64,000 nt of DNA, from contig CM060733.1 in assembly GCA_030704615.1 (NCBI GenBank), positions 18,414,001-18,478,000 of the forward strand. The letters are read 5' to 3'. A model generated the notes under the pieces. The model was given only the letters and a program-made list of their open reading frames with translations. It was not told the DNA's origin and did not search any database. This document shows, in pieces, positions 1-64,000 of the stretch. The DNA is from Takakia lepidozioides. Lineage: Eukaryota; Plantae; Bryophyta. A program made the position numbers and the translations under genes. The first letter of the stretch is position 1, and the number at the start of each line of letters is the position of its first letter.

Positions 1-565
1 GCCTGCTATTCGCTGCAAATTCCCAACCGTACCCCACAGTGGAATATGTACAGGCACATGAGGAAGCAAATCAGCCTTGTATGCCATTTGTTTGTCCTCA
101 TCAGATGGTGGTCTATCATCTGCATGGCTATTTCCCTCCAAGAACTCACCACCCCAAGCCACCACCCCTGAGAATGCAGCCAATGTGGGCATCATGTTCC
201 TATGATCCACCGCTACATTCCCAATAAACCTCACTGGGAGCAGTGCACGTCGGCCATCCCCTGATTGCCACTCCGGCCTATAGGATGTCGTTTCCTCCCA
301 AAAGTCCAGAGTAAATCCCATTGGGTATAACACAGCCCCACCAACAAGCACATCATAGGACATCGCGTCTGTAACAATGGCTTTAGCTCTCATGACTGAG
401 CCATCCGTAAGATGATCCGACTACAATCGAATGAAGAGCTCATGGCGTGTAATCCCTCGTGTCTTCTCTGAACCGCCCAAAAATGTTTGAATTTGGAAAG
501 GGCAAGGCTCCAAATCCGCCTCTGTAAGGCCCAAGCCTGCAATTGTTGTTCTTCCCAACATCAAG
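1..565 (-). mobile_element. Fragment (protease C-terminal half and linker) of the same Ty3/gypsy family as the DNMT-bearing element at 19317-27878; runs off the left edge
   Basis: Reverse complement reads LMLG...EADLEPCPFQIQT...DGSVMRAKAIVTDAMSYDVLVGGAVLYPMGFTLDFWEETTSYRPEWQSGDGR, which closely matches 23460-23780 (+) DGSVMRAKAIVTDAVSYNVLVGGAVLYPMGFTLDFWEELASYRPGWQSGEGW. Confidence 0.9.
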
Positions 566-687
566 CTCATGTTTGGTATACTAACAGAGGTATAGTCTCA
601 CATTAGGGTTCACATATGGTGATACCTCAGCAAAGGTATAGTCAAAAGGACAAGCTCATGTTTGGTATACTAACAGAGGTATAGTCT
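563..687. repeat. Short direct repeat (aagctcatgtttggtatactaacagaggtatagtct, two copies) at the junction that truncates the left-edge retroelement
   Basis: The identical ~36-bp string occurs at ~563 and ~652. Confidence 0.8.
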
Positions 688-3600
688 GAGCATATACTAC
701 TAGGGTTTGTAATGAAGAGCTAGAATGCAAGTCATTGACTTCTATGCTTCTACTCAAGCAAAAATATGGTCTCTAGGTGGTCATAAGAGGCATCTTCTTG
801 CTCTCTTCCACCCCAATGTGCAACCAAGAGTGGTCCAACTCAACTTGCAAGTCATTGTCCACCAAATCAATCCCTTTTCTAGTCCTTGGGATTTGATTGC
901 AAACTACCATATCTCCATTGTCGAGCAATCATGCATTTGTCTCCTCATCACTTGACAATTGCTCCAAATCAACACAAATTATCTCAATGTGTAGGAGCAA
1001 TGCTTGTCACTTACAATAATGCTCCCAAGCAATCCGCCTTGGATCCCACTCTCATGCCATATGCCTCATTTGGGGTCTTGCACCAATCCATCATCCATGT
1101 GCTCCCCTTGGTCATTTGAATGCATGTTCCATGATCTCTTGGCCTATGTGTTGCTCTCCTTCATCATAACATGAATCAACACCTCTCCACTTCACACACA
1201 AATGGATTTCAAAGGCCTTCACCTCTTACTAGTTCAAGAGCTCCCCTTCTCAAACTTGAACTTACAAACTCAAGCGAGCATGTTCCACACATGCACCACT
1301 TACTTGGTCAACTATCCACCACAAAGCTTGCACTACCAAGAGCATGAATAGCCAAGTATTGCCTCCCCCTCTTGTCACATTACATAGTTAGGGTGAAACT
1401 ATGCATACATTGAATGATGATTTCCCTTCAAGGATTTCCCACCACATGTTCTCCAAGCCCTTCCAATGGCACCCTAAGCTTGGCTCCACACCACCATGAT
1501 TGGAAGATTTCTTCACATGCTCCCTTTCAAAACCTCTTGAGCTTCTTAGTGCTCTCCAAGTGCTTGCCCTTGTTGTCTTCAAGCCCAAGCATATATAGCT
1601 CCTTGGCTTCTCTTCCACAATATCCACACTTTGAACTTGCTTAACCCTAGCTTGATAGTGAAATGAGCACTAACAAGCCTTTAGTCACTCTCCACAAGCC
1701 ATGGCACACACCATTGACTCCATAATGCATACAAAGGATTCTCAAACCCTAGAATCCATCCTTGCAAAATCTTGTGACTCAAGAACTTTCTTCTCAAGCT
1801 CTCCAACTCTTTGGTGCATGCAATACTCGAGCACATTTCCTTGCAACCCCTTGCAAGCCTTGTGATACAAGAGCTAAATTCTCCTAGCTCTCAACCTCTT
1901 TAACATACAAGTGCAAAACTAATCCTTACACTCCGCACTCACAAGCATAAGCTGATCTTCTTGTAGTGATAAGAGATGAGAAATGAGAGAAGTAGAAGAC
2001 AATGAAAGCTCTCAAAGCATGAAGCAATCACATGAAGAACAAGCCCTAGTCCTTCCAAGTGAAATCCACTCTATCACATAAACTAAGTCAAGCCAAGGGC
2101 ACCTTTGCTAAAGGAATCCACCCTACAAAGCTCTCAACACACTCCCTCTCAATACCTAGAGCTATGGAGGTGAGAGAAGCTCATGGAGGCTCAACTACAA
2201 GAAGATGAACCTCCTCCATCCTCACAAGGGGAAAACCTATCCCCATGTCCCAAGTGAGGCTCGACACCTCACTTGGCATGTGAGACCAAATGAAGTTTCA
2301 ACACACAAAATATAAATATAAATATCTAAAATGTCCTAGTTAACTAGAAGTAGGTAATTCTAGATAACCATGACTAAAACCATGACAAGGGTATGAGCTG
2401 CATTTGGCTTGTGTTAGTCATTTAAGAGGGGAGATAGTCAAGTAACCTTTGGGCCACAGTGGAAGTATTTTTGCAGGATTACGGGTGTGAAACCGCGTCG
2501 GAAGGCACGGTCTCGTGGAGCTCCTATCAAAGGTCCGGCAAGACGAAGTGCCCGACTTGTCACCATGACTCGTACAACTGCCAAGCCCAAAGTAATTTTT
2601 GACATAGACGACGACGATCCTTACCTCCCACCACAAAAGGGAGCAGTACAGGAAGGGACTGGGGATTCAGCCGACTCCATGTCGGAGGACGCAGATGCAG
2701 GCACAGTGGCCCACGCAGGGAAAAAACGTGGTGCATGCACACCGTCTCCATCTGTGAGTGCATTTTATGGGCATATTTGTAGTCTCTCACCACTTATTCC
2801 GAAGGTGAGCACAACCTCATGAGTGTCGAATAGTATCATGCGGACTTCATTAGGGGCCATGATCCGGGGAGGGATCGTCTAAATACTTGGCAGATTTAAT
2901 TGCGTGTCAATATTCTTCTTCTTTCTGTTCTGTCTCTTCCGTGCTTTGTAGGTTTGTCCCTCATTTGCATGATTGGTTTCGAAGGGGGTGTGTTGTCATA
3001 AGCACATTCTCTGTCTAGATTCAGCTTGTGCATTTCTGTCTGTCTATTTTTTGAGTGGAGGAGCTGCACCATTGCCCATGTGCATGTGTCGCGCGGCTTT
3101 TACTCATCCATCCCTTCGCTATCCGAGGCGGAAACTCCAAGATAGAAGAGTTGGAAATCTCTAAGCACTCAGCCCGCTCAGAACAATCAGTCATGACCTA
3201 CAGCTAGTGTATCATGGGGGTGTTTCCTATTTGTTTTCTTTCCCGCATTCATGTTAGTTAGTTACCTCACTGTTGGTAATTAAGTATCAGTTTGCTTCAG
3301 CAATCTATCGGATTCCATCAACTCATCCATTCATTCCACAGCTTCACTCAGATCTCTCTACACAATGTGAGTATGAAGTATGTATCAGATTAATATCTAT
3401 CAAGTATCAGGCTGAAGCCATGGAGTCTCTAATCTGCTCTACATTACAACTCTACTGCTTGCATTTATTAAGCATCAACAGATCGTCCTCCTCCTACTCC
3501 GTGCTCTCCCTCTTTCTGCTCAGAGATGCGCTCTCTGCCTCATTTCCCCCAGTGATGTCCGAAGTCCCCCCAAGAAGTGCTCCCCCAGAATTGATCCCCC

Positions 3601-3761
3601 CAGAATTGATCATTTTCCAGTCCTCGCTCCTGGCTTTATCTTCCTACCCGTTGTTCTAACCGTTTCCCTCACTAACCGTCATCCGTGAACTAACATGTTC
3701 CATTCACAGATGTTGTTCCCCATAGTCGTTCCCTGTCCTGCTATCCGTTCTCTATGGTCGT

Positions 3762-3967
3762 GACAGCTGTGTCAAGCTGTGACTGGCTGTGTGAAACTGT
3801 GACGGGCTGTGTCAGGCTGTGACTGGCTGTGCGACTGTGTTGGGCTGTGTCGGGCTGTGATGGGCTGTGTTGACTATGACTGGCTGTGTTGGACTGTGAT
3901 GGGCTGTGTTGACTGTGACTGGCTGTGTTGGACTGTGACGAGCTGTGTTGGCTGTGACGGGCTGTGT
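3762..3967. repeat. Degenerate ~10-bp tandem repeat with a GCTGTG core
   Basis: Recurrent gctgtg/actgtg units; adjacent on the - strand to a purine tract (tttaggggggg, ~3970-3980) resembling a PPT. Confidence 0.8.
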
Positions 3968-4099
3968 AACCCCCCCTAAAGTGCGCTGCTGTCACCCCTA
4001 AGGCGCCTGTTGGTCTCAGTCTGTGTAAAAATTTAAGGGTACCCCACAGATCCCGTAAAAGTGTCTAAGTCCCAGACAGTCCTCTAACATTACCCCTTC

Positions 4100-7000
4100 C
4101 CTTCTAAAAAGTCGTGTCCTCACGGTTTACTGTTTGGGATTTGTAAACCTTTGTGAGCAAGCACCCTTGTGACGTTGAGAGTCTCGTGAAGGACTCCATG
4201 TGCGAGCCCGTGTTCTGTCACTGGTTGAGGGAGATGATTGAACACTACCTGGATATGTCAGTCCCTCTGGAGGCTGATATCGAGGTAATCTTTCAAGCAT
4301 ATGAGACCCCCGTCGCTTCTTCTCTGCCATCTGCATTGCATAGTCCTCTGCCATGTCAAAAGAGTCCGCTGAAGAAACAGTTGTATCAGAATTCTCGTCC
4401 CCCCTGAGGTGTTTAACTGTCGAACTTTAACTGGAATTGTCTAGGGCATACAATGTTGTCCCACCATGTCTGGAAGTTTAAATTGTAAAACTTGTTGTAA
4501 GCGCAGAATTGCAAAATTGGTGAAGACCCTAAGCTCCTTGTCTGTCCAGGTGAATGGTGTACCAATGACTTGTGAATTGTGCAAATATTTCCATGCTTCA
4601 TGTCCCTTAAAGAAAATATCGTCAGGCCCGAATTTCTATGTTGACAAATTGTTCCAGGCCGCATGAAACCATGAACGAATCTGAGAATCCTTTTGCATCA
4701 TAACTTTTGCCTCATATAGGTACATATGAGGTGGCACTGAAGGTAAGACCCAATGATCCCCACTGGAATAACTCAGAAAGCGCGTTTGCATCTTCTGCTG
4801 CTCAATGTGATAACGTACCAGAAAACAAGCAGCGTAGTATAACCCGCAGCCCATGACAATACTTGCTACCTCCTTGGTCTTGGTATAAATGAATCCATGT
4901 ACAACTTGGAAGGCAATTAATTCCTTCAACATGGTACTTGCCTCATGTCAGTATTGCGCAAAGTGATGATCCTCAATTGGTCGATTGTTCGGAAGAACTT
5001 TAGTCCTAGTTGCCACTGGCAGCCAAATGCGCATGATTTGATAGTAATGTGCCAATGACTGCGGAGGACTAAATTCCTTCCAAGCCAAATCCAACACAAT
5101 GGGAATTTGGTTGAAAGGCATAATCATAGCCCGACTGTACTCCCGTGCAGCAGGAGTTTTAGGTGGATTAAAAACAACATTCCCCCATACCTCATGTGCT
5201 GTGGTGTGGCTGTAGTAACAACAGGGTCAGCTACTGGTACAATGAGTTGTTGTGGTGTTGGTGGCACTGGCTCTTGTACCATTGGCATCTCCTGCACCCC
5301 CTGTGAAGAAGACTGAAAAGCCAAAGTTCTCGCTAATAAGAAGCCATTAGCTGTTCCTCAGGTACACAGACTCTCTTGTCGATATTTGAAGTGAGGTCCT
5401 CCACTTGAGTCTACAGGCCGTCTACATCCTCCTGTAACTCCGCTATCCTACTATAGACATTGTCTATAGTAGTTGTGGCAATGTTCTGCACTTGCAGTCT
5501 GAGCTCATTCATCTCGCTTTGGGTGAGCTTTCGTGGTGCTTTGCCCTCCACTGGCCCTTGTGCTAACCAGACTTGCATAAGGTGGTTATCCACCAAGTTG
5601 CTTGTGGCACCCCTGAGAGTCTGCTCCTCTGTGAGCCTGTACACATCTATCTGCTGCATTAAAGCCTCCATGCGCTTTGCATGAGGTTCAACCAAACTCG
5701 CATAGGCTTCCTTCCAAGCCTTGTTAGCCACAGAGAGTTCATTTCTATTGGACATGAGTGTTTGTTGCAACTCAAGGATGTACCTCTCTTGGTCAGCTTC
5801 AACCTGCCTGTATTGCTTGAAAGTACTCTCATTGCGATAGATTGTATTCTTCATATCAACAATGAGTTTCACTTGCTCAACATTCTCTGCCTCTGCCTTC
5901 GTACATCTTTCCGCTTGACTGTTTATTTCTATTGTAGCTTGGTCAAGCATAGTTGTGAGTGTAGCACATTGTATGGCCATCATATCATGCACTGTCTGCA
6001 ACTCCGTATGTAGTGCATTCACTTCTTGCAACTTGCTTTCATGCTTCACCTGCATTTGGTATAACTGTTGCTTATGTGCTTCGTGCAATTGGTCTTGCGC
6101 GAGGCCTGCCTCAATCAATTGTTCCTTAGCTAATTGCAAAGCCGCTTCTGTACTCTCTAAGTCTTGCTGCATCTTGATAGTGACCTCTTCATCGACCTTG
6201 TTTGCACACTCAGTGGCAAGTCGAGCCTCAAACTCCTTCCTGAGTTCCTCTCTCAAAGCTGCCAATTGGGTAGTTGGAACATGGGATTTGACATAAGTCC
6301 CCAACAAATTAAGTGTCCTGCTTATGGAACTCATAAGCATGGCCTGTTGAGGGTCATCATGGTTGCTGCTGTTCTCCCTGAGCTTGCTGCTGTTCTCCCT
6401 GATCTCAATAGTGTGATGCCTCACGAACCACTCAGGCCATTGCCCCACCAAATTTTCTTCCTAAACCACTTCATCCGTCACAGGTGTTGCAGTGTCTTGA
6501 CATTCTACCTGTGGTACCTCCATCACATGTGTGTGTATTATATGCACCGCAGGGTTTCCCCTGTACAACTGTTGCACCTCCGGAATCACTGTGTCCTTGA
6601 CCAGACCAGAATATTCATAGAGAAGGTCCCCCTTCTCAATTTCTGCCACCACCTGTTCTGTAGTGGGAAAATCTAACCCTTCTTTCTCCAAATCAATTAT
6701 TCTTGTGGTGGAACTGCATGGACAACTTGTGGTAACTCTGTGACAAGCCGATCATCTGGCTGTGATGGCTGTGATACTGAAGTAACTTCCTCTCCCTCTC
6801 TGAAGGTCCCGCTTCAAATAATAGCAGTTCTCTGTGCTGCTGTGCCTCTTCCTGCACAAGAGCTCGGGAAACATTATCATGCGGATTCCGTGAAGCCAGT
6901 GGATCCGCCACTACAGTCTTCCCCGCCTCTGTCTCTTAGTTTGGGGTTGCCCTGCCAGTCCACCCTCACTGTGTGAAGAGCCTTGCTCTTCCATTGCAGT

Positions 7001-7850
7001 GGTTCAGTCTCCCAACACTCCCATCTCATTTCTTTCTCGAGCATCAAGTATGCCAGAATCAAGAATTATTTGAGCAATGATTGGGCCAGACACTATGATA
7101 GGAGACTTTGCGGCAGTGCCTTGTAATCTTTTCATCTCCTCTACCAGTGCGTTGTACATTATGTCCGCCATTCTACCTCTTCTCCTCTCAGGGCTTTGAG
7201 TATTTCCTCTGTGAAGGATCTGCTCAAATACTATTGGTTCTGTTTCATGGCAAACAGAACGTTCAATACCTGGCCTACCTCCCTTAGCCCTGGGTACACG
7301 GCCTTGGTACAAGCATAACCCTGAGTTTTAAAGAAGAAACTCCCTTCTTGGAATAAGTCCCCTATTGCAGTCTTGCCCTGTGCTTCCACATGCCAACCTG
7401 ACCTGCTGGCAATCGAAACAATTGCTGTGTAGGTATAGGGGAGTAATTTCTAATTCAACTCCCTTCACCGTTGTTGCTCCTGTCCTAGGCTCAAAGTTCT
7501 GCAAGAATTGTAACATGTAATGTTTATGGTGCAATGTCCAATCTTGCTTGTAATCCTTCCAATCGCAGCTCCTTCAGTAACTTTACCGCCTGTGGGAGTA
7601 GCAATCGTTTGTTTCTGCAGGATTGTGGTGCTCTTCACCCTGATTTCTTCCATTCCTCTCACTCTCTTCATTCTAGACCCACAGAAATGTTTTGGGCTTT
7701 GGTGTTTGTAACAATTGAAGAAGAAAATGCCTGCAGGGCACAAAGCATAAACGTATGGTTGCCACAAAAAGCTATGGGTAATTTCTTGTAAGCCTGCGGG
7801 GCTTGCAAGCATCGATCAAGAGAAAAGATCCGCTTGTTCTTTCGTCCTAT
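4100..7850 (-). pseudogene. Disrupted long reading frame with a coiled-coil region; probable retroelement accessory ORF
   Basis: Consecutive - strand ORFs 7004-7312, 6693-6911, 6461-6691 and 5411-6451 (346 aa, E/Q/L/K heptad-rich), broken by stops and frameshifts; no evident introns; flanked by GCTGTG arrays. Confidence 0.5.
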
Positions 7851-8379
7851 GCCACTGCGTAAGTAATATTGCGAGCGTATAGTCTGTTAGTTCCTCCATA
7901 GCTTCAAAGCTAGCATTGATGTTTTTGTCCCGTCGAGACGCCCGTTACTTAGAACGACGCCGACTCTTGCGCTTAAATTCCCTCCAATTTCTTCATCCCT
8001 TTTTGGCTTCGATTGGCTGTAACCGCTGTGACTGGATTTTAGATTTAATTTCTTTAGTGGACTTTCCCTGCTGGACTGTCCACTAGGATAACACATGTGA
8101 CAAGGAATTTCGCTTTTCTGTGCTTGCCGTTTGTTTGTTGCGTTTTCCGTATTCATTAATGGGCCCGCCATCATCAACATTGACGTGCAATTAGGATTTG
8201 ACGGCCATTCTGTCTCTGTCTTGATACATCTGTTCTTGCACTTCCTTCTCAGTTGTGTGTTGCGCCCTGACTTCACGTGTTCCCTTTCTAAACTGGCTTC
8301 CGTCCTTTCTTCCGCCGGCCATTTCCCTGAAGTTATCTGCGTCCACCTGTCACTGATTCTATGGGATTGTGTAACCCTA

Positions 8380-8712
8380 GTAGGCTGTGTTGAGCTGTGA
8401 CAGGCTGTGTCATACTGTGGTACGCTGTGTAGACTCTGTGTGATGTGGTGATAGGCTGTGTGGCACTGTGGTAAGCTGTGTAGGCTGGACACGCGGGTGG
8501 TAGGTTGTGATAGGCTGTATTGCGCCGTGCTGGGCTATGATAGGTTGGTTGCACCGTGATGGGCTGGGATAGGTGTGTGTCGCGCTTTGTATGTGATGGG
8601 CTGTGATAGGCTTTGTGTCGCGCCGGATGGGCTGTGATAGGTATGTGTCGCGCCTGATGGGCTGGGATAGGTGGTATGTCGCGCCATGATGGGCTTTGTG
8701 ATTAGGCTGTGT
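8380..8712. repeat. Degenerate GCTGTG / gggctgtgatagg tandem repeat
   Basis: Same core motif as 3762-3967, with ~30-bp higher-order units at 8590-8710. Confidence 0.75.
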
Positions 8713-8834
8713 CGCTCTTGTTCGGTCCGCCCTGGTCTAGATGCTCGGCCTAGCGACAAGTGCTCCATACTCCGTTGGTATCACTGTCGCACGCCCGTGA
8801 CTGCTTTTGCGTTTCAACATGCAAAATCAGCTGA

Positions 8835-9334
8835 NNNNNNNNNNNNNNNNNNNNNNNNNNNNNNNNNNNNNNNNNNNNNNNNNNNNNNNNNNNNNNNNNN
8901 NNNNNNNNNNNNNNNNNNNNNNNNNNNNNNNNNNNNNNNNNNNNNNNNNNNNNNNNNNNNNNNNNNNNNNNNNNNNNNNNNNNNNNNNNNNNNNNNNNNN
9001 NNNNNNNNNNNNNNNNNNNNNNNNNNNNNNNNNNNNNNNNNNNNNNNNNNNNNNNNNNNNNNNNNNNNNNNNNNNNNNNNNNNNNNNNNNNNNNNNNNNN
9101 NNNNNNNNNNNNNNNNNNNNNNNNNNNNNNNNNNNNNNNNNNNNNNNNNNNNNNNNNNNNNNNNNNNNNNNNNNNNNNNNNNNNNNNNNNNNNNNNNNNN
9201 NNNNNNNNNNNNNNNNNNNNNNNNNNNNNNNNNNNNNNNNNNNNNNNNNNNNNNNNNNNNNNNNNNNNNNNNNNNNNNNNNNNNNNNNNNNNNNNNNNNN
9301 NNNNNNNNNNNNNNNNNNNNNNNNNNNNNNNNNN
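8835..9334. other. Assembly gap (500 N)
   Basis: Run of N; ORFs spanning it are artefacts. Confidence 1.
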
Positions 9335-10179
9335 ATATCATCAAAGCTGGACGGGCAAGTTGAAGCTCATGCAAATGCAGCCCTATAGACTATACGTTTG
9401 AACATGTTATTAGCTTCGATTGTGAAATGGATTGATTTTATTTATCTAGATGCATTAATCCACCATTAAATTATAACGTTATAATGTAACATTCTTAAAG
9501 GCAATGTCTAATTATATTCGAAGTATTTGATAGCCTATGTTTGTGACATACATACAGACATAATTTTTTTTAAAGAAATATTGAATAAAAACTAGGTTGT
9601 GCCAACAATGTTGGTGGCGCCACTAACAAAGGAGGTTACGGAGCGCGTGAGCATGCTCACATGAGCACAAGTGCATATTCCCCAAATTTCCACGAAATTT
9701 CCACAGCGAAACGAAATTGGCGAAACTAAGAATTTTGCGAAACTAACACATTAAGAACAAGTAGCCCCTATACCTGATGAACATGTTACCCTATAAGCGT
9801 GGTTTTTTCTCATATTGTGCTCACACGATACCAGACCCTTTTCATAACAGGCAGGAGAGTGGGCAGGGAGGCCTAACCTTAAATTTAAGATCATCACCCA
9901 TGGATAATTTCGCACGGCGAAACTCTGTACCAACCAGCCTGAGAAGAAATCACACTGTAGCTGAAAAGATGCATATGTCACTTTCAAAGGCCCTACCATG
10001 TATATTTTTGCAAAGCAAAACTCTCTCCCCTAACAACTAGTATAATTACATATTGAAATATGCATTTGCAATGCGAAACTCTGATCCCGAAAGAGAGGAA
10101 GTTGGGTAGCGTGCAGTTTGGATGCTCACAAACATGAAAAAATATGACAAATATTTTTGAGATGCCCAGAGAAATCGCA

Positions 10180-11891
10180 CATATTTTGAACAAATACACT
10201 GTCACACAAGAGTTTCGTAATGAAAAACTCTTTTGTTACGACAAAGCAGTTCAAATCCCTCAATTGATATCTCTTAATATTGGTTCAACAACATGCCAAT
10301 TTTTGAACAAAAACAATATCAGACATGAGTTTCTTGTTAAGAAACTCTTTTGTTACAGGAAATCAATTCAATTCCCTCGATTCATATCCCTCCATATTGT
10401 CTCAAAAGCATGCTTGTTTTTTAACAGATACACTATCAGACAAAAGTTTCATGTTGAAATTTATTACGGCCAACCAGTTCAAATCCCTCCAAAAACACTT
10501 TCAGACAAGAGTTTTGAGTTAAGTAAATGATGCAGATTTTTGAACAAAACCCTTGTCAGACAAGAGTTTCGTGTTGAGAAACTCTTGTGCTACGGTAGAT
10601 GAGTTCAAATCCCTTAGTTCATATCCCTCCATATTGGTTCAAAAGTATGTAGGTTTTTGAACAAAATCAATGTCACATGTAGTTTCGTGTTGAGAAACTT
10701 TTTTGTCACGGCAAAGAGTTCAAATCCCTCAATTCATATCCCTCCATATTTATTCAAAATGATGTAGTTTTTTTTAACACAATCACTGTCAGACTAGAGT
10801 TTCGTGTTGAGAAACTCTTTTGTTATGGTGTAGCAATTCAAATCCCTCAGTCCATATCCCTCCATATTGGTTGAAAACCATGCAGGTTTTTTAATAAAAA
10901 AACTGTCAGAGAAGAGTTTCGTGTTGAGAAACTCTTTGTTATGGCGAAGTAATTCAAATCCCTCAGTCCATATCCCTCCATATTGGTTCAAAAGCATGCA
11001 CATTTTTGAACAAAAACACTATCAGAGAAGCGTTTCGTGTTGAGAAACTTTTTCGTCAAGGCGAAAGAGTCCCTCAGTCCATATCTCTCCATATTGGTTC
11101 AAAAGCATGCAGGTTTTTGAACAAAAACACTGTCAGAGAAGAGTTTCGTGTTGAGAAACTCTTTTGTTATGGCAAAATAATTCAAATCCCTCAGTCCATA
11201 TCACTCCATACTGGTTAAAAAACATGCACGTTTTTTAACAAAAACACTGTCAGAAAAGAGTTTCGTGTTGAGAAACTCTTTTATTATGGCGACGCAATTC
11301 AAATCCCTCAGTCCATATCCCTCCATATTGGTTCCAAAGCATGCAGGTTTTTGAACAAAAGCACTATGAGAGAAGAGTTTCGTGTTGAGAAACTCTTTTG
11401 TTATGGCGATGCAATTCAAATCCCTCACTCCGTTTATCTCCATATTGGTTCAAAAGCATGCAGGTTTTGAACAAAAACACTGTCAGAAAAGAGTTTCGTG
11501 TTGAGAAACTTCTGTGCAGACAAATAAGTTCACATCCCTCAGTCCATATCCCTCCATATTGGTTCAAAAGCATGCAATCTTTGTGCATGCTTTTGAACCA
11601 AAACAATGTTAGACGAGAGTTTCGTGTTGAGAAACTCTTTTGTCAAGGCTAAAGAGTTCAAATCCCTCAATTAGTATCCCTCCTTATTGTTCCACATGCA
11701 TGCAGGTTTTTAAACAAAAACACTATTAGAGAAGAGTTTCGTGTTTTGCTACGTTGAACTAGCATTTCATATCACTGAGTTCATATCTCTCCCTATTGGT
11801 TCTAAAGCATACAGATTCGTAAACCATAACACTGTCAGACAAGAGTTTTGTGTTGAGAAACCCTTTTTTTTATGGCAAAGGAGTTCAAATC
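10180..11891. repeat. Tandem satellite, ~117-118 bp monomer, about 15-16 copies (left part)
   Basis: Monomer aaaaacactgtcagagaagagtttcgtgttgagaaactcttttgttatggc...ttcaaatccctcagtccatatccctccatattggttcaaaagcatgcaggtttttgaac; gagtttcgtgttgagaaactc or variants recur at ~10210, 10327, 10564, 10680, 10797, 10914, 11141, 11259, 11376, 11491, 11617, 11843. Confidence 0.95.
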
Positions 11892-12609
11892 TGTCGCGGC
11901 CCTTTGCCTTGAGGGCAAGGGGTCGGGACGCAGAGGGGCTGCCCCTGTGGTGGGGGCGGTGGCAGCAATAGGTACGGGGGGCTGAAGCACCCTTGAGTGC
12001 CCAAGGCACTCAAGGAGGCGGAGACGCTCACTAGGTGGAGCCCCGCACACCGAGTTGCGGTGGGGGTGGCTCCACAAGGGGTGGAGGTAGCTTAGTGGGA
12101 CTTAGTAGGGGTGGCATAGGACTCACCATGGGGCGGAGATCTTGTGGTGGGAGTCGTGGGGAGTCTTGGGACTCACCACGGTCCAATAGGGCCATGGTGG
12201 GTGGGCCAAGACTCACCGCGACTCATCACCGGGAATCGAGGGTCTTCGTGGTGGTTCGCCATAAAATGGCATGGTTGTTTGTGAAACCCCCGCGGACAGT
12301 CACATAAGTATATATAGGGAGTAGTAACCCCGAGAACGGTGTAAGCCCGTTGGTGACCAAAAACTAGTGAGTAAGCGAGCGAGCCTGAATGCGACCAAGA
12401 AGTTGGGAGCTATTCCGGACTGCCATCTACCAAAGGGAATTTCCACTAGGCCGAAATTGGTGGAGGGTCTGTTGGGGGAAAAAAAAGGGACCGTTATGTC
12501 CCGTTGAGCAGCTGAAGCTCCGAGTTGGCCCGGCGGCCTGGTTGGGAGTTAGGCGCGCGCATCAAAGCGAGTAATTGAAGGAGAGCTTACCGAAGTGAGG
12601 TGCACGACA
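11892..12609 (+). repeat. Chromovirus 5' LTR
   Basis: tgtcgcggcc...tgcacgaca; matches 19189-19316 joined to 27883-28479. Confidence 0.95.
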
Positions 12610-12611
12610 CT

Positions 12612-12623
12612 TGATATCAGAGC
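12612..12623 (+). promoter_or_regulatory. Primer-binding site (tRNA-iMet type)
   Basis: tgatatcagagc, one mismatch to tggtatcagagc, 2 nt after the LTR end. Confidence 0.85.
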
Positions 12624-12664
12624 TTGGAGTTCAGTACGCGATCGTCCTTGGGATCGGCCTCATC

Positions 12665-15600
12665 ATGGGGTCGGGCAAGCCAAAGCGAAAGCGGAACGGC
12701 CCGAAAGATGATGATCTTGGTGAGTCCGATGGGGGTGACGTATCACCGAAGCGGCCATTTGAGGAAGCGATTCATGCTTTTGAAAGCAAGGCCACTCAAG
12801 AATGGGAGGAATCTGAGGAGTCGGAGCTCGAGGAATCCCTAAGAGCTCCGACAGATCATGCCAGCAGCCTTTTGGGAAGGGTTGTTGGCGCAGTTTGGCG
12901 GGACGTTGAAAGACGTGTTGAGGGCGGCTAATGCCACTTCCACTAAGGCAAAGTTTAAGGTGAAGCCTAAGGAACCCGACACCTTCGAGGGCGTCCGAAA
13001 TCAGAAGGCACTCAACACCTGGCACTTGGAGCTACAGCAGTACTTCCGAGCGGCCAAGTTGAGTGACGAGAATCGGGTGGAGGTGGCTCCCACCTATTTG
13101 AGGGGCTATGCTCAACAATGGTGGCAGAAATGCCTTCACGACCGAGGTCCAAACCCGGAAACCTTGAACTGGAGTGAGTTCAAGGAACTAATGAAGAGAT
13201 AGTTTGTGCCCCTCAACGCGTCCTAGCTCGCCCGAGACAAGATGAGGAATCTGAAACAAACGGATGACATTCGGGGATATGTTCAGGCTTTCAATGTGCT
13301 GTTGCTCGAAGTCGCGGACATGGCAGAACCAGAAATGGCCTTCAACTTTCTGGCGGAACTGACCCCATGGACCAGGCGGAAGTTGGAGGAGAAGCCACCT
13401 AAGACTTTGAACGAGGCAATTGAGAGGGCTGAATGTTTCTTGGATGTCCCTAGGGGCGAAAGACAAGGCCGTACGGAGCTGAACCACAAGAAGACCCGGC
13501 GGGAGGGTGACTCATTCCGACCGGAAAAAAAGTGGGATAGGCCACGCGGCGACAATGGCACGTGGAAATCGAAGGGAGGTCCTTCTCACGTCAAGGCGGC
13601 ACCCAGTGCTCTGAAAGGAAAATCAGGTGCGGCGGCTTATGGCGGACAGAAGGCGACCTTTGATGGGGTGTGTTTTAATTGCGGGGAGCCCGGGCACATG
13701 GCTAAGAAGTGCGCAAAACCCCGACAATTGAACATGACTCAGGCGACCACATAGCTGTCGGAAGATTCCAGGTGGAAGCGGTGGTCGCTAAGACTTGCAA
13801 GGTAGGCAACTACTCTTGTGAGTTGTATCAGGAAACTGGCGCCCTGCGTAAAGGGAGTCAATTATTGTTCGTAGATGGGATAATTTCCGGAACTAACGTG
13901 TTGTTGTTGGTGGACACATGAGCGTCGCACTCCTTCATGACACCGGCAATGGCACGAAAGCTGGGGCTCCCGACAAGTGACGTGGGGGCCTCTATTGAGG
14001 TGCGTTCTGCCAAAAGAGAACCACAATTGGCGACGAGGTTGGCGTTCGATGTTCATCTTCAACTGGAGAGTTGAGAGGGACGTGAGAACTTCACCATTTG
14101 CGAGATCGATGGAGTGGATCTCATTTTGGAGATGACCTTTTTCAGCAAATCCGGAGCGGTTATAGATGGCCGCAAGAGAGTAATCACGCTGCCGTGTGGG
14201 AATGGTGGCGAAATTTTACGAATGTAGGAAACGCCCAAACCCGTAGGAGGGCGAATAAACCTTCTATCAGTAAGGGAGTGGGCCGTGGAGGAGCCACACG
14301 AGCCCCAGTTTTTGCTTTACGTAAGACAAATGAAAGGAGAAGGCGATGGAGAGCCGAGCCCAGATTGGATCAAGGGGATCTTGGAGAAATACCAGGATGT
14401 GATGCCAGAGGATTTACCAAGCGGCCTGCCACCGCGACGGGGAGTTGACCACAAGATTGAGGTGATATCGGGATCGGAGCCGCCTGCCAAGACGCCCTAC
14501 CGGTTGAGCCACAGAGAGTTGGTCGAGCTGAAGACTCAGCTCAAGGATCTAATGTCAAAGGGGTATATCCGGCCAAGTAAGTCACCTTATGGAGCCCCGG
14601 TGCTATTCGCAGACAAGAAGGATGGGACGCTGCGAATATGTGTCGATTACAGGGCTCTGAATAAGGTGACTATAAAAACCGATACCTTTTGCCAAGGATC
14701 GACGACTTTTTCGATCGGTTGGCATGAGCGAAGTATTTTAGCCGGATCGATTTGCACTCCGGCTATCATCAAATTCGAGTGGCGGAAGGAGATGAGGAGA
14801 AGACCGCGTGCAGGACAAGATATGGTTCGTACGAGTTCTTGGTAATGCCTTTTGGGCTCACCAACGCACCCGTGACCTTTAGCACGCTAATGAACAGCCT
14901 TTTCCAGGAGTGGTTGGATGACTTTGTGATCGTGTACATCGACGACATCTTGGTGTACTCGAAAACAAATGAAGAGCACCTAAAAAGGGTGTTCCAGAAA
15001 TTGCGGGAAGGTAAGCTGTATGCCAAAGCTTCAAAGTGCGAATTCGGGGTTACAAAAGTGGAGTTCCTGGGGCATGTGATTACACATGATGGGATCAAAA
15101 TGGATGACAGAAAGGTGAGGGCGATCTTGGACTGGGAACCTCCGACTTTGGTCCCGGGAGTGCGATCCTTCCTAGGACTCGCCTCCTATTACCGGAAGTA
15201 TGTGAGAAATTTCGCCAAGATCTCGGGGTCGTTGTCAAACCTCCTGTGTAAATCCAAGGTCTGGGTATGGAACACCTTTTGTGGCCAAGCTTTTGCCGAG
15301 TTGAAGCAGCGGATGGCGGAAGCTCCAGTCCTCAAAATTCCGGAGTTCGACCGTCCATTTGAGATCCATACAGATGCGTCGGACTTTGCAATTGGGGTAT
15401 ACTCATGCAGGATGGACATCCAGTGGCTTACAAAAGTAAGAAATTGAATGAAGTGGAGCGACGGTGGCCTACGCACGAGAAAGAAATGAAGGCGGTGGTG
15501 CATTGCCTTGAGTTTTGGCGCCACTATATTGGTTCTAACCCGGTGAAGGTGTTCACGGACAATGTCACGGTGAAGTATTTTGCCACGCAGCCTAAGTTGT

Positions 15601-18270
15601 CCCCAAAACAAATTAGGTGGCAAGACACTTTGGCATTGTTCGACGTGGATATCCAGTACAAACCGAGACGAGACAATGTGGTGGCTGATGCTTTAAGTAG
15701 AAAGCAACAGCTCGTGTTGGTGTACAAGGGTGAGACGGCGCTCCAAAGGAAGATCCGGAAGGCTTCCGGAAGGATGAGATGGCGAATTCTGTGATGCGGG
15801 ACTTGAGGATAGGGGTTAAATCGCAATTTTACTTGCAAAATGGACTGCTCCGGTATAAGCAAAAGCATCTCTACGTGTCGAAGGGAGGGATCAAAGATAG
15901 CCTCTTGAGATAATGTCATGATGGCCCGCTTGCGGGCCACGACGGAGCCAAGCGCACCGCGACACTCTTAAAGAAAGAGTATTTCTGGCTCAAACTGAGG
16001 GAGGAGGCCGAGGAGTATGTGAAGACATGCACCACATGCCAACAAAACTGGAGCGAGTGTAAAAAGCAAGCGGGGCTGTTACAACCCTTGCCGATTCCAG
16101 AGGGGTCTTGGGAAAGTGTCTCGATGGATTTCATGACTGCTATGCCGCTGTCAAAAGGATTCGATGCAATCATGGTGGTGGTGGATAGGTCAGTAAAATG
16201 GACCATTTCATTCCCACCAAGAAGACGGCAACGGCGCAAGAGACGGTGCGACTTTACTTCGCCCACGTCTTCAAGCATCATGGACTCCCGAAGGATATTG
16301 TCTCGGACCGTGATCCAAAGTTTACAAGTAAATTTTGGAGGGCACTTTGGAAGAAGATGGGGACGAGGCTCAAGATAAGCACCGCCTTCCGACCTACGAC
16401 AGACGGCCAAACGGAAAGGGTGAATTCCGTGGTGAAGCAAATCTTACGGAATTACGTGTCGGTAGACCAATCGGACTGGGTGGAACACTTGGATGCAACA
16501 GAGTTCTGTTATAATAACACAAAACACTCCCCTGGGGGGTGCACTCTTTATAAAATGTCCGTATCACGTGCGTTCGCCGCCTAATAAAAAAACCCCATGT
16601 ATACGGGTCCTTGGATCATTTATACCCCCTCTGTACATACATTTTGAAGATTATAAAATCCCCTCCTGTAAATATATAGAAATTTATAATTTTAAAAAAG
16701 TACCCCCTGCTGTATGTATATTTCTTTTTTGAATCATTAAAAAATACCCTCAAATATGTATATGTATTTTTTTTATTATATCAAGTTTATTCATTTAAAA
16801 ACAGACCTCGGCCTGTATTACTATGTAGGTCCAAATTTTATGAAACCAAGTCGGTGCATCCCTACCCATTGAGGGCTTTCCAACGGTACCAAAATCGTGG
16901 CTAGAGGCCCTGCGGTTTGGGAGATCTCAAGGACCCTACAAACAATATTGTGTTCATGCCATATTTGAAAAAAAAAAACCCCCAATTATTTACATTTATG
17001 TCCCCGTGTACAAAGGATAAATAAATGGCCAGTAATTGTTGCAAGAAAGCCCATTTTGCTATTTTTCGCGAGTTTCCAACAACCAAAAGTACTTGAAATT
17101 TCATATCTCCCACATTGCAAGTTCCAAAATTATGAGACCAAGCCAGTGCACCCCTCCTCATGGAGGGCTTTCCAATGGTACCAAATACCAGGGCTGGGGC
17201 CCCGCGGTTGGGGAGATCTCAACAATGATACAAAACAAAATATTGTCTTTATTGTATATTACTGTTTAACATTAAAATTGTTTCAAGAACCGTGGACCAG
17301 CCTAGTGGTATGGAGTTGGTCGAGGTGTGTAGGTGGTCTTGGGCTCAAATCTACATTGTGATATATACATATTTTCAAAGTTTTCGAAAAATTCAAAACA
17401 CCATGAGATTTGAACCCACGATGAGAGTCGTGGCATTGGTAACCCTTACCACTACGCTGCCCTCCTAATCATGCTAAACCTTGCTGTAGACTTATATTTA
17501 AGGTGTTGCTTTACCCCCCTATGTATGTATAATGTTGTACATGGGGGGTTAAAAATATCCCCTCATGTGCACGTACGTGGCTGGTACAGGTTGGCTGGGG
17601 TGCACCTCTCGGGAACACTCCGCAACGGGAGTTTCCCCTTTCGTATTGGTCTATGGAAAAGCACCTCTGGTGCCGACAAGTTGGGCTGCCCAGGACGTTG
17701 AGGAACCGGCAGCAGCGGCGGTACTGGAAGAACGTGAGCGTTTGTTAAAGCTCGCAAAGTACAACATTGCTAAAGCTAGGAAACGGTATGAAATGCAGGC
17801 GAATCGGAAGCGGAGGGAAGTTAAGTTTGAGGCAGGCACGGAGGTCTGGTTGAACATCAAGAATTTCCGACTACCTCCGGAAGTGAGTCCGAAGTTCGTA
17901 CCTCCGTATGCGGGACCCTTTCATATCCGGATGATTATGAATGAGGATGTGTATGAATTGGAGCTGCCGGCAAACAGCAAGGTGCATCCAGTATTCCACG
18001 TCTCTCTTTTGAAGTCTTACTTCAAAGATGAAGTGCGTCCGAATCGGCATCAAGTGTTGCGTCCGCCACCTGTGCTGTTGGACCATGAAAATGAACATGA
18101 GTATGAGGTGGAGGTAGTGCTTAAGTCGAGGAGGTTCAAGAATCGAGAAATGGAGTATCTCGTGAAATGGAATGGACTATAATCATGTAGAGGCATCTTG
18201 GGTGCGTGCCTCAGAAATAAGAAACGCATCCGAGGCTGTTGCAGCTTTCGAAGGGCGACCTCAAAAGTGA
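12665..18270 (+). pseudogene. Chromovirus gag-pol (gag with CCHC, protease, RT, RNase H, integrase, chromodomain), with multiple stops and frameshifts
   Basis: CFNCGEPGHMAKKC knuckle; LLVDT*ASHSF protease; MPFGLTNAP and YIDD (~14935) RT; [10 protein letters not shown]...NVVADALSR RNase H; HD..LAGH/CTTC and SMDF...SDRDPKF...DGQTER integrase; YEVEVVL...YLVKWNG / YNHVEASW...AVAAFE chromodomain (frameshifted, stop at 18270). Confidence 0.95.
16531..17613. mobile_element. Non-autonomous DNA transposon (MITE) inserted in the chromovirus integrase; 8-bp TSD, possibly hAT-type
   Basis: TSD aacactcc (16523-16530 / 17614-17621); imperfect 14-bp TIRs cctggggggtgcac / gtgcacctctcggg; removal restores integrase NTKHSATG; AT-rich non-coding interior. 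Confidence 0.85.
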
Positions 18271-19188
18271 AAGAAGCGTTGATGGGGACATCAACCTTGG
18301 AGCGTGGGGGGAGGAAATGCTTGCTTAGCCCGGCTTAGCTAAGCTCAGGAACCCGATTGCAAAAACTTGTATTGTACAAATTTTGTTATAAATTAAATGG
18401 TTCCCAAATGTTGTGCGTCCTATTTTGTTTGGAATGGTGATGCATGGTTTGTTTGGCTAGTGTGTAGAATGCATGCTAGCTTACAAAGTGGTAGAGGTAA
18501 ATTGGATTAATTGTGTGTTTGCATAGTGCCGAAATCGAATGACTCCCATCCAAGAGGCAAGGAAACTTGCGCCTTCTTTGGGAGTTCACGTGCTAGTGCG
18601 CACCTGGCGCGTGCGCGTACTATAACTACGCTACCGAGGGGGTTGCCTTGTAGTGCAGGCTAACGTGGAAGCTACGTGCTTCTGTTCACGTACTATAATC
18701 GTGTAGCCTCAGGACGAAGTTGTAGTGCGGCTTTGGCGTGTTCCCTTACCTCAGGCCAGCATTCTAAGGCGGACCCAATTGTAGTGATTGGGGCGCACGG
18801 TTAGTTCAAGGTTATCTTCCTAGTAAAAAAGGGTTCAAGGTGAACCTTTGCTCAAGGTGATGCCAAAAGCGGCACCACGAGCGGTCGCAAGCAATGTTGT
18901 TGCAGTAAGACGATTCGATCCTTGAGGAGGATCGTTCCTTGGCCTTGAAGTGGGCCAAGAAGAGTGCACTGGGAGGAGCTTGAGAGGCTCCACCCTTGGC
19001 CGGGACTTGGAGGAAGTTGGCCGAACTAGCTAGTGGAGAGTAGAGTCAAGTGTGGGGTTTGGTTCTTTGCCATGGGACGCCATGGTGCGGAAACAAACTC
19101 CTTGATGTGGGACGCCACAACTTGGTTGTTCGTTTCTACAAAATAGACAAGTCGATGAGGACATCGACTCCCTGTTGGTAGGGGTGTG

Positions 19189-19316
19189 TGTCCCGGCCCT
19201 TTGCCTTGAGGGCAGGGGGTCGGGACGCAGAAGGGCTGCCCCTGTGGTGGGGGCGGTGGCAGCAATAGGTACGGGGTGCTGAAGCACCCTTGAGTGCCCA
19301 AGGCACTCAAGGAGGC
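19189..19316 (+). repeat. Chromovirus 3' LTR, left part (interrupted)
   Basis: tgtcccggccctttgcc... matches the 5' LTR start; preceded by a gtcgatgaggacatcgac hairpin and a G-rich tract. Confidence 0.95.
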
Positions 19317-21119
19317 TGTCAAGTTATTTTACCACTGGTGTGAAGTTAGCTAGTTAGATGACATGATCAGCTCCAAGTATTTCTGCCCGAAATCAGTTGT
19401 TGCGGGTAGATGAGGAGCAGCCGAATGGTGGAGCTGCAAGGAGATGCATTGCAGCCCGTTGAGAGCTTCAGCTCCAAGCTCATGAAGAGGTATGAGTGAA
19501 GAGAGGGGGCTGGTCCCTCTTGTGTGCAAATCAGTGCACTTGTGAAACATGTGCTGAGTTGGAGTTTCAATCTGAAACTCAGTAGTGTAAGGGCTCTTGG
19601 AGTGGCAAGAACGGGGCTGGAAGGGCAGCAACGAGGCGCCCTAGAGCCAAGGGAGATGCATGAGAAATGCAGGTGCACCAAGTTTGTAAAGAAGCCATAG
19701 CTCGTCGGCAGCAGGTGCAAGAGCAAACCCCAGCTCGGGAACGCGTGGGAACGCCGGGAACGTCTCGGGAACGCATGGGAACTCGTTGGGAGTTCCAGGG
19801 ATCGCAAGGAATAGTGGTCGTGATGGTCCGTTGGGGCGGTATCATGAGATACCACGAGCCCAGGTTGTGATGGTTGACCGTTGACCGTGACCGTTGGAAG
19901 TCGTGGTGCGGATACAACGGGTGGGCACGGTGACCAGATCGTGGGGATGGCGGGCCGTGAAGGCTTGTGGGAGTGGTACCACGGGGTATCACTGGGCAGC
20001 CCGTGGCCAACGAGTGCCTAGGGCGGGCCGTGAGGAGTCGTGGCGGTTGGAGCCACGGAAGGCCGCGAACAGTTAGAGTGAAAAAAAAATAAAAATAAAA
20101 AATAAATAAAATCTTTTTTCACTCGTTTCGTGGGACCTTGATGGGGAGGCTGGGCTCTGAAGAACAACGGTTTTGAGCTAGCTGATCCGGCAGAAAAGTC
20201 GGAATTGCCTCCCTGCTGCGTCTTAACAAAGGGGATTACTTCCATGCAGGTAATCTTTTCGGGTTTTCGCCCAATTCTTAACTATGGGGAAGACCAGCCT
20301 GCAAGTAATTCCTTTGGACAGAATGTTGTTGGGGCCTATATGTACCTCTATTTGCTCCATTTTTGAACCTTCAGTGAACGGTGTCGTTTCCTGAGGTAAT
20401 TCCATTCGGAGGAATGACTGGTGGACGTAAGGAGGCACTGGCGGACCCTGTGGAGGCTTGCATGGGGCCTTGGAGGCCAAGTTTCATGAGCTCGTGGAGG
20501 GCGGTTTGAGGAGTGTCTACAGGATGCTCTCATGGTCATGCAAGTGAGAGAAGAGAGGAAAAAAGAGGGTGTTGGGATGAGAGCGTGCTTGGGATAGGCA
20601 TTGCTTTAGCTTCTCTTCCTCGTAGTTTTTCACCTTCTCTGTAGGCCGAGACCTTTTTGTAGGTGGAGACAAAAGTCAGTCCGGGTTTGGGCTGGGTTGC
20701 AGGAGCGACACTGTGGAGTTATTTTTGGTGTTGGGGGAGTTGTTGTTTTCATTCTTGTGTTTGGATCCCCTCCACAACTGCATGCTTGATTGTGCGCCAT
20801 GCTAGTTTTGTGTGGGCGCTTGATTTTATAGGTGGTGGACTCGGGCTTGATCGCCGATCCCACCCTAGAGCATGTTGTCGATGGTGAGGCTGGGGTGATG
20901 ACCAGTCAGACCATCTTTGTTTCTCCTGTGGTGAGGTTGGAGGTGATGACCAGCCAACCATAGGAGTGTCTGCGGTGGATGCAGGTACAGGTGCAGGCTA
21001 TGTTAGGAACCTAGTATTCCAAACCATAAGCCGCATCAGGTTCTCTACCCGGTTACCTTGTGGAGAGGGGATTAGAGACATGTTCATGACCGGTTGAGTG
21101 TCAGTTTGTCAACACGGAG

Positions 21120-22560
21120 GTGCCACTAGTTGATGGGGAAAGTGCCGGTACGAACACTAGCGATACTAGCGGGTATACGAGACGAGGTGTGCGGTTTAGG
21201 CCACCTTCACCTCCTGTGTCTTCTACGGAAGGTTATGATTCGGATTATGAATCAGGAAGACCACACCGGCGGTGCAAGTTGTTTCCTTGCCATTGTTGTG
21301 GGACACGATGGAGGAGATGTATGGAGCCACCAAGGGGCCACGAAGGTATTCTGGGGCGGTGAGCACCATTGAGTTGGATGATTTTATCCAAGATTTTGAT
21401 AGTTGGCGTGACTTGCAGCAAATGCGCAATCCACAACTGTTTACGCCTTTCATGGCATGGAAGGGGCTGTTTCAGTACCTTAAGGGGCCGCCCATGGACG
21501 ATTACCATGAGTTTAGGCGGGGGCACGATGTTGAGATCGAGGAGTGGAGGATGTATTGGTCACCTGACTATGTCTCCATCACTAGAGGCACTAGAGGCAC
21601 AAGGGCAGCAGCCACACCGGCAGTTGCACCAGCAGCTACAACAACAGCTTCCACGAGCAGTAGTGGGACTAGTGGTACAACAACTATGACGGCCACCCAA
21701 GCTACTGCTGCACCCAGCACCAATGGCGGTGCCTGCCTTCAACCCTGTTGTGGAGTTCTTCGAAGACTTGAGAAGGAACTACCAAAGGGTGAGGATAGAG
21801 AAGTTGAGGAGCTTGCAAGAGTTCCAACGGAAGCCTACTGAGAGCTTGAGGGAGGCTTTCACTCGCATGAGGCGCTTGATTAATGTAACCCAAGGGGTTA
21901 CGGAGGCTCAGGCAGTCCAATTCTAGTACGGGATATTGGACAAGGAGCTGAAGAGAAGGGTGCGGGATGCAACTCTCCTACAAGTGGCCCAACCCACCTT
22001 AGCAAATGTGTTTTTGCTGGCAGAGCGGATAGAGCTCAACATGGTGGAGGAACGAGTGGTCATGGTGGGATTTGCTAAGGAGGCACGTAGTGGTGCTCCT
22101 AGCCAGCCACTACCTCAACGTGCTCAAGGCAGCAAAGGGGCTCAGGTGAAGCCCATGGAAGGGCAGAGAGGACCTCAGATGCAGGGGTCTCTCCCTTCAT
22201 TTGCTGGCCAACAACGGGCGGATGTGGTGTGCTGGACATGTGGAGGACCTCATGTCAAGAAGGATTGCCCAAAGGGAGACAATGGTTTGGCACCAGCACA
22301 ACCTGCACAGGTGCAGTGTGGGCATTGTGGCAGGTACGGGCATGGAGAGGCCCAGTGCTATGGTTTGCACCCTGAGTTGCGCTCATGCCAGTTCCAAGGG
22401 AACAATGGTGGCCGGGGGTGAGGTGGAGCAGCCCAGAGAGGACGAGGTGGCCAGGCATGAGGTGCAGGCCAAGGGCAGGCTCAACATGACCAAGGACGCG
22501 GAGATCAGGGTGGTGATCAAGGCATGGCCAACCGGCTTCAGCAGCTAGAGCAGAGGCTCG
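21120..22560 (+). pseudogene. gag of the DNMT-bearing element
   Basis: ELDDFIQDFDSW...LQEFQRKPTESLREAFTRMRRL; zinc knuckles CWTCGGPHVKKDC and CGHCGRYGHGEAQC; frameshifted. Confidence 0.85.
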
Positions 22561-23329
22561 CTGCCATGGCCACAGCTCAGGTGGTACCGGCTCCAAGGCT
22601 GGATGGTCCACCTTCTGCTCCCGAGGGAGGAGACTTAGGAGGCATGGGATTCATGTGCGGGGCAACTCTACCACTAGTGAGGGGTGCCACTACCACTACC
22701 ACTATGGGTGGGGCACCACTACCACTAGTGTCGGGCAACACTACCACTACCACTACCACTATGTGCGGGGGGCAGCATTACCACTAGTGCAAGTGGACTC
22801 AGCTGCGGCAGTGACTTAAGAAGCAGCACGAGTTCCTGAGCCACAGGGTGCAGAGGTGGAGTTGGATCCACATCGTGGGGAGGCAAGCCGTCAGGCCAAG
22901 CTTCCTCAGTCATTCACATTGGCGGAGACAGTGTCGACGCCGTCCATGGCACCTAGTTCTCGCCCGACTGTTACCGAGGCGGAGGTTATTATGCCATTGG
23001 GGAGAGTTACACGGGCAGCACCACTACCTAGTGTTGCCAAGGCTACGACAGCTAGTGTGCTGCTGGGGGCGGCCACAGCTGTGTGCCAGGCTCCATTGTT
23101 CTCGGCTACCATGATTGCGACGCTGGGGGTAAGACCAACTGAGGTGTTCAGGCTGGCAGCAACACTCTGTGAGAGTGAGGAGGTTACTTCATCTTCTGCG
23201 GAGATAGTGGGAGGTGTAGTGCCGGAGGGATCCTCAGATGTGAGGGTCAAGACTGCCACGGCAGCGCCATGGCAAGCTGCAGCTATCAGGTTGATGGAGC
23301 TGTCAGCTAGGCCAGCCATTGAGTGCGCC

Positions 23330-23790
23330 ATGGTGACACCTGGAGTTGTCATGTTAGACCACCAGGATGGCATTTTCTGTTTGAGTGGACCGGCAGGCAA
23401 GAGGTACCACTGCGGTCTTGTTGGACCGAGCTCAGCCATTGACTCGGGAGCTCAGCCATTGATGTTGGGCTACTATGCAGCCTCACGGAGGCGGATATGG
23501 AGCCGTGCCCTTTCCAGATACAGACATCTCTGGGAGGATCAGAGTAGGCTCGGGGCATGATACGGCGTGAGTTGGCTATCAGACTACAGCTGGATCATCC
23601 TACAGATGGCTCAGTGATGAGAGCCAAGGCCATTGTGACAGACGCGGTCTCGTACAATGTTCTTGTTGGTGGGGCAGTGTTGTACCCCATGGGCTTCACC
23701 CTGGATTTTTGGGAGGAGTTAGCTTCCTATAGGCCTGGATGGCAGTCAGGGGAAGGCTGGCGTGTGCAGCTCCCTATGACATTCATAGGA
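23330..23790 (+). pseudogene. Retropepsin-type aspartic protease of the DNMT-bearing element
   Basis: IDSGAQPLMLG active-site motif at ~23440; downstream YNVLVGG motif. Confidence 0.75.
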
Positions 23791-23894
23791 GGAGTTGCGG
23801 TTGCCCAGCGAGGCAAGATGCCAACACTGGCAGTATTCATAGCTGTAGCGACTTGGCCTGGAGAGTTGTTGGATGACAACACTCATTCAGAGGA

Positions 23895-24155
23895 TTGCCC
23901 ATTAGTGGCACATTCTCCAAGATGTATGCTGGAGATACAACTTGATGAAGCTGTAAGTGGCGCAAAACCCGCACCATCTTCCAAACCAGACCCGACCTCG
24001 AGTCTCGCAATCCATTGCCATGCCCGGCTGATAAATGCCCTTGGCAGGGCCAACCTGCCACTACCAAATCAATGGAGCCAACCCGCTCCAAATCCTGCGC
24101 CCCCAGCAACGAAATGTCTCCTGGCAAGGCCTGCTGATATCCACAAACTACAGAC
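23895..24155 (-). pseudogene. C5-cytosine DNA methyltransferase catalytic core (motifs IV and VI), locally inverted
   Basis: ORF 23837-24184(-): GDISLLGAQDLERVGSIDLVVAGWPCQGHLSAGHGNGLRDSRSGLVWKMVRVL...PAYILENVP, matching the canonical D(L/I)xxGGxPCQxxS.AG...G..D.R..L and ENV motifs. Confidence 0.9.
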
Positions 24156-24430
24156 AAACAAGGTGGGTCGACCACAAGCAGCACTACCTACACTGCTCAG
24201 CTTCCCAGGATCGCATGCTTTCCGGGATAGCGGACCTGGCCTCCTATGGGATGCTCAGTTGTAGCAGTTAGTGGAGCCTAATGCCGACGAGCAAGAGCGG
24301 ACTATGGGTTTTTCCATTGGGACCACGGCGGTGCCTTCTCTTTCTGAGGCATCACGTCGTCAGGTGTTGGGGCAAGCGATGGATCTAAATTGCTTGACCT
24401 GGATTATCAGCTTGGCTATGGCTGAGCAAC
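24155..24430 (+). pseudogene. C5-cytosine DNA methyltransferase C-terminal part (TRD tail, motifs IX and X)
   Basis: NKVGRPQAALPTLLSFPGSHAFRDSGPGLLWDAQL*QLVEPNADEQERTMGFSIGTT...LSEASRRQVLGQAMD matches E.ER.MGF (IX) and R..LG.A (X). Confidence 0.75.
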
Positions 24431-24894
24431 GTAGAGTGCGGAGTGCACTTCCCTTGACGGTCTCTCTGCCTACCGAGACGGTACAGGCAGTGAGTGGGGG
24501 CGAGCCGGTGAGGACCACGGAGTGTAGACATCCATGGCACACGTGGGAGGTGCTCGAGGTTCAAAGGGAGTTGGCAGCCAAGACGGCTGTGATGGATGAG
24601 GTGGGGATTCTTCTCGGGTTGAGGAGGTCCTCAAGGATGAGATGATGGGGCAGGATGAGGCCTTGTCATTGACTGAGCAGGCAGGGAGTACTGCTCAAGA
24701 GGTTGCGGCATAGCAACCACGGGACGCGTCCTCTACCTCTAAGTCTACTGGACTTAAGGTTGCAGTTACGAAGGGCAATTGGGAGCCTGACATTGGATCT
24801 ATTGTCACTAGAGGAGAGAGACGACGTATATGGGGGTTCCTGAGGCTTACAGGAATTGCTTTGCCTCTCGTGCTACGGTGGAGGAGCATGAGAG

Positions 24895-26260
24895 ACATGT
24901 TCAGGTTGTGCATCGACCAGGTTTGGTCAATAGGGATGCGGATGGATTGAGTCGCAATCCATGCACGAACCAGCAGGATGACTGTAGATGTAGTGTCTGA
25001 GGACCCTGAGGCTAGTGATGAGCCAGGTGGTGCCAGAGATATACATGAGGATTCGGTTGTGTTGGATTACCTCCGCACTGGAGACACGACAGCTAGTGTG
25101 ACTGCCAAGGAGAGGGATCGGATCTTACAACGAGCCAAGAGGTTCAAGTGGGAGGGGATACACCTGCTTCGAGTGTGGGAGGATGGTCGGGTGAGGATCG
25201 TGCCTCACCCAACACAGCGTGCACGGTTAGTGCGGCATGCCCATGAGGAGTTGGGGCATTTTGGAGTGCGACGCACTCATAGTTTACTGCAGGGGCAGTA
25301 TTGGTGGCGTGGTATGCACACAGAGGTACAACAGTTCGTGGCTAGGTGCATGGTGTGTGACAGGGTGCGTGCTTCATTCAACGCCCCTACACCACAGTTG
25401 CATCCTTTACCCATCATAGGATTGGGCTACAGGTGGAGTCTTGACTTCGTAGGGCCTTTGTCACTGACGATGCGTCACCACAGATATGTGTTGGTGATGG
25501 TGGAGCACTTCTCCAAGTGGATTGAGTTGGTTCCATTGCCTGACAAGGCTAGTGAGGGGGCTGCGTATGCATTCCTGGATCGTGTGCTTAGCCGATCCGG
25601 TGCTCCAGCTGAGGTACTCACGGACCAAGGGAGAGAGTTCTTGGGGGGGGGGGGGGGGGTTTCAGGCTTTGTGTGATAAAGCCTTAATAGACCACCGTAC
25701 CACTTCTCGGGATCATCTTGAGGCCGATGGCTTGGTAGAGAGAGTGGTGCAGACGGTGAAGAGGGTTTGCGCAAGTATGGCTTGCAAAAATGACACCTAG
25801 GAGATTGGGATCTTCAAGTACCTTGGCTAGCCATGGGCTACACGTTTAGCAAGCAAGCATCACTTGCCTCCTTCTCACCATATTTTCTTCTCTTTGGCCG
25901 AGAGCCAGATTTGCCTGCGTCTATTCACAGGGAGGCTGCAGTAGTCCTCAACCTTGATGATCCGGATGTGTGGACACAAGCATGTGCCCAGCGGGCAGAG
26001 TTATTCAAGAGGGTCATGCCTATGGTTTTTGAGAACCTTGCTATTGCCCAACACCGAGACACATTGAGGTATGCCACTATACGTGGAGGGGATATCGGCC
26101 AGGTGTTCGGCGTTTCCACCCTGGAGACTATGTGTATCTGCAGCAAACAACGCCTACGACCTTGGATGTCACAGCAGGACGTGTGATTCTAAGGGTCAGG
26201 GAGGTGTTGCCTTCAGGAGTGTTAATTCTGGAGGGTCGAGATGGCATGGTATGAAAGGAC
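24895..26260 (+). pseudogene. RNase H tail and integrase of the DNMT-bearing element
   Basis: FQVVHRPGLVNRDADGLSRNP; HEELGHFG...CMVC zinc finger; WSLDF, LTDQGREF and DGLVER DDE core; frameshift at poly-G ~25650. Confidence 0.92.
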
Positions 26261-26263
26261 CAT

Positions 26264-26491
26264 GTGCGTAATTGTGCGACATGTCACCATCCACATGTGG
26301 ATGGGAGGATAGATCCCAACCTTGCAGTGGTACCTGCAGGGTTGCGTTGCATGCTATGTGGGTATGCTCGTGGTGTCACCACTATGCTGGTGTGTGATCG
26401 ATGCTCAAGAGGTTGGCACATGGGATGCTTGACACCACCTCTTGAGAGGGTTCCTGATGGAGATTGGTTATGTCCACCCTGCTTGGGATAG
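26264..26491 (+). CDS. PHD finger at the integrase C-terminus
   Basis: CMLC-x10-CDRC-x4-HMGC-LTPPL..VPDGDWLCPPC gives an intact C4HC3 PHD. Confidence 0.9.
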   Translation: MRNCATCHHPHVDGRIDPNLAVVPAGLRCMLCGYARGVTTMLVCDRCSRGWHMGCLTPPLERVPDGDWLCPPCLG

Positions 26492-26751
26492 TGGCAGTGG
26501 ATATGACTAGTGACAGCTCACAAGACATGGGAGGCCAAGCTCATAGGAGTCAATACCCAAGATCTTAGGCTCAAGTTCACAGGTTGCAAGACGGTGACTA
26601 ACGATGGGGCAACTCTTGTACCCGGCCTCTTGATCTATTGAGTTTGAGTGTAGTAGGGACAATGCTGGAGGACCTAGTGAGGCTATGGCCACTATCACAT
26701 CTTATGGCTACCTAGACTTAGAGGGACCTAAGCGCCAGCTAGGGGGGCGAT

Positions 26752-27148
26752 TGTGATGGACTAGTGGCAGCCTAGTGATGGACTAGTGGCTGCACTAGTG
26801 GTGGCTAGTGGCAGCCTAGTGGTGGACTAGCGGCTGCACTAGTGGTGGCTAGTGGCAGTCTAGTGGTTGGACTAGTGGCTGCACTAGTGGTGGCTAGTGG
26901 CAGCCTAGTGGTTGGACTAGTGGTTGCACTAGTGGTGGGTAGTGACAGCCTTGTGGTTGGACTAGTGGCTGCACTAGTGGTGGCTAGTGGCAGCCTAGTG
27001 GTGGACTAGTGGCTGCACTAGTGGTGACTAGTGGCAGCCTAGTGGTGCACTAGTGGTGGACTAGTGATAGACTAGTGTTTGGTGTGCATATATGTTGTGT
27101 GGTTTTGGACAGCGATGTAGTTGTGTAACAATATGTATGCGCACGACA
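26752..27148 (+). repeat. Partial 3' LTR lacking its first ~318 bp, with a CTAGTGG tandem array
   Basis: Follows the PPT; matches 27469-27878; ends gcgcacgaca. Confidence 0.85.
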
Positions 27149-27150
27149 GC

Positions 27151-27878
27151 TGTCAAGTTATTTTACCACTGGTGTGAAGTTAGCTAGGAAATAGCTAGCT
27201 TTTATATATTGATATTTGGGATTGACCCAAGTGTCAATCCAGGGGCCAATACATGTTTGGGCACCTGACGTTGTTATCTTCATGGCAGATCGCGGTGGGC
27301 TCATCTTTCTCGAGTTGAGCCTCATCGCGTCTAGCTATGGCGCCGTAGTGTGGATTCCCCATGGCGTGGGGTGCACTTGGCTTGACTTAAGATATGAGTG
27401 ATGTTTTCATGTGCGAGTGTGTGAGTTTGAGAGAGCTTGTATGCTTGTATCATTCCTTTTCTTATCATTGTGATGGACTAGTGGCAGCCTAGTAATGGAC
27501 TAGTGGCTGCACTAGTGGTGGCTAGTGACAGCCTAGTGGTGGACTAGCGGTTGCACTAGTGGTGGCTAGTAGCAGCCTAGTGGTTGGACTAGTGGCTGCA
27601 CTAGTGGTGGCTAGTGGCAGCCTAGTGGTTGGACTAGTGGCTGCACTAGTGGTGGACTAGTGGCTGCACTAGTGGTGGCTAGTGGCAGCCTAGTGGTGGA
27701 CAAGTGGCTACACTAGTGGTGACTAGTGGTTGCACTAGTGGTGACTAGTGGTTGTCTAGCGGCAGCCTAGTGGTGCACTAGTGTTGGACTAGTGATAGAC
27801 TAGTGTTTGGTGTGCACATATGTTGTGTGGTTTTGGATAGCGATATGTAGTTGTGTAGCGATATGTATGCGCACGGCA
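27151..27878 (+). repeat. Complete LTR of the DNMT-bearing family, with TATA-like ttttatata and a ~44-bp CTAGTGG-based tandem array
   Basis: tgtcaagtta...gcgcacggca; homologous to the solo LTR at 29754-30075. Confidence 0.9.
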
Positions 27879-27882
27879 AGGC

Positions 27883-28479
27883 GGAGGCGCTCACTAGGTG
27901 GAGCCCCGCACACCGAGTTGCGGTGGGGGTGGCTCCACAAGGGGTGGAGGTAGCTTAGTGGGACTTAGTGGGGATGGCATAGGACTCACCATGGGGCAGA
28001 GACCTTGTGGTGGGAGTCGTGGGGAGTCTTGGGACTCACCACGGTCCAATGGGGCCGTGGTGGGTGGGCCAAGACTCACCGCGACTTATCACCGGGAATC
28101 AAGGGTCTTCGTGGTGGTTCGCCATAAAATAGCATGGTTGTTTGTGAAACCCCCGCGGACAGTCACAAAAGTATATATAGGGAGTAGTAACCCCGAGAAC
28201 GGTGCAAGCCCGTTGGTGACCAAAATCTAGTGAGTAAGCAAGCGAGCCGGAAAGCGACCAAGAAGTGGGGAGCTTTTCCGGACTGCCATCTACCAAAGGG
28301 AATTTCCACTAGGCCAAAATTGGTGGAGGGTCTGTTGGGGGAAAAAAAAAGGACCGTTATGTCCCGGTGAGCAGCCGAAGCTCCGAGTTGGCCTGGCGGC
28401 CAGGTTGGGAGTTAGGCGCGCACATCAAAGCGAGTAACTATGACTTGAAGGGGAGCTTACCGAAGTGAGGTGCGCGACA
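27883..28479 (+). repeat. Chromovirus 3' LTR, right part
   Basis: Continues the 5' LTR sequence from ggag(a/g)cgctcactagg to tgcgcgaca. Confidence 0.95.
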
Positions 28480-28700
28480 AAATCCCTCAGTCCGTATCCC
28501 TCCATATTGTTTCAAAAGTATGCAGGTTTTTGTACACAACCACAGTCGGATAAGAGTTTCATGTCGAAAAACTCTTTTGTTACGGCGAAGTATTTCAAAA
28601 AATTTAGTTCACATCCCTCCATATTTGTTCAAGAGCATGTAGTGCTCTGAACAATTCACTAACAGACAAGAGTTTCGTGTTGAGAAACCTTTTTCAATCT
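28480..28700. repeat. Continuation of the ~118-bp satellite (about 2 copies)
   Basis: Resumes in register at aaatccctcagtccgtatccctccatattg after the TSD. Confidence 0.9.
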
Positions 28701-28984
28701 TTGAATTCATTACTAAGAATTGTCGACATTGATGTTATCAAAGCGAAACAATCTCAGACCTTTTCAGATTCTGTTCTAAAATTCACGGCACAAGAAAGAA
28801 TATCTTGGTTTTATTGATAATCTAAATGACAGATGTACATGTTAACTCTGTTCCTAAAGAAAATTTCAGTAAGCGATCCACTTTATTGAGTTTACATTAT
28901 GCCACGATCGATACCCCAATGTTTCAATCGTAGAAAAGCGACAAAATACGCCTCACTCATTCTTGTAATTCGCCACTCTGGGCA

Positions 28985-30660
28985 CTATTGCCACCAACAC
29001 ACATACTACCGATCCTAGACTTCACAACATCCTCTCATCTGAAATTCCCACCTCAACAATGCATATATACAGATGGCTCCCTCGAAGAGGCGCAAGCAAC
29101 GTATGGAACTTACTGCATTAAAGATAACTTGAGGTCATACAAAAGACTCCCAAGACGCCAAAGTATCACAGGCGTAGAACTCATGGTTATCCATGATGCC
29201 ATAAAAATCTACCTATTTACGAACAGTTTGGTATCTGTCTACCTCACCAATAAAATCCTCTAAACCTATTATACAAATACACTATCCAAATCTAAACCTT
29301 ATTAAAGCAATCATTGAAGTTACTTCATCCCTCATGCTACAAATCCATATATATAAAGTTCGCTCCTATTCACACATATTAGGATGTGACATTGCGGGCC
29401 AGATGGCTCAGCTCGGCTCCATGCAACCTTCTGTAAATCCTCCCTATTCACTTAGCACACGCATATCCATCTGGCTCGTCTCAACTACGGTGAGATTATC
29501 ACACCTATACGGGATCTAGAAACATATGCACAAAAGAAACCAAATAATGAATCCAAGTACCCCGCACCGACACAAATTCATGCATATCAAAATGAATATC
29601 TTCCCCACACCTAATGCATGTCATGTCCAACCACTTTTGGACATCTCCTATAATTACTCATGCCCAAATCAGAGAACCACTACGATTCTGAGACAGCCAA
29701 CATGGGTAATAAAAAAAAGAAACCTATTTTGGCCATTATTATAGCATTGCACATGTCAAGTTAATTTGCTAGTAGTGTGAAACTGGCTAATAAATAAATA
29801 GTTTCTATATATTGACACTTGGGCTTGATTTAAGTGTCAACCCAGGGGTCAAGAGATTTGTTGGCCCCTGGGCGTGGTTTATCTCCACGACAGATGGCAA
29901 TGATGAGGCTTAACTCTCTCGAGTTGAGCCTCCCGCGTCGGCTATGGCGCGCGTAGTGCCGATTCCCCATAGCTTTTGGGGTGTGCTTAGCTTGACTCGT
30001 AATTTATAAGTGATGGTGTTTAGTTTTTGGTTTGGATAGCGATGTAGTTGTGCAGCGTTACATATGCACACGACACACATTATGCCATGCACAACCCCCA
30101 AAGTAGACACATGGCCATACCTACATCTCTATTGTAAGCACCCCATACTTCATGGATTACATATAACCAAACATAACCAATGAGTTTGGCATATTCAAAA
30201 ACTTCTTCTAGCACATCTTAAATCCAGCTGGCTTAATCTCATCAATGTAGGCACGTTTTAACCACCATGGCTTCTACCCTGCACATGTCTCTATTCCGTT
30301 GTCTAGCAAGGTTATGCCCTGATATTCTACTTATCCATGGACTACCTTTTTCGTCAACAATACCAACAAGTCCACATCCTTACCTCACCGTTCATGTAAT
30401 AGAATCTGCATTTTGTCAAGATAGAGACCCTAACCAATCAATTATGTATAAACGTGAAAAATATGAACCACTCATTTTAGCCCTTTGTCACCATGGATGG
30501 AACACCGCCCCTTTGACTATCATTACCGCCGGTAGAGGGGGAGTACATTGCCACAACACTCAAATTCTCAAAGAAAACCTCAAACTTTCGTTAAAATACA
30601 CCACCCTACTCCTAGCACCTTGCATTTCATAGCTATTACGTCACTTACAGCCTATTAGAG
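28985..30660 (+). mobile_element. Degenerate 3' part of a non-LTR retrotransposon with RNase H, CCHC knuckle and restriction-like endonuclease (RandI/Dualen-like)
   Basis: IYTDGS...ITGVELMVI...IYLFTNSL and HIYKVRSYSHILGCDIAGQMA (RNase H); C...DTWPYLHLYCKHP..HGLHITKHN (knuckle + RHN); CPDILL...HVIES...KREKYEPL (PD..E..K..KY RLE). Confidence 0.7.
29754..30075 (+). mobile_element. Solo LTR related to the DNMT-bearing family
   Basis: tgtcaagtta...gcacacgaca with 4-bp TSD caca (29750-29753 / 30076-30079); shares ctcgagttgagcctc, gattccccat and ggatagcgat..tagttgtg with 27151-27878 but lacks the CTAGTGG array. Confidence 0.9.
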
Positions 30661-32156
30661 AATATTTGATGAACAAATGGGATGAAGACGTGGGCATTTG
30701 GTACACCTAAGCACACTATTTGCCCATTAAATCAACCATCAATAAATCTACAACCACTAGTGGTTGATTTAGTGGGGGGGGGGGGGGGGGGTTTTGAAGA
30801 GTCAGATGGTTTGTAGATGATGTGTCGAGGGTGGTAGATGATGTTTGATTCCACCAGCATTTGATATTTATTCCATATGCCTTTAAGGCGTCACAATGGA
30901 TCATCCCTTCCTGCGTTGGGAGCATAAGCTGGGAACATATGGGAACAGTGGAGAACGCAGCTGAAGCTTTGTCACCGTGCTTACAGAGCCAACAAAAGCA
31001 AGAGAGTATATCTTATCGGTTCGGACACGAGCATGCCCTATCATGGCGCCCCACAATCTGAGCTCAACCTCACACCCTCCGAGAGCCAAGCAGGCCCTCG
31101 GTATATTTGGCCACCATGGAACCTTTCGTTCACGAACCGTGAATTGTTGGAGTGAAACCAGGCTGACTGAATGTAGCTTGAAGGATTTGAGTCGGAGCAA
31201 GCTTGACTTGAAGTCACAGCATGTAAAACTATAGAACAGATATCTGCGAAATAGAGTGGGGCCCATCCCATCCATGGGCATGTCCCCAGCCAATGAATGT
31301 CTGGCTGGCGCATTACAGGTGTTAGAGTGGCGGGGTGGTGAAATAGTTGAAGAGAGGAGGGCAGTGCAGGACGTGATCCTCTCCCGGCTTTGCGGGGGCT
31401 TCCTATGGTTTTTGGAAGAAGCGGTTAGAAGAAGATTATATGGTTCTTAATGTATAAATGGTGATGCAAAAAGTCCTTGCTCTGCCATTGAGGTCTGTGG
31501 CGTGTCGATGTTTCTCATTTTTTCGCATCCGATTTCTATCTGTAGCCCACGGAGCGGGTAGATTCTGCTCTCTTTGTGCTTCTGTATCGGTGCTTGTTTC
31601 GACATCTGCATTTGAATGAGTAGGCTACAGTAGCATTCTGGAATACGTTTCTGATGTTCCGGATGGCTGTCAGGCAAAGGGACGTGAGCTATGCCTGGTT
31701 TCATGTGGTTTGTAAACCGCATTTCTTACCCTCAGCCAAGGTGCGCCTGCCCTAGCTCGTGTTGCCAGTTTGAGACTTCGGATGTAACCATTCCCTGCCC
31801 TGCTTCTGGATCACAAGCGTCCTTTTCAGCCTGGATATGGAGATTTCGTATCACTGAATTTCCTGAAATATGATTTTATCCAAGTAAGAATCCTTGGCGA
31901 GCTGAGTACACGTTAGAATGCTGAGGGACGAATTTCCAAATTCCTGTCCTGGCATTCGAAATGACGGAGGCCGAGACGCTGTGTAGTTACATGACACATT
32001 GGCTGGTTAGTCTCCCTTCTGGTTGAAGAGACGTAAGCAACGTATCGCCACGCTCACCAGATCTACAAGGAGGTCTCGGGAGACAAGACCAGCAGAGATT
32101 GTGTAGGTGATAGAGAGCTGTGCGAACACATCGGTTTCTGCTAACTTGTCGGCGTC

Positions 32157-35100
32157 ATGGCCCTCGAGTTCTCTTGCAAGGCCGGTCCTCTCGGCACGCT
32201 GGAGATTGGATTTATTTCCAAGAGTCACTTCTGCCATAATGCAAGAGTGTCTTTATCTCACAGGCCGTCTAACTCTCCTAGGATGGAGTCGAATGTGTCA
32301 ATGCACAGAGTTAACTCTGCAAGCGACAGAGATTGTGGGCCTTTGCACCAATGTCTGCAGGCCGACTTTATGGGATCAAACATCCTTACTTCTTCCTCGT
32401 CGCAATCTATCAGTTCTGTGGTGATGCACGCTTCCCGAAGCTCAAGATGTCGTACAAAGAATGCCCGAATTATTGTAGCCAGTAGCTCAAGAGACCAAGG
32501 AAAGCGCGTTGCTTTGACACCGGAGACTCAGAGACGTCATACGGCTGTGGCGGTCACAGGAACTCTCGCGCCTCTTAGTGGGAAATATGCAGATGAGCAG
32601 GATTTCATTAAAGCTGGAGGAGTCGAGTTGGAGCTTGTGCAAATGCAGGCATCTAAATCCATGGAACAGCCTAAAATTGCTGAGAAGGTTTGTTTAGAGT
32701 GCCCCTTCTTAAGGCTACTTCGAACAAGCTGTCGTTTCAGTTTGTTTAAGGGCCATGTGCCCTTCCTTGTCGATGGTATCTCAATCTGCAATCCGTCTAT
32801 AGCCCTGCATGTGGTGTTCTGCTGAAATTTATGTGATGGCTTATTCTGAGTGGCAGATATTCAGGCAGCCAACATTTTTTCCCTGCAGGAGCCATTTTAT
32901 TGGTCAGATTCATAGTGTTGTTTTGAAGCAGAAACGTAGTAAGCGCCTCATGGTACTCCATCAAAGAATCCCTAGCAGGGTGAACTTTGGTAAAGTTCTT
33001 CCTGTCACGTCAATGGGCCTCAATTTGCATCTTGTGCTAAAGAGAAACATAAAATTTGGCTGAGCATCTCTTACCCCAGCTCTAATTCATCTCTTTGGGT
33101 GGATGCAGTTGCGGCCTCTTGCAGTTGAAACATTGGATTTGGTTATTGTTGGCTGTGGTCCAGCTGGAATATCACTGGCAGCTGAGGCAGCCAAACAGGG
33201 CTTAAGTGTGGGGCTGGTTGGTCCAGACACACCTTTTGTTAACAATTACGGTGTATGGGAGGATGAATTTGCAGGTATGTTTGTCATTAATCATGGGATT
33301 GAAGTTGTTGTGGTGAAACAAAGCATGTATATTCGTGTGTGGAGTTTATCTATCTGAAAGTCTAAGTAAACTTTTGTGAATGACAAAAGACAAGCATGTT
33401 AGAAAAACATCAGTAGGAATATGTGTTTCCTCTCCCAACAAACTTTCACAGTGGATTTCCAAGTAAGTTCAGGCAATGTTTGTGTGAAAACCTATTTGGC
33501 AGGTTTGGGGCTTGAAAATTGTATAGAGCAGACTTGGAGAGACTCGGCAATGTACATTGATGGGGACACCCCAGTCATGATTGGGCGTGCTTATGGACGA
33601 GTGAGCCGGTTCTTGCTTCGAGAGGAGTTGTTGAAAAGGTACAGAGATTAATCGAAGCGATGCAGCAGTGAGCCACCTGCTTTATTTGTTGGCAGTTGGA
33701 TGTACACATACATATTATTCATTAAAACCAGTGGTATAAGTGTTAACAATCCCTGGTGGAAGATAAATCCATTTGTACAGCAACAAACTTTTGCAAGAAT
33801 CTTTTTAAGTTGCCATCAGGGTCCAAGGAACTCTCCAAATGCCATGTTGAGTGTTGCTGGTGCATCATGGGATCACTTCTCGAACTGAGTAAGTGCTTAC
33901 AGGTGTGCAGAGGCGGGTGTTGGATATCTAGACTCCGAGGTGGAAAGGATTGTGGACGTAGATGAAAATGAGAGCACTGTTATCTGCAGCAATGGAAGAG
34001 AAATCAATTGCAGGTACTGTTCTGAGTACTTATGCTGTTGTCCTTTCTAGATGAAAGAGTAAAAAATCAATGGGTCTGAATGTGGTTGCATACTGATGGT
34101 CTTGTATGCAATTTGGATATTACCTTGGCAATAAAACTTATATTTCAGTGTTCTGGGCTGTGATTAGGCTTGTCACAGTTGCATCAGGGGCAGCAGCTGG
34201 TAGATTTCTCAAATATGAGCCAGGTGGTCCTGGAGTGAGTGTTCAAACAGCTTATGGAATTGAAGTGGAGGTATGACGTCAGTAACCTCACAGCTGTGCA
34301 GAGCCATGTAATTTATAGCAAGTAGAATAGGCTGTAACAAGTTGAGACAAATGTTTCAGTTTTCAGACAGCACTTGCTGTGTGTTTAAGTGAGACCAAGG
34401 GTTATGGGTAGCAAGAATGTCAAAACAGTAATGTCTTAGTATCTCCTTCTGTGCATATTGTTGTGAAGCTTTTGAGCTTTGTTTCCATGGAGATGTCTGC
34501 CTGTCAATGCAGTATGGCATCGTCAAATTAGTAAGATGCTTGTAACTTCAGCAACTAGGACTACGGTGCTTGCATAGCATTTCTCATAGACTTGTTGTGG
34601 CTAGTAGAGTGCTTGTCCATAACCAGAATGCAATACTAGATCACCGTAGTGTTAGGATTACTTGTCTATCTGGCAACCTACCCATGCAGGCATTCAGTTT
34701 TTTCCTGTCAGTTGCCAAAATTGCCTCAGCCTGAAGTTCTTGGAAATCCCTGGACTCATGGGAATTTGTAGCACTAATGCCAAGCCTTGCTGCATGTTTG
34801 CAGGTTGAAAACTACCCATATGATTCCGATCTGATGCTGTTCATGGACTATCGAGATTCCAGGGCATGGGGCTCAGAGAAGGGCGCTTTCAAGGAGGTTC
34901 CTACATTTCTCTATGCAATGCCACTGTCACCAACTCGAGTGTTCTTCGAGGTAGAGCTGACAACTCACATGGGGGTAAACTAAGCAGGCTAGTTCTTGTG
35001 TGTAGTTTTCTCTACCTCATTCTTCTTTCTCTGTCTCTCTGTCCAAGTTCCCTTAACACAGTTTTTGGCTATGTGTTGTTTTACTGTATCAGGAGACATG

Positions 35101-37289
35101 CCTGGCTGCAAGGCCGGTTATGCCCTTTGCCTTGCTGAAGGAAAGGTTACTACAGCGATTTGAGAAGATGGGGATCAAAGTGTCACAAATATATGAAGAG
35201 GTAACTTATAAATTCTCTCGCCAAAACTGCAAGTTTTCGCTGTAGAAAACCGAAAAATGTGTCCATGTGGGGAGCTCTGACAGCTGGCCCGTGCAGAGGT
35301 ATAGTTCTGTAGTAGGGGAGTTAGTCAATAGCTTTGGAAATACACTCTCTCCTCTCTCTTTCTCACATACTCACATGCCCCCTTACATGTATACGGACAC
35401 TTCTTCTGTAGGAATGGTCGTACATTCCAGTGGGTGGTACTCTTCCCGACACAAGACAGCAACACCTGGGCTTTGGTGCAGCTGCGAGCATGGTCCATCC
35501 TGCCACTGGTAAGTCATTCCCTGCATAAGACTTAAATGTACAAGTAGCCCCCCAAATCCATTCTGGCTTTTTCAGATTGTTTGAAATGCAATTTGACGGT
35601 ACTTGAAACAATTCAAGGTAAAATGCTCCCTGACAGGCAAAAACATCAACTCACCTCCCCATAGCTACAAGGCTCTTGCAGAACCTTGTGTGGACATGGT
35701 CAATTGAGGCTCTTGTAAAGAATGCTGGGGTTGATGTAAGAATTCTGGACAGCTCAAATAAAATTGACTCCCTGTCTGGGGGTGCATTAATGTCTTCCTC
35801 CAAATTTGCACATATTCCAGTGCATGGTGGTTGTGTCAGAGGTACTTCAAAGCATGTCAGTCAGGGGTTTGAGCTGGTATGGAAGGCTAGCTCCTAGTCC
35901 AATTGCTCACATTAGAAGGCATTTTACTAACTGCCTCACCCTGAAAGACCTGCTGGAGATCCTGAACTTTCTACCCCTAAAAGTGTTGTCCCTTTTTTCT
36001 TTTTAAGGTGCACAAGGACAAAAGGAGTCTTGTCATCAACACATCCTATGAAACCTGAATTAAGTTCAGGGAAATATGAAATCTGAGCACGTAGCTCTGC
36101 TTCCATGCTTACCTTCTGCCAGAAGTTTCAAGGCCTTCTGTAGCTTTATATGATGGCCTTGTTCTCATGGTTCAGCACAGCTTTCTGATATCTCTAAGAA
36201 AGGGCCTTATGTTACTTGTATATAGAAGAAATGATTATTGCATCTTCACGAAGGACAGATGCATGTGTCATCTTGCCGCAGGGTAGGATTCTGGTTCAAA
36301 GGTGTACGGAATCTAATGAACTGAAGAATATGTTCTGGGGACAGGTTACTCAGTAGTAAGCTCCTTATCTGAGGCACCACACTATGCTGCGGCAATTGCC
36401 ACTGCACTGAAGTCTGCCAAGAAAAACCCCACCTTCCTCCAAATCAAACAAGATTCAAGATCCGCTGCCTTGGAAGGTACATGTAACTCATCTTCTGTGA
36501 AAGTATAGTCTTGCATGTACTACACTAAATAACATATGTTATTCTGTTGTGTCCACCTTTGTTTGGACATTGCCAAGTTATCTGTAGGTCGCTTCAACAT
36601 TGGGTGGGACAATAACTATTCAGGCTTTTGCTTGCAGCATGGGATGCCCTCTGGCCCAGAGAGAGAAAGCGCCAGCGTGCTTTCTTTCTGTTTGGACTCG
36701 AGCTAATCTTGCAACTAGACAGGGTGGGCATCCGCGAGTTTTTTAGAACGTTCTTCAGTCTGCCTGAATGGTAAGTTCCCTCATCTACTTCCAGTAGGTT
36801 TAGGTGTGGATCGTATGCAGTCTATTCTGAGTGGGGTGACCTTACTCAACATGCCAATCAGAAGGTCATCTGCCTGTCTGATGTACCTCACTTTGTCGAA
36901 CCCAGGATTTTAATAATAGAAGGGATGAGTCACAGTTTCCTTGGGCTGTCCAATGGTCTGCCTTTGCTTTCTTCTTTATGCTGGGTATTTATTGGCCATT
37001 GACTAGAGATCACTCGTATAATGTGGGGTGGATTGTCATTAATTTGCTGTCATGTTTACTTGACAGGCTGTGGAAGGGCTTTCTTGGTTCAAAGCTTTCC
37101 TCAGTGGACCTCATCTGGTTTGCACTTGCCACGTTTTTTCTGGCGCCAAATACCTTACGCTATGGTTTGGTAAGGCACCTAATGGTGGACCCAAGTGGCG
37201 CGACCCTAATACGCACCTATGCTGGTCGAGAGATGGAGAACTCCATTACCCCTTATATTCAGCCAGTGAGAACTGAAGTAGCCCCTTGA
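32157..37289 (+). CDS. LCYE: Lycopene epsilon-cyclase, chloroplastic (11 exons, ~628 aa)
   Basis: Exons 32157-32687, 33109-33274, 33503-33638, 33903-34013, 34168-34270, 34804-34950, 35093-35200, 35412-35508, 36345-36476, 36638-36770, 37067-37289 (all GT-AG, 1887 nt, in frame). Motifs YADEQDFIKAGG..L.LVQMQ..KSME (epsilon-specific), DLVIVGCGPAG, NNYGVWEDEF, PTFLYAMP, GAAASMVHPATGYSV. Confidence 0.95.
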
Positions 37290-39210
37290 AAAGAGGCAAC
37301 GTGTGGCAGGGCTCCGTAACCAAAATTTGGTTACGACAATCCCTTCCTTGCATTACATTAGAAAGTCCGTTATCTGGTGAGACATCGACTCGACAGCTTA
37401 CATCACACACATCTCATTTATGCTTGTCTTCAGTACTGCAACTTCAGCCAGTTCATAATCTAGATGACAGCGTATGTGTAACTTGTCTAAGGTGTGAGAA
37501 ATGTGGGCGAGGCATGTTATGATTGGTCCGAGCGATCTACCAGTGGGAAAATTTGTGTATCTGGTGTGTATTTGGTTCAGGTCTGGCCACTTGTGTAACT
37601 ATTTTAGCAAACTTTAAGCTGTCTTGTTAGTTGGTGTAAGGTGGGGTGATGTTGTCTGGTGAGGTAGTTGCTCTGCTAAAGCTCAGCTGGGGTGTCTGAG
37701 TGATGAACAATGACTTCACAATTGTCACGGTATTATTGCTTCTTCTCTACCATGGCTTAATTCACTCATATTAAACAACAATATACACTGGCAAGAGTGT
37801 CAGGTAACTGCAAGACGACCACTCTTGAAAAATGTCCATGGAGTTGGAGTGGATTACATGGCTACTTAAATACAAGCTCGTGCAACAATTCTCTCGAGCC
37901 TATTGAGATTGTTTGTACACAAGTTTTTTAGTGTACAGTGATAAGATCCAAACTAGCAGAGGTGGATGAGAGTGTTGATGATGGGCATGCTCTTGGGAGG
38001 AAGGAGGAAGCTTCCAGCAAACGTAGGCGCAGGCGGTGTGGGGCACACCTGCCCCACAACACGACTGGGCTTTACGTGCCTCCTTTCCTGTTTTGACACA
38101 CGCTCTTCTGCGCTGCCTTCGTGGCCCTTTCCTGGAACTGATGTGACCAACCTCGCTGCCACATTCTCATGGGGCTCTTCTTGCAACTAAAGATAGACAA
38201 AGAAAATCTGAAGAGTGAGTCCGTTGACAGAATCAGTCGATTCTACATTCCTTCAACTAATTCTAATCCTGGGCTTGTTACTGTTGTTTGGTCTGTCCGT
38301 GGCCTCCGTCCAGGGGCCTGGATTGCCTGGAAGGCTCGGGGAGGGAACTTTCCATTGCGTCAACACACGGTACCTGCATGAGAGTTCCTGTCCCGCTTCT
38401 GTTCCATAGTTTGAGGCACGTGTTAGCTTACATGTGCTTGGAGCATATCCATTGTAGTTGGCAACGTGGGAGGTTTGTCGAGGAACGAGGGTTGGCGATG
38501 GTGACGAAGGTTGTGTGGCTGGACGATATTTTGTGTCTCTCTCACTGGTCAAATATGCGGCCGTACTTCCAATTCCTAGTCAGCAGCTTCTTCTTTCTTG
38601 TCCTCTTCAACTCAGCCGGTTGCCGAAAGATCTGCTACTCGTGTGTTTTGCGAATATTGGTGTCCTGTTTCACGCTGTCTTTTGTTGCTTCACTTGAGTC
38701 TCTCCAGCAGCTTGTACCTCAAACACGATACTCTCCCAACACTGGTATTGACCTAGGGATTGCAAGTGCCAAATACTAAGGGTACAGTTCTCAAGAAATC
38801 TGCTGTGTGACAGGTTGAAGGTGTTCATTAGGACCTAGGACACGAGGCCACAACACACAATCTTTTTTGGTGCTCTTTGTATGCGACAGAAAAGGTTTTC
38901 ACTTGAGCACTGGGAGAAGACAGCGGGATAGAAATTCATTGTCGACGTTCTCAGAGTTTACAGAAGTGGAGGCGAACTTGTCCAAACTTGTAAGATTTGT
39001 TGGCCAGGGCTAAAATTCGCCGAGAGTATCCAGTCTCATTGTCATCTAACGATCGAAAGCTCTGGCAGGCAATCTGTGGATTCCCTGGCGATACGATGAG
39101 GGTAATAATGTGGTTCATCTGTAGTTCGCCTGTAATTAGACTCTAGAAGATTTCAGGCAAATTGCAAAAATCGTCACCTCTATCGTTTACAAGTCCCAGC
39201 AGTTTTTGAA

Positions 39211-39750
39211 ATGAGTGAAGCAGTGATCTCGCAAGCAGGAGGAGAGGAGGCAGATTCTTGCTGGTATGCCCCACTAAGAACTAAGGTGCGAAAGTACACG
39301 TTTTTGGGAACCTCTGCAGCAGTGCTCGGGGGCCTTCTTTGGTGCATGAGTTTGACTGTTCAACCGCTTCTTCAGTGGAGACCTCCTAAAAGTCCTTTAT
39401 TCTGGCCAGTGGCACAGGCCTATCTTCTGCTGGTGGGGGAGGTTAGCTTGTTTGTCAGTATTTCTATGCTAGCATTTTCCGTTCCAACTTTGATAATGAC
39501 GTGGATCACAGCTGTAGTCTTCGATTATGTTTTCGCGAAACCATTTGGCAGGAGAAACGAGCAGCTTGTCAGAAGTGCAAGCGATCTCGCTAAGGAGATG
39601 TCATGGAACACTTTGAAAATTGTGCTCAGAGAAGCGAACATCGTTGGAGTCGGAGTTGTGACAGTGTGCATGCTGCCATTGTTGTTTCCGCCCTCCAAGT
39701 TGTTGAGAGCGGTCCTTCAGCCGAACACACCGACGATAGCCCCTGCTTGA
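39211..39750 (+). CDS. Conserved plant transmembrane protein of unknown function (single exon, 179 aa)
   Basis: ATG-initiated open frame with three hydrophobic segments; ..VPTLIMTWITAVV.. followed by ..KIVLRE.. resembles an uncharacterised land-plant membrane family (recalled, not searched). Confidence 0.65.
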   Translation: MSEAVISQAGGEEADSCWYAPLRTKVRKYTFLGTSAAVLGGLLWCMSLTVQPLLQWRPPKSPLFWPVAQAYLLLVGEVSLFVSISMLAFSVPTLIMTWITAVVFDYVFAKPFGRRNEQLVRSASDLAKEMSWNTLKIVLREANIVGVGVVTVCMLPLLFPPSKLLRAVLQPNTPTIAPA

Positions 39751-41827
39751 TGGTCATAATGCCTGTATGTGGCGTTAAGTAGCCGTCAGATCACAGGCGA
39801 AGGACTGACATCATTTAAGAAGCAATGCAATCCTTCCAATATCTACTTTTGACGACATGTAGCCATGCGACAGTCCTCCCCGGGGGAGAATCTTGCAGAC
39901 CGAGGTCCAGGGTAGTGGGATCCTTTACCTCTTTCCTCTGACGTGGTCTACACGAACTTCTGAAATTTAGCTGGAGCAGGTGGGATTGACCAACTTCAGC
40001 TGACATGGAATGCCTGCAGTGCGAATTATTCAGAACAGTGCAGATAAGAAATATCCGATGTCAGGCTCAGTCAAGAGGTGCTTGCTTGATGGTCTGAAAA
40101 AAGAGACGGGGGCAACTTTTTCACAAATGTAAGTCTAGTCTGGGAGAGAGTCTCCATACAATATGATGGCAAAAAGATGCCATCAGGGAGTGCCCTCCAA
40201 TTGTCTGCAAGTGTAACTAGTGTCTATCAAGGTTGCCTTGAAGGTACGAGCCCAAAGGGTTTAACTTCATATATCATGCACACAGAGTAGTCATCCAGGG
40301 TTTTGGAAGTTCCTTTATTAGAGTCGTGAAGAAGTTGCTTGGATCTGTGTGAGAGAATTTTGCAGCTTACATACTGTGCATTACAAGTAGGTAATGGTCT
40401 TTTCAAAACTGAAACATTGGTGGGTGTTGTCCACTAAAGGAAGATATTATCAAAGGGTTGAGTTGTGAACTACTTCTTGTGCGACCTTCTGGATTGTTTG
40501 TGACTTACAAGATGCTATGCAGGTCTTAATTCAGATGATGAAGAGATTTTATAATTTGGATAGTTGACTTCGTCTTTCAACCTGAAAATGAAAGGACAAA
40601 GAGGATGTCCTGATCAAAAGGGAAGAAGTTAGCTGGGGAGTAAATAAGGTTTAGAAAGAAACAAGGAGAGAGTGAGACTAGCAGTAAAAAGCATTAATGG
40701 CCCCTTCTTCAGCTTTCAGAGTGTCCGAATGCTGAGTTTCTCAGTGCCTCTCTGTGTGTCTCAGCTACAAAGAGATTTGTCTTGAATGCACATCTTAACT
40801 ATGTTTCTCTATTATTACTTTTGCTGCAGCTTTTACCCGGCAAGGCAGTTGGTATCAATTGCCATTGTGAGTCTCAATCTTCAACCAAATCTCTGAACTG
40901 TGAAGGTCATATTTTGCCATATAATCCAAGCCTAGATTACAATATCCAAGTTGCATTGTCAACCATTCTAGTGAGGCATGAAGTGCAACTAGATGTGCAG
41001 CACAGGTAGCAGTTATCTTGATGGTCATTTGGAAGTCTACCTTTTGGAGGTGCTGCAGTGCTTTGCTTTTCCTTTAGGGGCATCCGGACTGCTGATTGGG
41101 CATAGTGGCTTTCGCTGGAGGGAGGGTAGGCATCTCTCCGTCCATAAATCTGTCAAAATATGTAAAAGATGAAACTCCCGGCAGTGTTTTGAGAAAGGCC
41201 ATTGGTTGACACCAGCAAACTTTCCACTGTAATTCTAATCATGCTGTCGAGAGCTACAATTGTTCTGATCAGTTGGATGCTTGTGGCTCTGAAGTGTTCA
41301 CTCAAGGTGGGGACCTGCTAGTTACTACATTGTAACATGCACCGCACAATCTTTTAGTGGGGCTCCTGGTGTGATATTGTGGTTCCTTCCCAGAAACACA
41401 CTGGAAAAATCTTCTAAGATGCTAAAGTTCCTATGATCAACAAACAAAGAATTGAAGCAGTTTGGATTCACTTTGTGAATTGCTTAGGGGACATCCAAGC
41501 AACACCCAGCTGTAGGATTTTCCTGCAACACTCACATCTTCAGCCATGGTTGCTGGAGGCAATTTAATGACAACAGCGACATTTCCTTCCATGGTTATGT
41601 TCCTCAAAAGATGCAGAGAGTTGATTGCATCTTTTTGCTGACAAAATATGGTGGAAGACTTATAGTACATGCACTATACCAACCTCAGAAAAATTATACA
41701 GTCATACAACACTGCATTACAACCCTATAGGGTTGTTTTGTTTTGCTTGTGTACTCCTGATTACCCTGGAAGATTTTGAAACCAAATGTGAGAGAACCTG
41801 TGATAAAGCTATTTAGATCTACATATC

Positions 41828-44800
41828 TTATGCCAGAGCTGAGAGGGCAGCTTTGTGCAGGCTTTCACTCCCTGCTGCAACAACGTCAACCATCATTTCT
41901 CCTGCAGCCCTCAAAGACATCAGCCCAGAGCTTGGGATCAATACCCAAGGCAGAGAAGGTGCTGTAGCAGATCCTGGAGGGTATAGCCATGCTCCCCATC
42001 TTACAGTATATTAGGCCCTACTACGCCCTACTACGCTAAACCTTCGGAAGACTACCCTAAAACTGGCTGAGACTACAAATTTGGCTCTGCACTTTGGAGT
42101 GGAGTCAGCCAAAAGTACCTGTAGAGGGCTGTTGTGAATCAGGCCACCACCGAAGCTTTTGTCCTTGCCAATCTGTTATAACACCGCCCGCTCCTTCCAC
42201 TACTGGCACTAATGCCAAGAAATCATATGGCTGCCCATCCAAACAAAAGTGCAGAACGCCAATTATAGTAGGATCTTTCAAACTGACTGGGTGTCCGAAC
42301 AACGGGGTAGTCTCTTTGCAGAGATCCCAGTATAGTTCTGTTAGGAGAGAGAGAGAAAGCTAAGAGTGGAGAAGTCTGACATTTCACACCGAGATCAACA
42401 GGAAACATTAGCAGGTGAAAGACATACCTTAAGCCCAGATTCAATGACTAGGTCAACATGGCCAGCTGCCAGAAGTCCATAGGCATAGCAATCGCATCCA
42501 TACAGAGGTATCTTAACCTGCAATGCAATGACAAGGAGCCAAAATCATCACCAAATGCACTGTGAACACTTAGCCAAAGGAGATACACATCATCTCAGCT
42601 CAGCTAAAACATGTTCACTTTCTAAGGTCAGGTCATCCACGCCCTGAACAAGATGGAGAAGTTTAAAAGTGCTCTAGCTTGAAAGGCTTATCAACACACT
42701 TATAAAGGTCAGATAATGAAGACTAGGTCTTCTTGATTGGACACAATTGGTTTCAATTCAACCCATTTGTACCTGGTTCCGGACCCTGATGAAGGCCTCC
42801 TCTGCCTCTCCAGCAAACAAATGGGGACTCGTAGTATATCTGCCGCCAGACACCAAAACTTCCTTAGAACAGCAGCAGATTTCAACTGGTTGCTTGCAAT
42901 AACCATTCATGTAGGGATATGGTCCAATAATAAGCACTAGAAACAGCCCAACTGAACTACCTATTGCTGAAATCCAAGAAGTACAAGTTGGCTTTGGGCT
43001 GGAGGCCATTGGCATTCAACACGGGCCTGTGGATGCTGTTGCTGCCTTTGCTGCTCTAGCACCACCGCCTCTCCCTGAAAATTATTTGATGCACACATAG
43101 CTCATACTCTCATTTCTTCGCAAAGACAGTAGACACTGGGTTGAGAGAGATTGGAAAAGATAGAATTTACAGGTAAGCATCCTTGAGGAAGGTACAAGCT
43201 GAACGAGTTCCAATCTCCTGCCCATTAAGTGTTGAAATTTGGCCCTGTCTACCCACCCAACGCTCCTGCAGCACTGGCTGGTCTATTATCCCTAGAACCT
43301 GAAATTGGCAGTGAAAGCACCAACCATCAGATATGAACTGTCAAAAGGACTAACAAAAGATCACGCGCAATGTTCAGGTGTGGACTTAAGCTCCGAAATG
43401 ATAAGAGCAGAATATTGTACAAAATGCAAAGCATCAAACAAAGTACAAGAGAAAAAAGTAGTATTGTAAGCTAAGCATTGTAAAATAACCTTATGGCCTA
43501 AAGACGTAGCAAAGCTGTCTCTCACCGGTACTCCTTTGTGAACCAATGCAATGAGTGTACCAAACACTGGTTTCCCTGCATCCATGCACCCTCTGCCGTA
43601 TCAGTGCTCCGTATCTCAGGAAGCTGTCAAATTCTCCATCCTGGCCATGCCATTTGTCAACCACTACTTTGTCAACTTTCTCTTCATCGTATGAGTGTCA
43701 GCTTCAAGACAGTCCAGATACCCCTTGTGTCCCCTCCAAGGGTGTAAGAGAGAGGACCTTCGGGGCGCAGAAAGAGAGCCGTATTTAATAAAAGCTCATA
43801 AGAGGTATATGGAAAGTGGTAAGCAGACAATGTAGAGAGTGGTAGTCACCAGTGATGAAGCTCTTGGTGCCATCAATGGGATCTAACACCCACACATACT
43901 CAGCCCCTCCTTCAGGGATATTCAACCCTCCTTCCTCCCCGTATCTGTAACATCCTTGCAGTTAGCATCCCTGTCAAATCCTGCATTCCACTCGTCCTTT
44001 GGAAGACTTAATCTCTTTGGAAGAAACAAAGTTGTATCAACCTAACCTAAGAGGAAAATCCCTAACAAAACTAGACAGAGGACAGAGTAAATAAGGAAGT
44101 TCCTATACAGTGCAGCCGTATGATGGAAAGTGATGCAAGCAGAGAACAGACAGGACCAAAAGGACAGGTCATTGTAAATTAACCAGATCCAAAATCAGTG
44201 AAGTCTCTTTAGCTTCAGTAGATTCTGAAAAATGTTGCTCTTGAGCTCAATATACAAGTAGTGTGTGAGACAGGAAGAGAGATTACATGCCATGTGCCGG
44301 GAAGTGCTCGGCTATGAGGCCGCGCATGGCATCTTCTGCTGCGCGGTCGGCAATCGTAACAGGACCTACCACGATCGAAGAGATAAGCAAGCAAGCTTCA
44401 TTCAAGACTCAAGCCTCATGCGTACAAAAAGACAGAAGACCTGTTCTTTACGTAGAGTATACCTGCTGGGTTGAAGTGTCTCTCTCTGAGCTTCGAGACA
44501 CAACATTCTCTTTTGGTAGTGACCTCGTTGTTAATGATCTGGAAAGACCATTCTGTTTGTAATTTGTAAACCAATCTATCTATCCCTCCTTTTCAGCAGC
44601 AAAGAAGAAGCCTCAGGTCGATCACTCACTCAAATCATTCTTCGAAATGATCTCAAAGCGCGTGCGAAAATATTTCATAATAACAGCTCCCGCAGTATCT
44701 GCCAGCTTGTGAGCCACTTCAACGAACTCCTCCATGTTACTATCGACCTCCCTGTCTTGATCTACCAGAGCTGCTGAATGCTCCGCTTGCGCACAAACTT

Positions 44801-45284
44801 GAGCTAATCTCGGCAAATCGGCCGCTAAAGAAAAATAGTTCCTTGCATGACTCCTGAGACTACTACAGATGTCCGCTCTATTACTTCCGAAATTGCAAGA
44901 ATTACGATTACAAAAAAGAGGATTGAAAACTGAAGAAGTCGATCGAAAACCGCCAATAGAACCAGAGCTTACTGGCGCCAAATCCGTGGCTCCACCGAAC
45001 CATCTACGTCCACATCCTTCGTGACTTTGACATGCAAGCCTCCAAACTTCCGCCTTGCCCAAAATTCCGCTTCTTCTTCCAGCTAGGGTTTTACCTCTCG
45101 CCAAAGCTTGCATTGCGGAAGACGGATCCAAACACTGATGGAGGCGAGGAACAGAAGGGGAAGAAGAGGGTGGCCAAACCGCAGCATTTGTGCAAGCATC
45201 TGGGATCGTTGCAGCAGCGGGTCCCATCGTCTCTCTCCTTCGTCCTCGTCTGTGTGGAGAGCACCCCGCATCCTGCCTTCGCAT
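41828..45284 (-). CDS. HISN7: Histidinol-phosphate phosphatase / inositol monophosphatase-like 2, chloroplastic (9 exons)
   Basis: Exons (-) 45284-44630, 44365-44287, 43944-43850, 43575-43526, 43298-43171, 42839-42773, 42517-42428, 42230-42119, 41901-41828, GT-AG and in frame. Motifs SPVTIADR, YGEE, WVLDPIDGTKSFITGKPVFGTLIAL, YTTSPHLF, YGCDCYAYGLLA, KPYDFLALVPVVEGAGG.ITDW. Start codon uncertain (45284 or 45227). Confidence 0.93.
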
Positions 45285-45724
45285 ATTCCTCACACCGCTT
45301 TTACCGTTACTGGGAACCGAGTTCTTGGCTCGGGGAACACAAATTCCAGGAACGTTCCCAAAGCCAACCACTATTGAGAACTCGTACCATGGCTCAGATA
45401 ACTTGTTCCCACCATCAGTTGAACGAATTTCATGCAGATATTATAGATTAACAAACGAATCAATTCAAGACAGGTGTAGGTGGAACTTTTCATCCATATT
45501 TACAGGTGAAATATTGACACTGGATGTGGTTCATACGACTTGAATCGGCAAATCTAAAGTCATGGATTGTTCCGGCACTGGATGATCTTCCAGATTATGC
45601 TAATCACTTTAATTGTAATTGTAGAGCAATTTCATTAACGAGGGATTTGTTTGAAGGTCCAAAAATAAGTGTAGGGTGAGGCCCGAGGTCAGAAGCCTTG
45701 CTGAGATGAGGGAGGCGATAACCG

Positions 45725-46195
45725 ATTCACAAAAGCATCTACATTTCCATGCTTAGCTCCTGGTATGTGAACAATCTTAAAATCATAATCTTGTAGCATC
45801 ATTATCCACCTACCTCTCCTTCCATAAGCATCGCTAACCGTAGCCAGCCATTCTAGGGGTTTATGATCGGTCCTTACCGTGAATGGTGTTAGTATTGGCG
45901 GAAGTGCAGGATACCCCACACCAGTGCATAGCACTCGCCCTCCATGGGATGATATCTTTTCTGAACGTCGGTCAATGCCTTACTTACATATGCAATTACA
46001 TGTTCCTTCCGACGATCCTTTTGTGACAGTCTTGCCCCTACTCCCTTTGTACTCCAATCAGCATCAAGTATAAAGGGTTTAGTGAAGTCGGGCCTTACCA
46101 GGATCGACGGAGGATTAATGCCTCAAAGGCATTCTGTGCTTCTACGTTCCATTGAAATGTTGGCTCCTTCTTGGTGAGTTCAAATAGGGGCTTTT
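45725..46195 (-). mobile_element. Ty3/gypsy RT-connection / RNase H fragment
   Basis: PLFELTKK..FQWN...RPDFTKPFILDADWS...IAYVSKALT...EGECYALVWG...RTDHKPLEWL...HGNVDA. Confidence 0.85.
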
Positions 46196-46645
46196 GTCCT
46201 AATAATCCCAAATAAAGTTAACAAGGGCACCACTAGTCCCTTTCCCCCCCAAAAAAAAAATGAAGGAAAAAAAAAAATGAAGAAAAAAATTGTGTATAAT
46301 ATGCACAAGTTATAATGAATAATAAAGGAGTTCAATGGATTTGATTAAGGCTTGAAAGATCTTATTAATATGTGGGAAATTATAAATGACACTCATTGTT
46401 GAATAATTGGGAGAGGCTCACGTGTGAGCTAGGCAACGGCCCCATGAACGGACATCGAGCGATCGTGCCCTACAGGAAAAATGGGGGATTTTCGACGCCG
46501 GGGCCATGCCGCACCCACGCCACGGCGTCATAAAACAGCCCTTTTCGGGCCCCCGGGGAACCAAAGTTGCGACGCCCGGGCGTCGCAAGCCCATCGCAAG
46601 GGCGTCGCCAAAAAAACGTCGCAAATTTGCGACCAATGGGGGTCG

Positions 46646-46894
46646 CAAATAAGCGAAACCGCGAAAAAAAAAAAAAAAAAAAAAACTACTCTGCATTGTA
46701 GAATTAGAACCGTCCGGGGGTCGCAAAGCGCGACGCCCGGACGATGCGATTTAAGGGGGTACATTTGAATTTAGGCGGGAAAATTTGAATTTCAAAAACT
46801 TGTTGACCATTGATGACCATTGACTCCGATTCTGTCTAATGGCGATATGTTCATTATTCTACATATATCATGCAATGCATACTTGAACCTAAGA
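46646..46894 (+). repeat. ~247-bp direct repeat (copies at 46646-46894, 51030-51274 and ~62296-62539)
   Basis: caaataagcgaaaccgcg(a)n...cttgaacctaaga, identical except for homopolymer-tract differences. Confidence 0.95.
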
Positions 46895-47013
46895 ACAAGG
46901 AATGGGTAAGAAGTAGGAGGGATTTAAAACCCTTCATACCACCAATAGGTGTTCAGCCGTTAAAGGTGGTCAGTGAGGACCCTGACACTTAAAAAAAGGA
47001 GACACACTACATA

Positions 47014-49400
47014 TGTAGTGTGAATGCAGGGGGTAAAAATTCAAGTTTTTGTTTGGCATCAGGTTTCGGCACTACTACAAAGGGAGTGCCCTTCGTGCTA
47101 ATGAAGGGGAGGAATTGTCCATAACTTGAGGTAATTCCATGGAAAGACTATGCTATTGATCTGCCAAGAACAAAATATGGCTAAGTTATGACATGCACCT
47201 TTTTCATCCCTAGGATGAATGATTTTCATCCATGATGTTGAACCCTAGAAGCAGGATGTGAAATTCGAAGGGGAAGAGTGCATGTATCTTTTCGCAGCTG
47301 CTGCAGTGGTGTTGGCAGCACAAGATATCTGAGAAAGTTCCACCTACGCAAAGGGTATCAGCTTGCTTTTAAGAAAAACGTTAAGAGCTCCTGCTTGGCT
47401 TTCTGTGCAAGAAGAAGCGGTGCCGCCTTCTTCGTAAGCAATGATCAAACCTGAGGGATCAGGTTTGTGATAAGGGCGGTGCACCACTGCTGTCGCCATT
47501 GTCTTGATGAGCACATTAATGAGGAGATGGAGCGGCTCAGCAGGTGTTGGGGGATGAGAAATGCAGGCTGGTGTGTATAGCGCCTCAGGTTGTCTGTGAT
47601 CAAATCTTTGTAGCTGCTGTCTATTTTTGAGCTTTAGGACCAGATCACTTTGTAAGGGAAGAGTGTAAGCATCTTTTCGCAGCTGCTGCAGTGGTGTTGG
47701 CAGTACAGCATATCTTAGGAAGTTCCACCTGCGCAAAGGGAATCAGCTTGCCTTAAAGAGCGACGTTAAGGGATCTGGCTTGGCATTCTGTGCAAGAGGA
47801 AGCGGTGCCACCTTCTGGTGTGTATGGCGCTTAAGCTATCTATAATTAAGTTTTGTATCTGCTCTCTGTCTTAAGGGCTGTAGGACTAGATCACTTCATA
47901 GGGAAGAAATGCACATGTAGAAGGATAGGGTAGAGGTTGGCAGGCACAAGGATGTGCCAGCAGCTGAAGCAGAGCCGTCATGCCTTAATGAGGACTGGAA
48001 TCACGATAAGAAGAAACGTCGGAAATGGCTGACGAGGGAGAGGACAAGGTGCCTTCTTGACAGGCAGACCCACCGCTTCAATGAGTATAAGACAGATAAG
48101 TTTGAAGAGTGGTCCCCCTTTTTTTGGTGACTTAGAAATCGCTTTGTGAAGTTTGGACTGTCTCTTGTATGTAGTAAGAGACACTGACATGTGAGGAAGA
48201 AAAAGAGCTTTGGAAATGGAATGAAGACACTGGACTTCAAATCAGGATGGACTGGAGATGGATGCACCTGCTGTTACATTGTACAGTAGGAAAAATGAAT
48301 GGAAACAGGGTTGATTCGTTGCTGGGACAGAATGGTTGCTGCTGTTGTATTCTTGTTCTTTGTTTCAGCGTCATGAGCTTGTACAAACAATCTAGCCTGG
48401 GATGTTGACACATTGCAGTCAATGTGGAACTAGCTTAGTAGGTAGAGGAAACCAGTGAGAGTTAGATAGAACTGTTTGGAAACAACAAGAAGGGATGATG
48501 TGGATGGGGCAGAAAAACCAACATCTGTTTGGGTTTGGATCTGATTCTCAGGGTGCTCTCAGCATGTGAACCACTGAGGTTCACAGTTGATGGGAAAAAG
48601 AGAGCTGTCAGGGTGTGTAAATTGAGACCTGTAGAAGGGTGGAGAGCTGTCTTGGGCAAATGGCTACACCTGGGAAAAGTGGAGTGTGAAGCATCTGTCA
48701 TTGGCAAGAGAGGGACTGATAAAAGGGCTGATTATATCTTGTGTGACCAAGGTTGATTTCAATGCTGGGTGCACTGGATGCTTGGCTGAATGCGCATTGC
48801 ATTGCATCATAGACATGCTACAGTGGAAAGAGTGAGGAACCTACTCACCCTGAAAGAAAGAGAGAGGGAGAGAGAAAAGGACATAAGGGAGAGAGCTGAC
48901 CAGCAAGAGGGGATGGAGAGGAATGGATGATTGGGGCGGTAAGATAAAGAAAGCATGAACCCATGAAGGGCCAAACTGGTGGGCCTGCAACTCATGGCAG
49001 ATCTGAGTTGCCTCCTTCTAAATCGTGATCTTATTACAAAGGGGCTTCCACGTGTTGCTGACCAAGGGAGCTGCCCACAAGGGCAGTGGTCATCACTGAC
49101 GTAGGGCTGGTTGCATCACTGAAGACAGCATGGTAACATGGCTGGTGCAGTGTACCAGGGAGAGGATGTCGTGTAGAAGTAGAACCACGGGTGAAAACAA
49201 TACAGACTCCCCATCCATGTCTTCTCTTCCGCTGCGGCGTGGATGAGGATTGTGTGAACTCTGATCATGAAGGACCTAAGGGAAACCCACACCGAGTGAC
49301 GATGGTTGGATCACTGAGAGGAGAGCTCATTTCCTTCCCTCCAATTGACCTAGGGAGGAGCACAACTAGACTTGCACAGAAGGGGATTCACGCCCCTTCT
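47014..49400 (+). repeat. Long (~2.4 kb) LTR, copy 1, with an internal ~390-bp-period duplication
   Basis: Starts TGTAGTG exactly where identity to 58279 begins; preceded by a gtcagtgaggaccctgac hairpin and the purine tract aaaaaaaggaga; followed by a PBS; 47270-47430 resembles 47655-47815. Confidence 0.75.
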
Positions 49401-49402
49401 TT

Positions 49403-49414
49403 TGGTATCAGAGC
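49403..49414 (+). promoter_or_regulatory. Primer-binding site (tRNA-iMet)
   Basis: Perfect tggtatcagagc (second copy at 60668-60679). Confidence 0.9.
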
Positions 49415-49471
49415 TGATGTTAAATCTTGATTTCTACTAGCTAGGGATCTTGACTGGTATTGGATGGTTTG

Positions 49472-49783
49472 ATGGCAGGAAGAGACCACACACTGATTCC
49501 TGATGAACCAAGCATTGGAGATGTGCTGAATTGCTTCAGCAGACGCACACCAAATGCACACGTAGACCCTTGTTTGTACTTCTTCAACCCTGCTTGGAGA
49601 ATAGCGAATGGTGATTTATGTCTTAGAGTGATACATACTGGTGGAAGAACAACCATAGCACTTTGGATAAGAGAGTTAGGAAGGTGGGTGAAGATAAATA
49701 CCATGGCACGAGAGGTGACATGGGGAGGTAGAGTAGAGATGTTGCGAAATGGACAGTGGGAGTGGTATAGAGGTCAACATTAA
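49472..49783 (+). CDS. Small Trp-rich ORF between the PBS and gag (unknown function)
   Basis: ATG at 49472, 103 aa open frame, also present in the duplicate at 60737-61048. Confidence 0.4.
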   Translation: MAGRDHTLIPDEPSIGDVLNCFSRRTPNAHVDPCLYFFNPAWRIANGDLCLRVIHTGGRTTIALWIRELGRWVKINTMAREVTWGGRVEMLRNGQWEWYRGQH

Positions 49784-49854
49784 GGGAGTTGTGGGAAAAT
49801 TAGAGTCAGAATTAGGTGTTGAAACAGTTTGAATTTAGACTAGAGAATAGAAGG

Positions 49855-51029
49855 ATGACCAGTCCAACCAGCATAGATGCGCCTTATCATGGTAGGAATA
49901 GTGAGGATGTAAATGACTGGCTGGAGAGAATTCAGATGGAGGCAGATGTCAGGGATTTGAATGAGGACAAAACTTTCAAGGTAGCAAGGCTCAACCTGAG
50001 AGCCAAGGCTGATGAATGGTACCGTAAACAAAACCCTAGACCAAACAACTGGGTGGACTTCAGGGCAGCAATTTCAGCCAAGTTTGGTATCGTTGACTTG
50101 GCAGAAATTAGGCTAAGAATGGATACCATTAAACAGGAGAGTAGACAAAGGGTTCAAACATACTTCGATAGGTTGAACCGGTTATTTATAAGAAGTGGGG
50201 CGTCTGATGTGGAACAGAGGCGTAGATTTGCAACAGGTTTGAGACCAGAAATAGCAAGAGTAATGCTGGGCAGGCGCTTCCTTGATGTAGAGGAAGCACT
50301 TGACACAGCCATTGAGATTGAAAGGGGCCTGGGAAAGTTAGGGGAAATACCTCTAGAGCCATTGGAAGGAGATGATACAGATGAGTCAGTTGTGTTTGTT
50401 AACCCTGTGGACATAAGACTTGATCAGCTGAACACTACCCTATAGAAGTACTTTGATAGGGGACCAGTCATAGGAGAAAGCTCGGGATCTAGAACACCAC
50501 CTCGTGTTCGCCTTTGTATTGTTTGTCACAAAGAAGGTCACATAGCTGCATATTGTCCTGAAGGAAGAACCCCAGCTAAGTGTGACAAATGTCACCGGTT
50601 CGGGCATTCCACGGAAATGTGTGGTGTGAGATGCAACTTTTGCAAGCTACTCGGGCATACGGAGAGTGAGTGCAGTAGAAAACTCGACCAAACTATGATG
50701 GGAACTCCGGGAACTAACTTTGTAGACGTGTTCTATGATGATGAGGATGATGTACTCGCAGAGATGACAGATCTGATGTCACGAAATAGTATCAATGAAG
50801 TCAGACTTCCAAGGACACGCATACCTGTCCAGAGTCCGATTGTTGAACCTACAGGGTCACCAGAAAGGAATAGTGAGAGCAGTGAACAGCCAAGCAAGAC
50901 CAAGAGTGAAATCTACCCAAAGAACAATTTCAAGAATGCTATAGAAGGAGGTACGAAATCCAGAATCTTGAACCACTTCTACAAAGGGAGAATATCGTTG
51001 TCGCCCATGGACCTGATCATGACTGTGCC
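49855..51029 (+). pseudogene. Ty3/gypsy gag with three CCHC knuckles; one in-frame TAG; truncated before pol
   Basis: YHGRNSEDVNDWLE...LRAKADEWY...IKQESRQRVQTYFDR...FATGLRPEI; CIVCHKEGHIAAYC, CDKCHRFGHSTEMC, CNFCKLLGHTESEC in the same frame after TAG 50443. Confidence 0.9.
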
Positions 51030-51653
51030 CAAATAAGCGAAACCGCGAAAAAAAAAAAAAAAAAAACTACTCTGCATTGTAGAATTAGAACCGTCCGGGG
51101 TCGCAAAGCGCGACGCCCGGACGATGCGATTTAAGGGGGTACATTTGAATTTAGGCGGGAAAATTTGAATTTCAAAAACTTGTTGACCATTGATGACCAT
51201 TGACTCCGATTCTGTCTAATGGCGATATGTTCATTATTCTACATATATCATGCAATGCATACTTGAACCTAAGACCTCCACGTTATAACATTTCTAAGAC
51301 ACTACAAACTAACCAACACACCTATGCTACATCTATATATCACATAGACAATCTATATTTATTTATTTATTTATTTATATTTATATATTTATATATATTT
51401 ATATTTCCTTCAAGTTCTTTATAAGGGGGTCTCTCTTGTGATGTCTGGGAGTTGCAACCTTCACAACCTTAAGCCCCAGCCCCAACATCGTCGCCGTTGT
51501 TGCACCCCCCCACCGCCAGGAGCCCCAAGCAACGTCCTTGTGATGACCTAAGCTGACTACAACACCATTGCGACCCCCTGGCTTCGCAGCGTTGGCCGTC
51601 CTAGCGCGGGGTGCCCCCAGCGACGCTTTTGTGAAGTTGAGGGCCGCAAAGCC

Positions 51654-51684
<31 letters not shown>

Positions 51685-52319
51685 AACTCTCATTGCGGTG
51701 ATGCTGTTCCAACGTCCTGGCGTCGCAGAGGCGCTAGGGCGCCCTCAGTGACGCTTGGGCGCCCTCAGTGACGCTTTTGCGACGCCGAGGTATTGCAACG
51801 TCCAATATATATATATTTGGATTTGCAACGCTGGGGCGTCGCAAGAAAAAAAAATCCGTCGCAGCGAGGGTCATCTTTCCCCCTTCGTGTCACCTTGCGA
51901 TGGCTGGGCGTCGCAATGGTGTCGCAGCGGGGGGCATCGCAAAAAAGTGTCGCACGGCTGACGTCGCAAACCCCCCCATTTGTTGTAATACTGGGTGGCC
52001 CCGCTGCGACCCATGATCCGGCCCGGGTGGGTCTGCCGCGAGCATGGGTCTGCCGCCATGTATGGTCTGCCGCGAGGTAGGATGGCCCTAGGTGGCATTG
52101 GGGCTGACTGCGGCTGTTTTCTAGGTTAAGAGATTAAAAAAAAAATTGGGGTAACAGCAAGCAGCAGGTAATGTGGTGCAAAAAATGAGGCGCCACCGCA
52201 CTCAATTCCGGTTGACAGGAAATGAGGGTTATGTATGTTGTTTGGAGAACTGATGTTTGTTTGTTCCGATCCTTTGTCAGTCTCAAAAGTGAGTGCGCCA
52301 CCGCACTCAATTCTTGCAG

Positions 52320-52892
52320 GTGCCAGATCAGAAAAATGTAGCTGTGGAATGATGGAAAGGCTGTAATTGTGGGAGGTGCAGGGGAGGAAAAGAAAAGGAT
52401 TGCAGCCTGAGAAGCAGCATGCGCAGCAGCAGCAGGAGGCAGTGACTGAGAAGCCTGTTGAAGAAGACGATCCTTTCTACGAAGAGTGAGCGGCAAAGGT
52501 CCTCGTGTACCAAAAGGTCAATTCCGCGCAGGTGATCAAGTATATGCAGGTACCTGGAGGCAAGATTATGATCCCTCTCTGCCGCCTAATATCAATGCCA
52601 ATCGTTCGACCTGCCCTGACCAGGGATGTGTCCAAGTTGGAGCAAGATTTTAGTCACGGATACATAGAGGGGTCTCCCGTGTTTTACGTGTCATTGTGCG
52701 ATGCCAGTGGGAAGGAGGTCTTGGTGGACGAGTCAATTGTGAAAAGCTCGGATCCAATATGGCGAGAAGTAAACGAGGAGTTCGAAGCCCAGATTTCGAG
52801 GTGATTGTCTACACAGGTGTTCTCCGGGAAGATGTTTCATATCTGGGATGGCAATCACCACTTCATGGCCTGAATGAACGTCATAAACAAAT
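52320..52892 (+). pseudogene. ParB/Sulfiredoxin-like domain protein fragment inside the CACTA-like element
   Basis: IPLCRLISMPIVRPALTRDVSKLEQDFSHGY..GSPVFYVS...*...MFHIWDGNHHFMA*; DGNH(R) resembles the ParB/Srx DGxHR motif. Confidence 0.5.
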
Positions 52893-52962
52893 CTTCAGTT
52901 GGGATCCCACACCACAGGACTTTGAAGACATTGGGATTCTGCAAAACAATGTCAAATACTGC

Positions 52963-55217
52963 TCACTCCATCACCAATGCAAACCAGTGCAATGCGTCAT
53001 CCACCACAAACTTCTGTGAATGGTCTGTTCCATGGAGTAAGTCCATCCTCAAACTATGCAGATCCTTCATCAACTTGTTGTATGAGCGGAAATTGCCAAA
53101 TTGCATCCATCTGTGTTGTAGGAAGAAAGCTGTCATGCGCTCAAAGTCCTCCTCAGTCAATCCGAACAAGTGCTTTCTTCGCACCCCAAAGGTTGGATGT
53201 GCCATAGGCATATGTCTGAGGTCTTTAGGCCGTGGGTCATCCATGAGAATCAGCTGCACAAGTAGAGGCGGCGCATTTTGGTCGCTTGTGGCTTCAATGG
53301 TAACAGCAGAGGCGGCTTCCAGAACATGGTTGGCTTCCTCAATAGAAAACTCCATGGAATAATGAAAGGATACAAATGACCACCGGCGGTCCGCAACAAT
53401 CCGGTGGAGCTCATTATGCCAATCCAAATGGGGATTAATTTCTCCCACCCTAAGCCGGGGAAGTGTGAGGTCTTCAGCTCCGGGTCGAATTACCGGTGAT
53501 GACGATCGCCAAACTGCAAAAACCGCCGTGCTATGTGAGAGAAAGGCAGTCTACTGGTCAGTCTGGTCCGCAGTCTGTTAGATGACAGGACTTCCCATTG
53601 GCATGGGCTGCATGATGGGCTCCTGGAGAGGAGTCTGCAGGATGATAGGCTGCTCGTTGGGAGTCTGCTCCGTTGGAGTCTGCTGGATGACAGGCTGCTG
53701 AACGGGAGTCTACTGGATGACGGCCTACTGAATGGGAGTCTGCTGGATGGCAGACTCGGCTGTCCCAGACGCATTCCCCCCCGCATCTTGAATATGTAAT
53801 GCCGCTATAGCAGCAGATGACCCAGGATACTTCAATAATATGTACTCTCGCACGCGGTCCACTTCCGCACGCACTGCAGTCGCTTGTAAATGAGCATCAT
53901 TGCTAGGTATCCGCCAAGCCTGAATGGCCCTACGAATAGAAACACATTCATCCTGGTACACGGCAGAGAACTTGGACGTCAGGAACATGGACGTGGACTC
54001 TATATTCACCTCATGCAGCGGACCTGACTCACAGACCAGCAGACTGTAACGTGCGTATGTAGGGTGGAGGCAACTAGTAGACTGTACCAGTGGACTAGAC
54101 CAGCGGACTGACAAATGGACTCAGTAAGTAATGCAACGATATAAAACAGACTAACTGACGAGCGGAGTGAGCCAGCGGACTGAGGAGAGAACGCAGCGGA
54201 CTGACCAGACTGAATAGGCAACGTGATCCCGATGATGGACTCAAACAGCACAGATAATAGACTGGGCGGTCAGACTGACCATTACCTCCTCAAAGTTGTT
54301 CAACCAGTTCTGTTCCGCCTGTCGGATGAATGTGCGTAGCAGACCTAACTGGGCAACTCTGTAGAAATAACGGAAGAAGTCTGGATCCCCAATTGGTGGG
54401 CACTCTGGTGGGAAAAGCCCAAAGTCAACGAGGCGCAATGTGCCAGGGCAGACTGACCCTTCAGTGCTCTGTTGAGTTTTTGATTTTGACCCTAAACCGA
54501 TGGCATGGGTCGCGATATTTGTGTGAGTCTGCTGCCGAGTCTGGTCAGGCAAGTCAATGTCCACTGGACTTGTCACCCCTTCCAGGCCCTGAGTAGATTC
54601 ACTTTCAGTATCAGTACTGATGGTGTGGGTCTGCCGCCCAGGACGGGGTTCAATCTGTTGCGTGGATTTTGCCCTTGCCTCGCGAGCAGACCTTGCAGCC
54701 TTCTCCTTTTTTTTCCTCTCCTTTTTTTGGGCCCCATCACTCAGTTTACGTTTTCTGGCAGCGTCCGGCGTCCCTGCACTTGCAAATCCTCCTTTGATGG
54801 GCCACCAGAATGGAGGCCATACCGTGCGCGCACTTCATCTAATTCCCAAGTGCGGGGGTCAAGCATTGATCCGCGCAAGCGCATTGTGGCCTCTTTGACA
54901 ATCGACATTTCTTTCAGTATTGGCCAAGGCTTGAAATCCCGTGGAATCATTGCAATAGTCTCCTTACAACCCGTGTCAACACAATGCCGTTTTAGTTGGA
55001 TTTTGTCCTTGATAACCTCTTCACAGAAGGGACAGAAGAGCTTGTCCTTCTGCCAATTCGAGTTTTTGGGCTTCCGGGCGCGGAGGTCTACAAATGCTTC
55101 CACTATTTTATGATCAAACTCGTCTGGTGAATACCAGTACCTTCGCTCCTTCTTCAGTCTGGTTTGGTGTACAAAATCCACCCAGTCCGCTCCACCCTTT
55201 TCACAAGCATCCTCCAT
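52963..55217 (-). pseudogene. Disrupted long ORF with an N-terminal zinc-finger-like motif and Q/P-rich repeats (TE-borne, unknown family)
   Basis: ORFs 54241-54576, 53725-54114 and 52963-53448 share one frame; 54741-55217 (CPFC..LKRH...C) joins via a frameshift; 30-bp repeats at 53620-53760 encode (V/A)IQQTP(I/V)QQ. Confidence 0.5.
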
Positions 55218-56994
55218 CGCTGCAGAATGAAACGAAGGTGCAAGGACAATGAGTGACAGATAGAAGTCCTATGAAAAGACGCACCCTAAGCAAGAAGAGG
55301 ACACAGAATGGAATGGAAACACCGCAACAAGTGAGAACCTCACCGAGCCGATGAACTTCGAGTTGTTACGAAGGCGAGCGTGTTTGCGACGCTTCGCGGC
55401 TCACCGCGACTCTCCACACTTGGGGAAGAACGGCCGTCTTTCGTTACAGTGATGGAAACGCAAAGAGGAAAACAAAACAGTACAAAACAATGCGAAGAAA
55501 CAGGCGTGAAGAGAATGGAGTCGATCGCACAGGGAACATGAGAAGAAAGTAGAAGTAGAAGGGGGAAAGCGGGCATGGCATTGCCAACGTGGCGCGATTT
55601 CACAGGCGCCAACTATCCGCCGTCATCGCATTGAATACGTCCACCGAACGAACGCATCGTACTAAATTCATCCACGGTCCTCGCAAGTGCAGCAGACTCA
55701 TTTCCCATCGGGCCGAGAGTCCACCGGACCGCTAGTCCAGCGGACTATTCGCTTTACTGAGGCGAAGCGGCTTCATATTGGAGGCACTTCCCTGCCAGCG
55801 GAATGAAGACAAAAGAGAGTAAGGAGAGAACAGGAGAGTCGAACACACCCATTGCGAACAGACTAATGCATGCACAGTCCAACAGACTGATATCCATAGA
55901 GGAGAACTGTCCAGCAGACGGACGTTTCGCCAGACTGGCGGGAGAACAAGCCAAAAGACTAACCGGAGAGAAAATAAGAAGTCAAACAGACTTAGTGCAA
56001 CAGACTTCCGACACAACATACTGATAAATTCACAAGTGCGACAGACTGATATCCCAACAGACGGACTTCCAGCAGACCGCCTCCAAACTGACTGTTATGC
56101 ACGCGATAAGGGGAATATCCGGAGCACTGACGGGCCAGCGGACCCACTGTGAACAGACTCGCGACACAACGGACCTCAAACATCCGCGCATTTGCAGATG
56201 CAATTGTCTCAGCCTAGTCCGTCTCCTGGCAAATGCGACAATGTACCGATTCTGCACCTACTCCCGTCGTGGCTTAGACATCTGCATTCAGCAGGTGCGT
56301 GTGGATGTTTGAGGACCTTACGACTGGATGGTGTTCCGTGACGACTCGAATTGCTTTTTTGTGCTGCCATCCCTTATATAATACCATGTGGATCCATCAC
56401 AAAGCTGGGTTTCTTCAGATTCTCCACCCTTTTCCACAACTTATGCACGACGGATGCAAGCCGCTATACTTGGTCACATAAACAGTCTCATCGTCCAATA
56501 CGAAATCTGCAATACACGCCCCCATGTGCATACGCTTCCGCCATTTTCGCGCCCATGTTACCCATGGGTTCCTTTAACAAACTAAACTTGTGAAGGCTCT
56601 CATGAGGGATGCAGTATGAAGGGGCTAAACGTATCATGAAAGATCACAAGCAGAGGACGTTATCGACGACAGATGTCTGTATTTTCCATATTTATGACAT
56701 AGAACCAAACCATAAAACGAAGGTTCCCGAAAACACAACAAGAAGGCAAAAATAGTGGAAGCATATGCACGATGGTGGCTGTAGTGCCGAGACAGTCCTC
56801 TCATGTTCAAGCACACGCTTCATCATCATCATGAACATCGCGCGTAAAAGAGGAACAGTCGCGTGCATGGAAACGCCAACCACAACATCGGACAACAAAT
56901 AGCCGTCAAAAGAGAGCGGCCGGGATTTGGTGGGAAAATCATTGCTATTTTCGCAGCCCTAAAAATGGAGGGCTCGGATGGGTTATGGGAATGG

Positions 56995-57190
56995 ACGGTG
57001 GCGAGCCTGCGCTGTCAGCGGACTGGATGGCAGGGGACTGGCCAGCGGACTGGCGGGCAGACTGGCGGACTGGCAGACTACTGGGCAGCAGACTGGCCAG
57101 CAGCGGACTGGCAGACTGGAGGGCGGGGGACTCATGGGCGGGGGACTGGCCGCGCGGCGGACGGGGGGGCGGGCGGGGTGCTGGGGAGCC
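56995..57190. repeat. GC-rich short tandem repeat with a gcggactggc core
   Basis: Repeated cagcggactgg / gcagactggc units. Confidence 0.7.
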
Positions 57191-58278
57191 GGGCATCCGT
57201 GCGCGGGGCCCACCGGCCACATCGCACGTGCCCATTGAAGACCCTATTATCTTAAAATGAGAGGCGGGCTACAAACCCCCCCTTCTGTTTTTTTTACTTT
57301 TATAAAGGATCTGTAAGAACTTTTTTTTTGGTAAGAACTTACAATGGCATTTGATCAAAAAGTCAATGAAAAATTAATATACGTATTTTATTAGGAAACC
57401 GCCAATTCAGGCCCTTGAGGAAGGGGAAAATTAACCCCCTTTCATATAAGCCATTGGGCACATATGAGGGATCGTCATCCCACACATCAACCGGTAAACT
57501 AACCATACCCGCAGGACAGAGTAGCATGATCTCAAACCCGAACCACCAGGGTGACATATATCCAACTGAACTATGAGCTGCAGATAATTATTTCTTCGTC
57601 TTTTGCACAAAGAAAAAGAGAATAACAGTTTCTAAAAATAAGATATTCTCCACCCAGAGAGTGCACTATGTGCCACTAGGCGATTCGTGGTTCAAATCCA
57701 GCTATGTCCTGTATCTTTGCTTGATCCCAGGCTTTGTTTATATATATATATATATATATTGAACAAATGAACATTGTCATGTTGCCCATAGAAAGAATGT
57801 GACATTTTCATCCAACATGTCTCAGTTTTATATGGCGGTGTGAGTGAGCAAGAGGAAACCGAACATGTACCCTGCCTCAAATTCAATGTTCAAACAACGA
57901 GGACAAGTTTATCACCAAAAAATTGGTGTACAAAAAGGTGCTACAATACCTTTAGAATTTTTTGTTCTCCATTCCGGTTCAAGAGACGGGCACCACATAA
58001 CCAAAACTAGTGTACAAAGAGGTGCTACAATACCTTTAGAACTTTTTGTTCTCCATTCCAGTTCAAGAGACAGGCACCACATAACCAAAACAAGGCATTC
58101 TCATCACTTTATATGATCTGATTGTACAGTTTTCTGCCGACACCAATGACAAGCCTGCCCCTGCAACAAGAAATCACACATATACCCTCCCACCACTCAC
58201 TTACCTAGATTGTTATTCATTGTAAGTATTCTCTCTCTTTGCCATCCTTGTAAATGTTTTGCTGTTTATTTGAGCAGG

Positions 58279-61200
58279 TGTAGTGTGAATGCAGGGGGTA
58301 AAAATTCAAGTTTTTGTTTGGCATCAGGTTTCGGCACTACTACAAAGGGAGTGCCCTTCGTGCTAATGAAGGGGAGGAATTGTCCATAACTTGAGGTAAT
58401 TCCATGGAAAGACTATGCTATTGATCTGCCAAGAACAAAATATGGCTAAGTTATGACATGCACCTTTTTCATCCCTAGGATGAATGATTTTCATCCATGA
58501 TGTTGAACCCTAGAAGCAGGATGTGAAATTCGAAGGGGAAGAGTGCATGTATCTTTTCGCAGCTGCTGCAGTGGTGTTGGCAGCACAAGATATCTGAGAA
58601 AGTTCCACCTACGCAAAGGGTATCAGCTTGCTTTTAAGAGAAACGTTAAGAGCTCCTGCTTGGCTTTCTGTGCAAGAAGAAGCGGTGCCGCCTTCTTCGT
58701 AAGCAATGATCAAACCTGAGGGATCAGGTTTGTGATAAGGGCGGTGCACCACTGCTGTCGCCATTGTCTTGATGAGCACATTAATGAGGAGATGGAGCGG
58801 CTCAGCAGGTGTTGGGGGATGAGAAATGCAGGCTGGTGTGTATAGCGCCTCAGGTTGTCTGTGATCAAATCTTTGTAGCTGCTGTCTATTTTTGAGCTTT
58901 AGGACCAGATCACTTTGTAAGGGAAGAGTGTAAGCATCTTTTCGCAGCTGCTGCAGTGGTGTTGGCAGTACAGCATATCTTAGGAAGTTCCACCTGCGCA
59001 AAGGGAATCAGCTTGCCTTAAAGAGCGACGTTAAGGGATCTGGCTTGGCATTCTGTGCAAGAGGAAGCGGTGCCACCTTCTGGTGTGTATGGCGCTTAAG
59101 CTATCTATAATTAAGTTTTGTATCTGCTCTCTGTCTTAAGGGCTGTAGGACTAGATCACTTCATAGGGAAGAAATGCACATGTAGAAGGATAGGGTAGAG
59201 GTTGGCAGGCACAAGGATGTGCCAGCAGCTGAAGCAGAGCCGTCATGCCTTAATGAGGACTGGAATCACGATAAGAAGAAACGTCGGAAATGGCTGACGA
59301 GGGAGAGGACAAGGTGCCTTCTTGACAGGCAGACCCACCGCTTCAATGAGTATAAGACAGATAAGTTTGAAGAGTGGTCCCCCTTTTTTTGGTGACTTAG
59401 AAATCGCTTTGTGAAGTTTGGACTGTCTCTTGTATGTAGTAAGAGACACTGACATGTGAGGAAGAAAAAGAGCTTTGGAAATGGAATGAAGACACTGGAC
59501 TTCAAATCAGGATGGACTGGAGATGGATGCACCTGCTGTTACATTGTACAGTAGGAAAAATGAATGGAAACAGGGTTGATTCGTTGCTGGGACAGAATGG
59601 TTGCTGCTGTTGTATTCTTGTTCTTTGTTTCAGCGTCATGAGCTTGTACAAACAATCTAGCCTGGGATGTTGACACATTGCAGTCAATGTGGAACTAGCT
59701 TAGTAGGTAGAGGAAACCAGTGAGAGTTAGATAGAACTGTTTGGAAACAACAAGAAGGGATGATGTGGATGGGGCAGAAAAACCAACATCTGTTTGGGTT
59801 TGGATCTGATTCTCAGGGTGCTCTCAGCATGTGAACCACTGAGGTTCACAGTTGATGGGAAAAAGAGAGCTGTCAGGGTGTGTAAATTGAGACCTGTAGA
59901 AGGGTGGAGAGCTGTCTTGGGCAAATGGCTACACCTGGGAAAAGTGGAGTGTGAAGCATCTGTCATTGGCAAGAGAGGGACTGATAAAAGGGCTGATTAT
60001 ATCTTGTGTGACCAAGGTTGATTTCAATGCTGGGTGCACTGGATGCTTGGCTGAATGCGCATTGCATTGCATCATAGACATGCTACAGTGGAAAGAGTGA
60101 GGAACCTACTCACCCTGAAAGAAAGAGAGAGGGAGAGAGAAAAGGACATAAGGGAGAGAGCTGACCAGCAAGAGGGGATGGAGAGGAATGGATGATTGGG
60201 GCGGTAAGATAAAGAAAGCATGAACCCATGAAGGGCCAAACTGGTGGGCCTGCAACTCATGGCAGATCTGAGTTGCCTCCTTCTAAATCGTGATCTTATT
60301 ACAAAGGGGCTTCCACGTGTTGCTGACCAAGGGAGCTGCCCACAAGGGCAGTGGTCATCACTGACGTAGGGCTGGTTGCATCACTGAAGACAGCATGGTA
60401 ACATGGCTGGTGCAGTGTACCAGGGAGAGGATGTCGTGTAGAAGTAGAACCACGGGTGAAAACAATACAGACTCCCCATCCATGTCTTCTCTTCCGCTGC
60501 GGCGTGGATGAGGATTGTGTGAACTCTGATCATGAAGGACCTAAGGGAAACCCACACCGAGTGACGATGGTTGGATCACTGAGAGGAGAGCTCATTTCCT
60601 TCCCTCCAATTGACCTAGGGAGGAGCACAACTAGACTTGCACAGAAGGGGATTCACGCCCCTTCTTTTGGTATCAGAGCTGATGTTAAATCTTGATTTCT
60701 ACTAGCTAGGGATCTTGACTGGTATTGGATGGTTTGATGGCAGGAAGAGACCACACACTGATTCCTGATGAACCAAGCATTGGAGATGTGCTGAATTGCT
60801 TCAGCAGACGCACACCAAATGCACACGTAGACCCTTGTTTGTACTTCTTCAACCCTGCTTGGAGAATAGCGAATGGTGATTTATGTCTTAGAGTGATACA
60901 TACTGGTGGAAGAACAACCATAGCACTTTGGATAAGAGAGTTAGGAAGGTGGGTGAAGATAAATACCATGGCACGAGAGGTGACATGGGGAGGTAGAGTA
61001 GAGATGTTGCGAAATGGACAGTGGGAGTGGTATAGAGGTCAACATTAAGGGAGTTGCGGGAAAATTAGAGTCAGAATTAGGTGTTGAAACAGTTTGAATT
61101 TAGACTAGAGAATAGAAGGATGACCAGTCCAACCAGCATAGATGCGCCTTATCATGGTAGGAATAGTGAGGATGTAAATGACTGGCTGGAGAGAATTCAG

Positions 61201-64000
61201 ATGGAGGCAGATGTCAGGGATTTGAATGAGGACAAAACTTTCAAGGTAGCAAGGCTCAACCTGAGAGCCAAGGCTGATGAATGGTACCGTAAACAAAACC
61301 CTAGACCAAACAACTGGGTGGACTTCAGGGCAGCAATTTCAGCCAAGTTTGGTATCGTTGACTTGGCAGAAATTAGGCTAAGAATGGATACCATTAAACA
61401 GGAGAGTAGACAAAGGGTTCAAACATACTTCGATAGGTTGAACCGGTTATTTATAAGAAGTGGGGCGTCTGATGTGGAACAGAGGCGTAGATTTGCAACA
61501 GGTTTGAGACCAGAAATAGCAAGAGTAATGCTGGGCAGGCGCTTCCTTGATGTAGAGGAAGCACTTGACACAGCCATTGAGATTGAAAGGGGCCTGGGAA
61601 AGTTAGGGGAAATACCTCTAGAGCCATTGGAAGGAGATGATACAGATGAGTCAGTTGTGTTTGTTAACCCTGTGGACATAAGACTTGATCAGCTGAACAC
61701 TACCCTATAGAAGTACTTTGATAGGGGACCAGTCATAGGAGAAAGCTCGGGATCTAGAACACCACCTCGTGTTCGCCTTTGTATTGTTTGTCACAAAGAA
61801 GGTCACATAGCTGCATATTGTCCTGAAGGAAGAACCCCAGCTAAGTGTGACAAATGTCACCGGTTCGGGCATTCCACGGAAATGTGTGGTGTGAGATGCA
61901 ACTTTTGCAAGCTACTCGGGCATACGGAGAGTGAGTGCAGTAGAAAACTCGACCAAACTATGATGGGAACTCCGGGAACTAACTTTGTAGACGTGTTCTA
62001 TGATGATGAGGATGATGTACTCGCAGAGATGACAGATCTGATGTCACGAAATAGTATCAATGAAGTCAGACTTCCAAGGACACGCATACCTGTCCAGAGT
62101 CCGATTGTTGAACCTACAGGGTCACCAGAAAGGAATAGTGAGAGCAGTGAACAGCCAAGCAAGACCAAGAGTGAAATCTACCCAAAGAACAATTTCAAGA
62201 ATGCTATAGAAGGAGGTACGAAATCCAGAATCTTGAACCACTTCTACAAAGGGAGAATATCGTTGTCGCCCATGGACCTGATCATGACTGTGCCCAAATA
62301 AGCGAAACCGCGAAAAAAAAAAAAAAAAAAAACTACTCTGCATTGTAGAATTAGAACCGTCCGGGGGGCAAAGCGCGACGCCCGGACGATGCGATTTAAG
62401 GGGGTACATTTGAATTTAGGCGGGAAAATTTGAATTTCAAAAACTTGTTGACCATTGATGACCATTGACTCCGATTCTGTCTAATGGCGATATGTTCATT
62501 ATTCTACATATATCATGCAATGCATACTTGAACCTAAGACCTCCACGTTATAACATTTCTAAGACACTACAAACTAACCAACACACCTATGCTACATCTA
62601 TATATCACATAGACAATCTATATTTATTTATTTATTTATTTATATTTATATATTTATATATATTTATATTTCCTTCAAGTTCTTTATAAGGGGGTCTCTC
62701 TTGTGATGTCTGGGAGTTGCAACCTTCACAACCTTAAGCCCCAGCCCCAACATCGTCGCCGTTGTTGCACCCCCCCACCGCCAGGAGCCCCAAGCAACGT
62801 CCTTGTGATGACCTAAGCTGACTACAACACCATTGCGACCCCCTGGCTTCGCAGCGTTGGCCGTCCTAGCGCGGGGTGCCCCCAGCGACGCTTTTGTGAA
62901 GTTGAGGGCCGCAAAGCCAAAAAAAAAAAAAAAAAAAAAAAAAAACAATCAAACTCTCATTGCGGTGATGCTGTTCCAACGTCCTGGCGTCGCAGAGGCG
63001 CTAGGGCGCCCTCAGTGACGCTTGGGCGCCCTCAGTGACGCTTTTGCGACGCCGAGGTATTGCAACGTCCAATATATATATATTTGGATTTGCAACGCTG
63101 GGGCGTCGCAAGAAAAAAAAATCCGTCGCAGCGAGGGTCATCTTTCCCCCTTCGTGTCACCTTGCGATGGCTGGGCGTCGCAATGGTGTCGCAGCGGGGG
63201 GCATCGCAAAAAAGTGTCGCACGGCTGACGTCGCAAACCCCCCCATTTGTTGTAATACTGGGTGGCCCCGCTGCGACCCATGATCCGGCCCGGGTGGGTC
63301 TGCCGCGAGCATGGGTCTGCCGCCATGTATGGTCTGCCGCGAGGTAGGATGGCCCTAGGTGGCATTGGGGCTGACTGCGGCTGTTTTCTAGGTTAAGAGA
63401 TTAAAAAAAAATTGGGGTAACAGCAAGCAGCAGGTAATGTGGTGCAAAAAATGAGGCGCCACCGCACTCAATTCCGGTTGACAGGAAATGAGGGTTATGT
63501 ATGTTGTTTGGAGAACTGATGTTTGTTTGTTCCGATCCTTTGTCAGTCTCAAAAGTGAGTGCGCCACCGCACTCAATTCTTGCAGGTGCCAGATCAGAAA
63601 AATGTAGCTGTGGAATGATGGAAAGGCTGTAATTGTGGGAGGTGCAGGGGAGGAAAAGAAAAGGATTGCAGCCTGAGAAGCAGCATGCGCAGCAGCAGCA
63701 GGAGGCAGTGACTGAGAAGCCTGTTGAAGAAGACGATCCTTTCTACGAAGAGTGAGCGGCAAAGGTCCTCGTGTACCAAAAGGTCAATTCCGCGCAGGTG
63801 ATCAAGTATATGCAGGGTACCTGGAGGCAAGATTATGATCCCTCTCTGCCGCCTAATATCAATGCAATCGTTCGACCTGCCCTGACCAGGGATGTGTCCA
63901 AGTTGGAGCAAGATTTTAGTCACGGATACATAGAGGGGTCTCCCGTGTTTTACGTGTCATTGTGCGATGCCAGTGGGAAGGAGGTCTTGGTGGACGAGTC
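58279..64000 (+). repeat. Near-identical tandem duplicate of 47014-~52733 (LTR-PBS-ORF0-gag-CACTA subterminal-ParB-like), offset ~11,265 bp, running off the window
   Basis: The ORF track repeats at +11265; only scattered SNPs and small, mostly homopolymer, indels are visible. Confidence 0.97.

Follow-up and report, generated by a model that had tools for sequence, protein, structure and literature searches.

The window analysed here, a stretch of 64,000 nucleotides from Takakia lepidozioides, contains a dead, broken copy of a Ty3/gypsy retrotransposon family that carries its own C5-cytosine methyltransferase (MTase) between protease and reverse transcriptase (RT). In this family the first frame specifies Gag, protease and a DNMT3-like MTase; a conserved stop follows, and then RT, RNase H, integrase and a PHD finger. 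What might such an element do with the enzyme? We favour, with a probability of about 60%, a reading in which the MTase of intact copies is produced at capsid level, RT and integrase come from occasional readthrough of the stop, and the enzyme methylates CpG sites of the element's own cDNA in the particle. It has been an open question since 2018 why some retrotransposons encode cytosine methyltransferases, and the hosts known so far, dinoflagellates and Klebsormidium, are not easy experimental organisms. First frames of the present family that look intact occur in the genetic model Marchantia polymorpha, where they are annotated as hypothetical proteins.

The copy in the window

The element is inserted in one LTR of a host element; the other LTR of that host element, at 11892-12437, still has the empty site, which confirms the 4-bp target site duplication (TSD) AGGC (19313..19316 and 27879..27882). 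All features given below are on the forward strand unless stated. At the left end lies repeat A1 (19317..19353), which starts with TG and is 100% identical to its partner A2 over 37 bp, the only part of the repeat that matches in this copy. A 5' non-coding region of lower summed depth (19354..21307) precedes gag (21308..22577). The latter has two zinc-knuckle-like motifs, is disrupted by stops and one frame change, and was placed by PF03732 (E 4e-4, below the cut-off) together with alignment to the Marchantia protein Mp4g09160. The same alignment identifies a linker and an aspartic protease (22790..23901), with DSG at 23441-23449 and a broken frame; PF13650 matches the protease weakly in relatives.

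The MTase is in two pieces. Motifs IV (AGWPCQG) and VI (YILENVP) lie in an inverted fragment of 263 bp on the minus strand (23894..24156), assigned by PF00145 and by Mp4g09160. Once re-oriented, the stop-to-stop frame 23840-24187(-) matches PF00145 at E 1.9e-10 (41 bits; cut-off 22), so that the C5-MTase motifs of the original prediction are genuine. Motifs IX and X (24265-24400) follow in the forward C-terminal part (24157..24462), which has one premature stop. A conserved in-frame stop (24711-24713), within TAG CAA CCA (24711..24719), ends the Gag–protease–MTase frame. The MTase was originally placed inside the polyprotein; it instead closes the Gag frame, upstream of this stop and not within Pol.

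The second frame opens with what is left of RT and with the last part of RNase H (24714..24982), most of both having been deleted. The frameshifted integrase (25002..26254) retains an HHCC zinc finger, a DDE core and a C-terminal part (H2C2, 1e-16; rve, 2e-10). At its C-terminus is a PHD finger (26348..26482; PF00628, E 8.5e-11), a domain absent from the first description of this element. A polypurine tract (PPT, 26741..26747), whose motif is shared with Sphagnum-type loci and with loci L070 and L082, stands immediately 5' of repeat B1 (26750..27148), which contains a 45-bp tandem array and terminates in CACGACA. A 2-bp spacer (27149..27150) completes an internal CA-GC-TG junction, the candidate site of integrase cutting. 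Repeat A2 (27151..27467) and repeat B2 (27467..27878; 90% identical to B1), which provides the CA end, complete the element. Nearby is a solo A–B remnant of a related element (29754..30075), with its own 4-bp TSD, CACA, and 76% identity to A2. A second family copy, of which the protease region is visible, is cut by the window edge (4..564, minus strand).

How complete was this copy once? The window and Mp4g09160 (P0005) are collinear, at 72% and 52% identity in gag and 43% in the protease region. Residues 938-1024 of the Marchantia MTase match the inverted piece (72%) and residues 1111-1243 the forward piece (65%). Residues ~800-937, with motif I, and 1025-1110, with motif VIII, have no counterpart in the window; both motifs are present in relatives. 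Motifs I and VIII and RT had been reported missing, and so they are, apart from the remnants of RT and RNase H. With its broken frames, inversion and deletions the copy is dead, as had been claimed. The description as a TSD-bounded element with gag, integrase and PPT also held, but not the term LTR element: the ends are split direct repeats, and there is no matching LTR pair.

The domain order, protease–RT–RNase H–integrase with an HHCC/DDE integrase, is that of Ty3/gypsy in the window, where RT and RNase H are mostly deleted, and in relatives; so are the ends, with TG..CA termini, a PPT and a TSD within the range of 4-6 bp. Unlike in Tf1/sushi-Tcn1 chromoviruses, a PHD finger and not a chromodomain follows the integrase. 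No Pfam match to the tyrosine recombinase of DIRS/PAT/Ngaro elements was found in the window frames or in loci L069 and L070, and an Rfam search of 19000-30200 gave 0 matches at E<=1. A gene elsewhere in the window (39136-39750) had 4 matches, the nearest with a species name being from Sphagnum at 53-54% identity, which points to a moss or another seed-free plant as the probable host.

A methyltransferase shared by moss and liverwort relatives

Is the MTase peculiar to this copy? Longer homologues number 32, of which 24 have 65-72% identity, and those that bear species names come from Marchantia, Sphagnum and Calypogeia. The element in the window is collinear with Gag–protease–MTase proteins of ~1,280 aa in Marchantia, five of which (1,278-1,281 aa) terminate 72 aa past the MTase; the Sphagnum and Calypogeia proteins are shorter. 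Among 80 metagenome loci, selected on the MTase, protease was present in 63, RT in 62, integrase in 38 and PHD in 31, and a PHD finger closes the integrase in distant relatives too. Gene models from Marchantia and Sphagnum that join MTase and RT in a single protein (P0011, P0029 and the P0030 type excepted) were taken to be likely spliced-over predictions; P0011 is without the linker. Five one-protein models of MTase and RT were among the 19 rows, near-duplicates included, that were left out of the MTase tree, in which 81 of 181 rows are labelled as having the MTase between RNase H and integrase. The MTase and RT trees agree (rho 0.64, 0/500 permutations, n=54).

The inversion of the main fragment, and the deletions on both sides of it, might suggest a captured piece of a host DNMT, or a chance motif match. 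But the MTase occupies the same site in liverwort and moss relatives and has no introns, and in sequencing runs that contain the element its MTase and integrase parts have similar coverage (by summed contig depth, which is not copy number). Collinearity with Mp4g09160 and the 80-locus domain survey refute a one-off capture or chance match, to which we give practically no weight. Thus the MTase is a family trait, and the position between protease and RT proposed for this land-plant family is shared by its relatives. The outcomes that had been set beforehand as refuting all failed to appear: PF00145 does match, the MTase is no isolated capture, and the pieces do not belong to a host gene with introns.

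What kind of MTase is it? The best sequence matches in the PDB were DNMT3A (1e-12), DRM2 (1e-4) and HhaI (7e-4). The predicted model of relative P0001 (pLDDT 93.8) is closest in fold to DNMT3A (E 1.6e-18); identity in the fold alignments of relatives is 20-23%. In the relatives tested the motif order is unpermuted and likeness is greatest to DNMT3A/B. By sequence and predicted fold, then, the domain is DNMT3-like. Among alignment rows with a letter at the site, the catalytic Cys is retained in 178/178, the Glu of ENV in 178/179, and the two Arg of motif VIII in 173/178 and 174/176; the SAM-binding FxG motif is near-invariant across MTase rows. At 0.095-0.164 in five pairs (dS near saturation in 4/5), the dN/dS of the MTase shows that it is under purifying selection; that of the linker 3' of it is 0.36-0.54 (three pairs).

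Where did the family come from, and was it known? In a word-based scan of viral contigs there was a single, distant match (34%, L081). A similar scan of prokaryote genomes also gave one match, L082; this is itself a complete element of the family, and L082 is therefore most likely a eukaryotic contaminant. Neither scan points to a recent donor among bacteria or viruses. In the literature covered, largely without subscription papers and without Repbase, no description of such elements in land plants was found. Morozov et al. 2019 state that land plants such as tracheophytes lack them (PMC6338049), and the table of 96 genomes of de Mendoza 2018 includes Physcomitrella and Selaginella, not Marchantia and Sphagnum (PMC5890265). 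We conclude that MTase-bearing gypsy elements occur in bryophytes, as a new land-plant variant of an already known type; tracheophytes lie outside this evidence. Gene models of the family can make DNMT counts too high, and software that relies on an LTR pair would overlook it.

The stop codon, the split ends and the proposed fate of the cDNA

One in-frame stop divides Gag–protease–MTase from RT–RNase H–integrase–PHD. MTase and RT share a frame in 44 of 58 loci with adjacent anchors, and in L070 a single TAG lies between open frames of 1,369 and 1,047 codons. The complete signal TAG-CAR-YYA occurs in the window and in L030, L069, L070, L072 and L082, despite a differing linker around it; the Sphagnum-type family has TAG/TAA CAA CCC (52 matches), which agrees at 5/6 consensus positions. 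According to PMC3542737, TAG-CAR-YYA is the readthrough motif of TMV type. No RNA structure was detected 3' of the stop (z +0.2 to -1.0, five sequences), and no publication tying CARYYA readthrough to retrotransposons was found. By analogy the stop is likely leaky, with occasional readthrough, though splicing or reinitiation may give the second-frame product instead. The position of the stop implies an outlay on the MTase as large as that on capsid.

The ends are equally unusual. Elements have the form A–coding–PPT–B–NN–A–B with a 4-bp TSD and no flanking LTR pair. Both ends are visible in L040, L057, L059/L076 and L064, the 4-bp TSD is perfect in 6 of 8 loci checked, and the internal CA-NN-TG junction is found in relatives. 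A candidate Tf1-like self-priming site after the 5' repeat is present in L064 and L070, as perfect complements of 17 and 16 nt (maximum 12 in 300 shuffles each), and in L082, whose 13-nt pair differs from that of L070 on both sides. In a 15-nt test, 5/21 Sphagnum-type loci exceeded their own shuffled maximum. No such pair was found in the window copy, including the first ~1.2 kb of its 5' non-coding region. The A|B junctions are variable, and primer-site bases are retained there in L052/L053. Identities of A1/A2 and of B1/B2 within elements are not clearly above between-element values.

With their permuted order the ends suggest that integration takes an unusual path. The unit copied by reverse transcription would be B–NN–A, its plus strand primed from the PPT and its minus strand self-primed just after A. 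Joining of the cDNA ends would create the A|B junction, and cutting by integrase at the internal CA-NN-TG junction would yield an insert that starts and ends within the B–NN–A unit. In IS3/IS30-type circles, which belong to DNA transposons, the two ends lie side by side, separated by 2-3 bp, and a DDE enzyme acts on them; the cut proposed here may be likened to the integration of such circles. The replication step is incomplete, since a symmetrical circle predicts A–B–A–coding–B copies too, yet 0/23 upstream A repeats were preceded by B.

That asymmetry needs some cause. Might CpG methylation of the CACGACA end mark which of two identical junctions integrase cuts? CACGACA is conserved in B1 of the window, in L069, L070 and L082 and in most loci of Sphagnum type, although CpG has been lost elsewhere, and split repeats and a DNMT also occur together in Klebsormidium. 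However, integrase recognition alone suffices to conserve CACGACA, and the CpG has been lost from several B ends; we consider such marking very improbable.

Because the MTase ends the capsid frame ahead of a likely leaky stop, intact copies likely package the enzyme and methylate their own new DNA. The MTase would be made at Gag level, freed by the protease and packaged, RT and integrase arising from occasional readthrough at TAG-CAR-YYA; likeness to DNMT3 suggests CpG specificity. Fresh copies would benefit from being already marked like old host repeats. The CpG observed/expected ratio is 0.46 in the element and 0.86 in the host chromovirus, but it is 0.44 in another element of the window and 0.56 in the whole window, so that CpG depletion does not single out self-methylation.

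An active MTase might instead work after integration or in trans, with integrase and PHD, and methylate the freshly inserted copy, the sequences flanking it or host chromatin elsewhere, but not free cDNA. The PHD finger at the integrase end (in the 31 loci and in distant relatives) and the MTase between RNase H and integrase in the 81 tree rows speak for this. In the present clade, however, the MTase lies in the Gag frame, separated from integrase by a stop, which fits bulk supply better than targeting; we hold this alternative to be unlikely. We regard it as improbable that the domain has no catalytic role and serves the particle as a structural or DNA/RNA-binding component, or that it methylates RNA. 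The Klebsormidium domain gave no methylation in yeast, a result inconclusive per its authors (PMC5890265), and Gag-level production would resemble that of a structural protein; against this, Cys, Glu, both Arg and FxG are near-invariant and the predicted fold is closest to DNA-bound DNMT3A. Methylation of cDNA in the particle remains our preferred reading. Its widest form is tentative, with the odds against it: that an ancient gypsy lineage of mosses and liverworts has an active CpG methyltransferase, made at capsid stoichiometry via a plant-virus-type leaky stop, which places 5mC on its own cDNA (perhaps host DNA) independently of host silencing, and that insertion of this lineage follows a path hitherto undescribed among LTR elements, an integrase cut at the internal abutted-end junction of self-primed, end-joined cDNA.

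Known systems compared

The closest known system is KnitGypsy-Dnmt3 of Klebsormidium nitens (de Mendoza et al. 2018, PMC5890265). It too has Gypsy domains, an intronless, unrearranged DNMT3-like domain under purifying selection and DIRS-type repeats, A–coding–B–A–B. It places the DNMT in the Pol ORF, whereas the bryophyte family ends its Gag frame with it before a stop and has land-plant hosts; the accessible text on KnitGypsy-Dnmt3 mentions no PHD, self-priming or readthrough. Among matches bearing species names no Klebsormidium protein was found. SymbioDIRS-Dnmt3 and SymbioLINE-Dnmt (PMC5890265) also carry a C5-MTase, the DIRS type having split repeats and de novo CG methylation in yeast, but these dinoflagellate elements use a tyrosine recombinase or LINE machinery and the bryophyte family a DDE integrase. 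Troyka was rejected as a relative: by the available text of PMC12440569 it has CG..CG ends and a 3-bp TSD and is confined to animals, sharing only unusual termini in a gypsy-like element.

For expression and priming the nearest parallels are Tj1/Tosmo/Tcry1 and Tf1 (PMC4600332; bioRxiv 10.1101/2022.12.06.519325). As here, an in-frame stop precedes the enzymes, and self-priming, as proposed here from L064, L070 and L082, takes the place of a tRNA site; in contrast, as far as these sources are accessible, the stop is TGA between Gag and protease, the LTR pair is ordinary and there is no MTase. The nine bases at the stop in the window and in five loci are those of TMV-type UAG-CAR-YYA, known from plant RNA viruses (PMC3542737).

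The copy in the window and its relatives

The methyltransferase-bearing retrotransposon family in the window is real. Every motif quoted in the original prediction is found there, with motifs IV and VI on the minus strand inside an inverted 263-bp piece (23894–24156) that matches the PF00145 profile at E = 1.9e-10. When the window is aligned with Mp4g09160 of Marchantia, gag, protease and methyltransferase are collinear, and deletions flank the inverted piece on either side; these account for the absence, as claimed, of motifs I and VIII. The reverse transcriptase (RT), thought to be deleted, is indeed mostly gone, but short RT and RNase H remnants persist, followed 3′ by integrase and then a PHD finger. 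This copy is dead, as predicted.

The element interrupts the 3′ LTR of an older chromovirus (11892–19316 and 27879–28479; gag, RT, integrase, SH3, chromodomain; LTRs 94–97% alike), identified by its RT, SH3 and chromodomain matches. The predicted target-site duplication (TSD), the 4-bp AGGC, is confirmed by the empty site in the chromovirus's other LTR. About 1.1 kb of other DNA lies within the chromovirus integrase region, and the chromovirus interrupts an array of ~117-bp repeats (10130–11870 and 28474–28694). Elsewhere in the window are an intronless host gene (39136–39750) with no Pfam match and four homologues, the nearest named one from Sphagnum (53–54%); an exon (44622–44730, minus strand) that we take to resemble plastid inositol monophosphatase/histidinol-phosphatase; an RNase H remnant (45731–46113, minus strand); and an element that has gag and runs of poly(A), in two copies 99–100% identical and 11.27 kb apart (46700–52730 and 57900–64000), either a recent duplication or an assembly artefact.

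Is the methyltransferase an accidental capture? Relatives among 32 longer proteins and 80 loci make it a family trait, as predicted. The proteins were found with the inverted piece as query, the named ones being from Marchantia polymorpha, Sphagnum troendelagicum and Calypogeia fissa; look-ups added S. jensenii and S. fallax. The metagenome loci are the best 80 of 120, chosen on the methyltransferase, and many of their contigs end early; protease is present in 63/80, RT in 62/80, RNase H in 48/80, integrase in 38/80 and PHD in 31/80. In public runs containing the element, the methyltransferase part is covered to the same extent as the integrase part, and contig coverage points to a high-copy family. 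Run X1, which may be the window's own source, holds 12,427 contigs over 1.27 kb, a total that is no copy number.

A profile search gave 306 representatives at E ≤ 1e-30. A FastTree methyltransferase tree (181 rows) groups the two fragments from the window with the proteins of Marchantia, Sphagnum and Calypogeia in a clade of 29 members (support 1.00). The sister group of this clade consists of 21 sequences with the same layout. A more distant set of 81 rows, including one from the green alga Cymbomonas, carries a label that places the methyltransferase between RNase H and integrase. Methyltransferase and RT distances are correlated (rho 0.64, n = 54).

Among the related proteins (P), dozens of polyproteins of up to 3,456 aa (P0083–P0264) have the order RT–RNase H–methyltransferase–integrase–PHD. 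More diverged relatives adjoin main copies at two of the loci (L), L057:1698–4546 (minus strand; methyltransferase–RT–RNase H–integrase) and L033:14739–16598 (RNase H–integrase–PHD), so that at least two lineages occur in one host. The Mp_Vg/Y names of several Marchantia copies (P0060, P0061, P0062, P0065) indicate the male sex chromosome. L082:1–9285, a complete member of the family assembled as a circle, sits in a cyanobacterial genome bin, likely as eukaryotic contamination.

A stop codon after the methyltransferase

The methyltransferase had been placed inside the polyprotein; it belongs instead to the Gag frame, and a stop precedes RT. Five Marchantia proteins (1,278–1,281 aa) and fifteen others (P0232–P0246; 1,228–1,451 aa) end 72–138 residues past it. 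Methyltransferase and RT share one frame in 44 of the 58 loci with adjacent anchors, and in L070, as in L069 and L082, a single TAG at this junction divides two long open frames. The stop reads TAG CAA CCA (window, L030), TAG CAA TCA (L069, L082) or TAG CAG TTA (L070, L072), a context kept despite linkers differing in length and sequence. This is the tobacco mosaic virus signal UAG-CAR-YYA, as set out in the part available of PMC3542737. The Sphagnum-type family is one base off, with TAG CAA CCC (39 matches) or TAA CAA CCC (13). In the RT tree, elements with the UAG-CAR-YYA-type stop form a single clade (support 0.99, six rows). Protease and methyltransferase would thus be produced at capsid frequency, RT and integrase rarely. 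In Tj1 and Tosmo, by the accessible accounts, the in-frame stop lies between Gag and protease (PMC4600332; bioRxiv 10.1101/2022.12.06.519325), whereas here it follows the methyltransferase.

Split-repeat ends and self-priming

The ends are not those of an LTR element as predicted, but split repeats, A and B: in the window, A1 (37 bp), coding region, polypurine tract (PPT), B1, GC, A2, B2. The segment 19354–20530, with a summed contig depth ~1/10 to 1/30 of the coding region's, takes the place of most of A1; it is either a subfamily-specific end or a later rearrangement. The split order is seen with both ends visible in L040, L057, L059/L076 and L064, and the 4-bp TSD is perfect in 6/8 loci checked. 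Twelve loci lack the second A–B, ending at B1, while eight continue into NN-A; a solo A–B with its own TSD lies inside the window.

How might such an element replicate? No tRNA-type primer site was found 3′ of A. Instead, 13–17 bases there, in two sequence families, are complementary to a site ~160–175 nt into A, and between L070 and L082 the pair is altered on both sides; the window copy has no such pair because its A1 is short. B1 is always preceded by the PPT, and CACGACA-NN-TGTCA forms the B1/A2 junction in the window, in Sphagnum-type loci and in L069, L070 and L082. The A2/B2 junctions are mostly uniform; exceptions are L040, where filler is present, and L052/L053, where bases of the primer site are kept. 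In retroviral circles, joined cDNA ends give junctions with such irregularities, and those seen here are as would be expected of such joining. From these features we infer a route in which B-NN-A would be the true LTR, the cDNA ends would become joined and integrase would then cut the internal junction. Against this route as it stands, B precedes the upstream A repeat in 0/23 cases (20 distinct sites); an unexplained factor would therefore have to pick one junction. In the portions available of PMC4600332 and bioRxiv 10.1101/2022.12.06.519325, the same type of self-priming is attributed to Tf1, Tj1 and moss Tcn1.

The enzyme, its possible role and known systems

The closest solved structures are DNMT3A, then DNMT3B, DRM2 and HhaI; an AlphaFold2 model of the relative P0001 (pLDDT 93.8) has DNMT3A as top match (E 1.6e-18, TM 0.84 by target). 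The motif order is unpermuted, unlike that of DRM. Across the tree alignment rows the catalytic Cys is kept in 178/178, Glu in 178/179 and Arg in 173/178 and 174/176, and motif IV is EC, not PC, in 67/178. Methyltransferase dN/dS is 0.095–0.164 (five pairs, dS near saturation in four), similar to protease, against 0.36–0.54 for the linker 3′ of it.

What might the enzyme do? We favour, at a probability of roughly 0.6, methylation of the element's own cDNA inside the particle, since the enzyme would be plentiful there and the DNMT3-type analogues of dinoflagellates carry out de novo CG methylation, as the accessible text of PMC5890265 has it. The rivals are that it acts at the target site, marks the junction or has a non-catalytic role. 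CpG observed/expected is 0.46 (0.42–0.53) in the element, against 0.86 (0.76–0.96), high for the window, in the interrupted chromovirus; another window element has 0.44, so host methylation can explain the low value. The Klebsormidium domain showed no activity in yeast, a result that its authors, in the text available, call inconclusive (PMC5890265).

Searches of the open literature gave no account of such elements in land plants; one paper, in the part available, says that land plants such as tracheophytes lack them (PMC6338049), and the genomes of the 2018 survey, as named in its accessible text, include neither Marchantia nor Sphagnum (PMC5890265). Retrotransposon-borne methyltransferases were already known, by the same partial source, from Klebsormidium and dinoflagellates, and the Klebsormidium element KnitGypsy-Dnmt3 has, by its figure legend (PMC5890265), the same repeat order as the window element.
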